Source: Candidatus Eiseniibacteriota bacterium (lineage in GTDB: Bacteria > Joyebacterota > Joyebacteria > Joyebacterales > Joyebacteraceae). From it: a stretch of 36,426 bases of DNA. The translations under genes and the position numbers were made by a program. The notes below the pieces were generated by a model that saw only the letters and a list, made by a program, of their open reading frames with translations, was not told the DNA's origin and made no database searches. This document shows, piece by piece, positions 1-36,426 of the stretch. How positions within the stretch are numbered: position 1 is the stretch's first letter; each line of letters begins with the position of its first letter. The stretch is from NCBI GenBank assembly GCA_043819135.1, contig JBDRFG010000151.1:1-36426 (forward strand), read 5' to 3'.

Positions 1-1
1 C

Positions 2-34
2 ACGGCTTCTGTCTTCCTCTCGGTCTACTTCTAG
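2..34 (+). CDS. Possible 3' end of an upstream gene (…TASVFLSVYF*), reminiscent of an outer-membrane beta-barrel C-terminus
   Basis: Frame 2 is open from the window edge to TAG at 32-34. It ends in a hydrophobic stretch with terminal Phe and is followed by a terminator-like hairpin. Only 10 codons are visible. Confidence 0.25.
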   Translation, partial: TASVFLSVYF

Positions 35-104
35 GACACTGGTCGCAGAGCCTCCGGTCCGCCGTGAGGCGGCCGGCAGCTTGAGGTTTGCTGAGATGTT
101 CGAA

Positions 105-138
105 AGCGGGGCGCCCATGCGGCGCCCCGCTCTCTTTT
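105..138 (+). terminator. Rho-independent terminator-like hairpin
   Basis: Perfect 11-bp stem AGCGGGGCGCC (105-115)/GGCGCCCCGCT (121-131), 5-nt loop, followed by CTCTTTT. Confidence 0.65.
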
Positions 139-269
139 CCCACGAGTGCGCTCTTGACCCGCCCACCGTGGCGTGCAAAGCTGCCCCTTGTATGCCGAGG
201 TTCCCAAGCCACGCACCGTCACAGGAGAGAATCGGGACGGCGAACCAGCCACAGACAAAAGGAGGGCAC

Positions 270-1568
270 ATGCCGAGCGATCAGAGGCAGTTCCGTCTCA
301 GCGTCGACGAGCTTCCGACGCGTTGGTACAACATCCAGCCGGACCTCCCCGAGCCACTTCCGCCTCCCAAGGACCCGGACGACGGCCCGTCGCGCGTCGA
401 ACAACTCCCCAACATGATGATAGGCGAGTGCCTCAAGCAGGAGTTCTCGCAGGACAGGTGGATCGACATTCCGGAAGAGTTGAGGCAGCTGTACCTCCAG
501 GCCGGAAGGCCGAGGCCACTCTTCAGGGCACTCGGGCTGGAGAAGGCGCTCGGCACGCCGGCGAAGCTCTACTACAAGTCGGAGTTCTACAGCCCCACCG
601 GAAGCCACAAGGTCAACACGGCGCTAGCGCAGGCCTACTACGCGCGCGAGCAGGGGTTCGAACGACTGACTACGGAGACCGGCGCGGGGCAGTGGGGTAC
701 CGCTCTGGCCTACGGGTGCGCCCTGACGGGACTCAAGTGCACGGTCTACTGGGTGCGTGCCGTGTACAAGTGGAAGGCCGCCCGAATGGGGTTCATCAAG
801 CTCCTGGGCGCTGACGTGTGCGCGTCGCCGTCCGACCGCACGGAATGCGGGCGGAAGCTCTTCGAGCAGAACCCGGACCACCCCGGCTCGCTTGGTATCG
901 CTATCTCGGAGGGCCTGGAGGACTCGAAGAACGACCCGAAGGCGGCATACTGCCTCGGCTCGGTGCTGAACCACGTGTTGATGCACCAGACTGTGATCGG
1001 GCTCGAGACCCAGAAGCAGTTCGAGAAGGCGGGTGTCTACCCCGACCTCATTATCTCGTGCCTCGGTGGGGGCAGTAACTTCGGCGGGTTCGCCCTGCCG
1101 TTCGTCGGCGACGTGCTGACGAAGGGCAAGAAGACGAAGTTCATCGCCGCCCAGAGCCAGGCGGCGCCGAACCTCCAGGGCGAGTACCGCTACAACTTCG
1201 CCGATCATGCGGAGATGACGCCGCTCCTTAAAATGTACACGCTGGGGCACCTGACGGAGATGGAGCCCATCAAGGGCGACGGGCTGCGGTATCACGGGTG
1301 CTCGCCGATCATCAGCCTTCTCAGGCACCATGGGTACATCGACACCGTCGCGTATCCGCAGGACGAGAAGCACGTCTTCGAGAGCGCGCGGCTGTTCGTC
1401 AGGACGGAGGGGTTCCTCCCGGCGCCGGAGTCGGCGTACAGCATCTGCTGCGCGATCGACGAGGCCCTGAAATGCAAGGAGACGGGCGAGGAGAAGGTCA
1501 TCGGCTTCAACGTCAGCGGTCACGGCTTCATGGACATGGAAGGCTACAGCGAGGTGCTGGGGATATAG
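270..1568 (+). CDS. trpB: TrpB-like PLP-dependent enzyme (stand-alone tryptophan synthase beta, TrpB2 type)
   Basis: Motifs WYNI.PDLP, SPTGSHKVN (PLP lysine), TETGAGQWG, GSLGIAISE, GGGSNFGG, GLRYHG, PAPES, SGHG. ATG at 270 follows AAGGAGG. Confidence 0.92.
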   Translation: MPSDQRQFRLSVDELPTRWYNIQPDLPEPLPPPKDPDDGPSRVEQLPNMMIGECLKQEFSQDRWIDIPEELRQLYLQAGRPRPLFRALGLEKALGTPAKLYYKSEFYSPTGSHKVNTALAQAYYAREQGFERLTTETGAGQWGTALAYGCALTGLKCTVYWVRAVYKWKAARMGFIKLLGADVCASPSDRTECGRKLFEQNPDHPGSLGIAISEGLEDSKNDPKAAYCLGSVLNHVLMHQTVIGLETQKQFEKAGVYPDLIISCLGGGSNFGGFALPFVGDVLTKGKKTKFIAAQSQAAPNLQGEYRYNFADHAEMTPLLKMYTLGHLTEMEPIKGDGLRYHGCSPIISLLRHHGYIDTVAYPQDEKHVFESARLFVRTEGFLPAPESAYSICCAIDEALKCKETGEEKVIGFNVSGHGFMDMEGYSEVLGI

Positions 1569-1628
1569 CAGCGATTCCTCCTGAAGTTCATGTTCCAGAT
1601 CGCACGGACAGCTGAGGATCGAGCAATA

Positions 1629-1663
1629 GAAGAGCGGGGCGCCCGTCGGACGCTCCGCTCTTC
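1629..1663. terminator. Hairpin between convergent trpB2 and V-ATPase subunit D; likely bidirectional terminator
   Basis: GAAGAGCGGGGCG (1629-1641) pairs with CGCTCCGCTCTTC (1651-1663) with one G-U pair; lies between two convergent stop codons. Confidence 0.6.
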
Positions 1664-1690
1664 GTTCCATGTGCAGAGCACTGATTCCAG

Positions 1691-2314
1691 CTAGTGCTCC
1701 CGCACGATGTCCTTGATCTTCATGAGTCTGGTCGCCGTTTCGCGCTCCATCTCGGACAGCCGGTCGGAGATGAACCGAATGGTCTCCTCGAGACTGGGAA
1801 CGAGGATGTGCTCGAGCGCGTTGACGCGCCGGCGCGTCTTCTCGAGCTCGGCCGCGAGAAGCTGGATGGATTTCTCGACCTCCGCCAGGGACATGAGCTT
1901 CGGGAGCAGCGAGGCGTACATTTCGAGTGCGCGGTCGAGGTCCATGGTGGTTTCATAGTAGCCGTAGCCGAACTCGGCGTCCTCCGGGAGCTCGACGTGA
2001 AACTTCGGGACCTTCAGGTTCAACACCTGCTCGCGTTCAGCCTTGAGCTCGACGATCCTGCGGGAGAAAGAGAGAGCCGACGCCATGGCGCTTCCATCCA
2101 TCTCCATGCGCGCGGACACGAACGCCCGATAGGCCTCTGAGAGTTCCGCCTCGACCTCCTTACGCAGGTCGCGGGCGCTGTGCACCATCCCCAGGAAGCG
2201 GCGCATCAGCTCCTCCTGCTTGTCCTTGAGGAGCTTGTGGCCGCGCTTCGCCAGGGTCAGGCGTCGCCTCAGCCTCAGAAGCTGCATTCTGTTGGGGTTC
2301 GCGCGAAGTCGCAT
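1691..2314 (-). CDS. atpD: V/A-type ATP synthase subunit D
   Basis: N-terminal PNRMQL…RGHKLLKDKQ and C-terminal KTRRRVNALEH motifs; last gene of the operon. Confidence 0.95.
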   Translation of the reverse strand: MRLRANPNRMQLLRLRRRLTLAKRGHKLLKDKQEELMRRFLGMVHSARDLRKEVEAELSEAYRAFVSARMEMDGSAMASALSFSRRIVELKAEREQVLNLKVPKFHVELPEDAEFGYGYYETTMDLDRALEMYASLLPKLMSLAEVEKSIQLLAAELEKTRRRVNALEHILVPSLEETIRFISDRLSEMERETATRLMKIKDIVREH

Positions 2315-2359
2315 GACTCTCTTCCGTTGGGCTGCCGGGCCGCGGCCGGGCCGGGCGTT

Positions 2360-3784
2360 CTACTTCCCCTTGACCGCTTCTGTCTCCGGGAGCGCTTCTT
2401 TCGCCTCGGCGCCCGTGCGCTTGAGGTACTTCTCGATCTGCGCGGGCTTGACGCGCTTGAGTTCCGACAACGGCAGGATCTCCAGGAGCTCCCAGCCGAG
2501 CGTCAGCGTCTCTTCGATCGTCCGGTTCTCGTCGCCTCCCTGCTTGACGTACCTGTTCTCGAAGACCTCGGCGAACTTAAAGAACGCCCTGTCCTCCGAC
2601 GACAACGCAGCCTCGCCCAGAATGACCGCAAGCTCCTGCGCCTCTTTGCCGCGCGCGTACGCGGCGAAGAGCTGATTGGCAAGGTTCGCGTGGTCCTCCC
2701 GCGTCCGTCCCTCACCGATGCCCTTGTCCCTCAGACGCGAGAGCGACGGCAGCACGTTGATCGGCGGGTAGATGCCCTTCCGATGCAGCGCGCGATCGAG
2801 GATGATCTGACCCTCGGTTATGTAGCCGGTGAGGTCGGGTATCGGGTGCGTCTTGTCGTCCTCCGGCATCGAGACCACCGGAATCTGCGTGATGGAACCG
2901 CCCTTGCCCTTGATGCGCCCCGCGCGCTCGTAGATGGTCGACAGGTCCGTATAGAGGTATCCGGGATAGCCTCGACGACCCGGGACCTCCTTGCGCGCCG
3001 CCGAGATCTCGCGCAGCGCCTCGCAGTAGTTCGTAAGATCAGTCAGGATGACCAGCACGTGCATCTCGAGCTCGTACGCCAGGTACTCCGCTGCGGTCAG
3101 CGCCATCCGCGGCGTGGCGATCCGCTCGATCGCGGGGTCGTTGGCCAGGTTGACGTACAGAACGGCGCGGTCGATGGCGCCGGTCCGGCGGAAGTCGGAG
3201 ATGAAGTACTCGGCCTCCTCGAACGTAATGCCCATCGCCGCGAACACGACGGCGAAGCTGCCCTCGGTCCCGAGCACCGCCGCCTGGCGCGCGATCTGCG
3301 CCGCGAGCTCCGCATGCGGAAGACCGAAGCCGCTGAAGATGGGAAGCTTCTGCCCGCGCACGAGCGTGTTCAGCCCGTCGATGGACGAGATCCCGGTCTG
3401 GATGAACTCGTTCGGGTAATCGCGAGCGGTCGGGTTGAGTGGAGCGCCGGCAACGTCACGCTTGATCTCGGGGATGACCTGGGGCCCGCCGTCCTTGGGC
3501 CGTCCGAGCCCGTCGAAGACCCTTCCCAGAATGTCCGGCGACAGGCCCAGCTCGAGCCCGTGCCCAAGGAAGCGCACCTTAGCGCTGTCTACCGACACAC
3601 CCGTGGCGCCCTCGAAGAGCTGCACCAGCGCGGTGTCCTCGTCGACCTCGAGCACCCTGCCCCGCCTCACCTCACCGTTAGGCAGCTCGACCTCGACCAG
3701 CTCTTCGTACTTGACCCCGGACACGCCCCCCACCAGCAGAAGTGGCCCGGCTATCTCTTGGACGGTCCTGTATTCCTTTACCAT
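2360..3784 (-). CDS. atpB: V/A-type ATP synthase subunit B
   Basis: MVKEYRT…[60 protein letters not shown] at 3784 follows GAGGAG. Confidence 0.97.
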
Positions 3785-3863
3785 CGGCAGCTCTCCTCGA
3801 ACCAGTTGGTCGTTCGTGCCTGCGGCCCGTCGTCTAACTGCGCGGCGCGTATGCGCCCTGCCG

Positions 3864-5654
3864 CTACACGGCCTCTCCCACGCCCGCCTTCTCCTCCACC
3901 AGCGCACGTATCTGAGTCTCGATGCGCCCGGCGATGGCGTCCAGCTCGTCCATGTCGGCCTCCGGGATGTACCGGGACCGCGCGATCTCTTCCTGGACAG
4001 GCAGGCCGAGGATGGCCTCGGACGGAACGCCCTGGTCGACGGCGTCGCGGGCGTGGCGGTTCATCGCCATGATGTTCCTGAGCATCCTGTGCTGCTTCGG
4101 GAACGATGTGTAGGTGTCGACCTCGTCGAACGCGTTCTGGTGCAGGAAGTCCTCGCGGATCGCCTTCGCCGTTCCGAGGACAAGGCGGTCTCGGTTCGAC
4201 AGGGAATCGACGCCGACGAGCCGCGCGATCTCCTTGAGTTCGGCCTCCTGCTGGAGGATTCTCATAGCTTCCTGCCGCATTCCCTCCCACTCTTCCGACA
4301 CCTCGGTTCGGAAGTACGCCGCGAGGCTCTCATGATAGAGCGAGTAGCTCGTGAGCCAGTTGATCGCCGGGAAGTGTCGCTCGTACGCCAGCCAGTCCTC
4401 GAGCGACCAGAAGACCTTCACCACCTTCAGCGTCGCCTGGACGACCGGGTCTGAGAGATCGCCGCCCGGAGGTGAGACCGCGCCGACCGCGGTGATCGCG
4501 CCGATGCGCTCGTCCGAACCCAGGGTCTTCACCCTGCCCGCGCGCTCGTAGAATTGAGCCGCGCGCGCCGGGAGGTAGGCGGGGTAGCCCTCCTCACCAG
4601 GCATCTCCTCGAGACGGCCGGACATCTCACGGAGCGCCTCGGCCCACCGGGAGGTCGAGTCCGCCATCAGCGCGACCGAATAACCCATGTCGCGGTAGTA
4701 CTCGGCGATCGTGATCCCGGTGTAGATGGAGGCCTCGCGAGCGGCGACCGGCATGTTCGACGTGTTGGCCACGAGCACCGTGCGCTTCATCAGCGGCTCG
4801 CCGGAGCGAGGGTCCTTGAGCTCCGGGAACTCCATCAGCACGTCGGTCATCTCGTTGCCGCGCTCGCCGCACCCGATGTAGACGACTATCTCGGCGTCGG
4901 CCCACTTGGCCAGTTGGTGCTGGATGACGGTCTTGCCGGCGCCGAACGGACCCGGCACGCAGCCGGTTCCGCCCTTTGCGATCGGGAAGAAGGCGTCGAT
5001 CACTCGCTGCCCAGTGACAAGCGGCTCCTCCGGACTGAGACGATCGCGATAGGGTCGGGCCTGACGGACGGGCCAGCGCTGCATCATGGTCAACTGGCGC
5101 TTGCCGCCCTCGAACTCGAGCTCGCCGATGACGTCGGTCACTTTGTGGCTGCCGCTTTCGAGCCTGGTGATCTTTCCGGACACGCCGGGTGGCACGAGAA
5201 CCTTGTGCGTCACCAACGCGGACTCGGGCACGGTCCCGAGGATGTCACCACCCACCACCTCATCGCCCACCCTGGCCGTTGCCGTGAACTCCCACACCCT
5301 TTCCCTGTCCAGACCCGGGACGGAGACGCCGCGCGTGATGTGCGCGCCCACCAGTTCCCGGATCTTGTCGAGGGGGCGCTGGATGCCGTCGTATATCGAC
5401 TCGATGAGACCGGGACCCAACTCGACCGACAGCGGCTCGCCGGAAGAAATGACCGGCTCGCCCGGACCCAGGCCGCCCGTGTCCTCGTAGACCTGGATCG
5501 ATGCCAGGTCTCCCTTGACCTCGATGATCTCTCCGATCAGGTTCTTGTCGCTAACGAGGACGACGTCGAACATCTTCGCCGCGCGCATCCCGTCTGCGAC
5601 AACGAGAGGTCCGGACACCTTCCGGATGGTTCCCTGAACCCTGGTCTCTTCCAT
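3864..5654 (-). CDS. atpA: V/A-type ATP synthase catalytic subunit A
   Basis: Walker [46 protein letters not shown] at 5654 follows AGGAGA. Confidence 0.97.
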
Positions 5655-5726
5655 GCTCGATTCTCCTGTTGGGAACACAGCGCGCCGGCCGAGTCATCGC
5701 CGTCGCGGACGGTTCGGGCGCCGGGG

Positions 5727-6056
5727 CTAGTCCTTCTCCCCAGATTCCGCAAAGATGTCGGCGCCTACCGCGGCCGATACGGCCTTGTGTATCTCGGTGG
5801 CCGCCAGCCCCCTCGAGCCGGTTACGCCCGGCAGGACCGTGACCGTCGGAAGTGCAAGATCTCTGTACTTCGCCATCTGGTCGGAGCAAGCTTCGTAGAC
5901 GTCCTCGGTGACGAAGATGACCGCGTGGGCTCCGCTAACCGCCGCATCGAATGCGGCGCTCGCCTCGTCCGATCCCGCGACCGGAAACACGGCGAGACCG
6001 AAGGCTTTGAAGCCCCACACAGAATCTCTGTCACCTATGAAAGCGATCTTAGACAT
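5727..6056 (-). CDS. atpF: V/A-type ATP synthase subunit F
   Basis: KIAFIGDRDSVWGFKAFG N-terminus and AVGADI C-terminus; 109 aa; lies between C and A. Confidence 0.92.
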   Translation of the reverse strand: MSKIAFIGDRDSVWGFKAFGLAVFPVAGSDEASAAFDAAVSGAHAVIFVTEDVYEACSDQMAKYRDLALPTVTVLPGVTGSRGLAATEIHKAVSAAVGADIFAESGEKD

Positions 6057-7068
6057 GGGCGGCCCTCAGCCTCGCCTCGACCGCGGCGCGCGGAACGCCG
6101 TCCAGCTTCGCGGCGACGGCGGCCCGGACGAGCTTGATCTCCAGGACTCGCAGCAGTATGAACGCGACCAGCGGCTCGATCCCGTACGCGATGGTCCTGG
6201 CCTGCTCCATGTGCTCGAGCAGAATGTTGTCACACGCAAGCTCGAGAGCGTTTGCCATGCTGGCGGTCCACTCGCGAAACACCGGCGCGAGTGCGCCGTA
6301 GCGGCCGTACTCGAGGCTGCGCGCGAACGCGTCCACGGGTTCACCCAGGTGCGCCTCGAAGAAGGAGAGGTCAAGCGTTCCTCCGGGAACGAACGCGCGG
6401 AAGAGGTCCGTTCGGTCCCTGCCCGCTTCCTTGATCCTTATGAAGGCCTTCACGTTGGCGATGTCGATCTCGATGTGAAAGTACCCGACGAGGAACTCGT
6501 TGCCGGAATCATAGGCGGTTCCCAGGAGGTGCTTCCACATAGCGAGATCGAACTCGCGGTCCACTCCCGCCAGTTCGTTGCTGTCCAGGTAGCTGTCCCT
6601 CGCCGCCCTGACGGCGCCGGAGAGAACGGACGGCAGCGACGTGAGGTCGTCATCCTGCAGCGCCTTCTGAAGCACGGGGAGGGCAATGGTGCCCGGGCCG
6701 TCTACGAGACCGATCTCCTCGCCCGCCCGTCCTGCTGCTTCCTCGAGCTTGAGAAGCGCCGCCTTCGTGAGCGATTTCAGATTCCGAAAGTCCCAGCGAA
6801 GTCGGAAGAGGTCGATGAGTTCGGGCTCGGGTGAGAGCGCCGCAACGGTCGACAGTGTATCCGCGAGCGCCCGGGCCAGGCCGCTCTCGAGACCCTCCGG
6901 GCGGTCGACGTCGGAAACGGACTCCTGGAACGCCGAATCGGCCAGCACCTTGAGCGCGCCCTCCGCGTCCTCGGCGAGAAGCCGCTCGATCCATTGCCGG
7001 TCGAGAAGCCGGGTCTCCAGGCCCCTGACCCGCGCTACGGCGTATGCGTATCTTGTGTCGTCGGCCAT
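6049..7068 (-). CDS. atpC: V/A-type ATP synthase subunit C (AC39 family)
   Basis: YAYAVARVRGLETRLL N-terminus, D..NLK and ID..NVK repeats, GIEPLVAF; position in operon. Confidence 0.9.
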   Translation of the reverse strand: MADDTRYAYAVARVRGLETRLLDRQWIERLLAEDAEGALKVLADSAFQESVSDVDRPEGLESGLARALADTLSTVAALSPEPELIDLFRLRWDFRNLKSLTKAALLKLEEAAGRAGEEIGLVDGPGTIALPVLQKALQDDDLTSLPSVLSGAVRAARDSYLDSNELAGVDREFDLAMWKHLLGTAYDSGNEFLVGYFHIEIDIANVKAFIRIKEAGRDRTDLFRAFVPGGTLDLSFFEAHLGEPVDAFARSLEYGRYGALAPVFREWTASMANALELACDNILLEHMEQARTIAYGIEPLVAFILLRVLEIKLVRAAVAAKLDGVPRAAVEARLRAAHV

Positions 7069-7074
7069 CCGCCG

Positions 7075-7671
7075 CTACTCCCCGCTACCGCCAAACAGTA
7101 TCGCCGCGATCTCGATCTCCAGTCTTTCCCTGGCGTCTCGGAGGATCGTCTCAAGCGCACAGTTGGTCTCCACCCTTCCACTTCTCAGGATGAAGCCGCC
7201 TCTTATCGGCCGCCGCTCGCTCGAGAGCTTGAGGCCGCCGCCCCAGCCTGCTTCCTTCGACACGGAATCAAGGTACGCCTGGTCGATCCGCGTCTCGGTC
7301 GCCCCTATCAGAACTTCCTCGTCGCCCGATTCGACCGTGCTCTTGAGAAACCCCGTGATGAACTTCCGGTACTCAACCTGGTCCATTCCGGCGATCTTCT
7401 TCCCGGCTTCGTCGAAGACGCGGTCGATGAACCCCTGTTTCTCGTCGAGCAGTTCCCGCCGGGCAGCAAGCCGGGCGAGCGTCGTGATGCGGTTCCGCTC
7501 CTCCTGAGCGCGCTGCTCCGCCTTCGCCCTCAGTTCTTTCTTCTGAGCCTCGGCCCTGGCGCGCGCTTCGCCCGCCACGACGTCGGCCGCCTCCTGACCC
7601 TCGGAGACGATCTTCCGGGCCGCCTCCTCGGCGTCCGCCTTGATCTTCTTCAGGATGTCGTCGACAGCCAT
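7075..7671 (-). CDS. atpE: V/A-type ATP synthase subunit E
   Basis: MAVDDILKKI plus coiled-coil N-half, GGFIL…ETNC..E C-terminal motif. ATG at 7671. Confidence 0.9.
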   Translation of the reverse strand: MAVDDILKKIKADAEEAARKIVSEGQEAADVVAGEARARAEAQKKELRAKAEQRAQEERNRITTLARLAARRELLDEKQGFIDRVFDEAGKKIAGMDQVEYRKFITGFLKSTVESGDEEVLIGATETRIDQAYLDSVSKEAGWGGGLKLSSERRPIRGGFILRSGRVETNCALETILRDARERLEIEIAAILFGGSGE

Positions 7672-7742
7672 CGATCTACCGCCTGTTCGTTCGCCCCCCG
7701 GCGCGCTGCGACGAGGAGCCGAAGACATGTTGGTATCCCGTA

Positions 7743-8207
7743 CTACATGCCGATCTTCTGCAGGAGCAGGATCGTCCCGAGGAGCCCGAGCACCGCGTAC
7801 GTCTCGACGACGATCGCGAAGATCATGCCCTTGCCCATCTCGTCCGGACGCTTGGCGACCAGACCGCAGGCCGCGCCGGACACCTTCCCCTGCGCGATAC
7901 CGGACGTGAGGCCCGTGATGGCCAGCGGCACGCACGCGAAGAGGACCTGCCAGCCCTGCGCCATCGTCATGTCGGTCAGGCCCAGCGCGGTCATCTTGCC
8001 GAGGGCGAGAAAGAGCCCCACAATGCCGTAGATGCCCTGGGTCCCGGGAAGCGCTTGGAGAAGAAGCAGCCGCCCGAACTTCTCAGGGTCCTCCGCCACG
8101 ACGCCCGAGCCCGCCTGGCCGCCGATCCCGGTGCCGATCGCGGAGCCGGTCCCCGCGAGGCCGGCCGCGAGGGCCGCGCCCGCCAATCCCAGCATCAGTC
8201 CATCCAT
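7743..8207 (-). CDS. atpK: V/A-type ATP synthase rotor subunit K (four-helix proteolipid, Na+-type signature)
   Basis: PEKFG…LPGTQGIYG, SGIAQG and VETYA match the Enterococcus hirae NtpK ion-binding segments. Confidence 0.95.
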   Translation of the reverse strand: MDGLMLGLAGAALAAGLAGTGSAIGTGIGGQAGSGVVAEDPEKFGRLLLLQALPGTQGIYGIVGLFLALGKMTALGLTDMTMAQGWQVLFACVPLAITGLTSGIAQGKVSGAACGLVAKRPDEMGKGMIFAIVVETYAVLGLLGTILLLQKIGM

Positions 8208-8299
8208 ACCAGAACTCCTTCCTTGCCTGCTGTGTCTTCCGCGTTCTCGTCTTGTTTGCGTTCCGGCACGTCACGCCCCGTCCGCGGGGCGCCCGGCCG

Positions 8300-10270
8300 T
8301 TACTCCCTCTTCGTCATCGAGTACCGCTTCTCCACCCTGAACGGCTCGAACGCCCGACCTCCTCCGGTGAAGAACTTCGAGAAGAACTCCAGATACTGAA
8401 GTCGCGCCGAATGAACAAAGCCACCCAAGCAGTTGACGGCAAGGTTGAAGAGGTGGCCGCCTATCAGGATCAGGACCACGACGACCGGCCCCACAATGGG
8501 GATGCCGCTCGCCATTTCCGCGACTCCGTTGATGGCCATGGCGATTGCGCCCGTCGCAAGTCCGAGCGCCAGGAGCCGCGCGTACGAGAGTATGTCGCCG
8601 AAGTAGCCGACGATGTCGTAAAGCTTGAGAACGCCTCCCAGGATCTTCATGATCGGGTTGCTGTTCTTCCGCGCACCGGTGAGGACGACGAGCGCGCCTG
8701 CGGCCATCGCGCCCTTGCCCGAGACGGCCATTACGCCCTCGGGAACGCTCCCACCCAGAATGAAGTTGTATCCCAGTGGGACCAGGAGCGCCAGGAAGAA
8801 GACCCACAGGAGCTGGTCGAGCATGCCGTCGATCCAGCGTCCCTCTCTGATATCCGCGACCATCCTTATGATCAGGCCCGCCATTATCTGCACGATGCCG
8901 AGTATGAAGACCACATTGAGCATCTTCATCGGCTCCTCGAGCGGGTTCATGACTATGGCGCTGCGAAGCCATCCGGGCATGACGGCCTGGTCTATGCCGA
9001 ACCAGCCGCCCGTGACGGCGCCGACGACAGCGGTGGAGATGCCACCCATCATCAGAAGCTTCATGAGCTGGCGCCCGCCGCCGGGTTGCATCTTGGTCAT
9101 GAGGAAGAGCGACACGGCCGCCAGCGTGAGGCCGTAGCCGCCGTCGCTGACACACAGTCCGAAGAAGACGATGAAGAAGGGGGCGAGAAGCGGTGTCGGA
9201 TCTCGTTCCAAATAGGCCGGTCTGCCGTAGAGCGTCGTCACGAACTCGAACGGGTTGACCGCGCTCGAGTTGTGAAGGTCGATGGGAACGTCCTCCCCCT
9301 TCGCAGGATCTCGGCTCAGAATCTCGACCTCGGGGGCGATCTCGGCAAGTCGCGAGTGGATGCCCTCTTCATCCCGTCCCCGGATCCAACCTTCCACGAG
9401 AAACGTCTCGCGCGTGGTGCCGAACCGCTCCTCCGCTACTTTCTTCGCGAGCGTCTCGGCGCCCTCGTCGAGGACGACCAGGACTGTGCGGTGTTCGCGC
9501 GCAAGCTCGGTGGCCTCTTCTTTGAGTTCCTCGATCTTCGCGCGAAGGCCGTCGGCCTCCTCGAGCAACGTCGCGGCCGCCCGCTCCGGCATTCCGGAGG
9601 CACCCGAGAGGTTCGCCCGGCGTGCGTTGTGTCTCTTGAGGATGGGCGCGACCAGCAACTCATCGCTCTTCAGGAAGAACACGGCCAGGTAGGCCGACGA
9701 ACCCGACCTCGATACTTCGACGAGCTCGGCCTCGCTCGTCGCCTCCCCGAGTTCGGCGGAGAGTTCATCCACGTCGGACGATTCCACCGTCAGGAGAGCG
9801 ACGGTCGCAAGTCGCGTGTCCTCCACTTCTTCGATCAGCGCGTCGATGCGGGCCCAGTGCCCGAGTTCCGCCGCCAGAGATTCCTTGCGGTCTATCCCCG
9901 CCTCTGCGCCGCGCATGGCGCCTTCGAGTTCGATGACGCGGTGGTACCAATCATCGAGGTCGAAGCTCTCCATGATGCCCGAAAGTTCGTCGGCCCCGAT
10001 CGCGACACGAGGGTTGAACATCGTGTCGAGGGATTTCTTCTCTTTGGAAATGTAGGGCTTGAGGAAGTCCTTGAGGTGTTCGAGCTTGCTCAGCTTGACC
10101 TGCAGGTCGCGCTCGCTCTCGCGGCGCGACTCTTCGTCGCAGCCGCGTTCGAACTCGATCGACGGCTCCGTGATATGGAGCGCGCCCCCCTCGCGGAGAG
10201 CGGCTACGATCCCGTCCTTGACGCCCTTGTGCGCCAGGATCTGTATCTTCCTCATCCGGCTCACAGCCAT
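8300..10270 (-). CDS. atpI: V/A-type ATP synthase subunit I (a)
   Basis: Soluble N-half; YGRP.Y.ERDPT, FFG…DGGYG, DILSYARLLALGLA (essential Arg), HSARLQYLEFFSKF. Confidence 0.95.
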   Translation of the reverse strand: MAVSRMRKIQILAHKGVKDGIVAALREGGALHITEPSIEFERGCDEESRRESERDLQVKLSKLEHLKDFLKPYISKEKKSLDTMFNPRVAIGADELSGIMESFDLDDWYHRVIELEGAMRGAEAGIDRKESLAAELGHWARIDALIEEVEDTRLATVALLTVESSDVDELSAELGEATSEAELVEVSRSGSSAYLAVFFLKSDELLVAPILKRHNARRANLSGASGMPERAAATLLEEADGLRAKIEELKEEATELAREHRTVLVVLDEGAETLAKKVAEERFGTTRETFLVEGWIRGRDEEGIHSRLAEIAPEVEILSRDPAKGEDVPIDLHNSSAVNPFEFVTTLYGRPAYLERDPTPLLAPFFIVFFGLCVSDGGYGLTLAAVSLFLMTKMQPGGGRQLMKLLMMGGISTAVVGAVTGGWFGIDQAVMPGWLRSAIVMNPLEEPMKMLNVVFILGIVQIMAGLIIRMVADIREGRWIDGMLDQLLWVFFLALLVPLGYNFILGGSVPEGVMAVSGKGAMAAGALVVLTGARKNSNPIMKILGGVLKLYDIVGYFGDILSYARLLALGLATGAIAMAINGVAEMASGIPIVGPVVVVLILIGGHLFNLAVNCLGGFVHSARLQYLEFFSKFFTGGGRAFEPFRVEKRYSMTKRE

Positions 10271-10276
10271 CCGACG

Positions 10277-10612
10277 CTACCCCCGGGTCGTGACTGCTCC
10301 TGCCGTCATGAGTTCCATTACCTTCTTGATTCCGGCCTCCACGCGCTGCTCGGCGCCCGACCGCATACTCTCCACGCTCGACTTGCTCTCGGCGACGAGC
10401 TTCTCCGCCTCGGCCTCCGCCTCCCGCGCGGCCGCCTCCCGCAGCCCCTTCTCCTCCTCCCGCCCCGACTTCCGCATCTCGTCGAGCTCGCGTTCCGCTG
10501 CGTCGCGCGCGTCAGCGATCAGCGTCTTACTCCTGGCGTGGGCCGCGCGTTCGATCTCGTCGGCCTCACGCTCGGCGTTCCTGATCCGTTCAATGGATTC
10601 GGATACCACCAC
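10277..10612 (-). CDS. V/A-type ATPase peripheral-stalk subunit H/G
   Basis: About 110-aa E/A/R-rich coiled coil (IERIRNAEREADEI) as first gene of the operon. GTG at 10612 or 10609 follows GAGGGGG. Confidence 0.8.
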   Translation of the reverse strand: MVVSESIERIRNAEREADEIERAAHARSKTLIADARDAAERELDEMRKSGREEEKGLREAAAREAEAEAEKLVAESKSSVESMRSGAEQRVEAGIKKVMELMTAGAVTTRG

Positions 10613-10692
10613 GTCCCCCTCACGGCCCGCCGCAACTTGGCCCCACACGCGCACTTGCGCCGCCCGACGGGCCAATGACAAACTCGAATTTC

Positions 10693-10791
10693 GGTGGATA
10701 ACCCGGGTTCGAGGCGACTGACTGAGGTGTTTAAGTTATTACAATATAAGAAGATACGCGCGTCGCGAACCATTATGCACAGTTGTCCACA
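10693..10791. promoter_or_regulatory. Cluster of three DnaA-box-like 9-mers around an AT-rich tract, upstream of the V-ATPase operon
   Basis: TTATCCACC (- strand, 10693-10701), TTATGCACA (10773-10781), TTGTCCACA (10783-10791); AT-rich TTTAAGTTATTACAATATAAGAA at about 10730-10752. Confidence 0.55.
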
Positions 10792-10845
10792 CATCCGCCC
10801 AGGGAGTACGCGGACCGTGCAACGAACGACACCGTTCCTGCTCCC

Positions 10846-11286
10846 CTAGAGGTCGGCGTCCTCGTATTCCTCTTCCTCAACTCCGACCTCATCGAGGCCC
10901 AAACCCGACACTCCGCGACTCCGCGCCGGCGGGTCGACCACGTCCCCCATCTGGCAGTTGCCCTGGAAGACGACGCCGTCCTCGATAACGAGTCCCCGCG
11001 TCTTAATGTCGCCCAGAAGCTGCGAGCCGCGCTGAAGCTCGATCTTGCCGGATGCGAACACGTTACCGTACATCCTGCCACCGATAGCAGCATTCGCCAC
11101 AGTCACGTCGCCATCGACCTTGCCGGTCTCCCCGACGACGAGCGTGTCGGTTGCGTCGATCGTTCCCTCGAACTCGCCGTCAACCTGGATGCTGCCTTCG
11201 ACCTTCACGTCGCCTTTGAGGATCGTTCCCTCACCGATAATCGTATTCACGTCGGCCGCAGTCCTTTCCTCATCTCTAGCGAACAT
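10846..11286 (-). CDS. Bactofilin (polymer-forming cytoskeletal protein, CcmA/DUF583)
   Basis: Beta-helix repeats TIIGEGTILKGDV.VEGSIQVDG.FEG…L.IEDGVVFQG. ATG at 11286 follows AAGGGGG. Confidence 0.92.
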   Translation of the reverse strand: MFARDEERTAADVNTIIGEGTILKGDVKVEGSIQVDGEFEGTIDATDTLVVGETGKVDGDVTVANAAIGGRMYGNVFASGKIELQRGSQLLGDIKTRGLVIEDGVVFQGNCQMGDVVDPPARSRGVSGLGLDEVGVEEEEYEDADL

Positions 11287-11368
11287 CCGTTCCCCCTTTG
11301 ACGCCGGGGGCGAAGGGCTTCGCCCGACGCTCCCGCGCGCGTCAAGTCCAATTGCAATCGAACGCCAG

Positions 11369-11397
11369 AAGCTAGCAGACGGCCTCCGGAGAGTCAA
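11369..11397 (-). promoter_or_regulatory. Sigma70-type promoter for the bactofilin gene
   Basis: TTGACT-17 nt-TAGCTT with TG extension on the - strand. Confidence 0.5.
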
Positions 11398-11492
11398 CAT
11401 CTAACACCCTCCCGAAATTTCTTCACCAGCGTCCCGCGCTGCCTCCCTCGACCCCGGCCACCCTGCTCGCGCGCCCTGCGTTGCCCGCGTCT

Positions 11493-12344
11493 CTAGCCGA
11501 GCGACCCCAGAGCCTCCAGAATCCTCTCAAGATCCTCGTCCGAATAGTACTCGATCCGAATTGTCCCCTCGGTCCCCATCCGCTCGATGCGTACCTGGGT
11601 GCCAAGGGTCCTCTGAAGCCTCTCCTCCCAATCCCGCAGGACCGGGTCCTCGGTCCGCTTCTTGCGGGACACCTTCTTCCGGCGCTGCCCACCTCGCGCC
11701 AGAGCCTCCAACTCCCTGACCGACAGCCCTTTTGTGGCCGCTCTCTGGGCCCCTGCGCGAATCTCCTCGGCGGTCCCGAACCCCAGGAGGGCTCGACCGT
11801 GACCCGCCGACAGCTCTCCCTCGGAAAGCATGTCCTGCACGTCCGGGGGTAGCTCGAGCAACCGTACGCAGTTGGCCACGGTGCTTCTGTCCCGTCCCAC
11901 CCGCTCCGCCACGTCCGCCTGCGTCGCCCCCGACATCTCCATCAGCGACTCGTACCCGCGCGCCTCATCGATCGGGTTCAGATCCTCGCGCTGCAGGTTC
12001 TCGACGAGCGCAAGCTCGAGAGCACCAGTCTCGTCTACGTCGCGGATGATCGCCGGCACGACATCAAGCCCCGCCAGCCGCGACGCACGCAGTCTCCGCT
12101 CTCCCGCCACCAGCTCGTACGCTCCCGTCGCGAGCTGCCGTACCAGCACGGGCTGTACCACGCCGTAGATTCGGATCGATGCCGCCAGTTCTTTGATGGT
12201 CTCGTCGTCGAAGCGCGACCGCGGCTGCTCCTTGTTCCGGTGTATCTCGTTGACCGAAAGCTCCCGGACCAGGCCACCCCCAACGTCCGCGGGTGCGTCC
12301 GGTATCAGAGCTTCCAGTCCCTTCCCGAGCGCCTTGCGGTTCAT
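11493..12344 (-). CDS. parB: Chromosome partitioning protein ParB
   Basis: ALGKGLEALI N-terminal peptide, QPR..F, GERRLRA CTPase motif, ENLQREDL, HTH. ATG at 12344 follows AGGGAG. Confidence 0.96.
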   Translation of the reverse strand: MNRKALGKGLEALIPDAPADVGGGLVRELSVNEIHRNKEQPRSRFDDETIKELAASIRIYGVVQPVLVRQLATGAYELVAGERRLRASRLAGLDVVPAIIRDVDETGALELALVENLQREDLNPIDEARGYESLMEMSGATQADVAERVGRDRSTVANCVRLLELPPDVQDMLSEGELSAGHGRALLGFGTAEEIRAGAQRAATKGLSVRELEALARGGQRRKKVSRKKRTEDPVLRDWEERLQRTLGTQVRIERMGTEGTIRIEYYSDEDLERILEALGSLG

Positions 12345-12384
12345 TGCTGTCTCCCTCCTGCCTGGTACTGTCGCCTTGAGCCTC

Positions 12385-13191
12385 TCAAGACTGCCCGTCC
12401 GACACTGCCTCCACCGGCTCCGTCCTGACGCTGTCAAACATCAGTTCCTTCGCAAGCTGAATGTAGCTCTCGGAACCCGATGAGAGGATGTCGTAAAGAA
12501 TAATCGGTTGACCAAAGCTGGGCGCCTCTCCCAGACGCACATTGCGTGGGATCATCGCCTCATAGACTCGGTCACCGAAGAAGCGCCGTGCCTCGTCCGC
12601 CACCTGCCTCGCCAGATTCAGTCGACCGTCGTACATCGTCAGGAGTATGCCCTCAATCCTCAGGGACGAATTCAGGTTACGCTGCACCAGGCGGATGCTG
12701 TTCAGGAGCTGCCCAAGACCTTCAAGCGCATAGTATTCGCACTGTATGGGAACGATCACGCTGTCGGCCGCGGTGAGCGTATTGACCGTGAGTAAACCCA
12801 GCGAAGGGGGGCAATCAATGAAGATGTAGTGGTAGTCGTTTCTGATGGGCTCGAGAACGCGCTTGAGGCGGGTCTCCCGCGCCATCACGTTCACGAGCTC
12901 AATCTCGGCGCCGATCAGCCGCTGGTGCGCCGGCAGAACATCCAGGAAGGGCAGGTTCGGCGCAGGCATTATGGCGTCGCTGAGCTCCGCCTCACCGATC
13001 AGAACCTCATAGATGCAGGTCTTGACGTCGTCCCTGGAAATGCCGAGGCCGCTCGTCGCGTTGGCCTGAGGATCGATATCAATGAGGAGAGTCGGACGTT
13101 CGGCCACGGCCGTACAGGCTGCGAGGTTGACGGCAGTAGTGGTCTTCCCGACACCGCCCTTCTGATTGGCGATGGCAATAATCCGACCCAT
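12385..13191 (-). CDS. parA: Chromosome partitioning ATPase ParA (Soj)
   Basis: NQKGGVGKTTT deviant Walker A, DIDPQAN, IDCPPSLG, QCEYYALEG, EAPSFG. Confidence 0.97.
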   Translation of the reverse strand: MGRIIAIANQKGGVGKTTTAVNLAACTAVAERPTLLIDIDPQANATSGLGISRDDVKTCIYEVLIGEAELSDAIMPAPNLPFLDVLPAHQRLIGAEIELVNVMARETRLKRVLEPIRNDYHYIFIDCPPSLGLLTVNTLTAADSVIVPIQCEYYALEGLGQLLNSIRLVQRNLNSSLRIEGILLTMYDGRLNLARQVADEARRFFGDRVYEAMIPRNVRLGEAPSFGQPIILYDILSSGSESYIQLAKELMFDSVRTEPVEAVSDGQS

Positions 13192-13203
13192 GGGTACCCC
13201 ATC

Positions 13204-13323
13204 TGTGGATAAAGTTGGCTTGTCAACGAGCTGTCACACAAGGATATTGGGAAGGTGCTAGAAGGATACAATCAGCCGGGTTCGTGTCAAGGGAGAATGT
13301 GGGAACAGTGAAGGTTATCCACA
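13204..13323. promoter_or_regulatory. parA upstream region: two perfect DnaA boxes flanking a candidate promoter
   Basis: TGTGGATAA (13204-13212) and TTATCCACA (13315-13323); - strand TTGACA (13290-13285)-16 nt-TATCCT (13268-13263). Confidence 0.7.
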
Positions 13324-13368
13324 GCTTTTTTGGACGGAGGTCTGCGCGGGTCTTGAGGGTTGTGCGTG

Positions 13369-13384
13369 CGTTTCACGTGGAACA
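13369..13384. promoter_or_regulatory. parS site 1
   Basis: CGTTTCACGTGGAACA versus consensus TGTTTCACGTGAAACA. Confidence 0.85.
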
Positions 13385-13417
13385 TTCGCGGCAGACGCGA
13401 GCTACTGCTCTAGCGGG

Positions 13418-13433
13418 TGTTTCACGTGGAACA
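13418..13433. promoter_or_regulatory. parS site 2
   Basis: TGTTTCACGTGGAACA, one difference from consensus. Confidence 0.92.
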
Positions 13434-13449
13434 TCCGGAACCTCCAAAG

Positions 13450-14103
13450 CTACTGGTTCATCGGTTGTTTCACGTGAAACTCCACGAAGGTCGTTGCCCG
13501 GTCCAGTCCTGGTAGCGGGATGCTCTCGGTCCGAGCTATCACTGCTCCTTCCCGCTCCGCGATAATCCTTGCCTGCCTGGCCTCATCGCCCCACAGCGGG
13601 CCCTTGAAGAACACGAGCCTGCCCCCCGGAGCCAGCAGCCTCAGGCACGCCGCCAGCACTGCCTCCGTATTGCCGAGTGCCCGCGCCACAGCCAGCCCGA
13701 ACTCCACCTCGTCCTCCAGGTCCTCCAACCGTCCATGCACGACTGTGACGTTCTCCAATCCCAGCCGCCTCTTCACGTCCTTCAGAAAGACCACCTTGCT
13801 TCTTCGGGAATCCACCAGCGTCACGCTCGCGGCCGGCCGGAGGATCGCTACCACAACGCCAGGGAACCCCGCTCCACTGCCAAGATCTCCCAGGTCGCGG
13901 TCGCCGGGATCTGAAAAGGCCAGCAACGCCGCAGCATCCACGAAGTGCTCGCTAATGGTACCAAGGGACTTCCTTGAAACCAGGTTCATGCTCCGTGAGC
14001 TCGTGAGGATCGCCTCACCGTAAGCAGTCAGCAGCTCCGACTGCTCCGGCGTCAACGGGCCAGCCAGTGCCTCGATGTTCACTCTTGGCAACAGGAAACC
14101 CAC
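13450..14103 (-). CDS. rsmG: 16S rRNA m7G527 methyltransferase RsmG (GidB)
   Basis: MNLVS, HFVD, DLGSGAGFPG SAM motif, ARA, FKG; follows mnmG. Start uncertain. Confidence 0.92.
   Translation of the reverse strand: MGFLLPRVNIEALAGPLTPEQSELLTAYGEAILTSSRSMNLVSRKSLGTISEHFVDAAALLAFSDPGDRDLGDLGSGAGFPGVVVAILRPAASVTLVDSRRSKVVFLKDVKRRLGLENVTVVHGRLEDLEDEVEFGLAVARALGNTEAVLAACLRLLAPGGRLVFFKGPLWGDEARQARIIAEREGAVIARTESIPLPGLDRATTFVEFHVKQPMNQ
13466..13481. promoter_or_regulatory. parS site 3, inside the 3' end of rsmG
   Basis: TGTTTCACGTGAAACT; read as FHVKQ in RsmG. Confidence 0.9.
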
Positions 14104-14175
14104 AGCTTGTCCACTCCCGTCGTTCGAACAGCCTGCCCGCGTTACTAGTCTCTGCCCGCCGGGACGCCCTGCCGC

Positions 14176-16044
14176 CTATTGGACGACAGGGCGCGCCCTC
14201 AAGTGGATAAGTAGCACACCGACATCCGCGGGGCTCACCCCGGGTATCCGCCCGGCCTGGCCTATCGTGCGGGGCCTAATCCCATTCAGTTTCTGCTCGG
14301 CCTCCGTGGACAGCCCGTGGACAACCGCGTAGTCTATGTCGTCCGGTAAGAGCGTGTCCTCGTGACGGCCCAGCTGGTCGATGCGACCCCTCTCTCTGGC
14401 GATGTAGCCGCGATACTTCACCTCTGTCTCGACGTGCTGCGCGACATCCCGTGGCAGAGGCACGCAGCGCGGGCACAGGACGGCGATATCCTCGTACGCG
14501 ATCTCCGGACGCGCAAGCAGCCTGGCCGCCGGAGCGGCGGCCGCAAGCTGACTGGCTCCCCGCGCGGACAAGAGGGCGTTCGCGAGTGCGGGCTTCACCA
14601 TGGTCCTTCGAAGCCGTGACTCTTCGTCCTCTGCGAGCCGCTTGCGTTCATTCGAGCGCGCCAGCGCGGCATCGCTCGCCAGTCCTAGTTTGTGGCCCAG
14701 GGGCGTCAAGCGCATGTCCGCGTTGTCGTGCCTCAGCACTAGGCGGTGCTCCGCCCGACTGGTGAACATGCGGTAGGGCTCGTCGGCGCCCTTCGTCACC
14801 AGGTCGTCGATCAGCACTCCGATGTAGGCCTGGGACCGACGCAGAATCACCGGCTCCTCTGAGGTGAGCTTACGGTGGGCGTTTATTCCCGCCATCAGCC
14901 CCTGCGCCGCTGCCTCCTCGTAACCGGACGTCCCGTTGATCTGCCCGGCTAGGAAAAGACCCGCGATGTGCTTCGCCTCGAGTGACGCGTCCAGTTCTCT
15001 CGGGTCCACGAAGTCGTACTCCACGGCGTACCCGGGACGGAGCAGTCGTGCCGACTCCATTCCTGGCAGACTGCGGATCATGTCCACCTGCACATCGTAC
15101 GGAAGACTGGTCGAAAGGCCATTCAGGTAGGTCACATTTGCTCTGCGGGTCTCAGGTTCAAGAACAACCCGGTGTGAGTCGCGCTCCGGAAACCTGACGA
15201 CTTTGTCCTCTATGGACGGGCAGTAGCGCGGCCCAACGCCCGTGATCCGCCCACTGAATAGTGGGGACCGCCCCAGCCCGCGCCTGATGATGGCGTGAGT
15301 CTCCGGCAGGGTGGCCGTGATGTGGCAGGGCAGCTGGTCAACCTCCAGTGCTCGTGTCCCGAATGAGAACGCCACCGGAGGGACATCGCCGTGCTGCTTC
15401 TCAAGTACCTCCCATCGGATGCTCCTCGCATCCACCCGTGCCGGTGTCCCCGTCTTGAGCCGTCCCAGGCCCAGGCCCAGCCTCCTCAGGCTCTGTGAGA
15501 GACCTCTTGCGGCCACCTCTCCGGATCTCCCGCCTCTCCACTGCCTGTCCCCCACGTGCAGACCGCCACACAGAAACGTACCTGTTGTCAAGATAACAAC
15601 AGAAGAACCTATCTTTCGTCCGTTTGTCAACCCTACACCCCTGACACTCCCGTTGCTCGTGAGCACGTGGTCGACTCTGCCGGTCACCAGTGTCAGGTTG
15701 GGCTCTCTGTTGAGTGCACCCATCATCCGGCCGCGATACGCGTCCTTGTCGGCCTGCGCCCGCGGAGAGCGCACGGCAGGGCCTCTGCCGGTGTTCAGCA
15801 TCCTGAACTGCAACCCGGTGTCATCGATGGCGCGCGCCATCTCCCCGCCCAGCGCGTCGATCTCCCTGACGAGCTGTCCCTTGGCCAGGCCGCCTATCGC
15901 CGGATTACAGGGCATCTCCGCGACGTGCCGCCGTGAAAGGGTGACGACGCACACTCGGCTCCCTAGTCGCGCCGACGCCAGCGCCGCCTCGACAGCTGCA
16001 TGGCCGGCACCAACGATAACTATGTCGAAGTCGTTGTCATACAT
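14176..16044 (-). CDS. mnmG: tRNA U34 carboxymethylaminomethyl modification enzyme MnmG (GidA)
   Basis: [62 protein letters not shown]. Start ATG 16044 or GTG 16056. Confidence 0.97.
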
Positions 16045-16052
16045 CGCTGCTC

Positions 16053-17456
16053 TCACTTGCCAACACAGAAACGGTCAAATATATGTCGTACGACCTCTTC
16101 AGGGGTCGTCTCACCTGTTATTTCGCTAAGAGCCGCCGTGGCATCGGCGAGCTCGGATCCCACGAGCTCATAGGGCGCGCGGTCACGGACCAGCGCGTCG
16201 ACCTGGTGCAGGCAGCAGCGGACAGCTCTCAGCGCCTCGGCGTGCCTTACGTTTGACACCCGCGCGCACTCCGCGTGGGCCGGTCCGAGGCACAACTCGG
16301 CCAGGGACGACCTCAGCTCTTCCAACCCGTCGCCGCTCAGGGCCGACGCCCACAACACGGCGGGTGCCGTCGGAGCGCTCTCGGCGCGGGCACCGTCGAA
16401 CAGAGCCGTGAAGTCACTGGCCGGAACGCCGCGACCCAGGTCGCTCTTGTTGGCAACAACGACGGTTGCTCTGGGATCCAGACACGTAGCGACCGCGGAA
16501 TCCTGCGCGTCGGGGGGCAGTGACGAGTCCACCACGAAGACAGCCAGCGCAGCGCAACGCGCGGCCGCACGCGCCCGTTCGACGCCCGCCCGCTCCGCCT
16601 CATCGGATGTCTCTCTCCAGCCGGCCGTGTCAACGAGGCGCATGGGTATGCCGTCCAGGTGGAGGCATTCCTCGATCGCGTCCCGCGTGGTGCCGGGCAC
16701 GCTCGTGACGATGGACCGGTCGCGCATGAGGAGCGCGTTCATGAGACTCGATTTACCGACGTTCGGCTTCCCGACCAGTGCGACCGAGACGCCGTCACGC
16801 ACCGCTGCACCTACCTCCTGATTCTCCAGGAGCCGTTCGACGTGCGAATGCGCATCCTGGCTCAGTGCCGTCAGTGCCCGCAACGCGTCGGCCGCGTCCA
16901 CATCCTCGGGGAAGTCGATGGCCGCCTCGATCTCCGTGCGCATGGAGAGGAGCGTGACCCGCAGTCCCGCGATGCGGCCGGAGAGCCCGCCGCCGAGCTG
17001 CCCGAGCGCCATCTCGAGGCCTCGGGGAGTCTCAGCCGACACAATATCGGCCACAGCCTCAGCCTGTACCAGGTCGATACGCCCGCCAAGAAACGCGCGC
17101 TCGGTGAACTCACCGCGCCGCGCCTGTCGCGCTCCGGCCTCCAGACATGCAGCAAGGACGCGACGTGCGGGCACGGGGCCCCCGTGGCAACCGAATTCTA
17201 TAATATGTTCCGTAGTGTATGTGTGCGGTGAGCACATGATGGTCGCGAGGACTTCATCGACCTCGTGACCGTCGGCGTCGAGAACGCGTCCGTGATGCAC
17301 GGTGTGAGTCGCGCAGTCGGCCAGGGGTCGCTGCCCCCGGAACACGCGATCCGCTATTTCGATCGCCCGGTCACCCGACATCCGGACGAGGGCGACAGCT
17401 CCCGGCCCGAGCGCTGTGGAGATCGCGGCGATCGTGTCCCCGGGCAGGTGTCTCAT
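16053..17456 (-). CDS. mnmE: tRNA modification GTPase MnmE (TrmE)
   Basis: [39 protein letters not shown]-terminal FCVGK. Confidence 0.97.
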
Positions 17457-17486
17457 CGATTCCGTTCCTGGATAGCAGACCCCTGC

Positions 17487-18185
17487 CTACGAGCGGCTGG
17501 GCTGCCTCCTCCTTCGCCGCTGTCCGCCCCGGCTCTGGCTCTGGCTCTTCCCGCCGTCACCCTTCCCAGGCGCCACGATGATGCTCTTGACGCGCCCGTG
17601 CCCGACGCTGCGCGTCTCGACGGACGAATCGGATTTCAACATGGCATGGATGATGCGACGGTCGGCCGCATCCAGCGGCTCTGTTGTCACCTGCTTCTTC
17701 GCGGCCTTGACCTGCTCCGCGAGTGACAACGCCTTGTTCTTCAGGAAATCTTCTCGACGCCTCTTGTACCCGCTGACGTCGAGGATGATCTTTGGGCTCT
17801 TCCTGCTTCCTCGCTGGAGCATGCGGTTCGCGACGTACTCAAGAGCGCTCAGTGTGTTGCCGCCCTTGCCTATGAGGAGGCCGTCAGACCCGGCTGTCTC
17901 TATGTCGATGATCAGCGCGTTCTTCTCTTCGGTGACGTGAAGTTGGCAGCTCAGACGCATCAGCCTGAGCATGTCCGCCACGATCTGTTCCGCGCCCTCG
18001 CGCGCGCTCGTGCGCGCCGAGGCGGCCACCCTTGCGGGCGTCCCCTTGAAGAATCCCAGGAATCCCTTCCGACCGCGCTCCAGCACTGTGATGTCGGCCT
18101 CGTCCTTCGAGATCCCGAGCTTGGCCAGCGCCCGCGCCGTCGCCTCGGCGACGTCCTTGCCTGTTCCTTCGATGGTTCGTGTCAT
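17487..18185 (-). CDS. jag: RNA-binding protein Jag/KhpB (EloR): Jag_N, KH and R3H domains
   Basis: GK.V.EA…KGFLG N-domain, LIGKGG.TL KH loop, RRIIH R3H motif. ATG at 18185. Confidence 0.9.
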   Translation of the reverse strand: MTRTIEGTGKDVAEATARALAKLGISKDEADITVLERGRKGFLGFFKGTPARVAASARTSAREGAEQIVADMLRLMRLSCQLHVTEEKNALIIDIETAGSDGLLIGKGGNTLSALEYVANRMLQRGSRKSPKIILDVSGYKRRREDFLKNKALSLAEQVKAAKKQVTTEPLDAADRRIIHAMLKSDSSVETRSVGHGRVKSIIVAPGKGDGGKSQSQSRGGQRRRRRQPSRS

Positions 18186-18225
18186 TCGATGTCCTCTCCC
18201 TGCTGCCCCCGTGGGTCGATGCGCC

Positions 18226-20097
18226 CTACTTCTTCTTGCGACGTCGGCGACGACGCTTGGCACTGCCGTTCGAGGAGAACTGTGTTCGGCCGGTCTCATC
18301 TACGACCTCGGCCTCCTCGAACTTCGGCGTCGCGGTGACGGAAGCAGGTACGGTTTCAGGAACACCTTCCGGGGCAGCGGCATCGGGTGACACCTCCACG
18401 ACGGCCGAAGGGCCGCGGTGAATGTAGTACTGCTGTCCGATGCTCAGGATGGTGTTCACCAGCCAGTAGATCACGAGTCCCGCCGCGAAGTTGTAGAAGA
18501 GCACCGTGAAGAGGATGGGCATCATCTTCGTCATGGCGGCCTGGCTGGGGTCCGATGTAGTGAACTTCTGCTGCACGAGCATTCCAAGCCCCATCAGCAG
18601 CGGAAGCACATGAATCGGAAACCCGGCTATCGCCGCGATCGTGTCCGGCTGGGAGAGATCTGTCATCCACAACATGAAAGGAGCGCCTCGGAGCTCGATC
18701 GTTGTTCTGAGCACCTGGAAGAGCGCGATGAAGACGGGCATCTGCAAGATCATCGGAAGGCAGCTGCCCAGGGGGTTAACTCCCTCCTTCTTGTATAGCT
18801 CCATCTGTGCCTTGGCCATTGCCTCTTTGTTGTCACCAAGCTGATCCTTGAGGGCTTTGAGCTTCGGCTGTACGTCCTGCATCCGCTTCATTTCCGTGAA
18901 GCTCTTGTGCGTCAGTCTATAGAAGAGGAGCTTCGTGACAATGGAGATCAGAATGATGACGATGCCGTAGTTCGGGAGGTACTTGTGGCCCCAGACGAGC
19001 GCCTTCAGAAGCAACACGGACAGCGGTCTCGTGAAGCTCCACCCCATCTCGATGGCGCGCTCTAGACCCACGCCCATCGCCGATATCAGCTCGTAGTCCT
19101 GGGGTCCGGCGAACACTCTGAACGTGACCGATGTGCCCTGGCCCTCGACGGACACGGCGGTCTTGAAGCCGATGTTCTGCGGTTCGGTGCCACCTATCGC
19201 CCGCGTCTCGCTGCAGGTGAAACCCTCGGGCGCGACCGCGGCCATGAAGTAGCGCGACTGCGTGGTCACCCACTCGATGGCGCCCACCCGCAGGTACTCT
19301 TCCTGCTCCTTGAATCGACCGAGGCCGTCCTTCGTGATGCCTCCGTCGATGCGTGCGACCGACGCCGGAGCCTTGTTGTCCTCCTTCGCCTCCGTGGGAG
19401 TCAGTCCTGGCCACCCGATCCAGAGAGCGCGTCTTCCCGACGGCTCCCGAAGACCCGAGACCTCCACGCGCGCCTCGAACGCGTAGCTGTCCGCGTAGAA
19501 TGAGTACTCGCGCGTTACCGCGACGCCGGCAGGCCCCACGGCCGAGTAGCGCACCACGGCTGACTCGCGCCCGCCGGTCAGGTCAACGCGCAACGGGCTC
19601 GTCGACTCGAACGTCCAGTCATCGATCGCCAGCGTCGTCGGCCCGTAGTCCATGCTGAGCGCAAGCGCCCGCGAACCATCCGACACCAGAGAGACCAGCT
19701 CCGGCGCGTCGTCCTCCGGATCGAGTCGCTCGCGGTACTCCTTCAGCCGCCACGACGTAATCGAGCCGCCGCGGTTCGAAAGCGTCGCCACCCACAGCGG
19801 CGTGTCAACTGTGATCGTCCTCTCCGGGACCACCCCCTGTACCGGATCCGGCGCGACCGTCACATCGTCGCGATCGCGTGCTTCTTCAACATCCGTGTCC
19901 ACGGTGGTGAAGCCGCGCGCGCCCTCGTCCCCGGCAGGGATTGTACCCCCGGTCGGCGACTCGACCACTTCGCCGGCCACTCCCGTCCCCGCCTGCTCCG
20001 CCGCCACCTGCTTGCGCTGAGTGCTCTGCCAGTAGTTGAACCCGAACAGCACAACGAAGATGAGAACGACAGCCACGATGGCGCGCCTCTCGTCCAT
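18226..20097 (-). CDS. yidC: Membrane protein insertase YidC
   Basis: N-terminal TM, large periplasmic domain, NYG..II, ELYKKEGVNPLGSCLP..LQMP, W..DLS.PD, GLVIYW.VN. Confidence 0.96.
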   Translation of the reverse strand: MDERRAIVAVVLIFVVLFGFNYWQSTQRKQVAAEQAGTGVAGEVVESPTGGTIPAGDEGARGFTTVDTDVEEARDRDDVTVAPDPVQGVVPERTITVDTPLWVATLSNRGGSITSWRLKEYRERLDPEDDAPELVSLVSDGSRALALSMDYGPTTLAIDDWTFESTSPLRVDLTGGRESAVVRYSAVGPAGVAVTREYSFYADSYAFEARVEVSGLREPSGRRALWIGWPGLTPTEAKEDNKAPASVARIDGGITKDGLGRFKEQEEYLRVGAIEWVTTQSRYFMAAVAPEGFTCSETRAIGGTEPQNIGFKTAVSVEGQGTSVTFRVFAGPQDYELISAMGVGLERAIEMGWSFTRPLSVLLLKALVWGHKYLPNYGIVIILISIVTKLLFYRLTHKSFTEMKRMQDVQPKLKALKDQLGDNKEAMAKAQMELYKKEGVNPLGSCLPMILQMPVFIALFQVLRTTIELRGAPFMLWMTDLSQPDTIAAIAGFPIHVLPLLMGLGMLVQQKFTTSDPSQAAMTKMMPILFTVLFYNFAAGLVIYWLVNTILSIGQQYYIHRGPSAVVEVSPDAAAPEGVPETVPASVTATPKFEEAEVVDETGRTQFSSNGSAKRRRRRRKKK

Positions 20098-20157
20098 TCA
20101 CGCCTCCATAAAGGGTTCGCTTGGATGCCGGAGAGTTCCGCCTCGCCTGACGGGGCA

Positions 20158-20409
20158 CTACTCCGGAACGGGATCCTCTCCCCCGTGAGACCAGGGGTTG
20201 CATCGCAGAAGCCTGCCGAGAGACAGCCAGGCACCGCGCACCAGCCCGTGTTGCGCGAAAGCCTGCGCGGCGTATTCAGAACAGGATGGAACGTAACGGC
20301 AGCTGGCAGGAAACAACGGGGACACCAGCCGCTGGTATGCTCGCACGAGCACAACCAACCCGCTGGTCATCACCAGGGGGCTCCTGGAATACACCTTCGG
20401 GATTGCCAT
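20158..20409 (-). CDS. yidD: Membrane protein insertion efficiency factor YidD
   Basis: YQ…SP…CRY.PSCSEY…HG…[14 protein letters not shown]. Confidence 0.95.
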
Positions 20410-20454
20410 CTTGTCTGATAGTGGACCGCCGTCCGGGCCGGCCCCTTTCCCGCG

Positions 20455-20805
20455 TCAGCTGTCGTGGTCGGAGATGCGGCGGAGCTCTGCGTGAAGCGTT
20501 TGTCTGATGTCTGAGTAACGCGCGGTGGCCGCTCTGTGTGATGCTACGAAGATCAGGGTCTCAATTCCGGACAGGTCTGCCGTGCTCGTCCGAAATGCTT
20601 CTCGAAGGACCCTCTTCGCGCGATTCCTCTTGACCGCTCCTCCAACCCTCTTCCCCGCCAGGAAGGCCACGCCCGGCGGTCCCTCTCCCACTCGGTAGCA
20701 CATTCTCCCGTACGAGGTCCGCACCACCGATCCCGATCTCAGTGTATGCTCCAGCGTCTCCCGCCGCTTGATCCTCGGATATCTCCTCAGGCTCTCCGAC
20801 GGCAC
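20455..20805 (-). CDS. rnpA: Ribonuclease P protein component
   Basis: RNR motif KRVGGAVKRNRAKRVLREAFR; position after rpmH. Confidence 0.9.
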   Translation of the reverse strand: MPSESLRRYPRIKRRETLEHTLRSGSVVRTSYGRMCYRVGEGPPGVAFLAGKRVGGAVKRNRAKRVLREAFRTSTADLSGIETLIFVASHRAATARYSDIRQTLHAELRRISDHDS

Positions 20806-20813
20806 TGGCCCAC

Positions 20814-20951
20814 CTACCGCGTCGTCAGACGCTTCCTGCCCTTCGCGCGGCGTCGCGCGAGGACCTTCCGCCCACCGGGAGTGGAGCTGCGAGCCAAGAA
20901 TCCGTGCTTACTCTTGCCTCTCCGCTTCTTCGGCTGGTACGTGCGCTTCAT
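20814..20951 (-). CDS. rpmH: 50S ribosomal protein L34
   Basis: MKRTYQP…HGFLAR…[17 protein letters not shown] at 20951 follows GAGGA. Confidence 0.97.
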
Positions 20952-21003
20952 CTCATCCTCGATACTCGACGTGAAACTACCCGTTGCACTGCTTGAATTC
21001 AAA

Positions 21004-21032
21004 AGGCTATCAATCCACCCCATGCATGTCAA
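21004..21032 (-). promoter_or_regulatory. Sigma70-type promoter for the rpmH operon
   Basis: TTGACA-17 nt-TAGCCT on the - strand. Confidence 0.6.
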
Positions 21033-21153
21033 GCCCATTCCCCACTACCGTGCCCCACAACCCTCGCTCCCGACCTCCGCTTCCCACAATCCCCCTACGC
21101 ATCCCCACTTCCAGCCACTCCGCAGAAAAAGCCGCGTCCACGCAAAAAAGTCC

Positions 21154-21183
21154 TTGCACGATTTCCGGCCTCCGTGCTAACAT
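21154..21183 (+). promoter_or_regulatory. Candidate dnaA promoter
   Basis: TTGCAC-18 nt-TAACAT with TG extension, preceded by A-tracts. Confidence 0.45.
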
Positions 21184-21344
21184 GCTCCGCCGTCACAAAG
21201 ACCGTTGATAAGTGCGCGACGCTGATTGGAAGGAATGTCCGGAATCAGAAACCTGCCGCAGCCACGGTGGTCGCCGCTCCTGGCTCAACACGACAGGGTC
21301 CAGCATCCCGGGCGCAAGAGCATAACCAATAGCAACTTACACAG

Positions 21345-21481
21345 TTATCCACAATGGGGAGAATTTCTGTAGATAGTCTGGACGCGTCGCTTCCTCGGAA
21401 ATACCGCGAGGAGCATCGACTTCCTACGAAATACTCCGAGAATCGACGGTTGTGGATAACTTGTTAACGTTTTGTTGATAA
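21345..21481. promoter_or_regulatory. DnaA boxes upstream of dnaA (autoregulation and/or left half of a bipartite oriC)
   Basis: TTATCCACA (21345-21353), TGTGGATAA (21451-21459), TGTTGATAA (21473-21481). Confidence 0.8.
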
Positions 21482-21495
21482 GATGCGGGCCCCCT

Positions 21496-22836
21496 ATGAT
21501 CGCCTCAGACCTGTGGACACGGTGTCTCGAGACCATCCGCGAGGAGACGGAACACCAGAGCTATCAGACGTGGTTCGAGCCGACGCGTGGCGTCGAGCTT
21601 ACGGACGACGCCGTGAAGATAGAGGTGCCGAACCGATTCTTCGCTGATTGGCTTGAGGAACACTATATGGGTCTGGTGCGGCGCGCCGTAGAAGAGAACG
21701 CCGGCAGGAGGCTCGACCCGGTGTTCCAGGTGGCCCACAAGAGCCCGGACCAGTACGAACCGGTATCGACTCGGCGGGAAGCACCTCCGCCACTGACCAC
21801 AGCAGCGGCCGATGAGTGCCAACTCAACCCGCGGTATACGTTTTCAACGTTTGTCGTCGGGAATAGCAATCGCTTTGCTCAGGCTGCAACTATGGCAGTG
21901 GCGGAGGCACCCGCCAATGCGTATAACCCGCTCTTTATATATGGTGGCGTAGGCCTCGGCAAGACCCATCTGATGCAGGCCATCGGCCAGTACGTCAGGG
22001 AGAAGCGCCCGGATCTCTCAGTCTACTACGTCTCGTCGGAAACGTTCATGAATGAGCTGATCACGTCGATCCAGCGAGGCAGCACCCTGAAGTTCCGGGA
22101 CAAATACCGGAGCAAGGATGTCCTCCTTATAGACGACGTTCAGTTCCTGGCCGGCAAAGAGAGCACGCAGGAGGAGTTCTTCCACACCTTCAACGCGCTC
22201 TACCTGGCCCACAAGCAGATCGTCATGACGAGCGACCGGCCACCAAAGCAGATAGCTACACTGGAGGAACGTCTGGTGTCGCGGTTCGGGTCCGGACTGG
22301 TTACGGACGTCCAACCACCCGACCTGGAAACCAGGATAGCCATACTCAACGAGAAGGCGGAGCTGGACGGGATTTCGATTCCCAATGACGTAATTCATTT
22401 GATAGCAAATAGTGTTACGTCGAATATCCGCGAGCTGGAGGGGTCGCTCGTCCGGCTCCTTGCCTTTTCAAGTCTCACCGGCAGCGAGATCACCGTAGAC
22501 CTGGCCAAAGAGGTCCTGAGCGAGTTTCTCGGGGCGCCTCGAGGCCCGGTCTCGGTCGCGCGCATCCAGCAGGCTGTCGCCGAAAACTACGGCGTGCCTG
22601 TCGAGAAAATGAAGGCTCGGGGTCGAGCCAGCCAGATAGCGCACGCGCGCCAGGTTGCCATGTACCTCGCTCGAGAGCTTACCCATCTGTCTTTGGCGCA
22701 GGTGGGGGAGCACTTCGGCGGCCGGGACCACACCACGGTCCTTCACGCCCAGCGGAAGATCACCGAAGAGGTCGCACGACCCGGTCAGACGCAGCGCGAC
22801 GTCGAGAACCTCAGGCGCATGCTCCGAACGGCGTAG
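21496..22836 (+). CDS. dnaA: Chromosomal replication initiator DnaA
   Basis: LNP.YTF..FV.G.SN, YNPLFIYGGVGLGKTHL, IDDVQF, QEEFFHTFN, NIRELEG, GGRDHTTV. Confidence 0.98.
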   Translation: MIASDLWTRCLETIREETEHQSYQTWFEPTRGVELTDDAVKIEVPNRFFADWLEEHYMGLVRRAVEENAGRRLDPVFQVAHKSPDQYEPVSTRREAPPPLTTAAADECQLNPRYTFSTFVVGNSNRFAQAATMAVAEAPANAYNPLFIYGGVGLGKTHLMQAIGQYVREKRPDLSVYYVSSETFMNELITSIQRGSTLKFRDKYRSKDVLLIDDVQFLAGKESTQEEFFHTFNALYLAHKQIVMTSDRPPKQIATLEERLVSRFGSGLVTDVQPPDLETRIAILNEKAELDGISIPNDVIHLIANSVTSNIRELEGSLVRLLAFSSLTGSEITVDLAKEVLSEFLGAPRGPVSVARIQQAVAENYGVPVEKMKARGRASQIAHARQVAMYLARELTHLSLAQVGEHFGGRDHTTVLHAQRKITEEVARPGQTQRDVENLRRMLRTA

Positions 22837-23225
22837 ACACCCCGGACATCGTGCACCCCCGAAGCGCGATCCTGCGGCCCCGTATCGAACGGGGCCGTTC
22901 GCGCCTCCGCACCCCTTGCGTCCCTCGGGTTCAGACTCTGGATAGCCCGTGCGTTCGATGGGGAGCAGCGTGGACAGCATTGGATAGATCGGACGCTCGG
23001 TGGAGCCGGTGGGACAACCCGGCACGTTGTCCAGTGCCTTCTCCACAGCGAACGAGAGCGCCGCGAGTTCCGGCTCGACCGGGGATCGTGCGCGGACCGG
23101 AGTATTCGGAGCACGAGTCCAGCCTGAGCCGCGTCGCGGGTGTGCGTTGTCAACATTTCCACAGGCCCTACTACTACTGATGTTCTATATTGGAGGAGTA
23201 GAAGTGCTTTGGTTGTGAACAACTG
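22837..23225. other. oriC unwinding region between dnaA and dnaN
   Basis: TTGTCAACA/ATTTCCACA tandem boxes (23147-23163), GGCC, then TACTACTACT DnaA-trios (23169-23178) and an AT-richer tract; further degenerate boxes at 22937-23047 and 23214-23222. Confidence 0.85.
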
Positions 23226-23343
23226 CTCGGAGAAGATCCTCGCTGCGGGTCGTGCCGCATCACCTGGAATCGGAAAGAAAAGAGAGGCGACAGGAGACAC
23301 CCGCCGTGTCCCATCGGGGGCTCCTCTGACCCGGCGTTTTGCC

Positions 23344-23372
23344 TTGCAGGTCCATGATGGCGACCATATAAT
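23344..23372 (+). promoter_or_regulatory. Candidate dnaN promoter
   Basis: TTGCAG-17 nt-TATAAT. Confidence 0.55.
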
Positions 23373-23460
23373 GACGACCGAAGGCGAGCCCTGTCGTCGG
23401 CGGTGAATCGCGTCCCGTTTCCGCGCCCGTGCGCGATAGCACATCCCCTGGAGGTTGCTC

Positions 23461-24582
23461 ATGAAGTTCTCCATTCCGCGACAGAGTCTGGACAAGGCGA
23501 TCCAGAGAGTGCTGGCGGTGGTCTCCCCGAAGACTACGCTTCCTGTTCTCGCGAACTTCCTGCTGGAAGCGAACGAGAAGGAGAAGAGGATCTTCCTCAC
23601 GGCAACCGACCTCGACATGACCGTGACCACGGGCGCCGACGCCACGGTGGAAGAGGGGGGAAGCGCAACGCTGCCGGCCAAGCGGTTCGCGGAGATCGTT
23701 CGCGAGTTGGGCGATACGGACGTCGCGCTGTCGACAGACGGAGAAGAGATCTCGATCAAGGCGGGGAAGAGCAAGTTCCGGATCGTCGGCATTCCCACAG
23801 AGGAATTTCCCACGCTTCCCAAGAGCGACCGCGCCAGTGCGTTCGCAGTGAACGCGGGCGTTCTCGCGCGGATGGTCGACAAGGTGAGCTTCTGCACGTC
23901 CAGGGACGAGACCAGACCTTCGCTGAACGGAGCCATCTGGGAATTCGCCGCGGACCACATGGGCATGACGGCCACGGATGGACACAGATTGGCGACGTTC
24001 AAAACCAACGGAGACTTCAAGGCGCTGGCGGGGAAGAACATGATCGTGCCGCCGAAGGCGCTCGGACATGCGGTCCGCATCATCGCGGCCGAGGCGGACG
24101 ACACGGTCAGCGTCTCGGTTCACGAGAACCACGTCGCGTTCTTCATTGGATCGACCACCATCAATTCGAGGTTGCTTGAGGGGCCGTTCCCGAACTACCG
24201 CCAGGTGATCCCGAAAGACAACGACAAGGAACTGGTGCTAGACCGCGAGAGCCTGATGAGTGCCGTGCGACGTGTCGCCGTTCTGGCCGACACGCTGACG
24301 CACCAGGTGCGCATGACGCTGTCGAAGAAGAAGGTCGAACTCGTTGTCTCGACTCCCGATGTCGGAGAGGCGAGAGAAGAGATACCGGGAACGTTCAACG
24401 CTGAATCGATGGAGGTCGGCTACAACGCGAACTACCTCCTCGATGTTCTGAAGCACATCGACTCCGACAGCATACGCGTTATGCTCGGAACGGCGGTGGG
24501 CGCGGCGGTCGTCAGTGCCGTCGAAGAGGCGGAAGGGGAGGAGCACGTCTGTCTCCTCATGCCGCTTCGCCTCACTTCGTAG
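23461..24582 (+). CDS. dnaN: DNA polymerase III beta sliding clamp
   Basis: ATDLD, EEFP, TRP.LNG, ATDGHRL, GPFPNYRQVIP, C-terminal LMPLR; ATG follows GGAGG. Confidence 0.97.
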   Translation: MKFSIPRQSLDKAIQRVLAVVSPKTTLPVLANFLLEANEKEKRIFLTATDLDMTVTTGADATVEEGGSATLPAKRFAEIVRELGDTDVALSTDGEEISIKAGKSKFRIVGIPTEEFPTLPKSDRASAFAVNAGVLARMVDKVSFCTSRDETRPSLNGAIWEFAADHMGMTATDGHRLATFKTNGDFKALAGKNMIVPPKALGHAVRIIAAEADDTVSVSVHENHVAFFIGSTTINSRLLEGPFPNYRQVIPKDNDKELVLDRESLMSAVRRVAVLADTLTHQVRMTLSKKKVELVVSTPDVGEAREEIPGTFNAESMEVGYNANYLLDVLKHIDSDSIRVMLGTAVGAAVVSAVEEAEGEEHVCLLMPLRLTS

Positions 24583-24599
24583 TGCTTAGGAGTGCGCGG

Positions 24600-25717
24600 G
24601 TGTGGATCCGAACGCTTCGGCTCACAAACTTCCGGAACTACGAACGACTCGAACTGGAACTCGAGGAAGGGCTCAACTTCTTCACGGGGTCCAACGGTTC
24701 CGGTAAAACGAGCATTCTCGAAGCAGTGTCCTACCTCGCCGTCGCGCGGTCCCTCAGGGGAGCGAACGACGGAGAGGTCGTTCGGTGGGGGAGTCCGTCG
24801 TTCGGAGTCGGCGGCGACATAGTGGCCGACGGCACCGTCAGGTCGAACACCCTCAGATTCACTAAGGGTGGCAAGAAAGAGGTAACACTCGACGGAGAGA
24901 GGCAGACGTTCCTGTCCGATGTCGTCGGGGTTCTCAGGGTCGCATGGTTCTGCCCCGAGGACACCTGGCTGACGAAGGGCGGCCCGTCGGAGCGGCGGAA
25001 GCTCCTGGACATGACGCTGTGTCAGCTCGACCCCGCGTATCTGGCCGCGCTCTCGAACTACAAGAGAACGCTCAGACAGCGGAACGAGGCGTTGCTCTCT
25101 TGGACGCCGGACGATGAGTCCGAGGCGCTGGTTGGTGTCTGGACCGAGAGGTTGCTCCACTACGGAAGCCGGGTGACCGCCGGCAGAATGGAGCTCTTGC
25201 CCAGGTTCGCCGACGCGGTCAGGAGATTCCACGAGAGCATAGCAGGCTCCGATGCGTTGAGCCTGAGGTACAGAAGCACGGCGGCGGGTGTGATGGCGAG
25301 CGGCGACGGCCCACCCTCTGGAGACGATGTGAGGTCACGGTTCGCCGATTCCCTGGAACGTGTCGCCGCGGACGAGCGCAGACGGGGTTTGACTCTCGTC
25401 GGACCGCACAGGGACGACCTCGAGGTCAGGCTGGGAGATCGCGCGCTCAGGACTTTTGGTTCACAGGGGCAACACCGCACCGCGGCAATAGCGCTCAAGC
25501 TGGGCGAAGCGGCGGTGCTCGATTCCGACGGTCGCGGAGTGGTCGTCCTGTTGGATGACATCATGTCGGAACTTGACGACGAACGCGCGGCGTCTCTGGT
25601 CGACCTGGTCGGCGACCTGGGCCAGGCTCTGATGACTTCGACCAGAAACGCGCCGGCCGTAAGTGGGGGTCACAACAGCAAGTGTTTCAGCGTAGAAGCC
25701 GGCGAGGTCATACGTCA

Positions 25718-25721
<4 letters not shown>
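24600..25721 (+). CDS. recF: DNA replication/repair protein RecF
   Basis: NFRNY, G.NGSGKT, GPSERR..LD, GPHRDD, GSQGQ, LLDDIMSELD. GTG at 24600 follows AGGAG (alternative start 24582). Confidence 0.96.
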
Positions 25722-28301
<2,580 letters not shown>

Positions 28302-28317
28302 ACTTCACGAGGACGCG

Positions 28318-30744
28318 ATGCCAACGACCGAGAGAATCCTCCCCATCGTCATCGAAGACGAGATGAAGAAGTCCTACATCGATTACGCGATGAGCGTGAT
28401 CGTGTCCAGGGCTCTGCCGGACGTCAGGGACGGCCTGAAGCCGGTGCAACGGCGCATTCTCGTCGCGATGGATGAACTGGGACTCGCACACAACAAGACC
28501 TACAGAAAGTCGGCGAAGATCTCAGGCGACGTCACCGGCAACTACCATCCGCACGGGACGGCGGCCGTCTACGACGCGATGGTCCGCATGGCGCAGGATT
28601 TCTCGCTGAGACACCCGTTGGTGGACGGACAGGGCAACTTTGGGTCGATAGACGGGGACAGCGCGGCCGCCGAGCGGTACACAGAGGCGCGGATGACGCG
28701 CATCGCCGAGGATCTGCTCGAGGACCTCAAGAAGGATACGGTCGACTTCGTGCCGAACTACGACGGCACGCGCGAGGAGCCGCTGGTTCTTCCAGCCAAG
28801 CTCCCCAACCTCCTTATGAACGGAGCCTCCGGCATCGCGGTCGGCATGGCGACTAATATCCCACCACACAACCTCGTGGAGCTCGTCGATGGCATCGTCG
28901 CGATCATCGACGACCCGGACATTCCGGACGAAAAGCTCCTCACCATGATACACGGGCCCGACTTCCCGACGGGCGGCATCATCTTCGGGCGGAGCGGTGT
29001 GCGAGACGCGTACCTGACCGGCCGCGGCCGCATCGTCGTGCGTGCGCGCGCCAACATCGAGGTTCATACCAACGGTAGCGAGAGCATCATCATCACCGAA
29101 ATCCCGTTCATGGTGAACAAGTCCAGCCTGATCGAGAACATCGCCAACCTCGTCCGTGAGGGCAAGGTCACCGGAATACGCGACCTTCGGGACGAGTCGG
29201 ACCGCGACGGCATCAGAGTCGTCATCGACATGAAGCGTGACGCGCAGGCGAACGTCATCCTGAACCAGCTCTACAAGAGCACGCAGATGCAGACCACGTT
29301 CGGGACTATCCTCCTGGCGCTCACCAACAACGTTCCAAAGATCATGACTCTGAAGGAGATGCTCTCGCACTACATCGCGCACCGCGAGGAGGTCATCGTC
29401 AGGCGGACGAGGTTCGACCTGGCCAAGGCGGAGGCACGGGCGCACATCCTCGAGGGGCTCAAGAAGGCGCTGGACCACATCGACGAAATAGTCCAGCTCA
29501 TCAAGAAGTCGAAGGACGTGGACCACGCCCGCGCGCAACTGATGAAGACGTTCGGGCTCTCGGAGATACAGTCCCAGGCGATTCTGGATATGAGACTCCA
29601 GCGCCTGACCGGACTCCAGAGGAAGAAGATAGAGGACGAGTACAAGGAAGTCATCAAGCTGATCGCGACGCTCAAGGGTATTCTCGAGAGCCGCGCGAAA
29701 GTGCTCGCCATGATCAAGGAGGACCTCACGGCCGCGGCCGAGGCCTACGGCAACGAAAGACGCACCGAGATCATCGAGGCAACGACCGATTTCGCGATAG
29801 AGGACCTGATCGCCGAGGAGGACATGGCGATCTCGATCTCACACACCGGCTACATCAAGCGCCTTCCCGTCGGGACGTATCGTCGACAGCGCAGGGGCGG
29901 CAAGGGCATCACCGGGATGGGGACCAAAGAGGATGACTTCGTCGAGCACATGCTGATCGCCTCGACCCACGACTACATCCTCTTCTTCACGCAGACGGGC
30001 CAGTGCCACTGGCTCAGGGTGCACGAGATCCCGCAGGCGGGGAGGGCGGCGAAGGGCAAGGCCATCGTCAACCTGCTTCAAGTGGAAAAGAACGAATCGA
30101 TAGCGGCCTTCATCGCGGCCCGTGAGTTCGACGACGATCACTTCGTCGTGATGGCGACGAGAAAGGGAGTGGTCAAGAAGACCAGGCTCTCGGCCTACTC
30201 GCACCCGAGACGCGGGGGCATCCGCGCCATCAATATCGACAAGGGCGACGAACTCATCGACGCCGCGGTGACGGACGGAAACCACGACGTCATTCTCGCG
30301 AAGAGGCTCGGCAAGGCGATTCGCTTCCAGGAGAGCGACGTCCGCGAGATGGGGCGCACCGCGCGCGGCGTCAGAGGAACGTTGCTCGAGAAGGGCGACG
30401 AAGTCGTCGGAATGGTCGTCGCGATGGGAGAGCAGGTGACGGTCCTGTCGATCACCGAGCACGGCTACGGAAAGCGGACCAACATCTCCGACTACCGGAT
30501 CATCAGGCGCGGCGGCAAGGGCGTTATTTCTATAAAGGCGAACAAGAGAAACGGGAAGGTCGTCGCCGTCAGGATCGTCAACGAGCCGGACGAGGTCATG
30601 ATAATGACCGCGCAGGGTGTGATGATCCGCCTTCCCGTCAAGGGCATTTCAGTGATCGGCCGCAACACCCAGGGCGTCAGGGTCATCAATCTCGGCAAGG
30701 ATGACAGGGTGATCGACGTCGCCTGCGTGGCGAGCGAAGAGTAG
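28318..30744 (+). CDS. gyrA: DNA gyrase subunit A
   Basis: [21 protein letters not shown] (catalytic Tyr121), GyrA-box QRRGGKG, C-terminal pinwheel repeats. Confidence 0.97.
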
Positions 30745-30861
30745 CCGGGCGGACGAGCCCGCGCGGCGGACACGCGGAGTCGACGCCCCATCCTCCGGAA
30801 CCAGACGACCGTGAACCGGTGAGCACAGGGCCGGAGCGCGGCGCCCCATCAGGAGGTGAGC

Positions 30862-32583
30862 GTGAATCGAATCGAGCGCACGGCGCTGGTCTCGGTCGTG
30901 ATCAACATCGGGCTGGTTCTCCTCAAGGTGCTTCTTGCAAGTCTGTCCGGGAGCCTCGCGCTCATCGCCGACGCGTGGCACTCGGCCTCGGACATCGTGG
31001 CCTCTGGCCTCGTCTGGACCGGCGCACGAATCTCGCGCCGCAAGGGCCGGGTGAACCTGGCGCTCGCAGAGAACATCGTCAGCCTCATCATCAGCGGTCT
31101 GATCCTCTGGGCGGCCGTGGGCATCTTCCGGAAGGTGTCGACGGTCGTCGGAGCTCCCATCACGAACCTCCCCCTGGCCATCGGCGGCAGCCTCGTCGCC
31201 GCGCTCATTTCATACTACGCCGCTCAGTACAAACTGCACGTAGGGCGCGAGACCGGCAGCATCAGCCTGGTCGCCGACGGATACCACTCCCGCATGGACA
31301 CCCTGACGACCGGCGCGGTCGTCGCGGGTCTCATGGGCCACGCGATGGGGATCGAGCTTGACCGCATCGCGGCCGTCGTCGTTGCTCTGTTCATCGTGGA
31401 ATCCGGCATCGTCATTGGTGCGGCGGCGATCCGAGGGCTGCGCGAGGGCACGACCTCCCAGGCCGAATCACTCTCCTACATCATGCAGACGCGCCCCGTC
31501 GTGGCGGTCGGGAGCGCGCTCGAACGATTCGGAATTCGCGCGCTGTTCGTGCGCCTGCGGAGCACGGTTCGGCGACCCGGATGGCTGCGGTGTTTCACGT
31601 GGTCGGCGGTCGCGCTCGTGGCGGCGGCGTGGGTGCTGTCAAGCGCGTCGTTCGTCGGCCCGGGTGGCGCGGGCGTCGTGACGAGATGGGGCAGGGCGCT
31701 GGACGAGATCCTGATGCCTGGCGTACACCTCAAGGCGCCGTGGCCGATAGACAGGGTCGCGCGAGTGGAGCAGCAGAAAGTGAGGCGCCTGGAGGTGGGC
31801 TTCCGCACACGGGAGGTCGCGCGTTCAATAAACGCGGTCGCCGCGGAATTCTACGCGACGCTCTGGGAGAGTCGCCACGCGGCCGGAACCTACGAGAAGC
31901 TCCCGGACGAGGCGTTGAGACTCACGGGCGACGAAAACATCGTGGACATGAACATCGTTGTCTTCTACCGCGTCAGCGACCCGGAGGCCTATCTCTTCAG
32001 GGTCGCGGAGACGGAGGATCTGGTACGCTTCACGGCGGAGTCCGTGACTACCAACGTTGCCGGCGAGTTCGCGCTCGACGACATCGTGACGGTACACCGC
32101 GGGATGTTCGAGGAGCTGATGGTGACGGCGCTACAAGATCTCCTCGATCTTTCCAGTGGGGGCGTGGAGATCGTGGGCATCAGCCTTCAGGATGTGCATC
32201 CGCCACTCGAGGTGGTCCCGGCGTTCAGGGACGTAGCCAGCGCTAAGGAAGACAAGAGCCGCATCATCAACGAGGCGCTGGCGTACATGGACGAGACGAT
32301 ACCCACGGCCAGGGGAGATGCACACCGCATGGTCCTCGAGGCCGAGGGCTACAGGTCTGACAGGGTGGACCGGGCGAGGGGCGATTCAGATCGATTCAGA
32401 GAAATGGCCAAGCACTACCGCGGTGCCGAGAGGGTCACCGAGATCCGCCTCTACCTCGAGACCATAGAGAATGTTCTGGCGGGCATCGAGAAGTACATCG
32501 TGAGCTCCGACGTCGAGCTCGAGGGATACGACATAAGGGTGCTCGACAAAGAACTCACGCCGGGCACGGCGGCGCTGGAGTAG
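30862..32583 (+). CDS. Fusion of a cation diffusion facilitator (CDF) transmembrane domain to an HflK-like SPFH domain
   Basis: N-half GSLALIADAWHSASD and SLVADGYHSRMD (CDF TM2/TM5 HxxxD), six TM segments, then a seventh TM and PG.H…PWPID, LTGDENIV, QDVHPP.EV..AF.DV..A.ED, RLYLET. GTG at 30862 follows AGGAGG. Confidence 0.85.
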   Translation: MNRIERTALVSVVINIGLVLLKVLLASLSGSLALIADAWHSASDIVASGLVWTGARISRRKGRVNLALAENIVSLIISGLILWAAVGIFRKVSTVVGAPITNLPLAIGGSLVAALISYYAAQYKLHVGRETGSISLVADGYHSRMDTLTTGAVVAGLMGHAMGIELDRIAAVVVALFIVESGIVIGAAAIRGLREGTTSQAESLSYIMQTRPVVAVGSALERFGIRALFVRLRSTVRRPGWLRCFTWSAVALVAAAWVLSSASFVGPGGAGVVTRWGRALDEILMPGVHLKAPWPIDRVARVEQQKVRRLEVGFRTREVARSINAVAAEFYATLWESRHAAGTYEKLPDEALRLTGDENIVDMNIVVFYRVSDPEAYLFRVAETEDLVRFTAESVTTNVAGEFALDDIVTVHRGMFEELMVTALQDLLDLSSGGVEIVGISLQDVHPPLEVVPAFRDVASAKEDKSRIINEALAYMDETIPTARGDAHRMVLEAEGYRSDRVDRARGDSDRFREMAKHYRGAERVTEIRLYLETIENVLAGIEKYIVSSDVELEGYDIRVLDKELTPGTAALE

Positions 32584-32683
32584 GCGCGCCGAGGCGGCAC
32601 GTCCGGCCGGTGACGTACCACGGGCGGTCGCGCCCGGAGCACTCGCACTCGCGGCGCTTCACGAACGGACCCGGGAGGATATT

Positions 32684-33565
32684 GTGATCAAGAGAAGATA
32701 CTACACGGTGGCGGCAGCACTCATCGCCCTGCTTGTTCTCAGGACCGCGATGTTCGTGGTCGACGAGACGAAGACGGCGATCGTGACGCAATTCGGCCGC
32801 CCGGTGAGGGTGGTCGACACGGCCGGCCTCAACTGGAAGCTGCCGCAGCCGGTCCAGGCCGTCAGGCTCTTCGACAAGCGGCTTCTGGTCTACGACCCGA
32901 AGCCGACTGAGTTTCTGACGAACGACAAGAAGAACGTCGTCGTTGACGCGTTCGTCACCTGGCGGATCGCGGACCCGAAGAAGTTCCTTCAGACGGTGAA
33001 CGACCGCGAGGGGGCCGAGGTGCGGATGGCGGACATCGTCGCATCAGAGATGGGAGCTGCGCTCGGCAACTACCCACTTCACGCGCTGGTATCGATCCAC
33101 CCCGACTCGATGAAGATCGTCGAGATAATGGAGGGAGTGGCGCAGGGGTGCAGGACCACGGCCGAGTCGAGCTTCGGTATCGAGGTGGCCGACGTGCGGA
33201 TGAAGCGTCTCGCCTTCCCGGAGCAGAACAAGCAGAGTGTCTTCGACCGGATGCGCGCGGAACGCGAGCGCACGGCCAAGAAGTACCGCTCCGAGGGTGA
33301 AGAAGAGGCCATCAAGATCCGGGCTGAGGCCGACAAGGAGCGACAGGAGATCCTTGCGTCGGCCTACATGGAGGCCGAGAAGATCCGCGGCGAGGGGGAC
33401 GCCGAGGCGATGCGCATCTACGGCGCGGCCTACAACACCGATCCCTCCTTCTACGAGTTCGTGAGGACGCTCGAATCGTACAGGACCTTCCTCGACGACA
33501 AGACCACCATCGTGCTGTCGTCCGACTCGGACCTCCTCAAACTTCTCGACAAGAAGGGGAATTGA
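32684..33565 (+). CDS. hflC: HflC-like SPFH protein
   Basis: F.VDE…IV.QFG.P, FDKR, LT.DKK..VVD, DVRMKR, RMRAERE..A..YRSEG, AY..DP.FY.F.RTLE.Y; GTG follows GGGAGG. Confidence 0.92.
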   Translation: MIKRRYYTVAAALIALLVLRTAMFVVDETKTAIVTQFGRPVRVVDTAGLNWKLPQPVQAVRLFDKRLLVYDPKPTEFLTNDKKNVVVDAFVTWRIADPKKFLQTVNDREGAEVRMADIVASEMGAALGNYPLHALVSIHPDSMKIVEIMEGVAQGCRTTAESSFGIEVADVRMKRLAFPEQNKQSVFDRMRAERERTAKKYRSEGEEEAIKIRAEADKERQEILASAYMEAEKIRGEGDAEAMRIYGAAYNTDPSFYEFVRTLESYRTFLDDKTTIVLSSDSDLLKLLDKKGN

Positions 33566-33567
33566 AC

Positions 33568-34524
33568 GTGGCGGAGACGACGGTCAGGTCCGACATGTCT
33601 GCCGGACTTCCCAAGGTCAGGAGGCTGGCGCGACTCATCGCGCTGGTCGCCGTAGCCATGTATATACTTTCAGGCATATATGTCGTCCAGCCCGACGAGC
33701 GAGGTGTGATCAAGAGGCTTGGCAAGGTCGTGGCGGCGGACGTTCAGCCGGGCATTCACTATCGCATCCCCTGGCCCATCGACGAGGTCGCCAGGCCCCA
33801 GGTCACGGCGGTCAAGCGGATGAGCATAGGATATAAGATCATCGACCAGATCCGTGGGCTGACGGCCGAGCCTCGTGAGACCCAGTTCGTCACCGGCGAT
33901 GAGAACATCATCGAGGTGCAGCTCCTGATACAGTATGTTGTCAAGGATCCCGCGAGCTTCCTCTACGCGACCGAGGAGCCCCACTGGCTGGTCAGGAAGG
34001 TGGGGGAGTCGGTCATCACCGAGAAGATAGGTGCGCTGGGCGTTGATGAGCTCCTGACAACGGCGAAGGTCGAAGTTGCCGCCGCCGTGAAGGGCCGCGC
34101 GCAGGACGTGCTCGACTCCTACGGCGCCGGCGTGGAGATCGTGGCCGCCCACCTGCAGGAGGTCAATCCTCCGCGCGAGGTGGCGGACGCCTTCCGCGAC
34201 GTAGCGAGCGCCAGGGAGGACAAGAGCCGCATCATCCAGGAGGCCAGTGGCTACGCGAACCGCATCGTGCCCGTGGCACGCGGCGACGCGCAGCAGCTTA
34301 TCACTGAGGCTGAGGGATACCGGACAGAGAAGGTCAAGACCGCCGAGGGCGAGTCGCACCGTTTCAGGGCCACGGTCGTGGAGTACTGGAAGAGCCCCGC
34401 TGTCACCCGGCAGCGCCTCTACCTGGAGGTGATGGAAGAGGTGCTTTCGAAGGTAAGAAAGTACGTCGTCGATGCCGGCTCCGGCGAGAAACTCAACCTG
34501 AGATTTCTGTCGCAGCGGGACTGA
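33568..34524 (+). CDS. hflK: HflK-like SPFH protein
   Basis: SGIY.VQPDERGV, PG.HY..PWPID, TGDENII, PP.EV..AF.DV..A.ED, A.G.A…EAEGY, RLYLE.ME. Start GTG 33568 or TTG 33562. Confidence 0.9.
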   Translation: MAETTVRSDMSAGLPKVRRLARLIALVAVAMYILSGIYVVQPDERGVIKRLGKVVAADVQPGIHYRIPWPIDEVARPQVTAVKRMSIGYKIIDQIRGLTAEPRETQFVTGDENIIEVQLLIQYVVKDPASFLYATEEPHWLVRKVGESVITEKIGALGVDELLTTAKVEVAAAVKGRAQDVLDSYGAGVEIVAAHLQEVNPPREVADAFRDVASAREDKSRIIQEASGYANRIVPVARGDAQQLITEAEGYRTEKVKTAEGESHRFRATVVEYWKSPAVTRQRLYLEVMEEVLSKVRKYVVDAGSGEKLNLRFLSQRD

Positions 34525-34598
34525 CGCTCCAACTCGCAGTAACGTGTTCGAACGGACCGCGCTCGACCCCGTCACAGCGTCCACAAAGGCCTTTACGC

Positions 34599-34628
34599 TT
34601 GACACCGGGAAGCACCAAGAGCTAGACT
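34599..34628 (+). promoter_or_regulatory. Candidate promoter for the downstream Fe-S/flavin operon
   Basis: TTGACA-18 nt-TAGACT. Confidence 0.45.
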
Positions 34629-34919
34629 CACTTGGTTTTATGGACTTCGGTTCGCGGCCTGTCCAGCGGACGACGAGGCAGCGCTTACGACCGGCGAGCG
34701 ACAATCAGTGAAAGGACTGAGTGTTACTTGCAGGCCACGACGATCTCAACACAACCGTAGCGCGGCGCATAAAGCAGCCCCGGGGTCACTTTCCACGAGA
34801 GAGTGACGCGGGGTTTGTGTGTGAACATGGGCGGTCACGGACCGCGAGCTCGCGGAGTCCCGCGCAGCGATTTTCGGGAGAAGTCCGACACACCATTCCA
34901 AGCAAGGGGCCTGGCCAGG

Positions 34920-35987
34920 ATGAAAGAGGTCTTCATTGGAAGCGAGAATCTCCTGAAGCTGATCAGGAGATGGGCGAAGGACCGCCGGGTCTACGTGCCG
35001 GTCACGTTCGACATCATGAACAGCAAGGAGACACCGGACTACGACCTCGTCAAGGACGCCGTTCCGGAGACGATGCAGCTCCACGGAGCGGCTCCGGCGC
35101 ATTCGGCCAAGGCCTTCATCTTCTACGCGCGCGAAGTCGTTGCCAACTACCCCAGCAGCGACGCCGAGGCCAATGTTGAGGCTCCGTCCACTGTCGTCGT
35201 TGGTCCTCGCGGGTGCGACGTTCGCGGTCTGGCCAAGTTCGACAAGGTCTACTGGAGCACCAAGCACTTCACCGAGGAGTACGACGATCCGTTTGTGATC
35301 GATAAGCGCGAGAACACGTACATCGTCTCGGTGGATTGCACCGCCGTGAAAGAGACCTGCTTCTGCACGGCGGTCGGCGGCAGGCCATTCGCTGACGAGG
35401 GATTCGATCTCAACCTCTCGCCGCTGGGAACCGGGTACATCGTCGCCGTCGGGTCGGAGAAGGGCGAGAAGCTCCTCGCCGGGTCGGATGATCTGTTCAG
35501 AGAGGTGACCCAGGAACACAAGGGCGAGCGCGACAGGAGTCGCAAGTCGGTCACCGAAGCGATCGACCGGCAGAACGCCGAGTTCGCGGTCGACCAGCCA
35601 TACGACAAGCGAGACCTCGCGTCGTCGGAAGACGCGTGGGCGTACGTCACACAGAACTGCGTCGGATGCGGCGCGTGCAACCGCGTGTGTCCGACGTGCA
35701 CCTGCTTCCTGCTGGTGGACCAGCGGGCGACGGGCGGATACGAGCGAAGCCGGAACTGGGACACGTGTCTCTCCGTCGGCTACGCGCGGACGGGCGGCGG
35801 AGGCAACTCGAGGCCGGCGCTCGCGCAGCGGCTCGAGAACAGGCTGCGCTGCAAGTTCGAGTACTCACGCGACAGGTACGGCCTCGTGACCTGCACCGGC
35901 TGCGGCAGGTGCATCGATGCCTGCATGGGCAGGATCGACATGAGGGAAGCCATCAAGCACGTGGTCACGGAGAAGGCGAAGGCATGA
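34920..35987 (+). CDS. 4Fe-4S dicluster protein, AsrA / sulfhydrogenase beta (HydB) / Flx-like
   Basis: G.RGCD, C…TCFC, CVGCGACNRVCPTCTCF, R.WD.C, CTGCGRCIDAC; ATG at 34920. Confidence 0.85.
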   Translation: MKEVFIGSENLLKLIRRWAKDRRVYVPVTFDIMNSKETPDYDLVKDAVPETMQLHGAAPAHSAKAFIFYAREVVANYPSSDAEANVEAPSTVVVGPRGCDVRGLAKFDKVYWSTKHFTEEYDDPFVIDKRENTYIVSVDCTAVKETCFCTAVGGRPFADEGFDLNLSPLGTGYIVAVGSEKGEKLLAGSDDLFREVTQEHKGERDRSRKSVTEAIDRQNAEFAVDQPYDKRDLASSEDAWAYVTQNCVGCGACNRVCPTCTCFLLVDQRATGGYERSRNWDTCLSVGYARTGGGGNSRPALAQRLENRLRCKFEYSRDRYGLVTCTGCGRCIDACMGRIDMREAIKHVVTEKAKA

Positions 35988-36426
35988 AGAATCTCTACAG
36001 GCCCATCGAGAGTGTGATCGAGGATATCAAGCCGGAGACGCCGAACATCACGACGTACCGCTTCCGGCCGAAGGAGCCCGTCAGTTTTGAGGCCGGCCAG
36101 TTCGTCGAGCTGACCGTTCCCGGTGTCGGGGAGGCCCCGTTCACACCGTCCTCCAACCCGAACGTCGCCGACACGATGGAGATCACCATCATGTCGGTCG
36201 GCACGGTGACCGAGGCCCTGACGAAGATGAAGGTCGGTGAAACGGTCGGGATCAGAGGGCCCTACGGCAACGGCTACAACCTGGCCGACTTCGAGGGCAA
36301 GGAGATCCTCATCATGGGCGGCGGCGTCGGGCTGGCCCCGCTCCGCTCGCTCATCCTCGCGCTCTTCGACGACGTCGAGAAGTACAAGAAGATATCCATC
36401 CGATACGGCGCGCGGACCCCCGAGGA
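35984..36426 (+). CDS. FAD/NAD(P)-binding oxidoreductase, AsrB / HydG / FlxA-like (truncated by the window end)
   Basis: Read by hand from ATG 35984 (ATGA overlap): MKNLYRP…FEAGQFVEL.VPGVGEAPFT.SS…RGPYGNG…GGGVGLAPLRS…YGAR. Confidence 0.88.
   Translation, partial: MKNLYRPIESVIEDIKPETPNITTYRFRPKEPVSFEAGQFVELTVPGVGEAPFTPSSNPNVADTMEITIMSVGTVTEALTKMKVGETVGIRGPYGNGYNLADFEGKEILIMGGGVGLAPLRSLILALFDDVEKYKKISIRYGARTPE

Follow-up and report, generated by a model that had tools for sequence, protein, structure and literature searches.

A CDF transporter domain fused to an HflK-type SPFH subunit in a conserved K-C-K triplet: a candidate metal-handling cage

Introduction

E. coli HflK and HflC are SPFH proteins that enclose the FtsH protease, which is contacted by HflK residues R141, E142 and R185 (PMC13220708), and HflK/C have been described as absent from archaea (PMC2636767). 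The CDF proteins are exporters driven by the proton-motive force, and their A-site quartet is the transport site; A-site composition alone is insufficient to identify the metal, and CDFs lacking the cytoplasmic C-terminal domain are a known class, without a cage (PMC8341793). Precedents for the hand-off of metal are the YiiP-PmcY relay (10.1101/2025.05.19.654957) and the metalation of exoenzymes by TerC (PMC10550928), and a precedent for the caging of specific proteins is that of AQP1 and UT-B by stomatin (PMC12407830).

The window analyzed here is the whole 36,426-nt stretch of contig JBDRFG010000151.1 from a Candidatus Eiseniibacteriota bacterium. It carries a gene, K1, in which a CDF domain is joined to an HflK-type subunit, followed by genes for an HflC-type subunit (hflC) and a second HflK-type subunit (K2). 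A literature search, with subscription journals outside its coverage, returned no paper on a CDF-HflK fusion, and the family of transporter-fused K1 proteins with two partner subunits is undescribed, its members being masked by annotation as "FtsH protease activity modulator HflK". We suggest, with a probability of roughly 45%, that the triplet encodes a cage of its own, to which a metal transporter is tethered, and that this transporter passes metal into the periplasmic space that the cage encloses.

Results

Structure of the triplet

The features of the triplet are as follows; residue numbers of K1 count from ORF position 30856.

30856-32583, + strand: K1 ORF, one of three ORFs on the same strand
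30862..32583, + strand: K1 gene, CDF domain in frame with an HflK-type SPFH subunit, 573 aa
30886..31431, + strand: CDF transmembrane domain of six helices, without the cytoplasmic C-terminal (ZT_dimer) domain (PF01545, aa 11-192)
30979, 30991, 31285 and 31297, + strand: site A quartet of TM2 and TM5 (H42, D46, H144 and D148, respectively)
31444..31596, + strand: linker, basic, cytoplasmic and poorly conserved, with short helices in the model
31591..31647, + strand: seventh transmembrane helix, identified as the HflK membrane anchor by hydropathy, model and alignment to E. coli HflK 77-95
31654..32274, + strand: SPFH (Band_7) domain of K1, predicted to be periplasmic, then coiled coil to about aa 540
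31786..31911, + strand: insert of about 40 residues at the SPFH1/SPFH2 junction, with W337-x-x-x-H341 (and Y346, K348, E352)
32684..33565, + strand: hflC, dedicated HflC-type subunit of 293 aa with one N-terminal TM helix, over the TIGR01932 cut-off
33562..34524, + strand: K2, second HflK-type subunit, lacking both a transporter and W-x-x-x-H, over the TIGR01933 cut-off

The likely start of K1 is the GTG at 30862, 5 nt past AGGAGG (30851-30856), which gives the 573 aa of the database record; the K2 start overlaps the hflC stop by 4 nt. As the preliminary description had predicted, Pfam placed Cation_efflux at aa 11-192 of K1 (E 5e-25) and Band_7 at aa 267-473 (E 3e-20) and gave no match to ZT_dimer (PF16916), a domain that the precomputed Pfam annotation of the listed homologues also lacks. 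K1 exceeds the NCBIfam cut-offs of both hflK (TIGR01933) and CDF (TIGR01297). Its N-terminal six-helix domain has the fold and the profile match of a CDF, and the profile matches, TM anchor, SPFH domain and coiled coil of the HflK/HflC structural family, SPFH3, were likewise found. Where the CDF C-terminal domain would sit, the predicted model of K1 has short helices and then a TM helix; a homodimer prediction of the CDF domain with Zn scored 0.00 and points neither way. All four site A residues are invariant in two alignments of the fusion (37/37 and 39/39), and in a set of 53 diverse fusions an HD-HD site A was seen in 46. The fusion of a six-TM CDF to an HflK-type SPFH subunit is real and conserved, and its transport site is intact.

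The three genes are a unit, in support of the first description: the whole K1-C-K2 triplet was found in 37 of 81 motif loci, contig ends interrupting most of the others, and it is cleanly absent as a whole from two relatives. The triplet neighbours in the source phylum, gyrA upstream and a hydrogenase-like operon downstream, show no link to metal transport; at the source locus the neighbours are gyrA and an asrA/hydB-like gene. The hydrogenase-like operon was rejected as part of the module, since it comes after a promoter-like site at 34599-34628 (1 found, 0.5 expected) and persists where the triplet is absent. Inspection by eye of the gaps upstream of the triplet (~20-270 nt) in 19 relatives revealed no conserved operator, and no P1B ATPase gene adjoins K1-C-K2 at the source locus.

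Distribution of the fusion

Among the homologues listed, 105 of 120 cover at least 96% of the K1 query with both domains. The fusion is not a singleton, being carried by 27 of the 31 genomes of the source phylum, 25 of which have an unbroken full-length match. Outside this phylum it was detected in Desulfobacterota, in Altiarchaeota and in a cultured alphaproteobacterium, Aquibium oceanicum B7, whose triplet proteins are WP_072608301-303; CDF-K together with C occurs in the Altiarchaeota sequence P0149 and at the archaeal locus L189, beside an archaeal HPRT over its cut-off. A genome scan with one of our alignments (A1) gave at least two full-length fusions and at least one cut by a contig end among the matches listed, the other rows being ordinary controls except for the P1B-linked loci L024 and L063. 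With P0274 as query at a strict E <= 1e-90 and no positive control, a search of 301 genomes from the class that includes Azorhizobium did not retrieve the fusion. The phylum to which G032 belongs (151 genomes) gave 14 matches, none of them a full-length fusion.

The source genome is a draft of 174 contigs, and the module has been lost in genomes G002 and G003 and has decayed in G023, as might be expected of an assembly artefact or a chance, functionless fusion. The full-length homologues, the unbroken genomes and the cultured isolate refute this explanation and leave it a negligible probability. In addition, a contig of an independent run bridges positions 30703-32546, across the junction, with ~89% identity, and the site A residues are invariant even at 29-40% identity.

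Separation from ordinary HflKC and the question of FtsH

The phylogenetic trees, computed quickly with IQ-TREE and subject to long branches and compositional bias, placed all 45 transporter-linked K rows apart from 18 ordinary K rows (SH-aLRT 97) and 28 of 29 transporter-linked C rows in one clade (SH-aLRT 96); "ordinary" here means single K-C loci, FtsH binding being established for the E. coli members only. A grouping with canonical HflKC, which would have spoken against the first description, was not recovered for either subunit. The sole C row outside the linked clade comes from L245, a locus rejected as an ArsP fusion because it encodes an EamA-HflK protein with an ordinary C subunit. The source genome also has an ordinary HflKC pair (contig C34), which falls outside the transporter-linked clades, and a further hflK lies at another locus in 26 of the 31 phylum genomes. 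Plain K-C is the arrangement in 70 of 77 comparison loci, in contrast to K1-C-K2 with a fused CDF here.

The absence of ftsH and hflX from the window had been used as an argument. The absence of ftsH is true but not diagnostic, and the argument carries no weight, since a motif regex found ftsH in none of the 77 loci L014-L090, 75 of which are ordinary hflK loci; the source genome encodes ftsH on contig C8. The related proposal of metal-gated proteolysis, in which the triplet would serve as another modulator of FtsH, with its CDF domain as a metal sensor gating the cage, received little support and seems to us quite improbable. It draws on the fact that all three genes are over HflK/HflC equivalog cut-offs, on FtsH being a zinc protease, on a Desulfobacterota triplet (L244) divergent from tilS-ftsH, and on basic residues at the equivalents of R141 and R185 in most K1. 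The R/R/R that most K1 have at the equivalents of R141/E142/R185 is uninformative, as ordinary non-enteric HflK also has R at 142, with a shorter insert. The absence of site A from the N-domain of proteobacterial K1 (see below) further indicates that non-transport roles exist. However, an ordinary hflKC pair is already in the genome, P1B pumps are unlikely sensors, and CDF-K and C occur in archaea, with the FtsH peptidase family matched in 0 of 4 control archaea.

Transporters and the insert of the K1 lineage

Among the best 150 clusters, the transporters fused to the K1 lineage were 42 CDF, 31 P1B and 3 ArsP_1, three mutually unrelated types acting on metals or metalloids, which point to a metal-handling cage rather than to proteolysis. 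The link between K-C-K triplets and P-type ATPases made in the first description was confirmed and proved stronger than supposed there: this K1 lineage itself includes fusions to P1B ATPases. CDF and P1B fusions were interleaved in the first tree, with support too weak to count swaps, and there is a split form (L198). The fused P1Bs have CPC in 23/24 and H-Q/E in the last helix in 24/24, and they are nearer to two proteobacterial triplet P1Bs (CPC, H-N) than to a ZntA-type control. A complete stand-alone CDF is encoded on contig C79 of the source genome, so routine efflux is covered elsewhere.

The insert lies just past the residues that correspond to R141/E142 of E. coli HflK and is the signature of most K1. 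W-x-x-x-H is present in 42/46 CDF-K1, 20/21 P1B-K1, 6/6 proteobacterial K1 and 6/6 Desulfobacterota K1, and in 0/37 ordinary K and 0/29 K2; for the CDF and P1B fusions these numbers are inflated, because the representative set came from a profile of motif-selected sequences. The motif was invariant in 35 of 35 proteobacterial K1 retrieved without using it. G023 has lost both site A and W-x-x-x-H, a single case of general decay. The insert is absent in a short CDF-K form (Aquibium and three representatives), and its His is missing from 3/3 ArsP fusions, so some members can do without it.

Metal genes near the module

Metal-uptake genes or regulators (FeoB, NicO/DUF1007, Fur/DtxR) occur within three genes of 6 of 24 module loci but of none of the 20 ordinary hflKC loci (Fisher p 0.025, rising to p 0.11 when a chromate transporter is included in the count), in a set of motif-chosen loci that are not independent. 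The 20 controls were taken from 24 prepared loci, leaving out Marinimicrobia L026, L031, L034 and L044, which are similar to L018, and 2 of 115 test proteins were removed as pieces of the module itself. No metal gene was found within three genes in the other 18 of the 24 loci. Among the Desulfobacterota loci, 3 of 6 have metal-uptake genes or regulators near the triplet and 3 of 6 have adjoining exported metallophosphoesterases, which also adjoin it in one 11-locus lineage. The Aquibium module is followed by PPIase, P1B ATPase (ZntA-type), PCuAC and SCO genes.

The Pseudomonas and Rhizobium K-C-K-P1B loci

The K-C-K-P1B operons of Pseudomonas and Rhizobium seem to belong to the transporter-linked family. 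The transporter-linked K clade takes in relatives from Rhizobium, Burkholderia, Paraburkholderia and Pseudomonas, which sit on long branches and have W-D-x-x-H in the first K; K1 of the window shares with them an insert of the form W-D/E-x-x-H. The same C clade was seen for three proteobacterial plasmid loci only. The N-domain of their K1 has six helices, and its two best fold matches are CDFs, at modest level. Foldseek with the model of this domain gave nothing at E <= 0.001, hhalign against the CDF alignment a probability of <1%, and Pfam no CDF match, and the domain lacks site A. On the basis of the modest fold matches, position and clade, we claim it as a putative cryptic CDF. P0349 would be of the PA2439 family, judging by annotation and gene order rather than PAO1 sequence, and PA2439-PA2438-PA2437 is probably the paFlo5-7 locus of PA14.

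Mutation of znuA raises PA2437-2439 by 9- to 14-fold (PMC4542158), their proteins increase under Zn depletion (PMC11761036), the PA2439 promoter is shifted by Zur with a requirement for Zn (10.1101/2021.05.28.446167), and HmtA has been reviewed as a Cu/Zn importer (PMC8456098). These reports favour an uptake funnel, in which the cage would catch scarce periplasmic metal via the K1 insert and the tethered transporter would run inward, the CDF form doing the job reported for HmtA. The uptake genes and regulators near the module, Desulfobacterota included, and the resemblance of the fused P1Bs to those of the proteobacterial triplets point the same way. An inward proton-coupled CDF would nevertheless oppose the proton-motive force, as is well established. 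The Aquibium copy shares a gene cluster with a ZntA-type P1B, the neighbour test has the dependence noted above, and one study saw no repression of hmtA mRNA by Zn (10.1101/2021.05.28.446167). We regard uptake as unlikely.

A triple deletion in P. aeruginosa PA14 had mild effects only, with no metal conditions among those described (PMC13086221). This would suit a cage that acts only as a scaffold, housing, oligomerising and protecting a CTD-less CDF engaged in ordinary efflux, with the insert as a docking surface. Such a role accords with the missing ZT_dimer, the interchangeable transporters, the split form, and the stomatin cages, which hold transporters with no known hand-off role (PMC12407830). 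Yet CDF, P1B and proteobacterial K1 all retain the same Trp/His insert while their transporters have no surface in common, the clade recruits metal transporters exclusively, and there are CTD-lacking CDFs that have no cage (PMC8341793). We judge this explanation improbable.

Discussion

In the hand-off of metal to a caged periplasmic space, which we prefer, K1, C and K2 would form their own HflK/C-type periplasmic cage, apart from the cell's ordinary HflKC and acting independently of FtsH. C would alternate with K-type subunits, the K positions being split between K1 and K2; if the cage had the 24 subunits of its E. coli counterpart, with K1 and K2 present at 1:1, it would hold about six CDF domains. 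The tethered CDF may be a divalent-metal/H+ antiporter, most likely for Zn2+ or Fe2+, Co or Mn being possible, which would move metal from the cytoplasm to the space beneath the cage. There the W-x-x-x-H insert of K1, predicted to face the lumen, may take up or buffer it. The purpose would be controlled allocation of metal to envelope clients in homeostasis, not bulk detoxification.

Counting for outward hand-off are the HD-HD site A, the separate K and C clades, the ordinary hflK and stand-alone CDF elsewhere, the three transporter types, the shared insert, the co-loss in G023, the exported metallophosphoesterases and the Aquibium PCuAC/SCO genes. Against it, the uptake genes near the module and the Pseudomonas locus induced by Zn starvation fit import at least as well, the neighbourhood in the source phylum shows neither a metal transport link nor, by eye, a conserved operator, 18 of 24 other loci lack a metal gene within three genes, the insert or its His is missing in some forms, and the set is motif-biased and the trees quick and long-branched.

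A wider conjecture, in which we place more doubt than belief, is that an unrecognized HflK/C branch of bacteria and some archaea forms an FtsH-free periplasmic metal compartment with a swappable, usually tethered transporter (CDF, P1B or ArsP) and a lumen-facing Trp/His site, and that the Zur-controlled PA2439-hmtA operon is the same machine, its CDF decayed to a pseudo-transporter anchor and its cage the missing partner that explains why HmtA, unusually, acts as an importer. The contents of bacterial SPFH cages beyond FtsH are at stake, and here a natural fusion names a client. These proposals can be tested directly through the links to the cultured strain Aquibium oceanicum B7 and to a Pseudomonas operon that is under Zur control and for which deletion mutants are available.

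Comparison with known systems

The six-helix TMD of K1 is common to the CDFs (YiiP/FieF, MamB/MamM, ZnT/SLC30 and CTD-lacking members), with an HD-HD site A as in ZnT8; unlike CDFs, K1 has neither the C-terminal domain nor a metal-rich N-tail and runs on into an SPFH subunit. The dome of stomatin cages faces the cytoplasm. As described for AQP1 and UT-B, these cages likewise combine an SPFH dome with a specific transporter, but they are eukaryotic, non-covalent, homo-oligomeric and not metal-related (PMC12407830). In the YiiP-PmcY relay and TerC (MeeF/MeeY) an exporter likewise delivers metal to envelope clients, although the partner proteins are unrelated and neither abstract mentions an SPFH cage. 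P. aeruginosa PA2439-PA2438-PA2437-(PA2436)-hmtA is likewise a K-C-K triplet beside a metal transporter; the proteobacterial hmtA-type loci differ in having a gene of its own for the P1B ATPase, a C subunit whose N-tail is His-rich, and an N-domain that lacks site A and sequence similarity to CDFs. E. coli HflK is the best sequence and fold match of the C-terminal part of K1, and the TM anchor, SPFH domain and coiled coil of the K/C subunits in the E. coli cage round FtsH (PDB 7VHP, 7WI3, 9CZ2, 9PAW) are also present here. Compared with that cage, there are three subunits, not two, the transporter is covalently attached, and the K1 insert is longer, with W-x-x-x-H past R141/E142; separate K and C clades, coexistence with ordinary hflKC and presence in some archaea further set this family apart from E. 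coli-type HflKC.

Distribution of the CDF-HflK fusion

The window carries three consecutive genes, here called the triplet:
30862..32583 (+), K1, HflK-type SPFH subunit fused to a CDF transmembrane domain (residues numbered from 30856)
32684..33565 (+), C, HflC-type subunit
33562..34524 (+), K2, second HflK-type subunit, without transporter

The CDF-HflK fusion is real and conserved. Proposed in the preliminary description, it proved neither an assembly artefact nor a singleton, since both domains occur at >=96% query coverage in 105 of the 120 homologues listed (the window's own protein included), a K1 match at E <= 1e-60 is present in 27 of the 31 phylum genomes and unbroken in 25 of them, and the junction is bridged by a contig from an independent run. 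In the phylum, the triplet lies downstream of gyrA (gap ~20-270 nt, in which no operator is evident) and upstream of a hydrogenase-like operon. Genomes G002 and G003 have gyrA ~390 and ~530 nt from this operon, respectively, with no trace of the triplet in between, and G015 has a K2-like match alone, close to a contig end. The triplet of G023, a 100%-complete genome, has decayed in place (L260, G023:C13:42100-45700; GC 78%): K1 is 29% identical and has lost the transport-site quartet (site A) and WESRH, K2 is unrecognisable, hflC is 43% identical, and TIGR01933 had no match in the genome at E <= 1e-30.

Beyond the phylum, a sample of 251 Desulfobacterota genomes yielded full-length fusions in six (E <= 1e-90), and others were found in records of Candidatus Tritonobacter, Reichenbachiella and Altiarchaeota, on one archaeal contig and on a plasmid belonging to a cultured strain, Aquibium oceanicum B7. 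An insertion-sequence transposase, following a two-component system, lies directly upstream of the Aquibium triplet (L220:3817-5364). A metagenome motif scan returned 81 loci (62 CDF-K1, 10 P1B-K1, one split CDF with K-C-K, one frameshifted and seven truncated or unfused); the full K1-C-K2 order was found in 37 of the 62 CDF-K1 loci, most others being cut by contig ends. An archaeal-type form (L189:3012-5715; L190) consists of CDF-K1 and C only, with HD-ED at site A, and at L189 NifB/NifX-family genes follow.

Phylogeny of the subunits and their transporters

Phylogenetic analysis indicates that K1, C and K2 are dedicated subunits of a predicted cage, distinct from the genome's ordinary HflKC, which is encoded by an hflK-hflC pair on contig C34 (ftsH is on C8); a further ordinary hflK occurs in 26 of the 31 phylum genomes. 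An IQ-TREE quick tree of 63 of the 150 K domains separated all 45 rows linked to a transporter, comprising K2 and the different types of K1, from 18 ordinary rows (SH-aLRT 97), and FastTree gave a support of 0.968 on the full set of 150. In an independent tree of 49 C subunits, 28 of 29 linked rows formed one clade (support 96). Long branches without bootstraps characterise both the IQ-TREE K tree and the C tree. The sole exception among the C subunits was an EamA-HflK locus wrongly labelled as linked (L245, G434:C79:4663-7759), where one open frame encodes an EamA-family transporter and an ordinary-type HflK, followed by hflC; this may be an independent fusion or a read-through.

The transporter module on the K1 lineage is interchangeable. 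Searched against 1.84 billion representatives, the profile of the K1 SPFH part had among its best 150 matches 42 CDF, 31 P1B-ATPase and three ArsP_1 permease fusions, and a Sumerlaeota locus has the order P1B-K1, C, K2. The fused P1Bs examined carry H-Q/E in the last helix (24/24) and CPC (23/24); their N-termini are too short to accommodate a metal-binding domain. K1-C fusions may exist as well: at a Fervidibacterota locus (L024/L246, G033:C11:2714-7538; frameshifted assembly) the P1B-K1 gene seems to continue into an HflC-like part, and the 1301-aa representative P0294 combines a P1B with two Band_7 stretches. At seven near-identical hot-spring-type loci with a P1B-K1 fusion (L135, L136, L147, L167, L171, L181, L193), neither C nor K2 lies within 8 kb; at several of them a cobalt-nickel transporter (CbiM/CbiQ) is encoded a few genes off.

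Transport site and K1 insert

The CDF transporter of K1 looks active from its residues. Two alignments extending to 29-40% identity show no variation at site A (H42, D46, H144, D148), and 46 of 53 diverse fusions have HD-HD; the other seven are two N-truncated, four HD-ED or HD-DD (two archaeal) and one degenerate. A cage that serves only as scaffold for an ordinary efflux CDF seems improbable to us. ZnT8 also has HD-HD, and the composition of the quartet is not enough to identify the metal (PMC8341793). The source genome encodes a second, complete, separate CDF on contig C79.

K1 has an insert of ~40 residues which, in alignment with E. coli HflK, falls between positions 142 and 147 of the latter. 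Replacement of R141, E142 or R185 of E. coli HflK weakens FtsH binding (PMC13220708), and from its position at these contacts we infer that the insert faces the cage lumen. Its W-x-x-x-H motif (W337, H341) was found in 42/46 CDF-K1 and 20/21 P1B-K1, counts with some circularity, as motif-selected sequences had gone into the search profile, and in 6/6 proteobacterial and 6/6 Desulfobacterota K1; it was found in 0/37 ordinary K and 0/29 K2. The proteobacterial K1 set, gathered like alignment A1 without motif selection, has it in 35/35. There is no insert in a short CDF-K form and no His in the ArsP fusions. A shorter insert is also present in ordinary non-enteric HflK, so that loss of FtsH binding is not readable from sequence. 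One triplet adjoins tilS-ftsH (L244); gating of FtsH by the triplet appears very improbable.

Genomic neighbourhood

FeoAB, NicO/DUF1007 or Fur/DtxR genes lie <=3 genes away at 6 of 24 loci outside the phylum (one per 70% group, >=6 kb each) versus none of 20 ordinary loci (p 0.025, or 0.11 when a chromate transporter is counted), moderate evidence given that most loci have no metal gene; in Desulfobacterota such genes are near 3/6 loci. These neighbours, together with the Pseudomonas aeruginosa K-C-K and P1B (hmtA) operon, Zur-bound and induced by zinc starvation, would fit an uptake funnel in which the tethered transporter runs inward, but the CDF would then have to run against the proton gradient, and we consider this unlikely.

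Exported metallophosphoesterases are recurring neighbours of the triplet. The downstream operon (window 34920-36426; relatives L200-L218) has asrA/hydB-like and hydG-like genes, followed in relatives by genes for a molybdopterin-family subunit and for membrane hydrogenase-like subunits, and is conserved in >20 loci. GyrB (5' end at 26001-26400) has a Lys/Ala-rich, histone-like N-terminal extension of ~110 aa, its start uncertain, with a similar one in 17/18 other relative loci checked (K+A 39-57%). A minus-strand V/A-type ATPase operon (624-11400), with a bactofilin gene before it, follows parAB; ORF 624-1670 (348 aa) had no Pfam match. Near dnaA (21000-22000) the GC skew changes sign, from negative to positive, consistent with a replication origin.

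Proposed mechanism and comparison with known systems

The core common to these readings, a dedicated metal-transporter cage, is very probable. In the reading that we prefer, at slightly below even odds (about 0.45), K1, C and K2 would form a dedicated cage carrying the tethered CDF, which would export metal into the periplasmic space under the cage, with the K1 insert as the route of hand-off. The E. coli cage has 24 SPFH domains (PMC12048511), and K1 and K2 sharing the K positions 1:1 would give about six CDF domains per cage.

We found no description of a CDF-HflK fusion in searches of the open literature. A survey of prokaryotic SPFH proteins states that HflK/C are absent from archaea, and does not mention transporters or ATPases (PMC2636767). 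The parts themselves are already known, namely HflK/C cages, CDFs and SPFH domes around transporters (PMC12407830).
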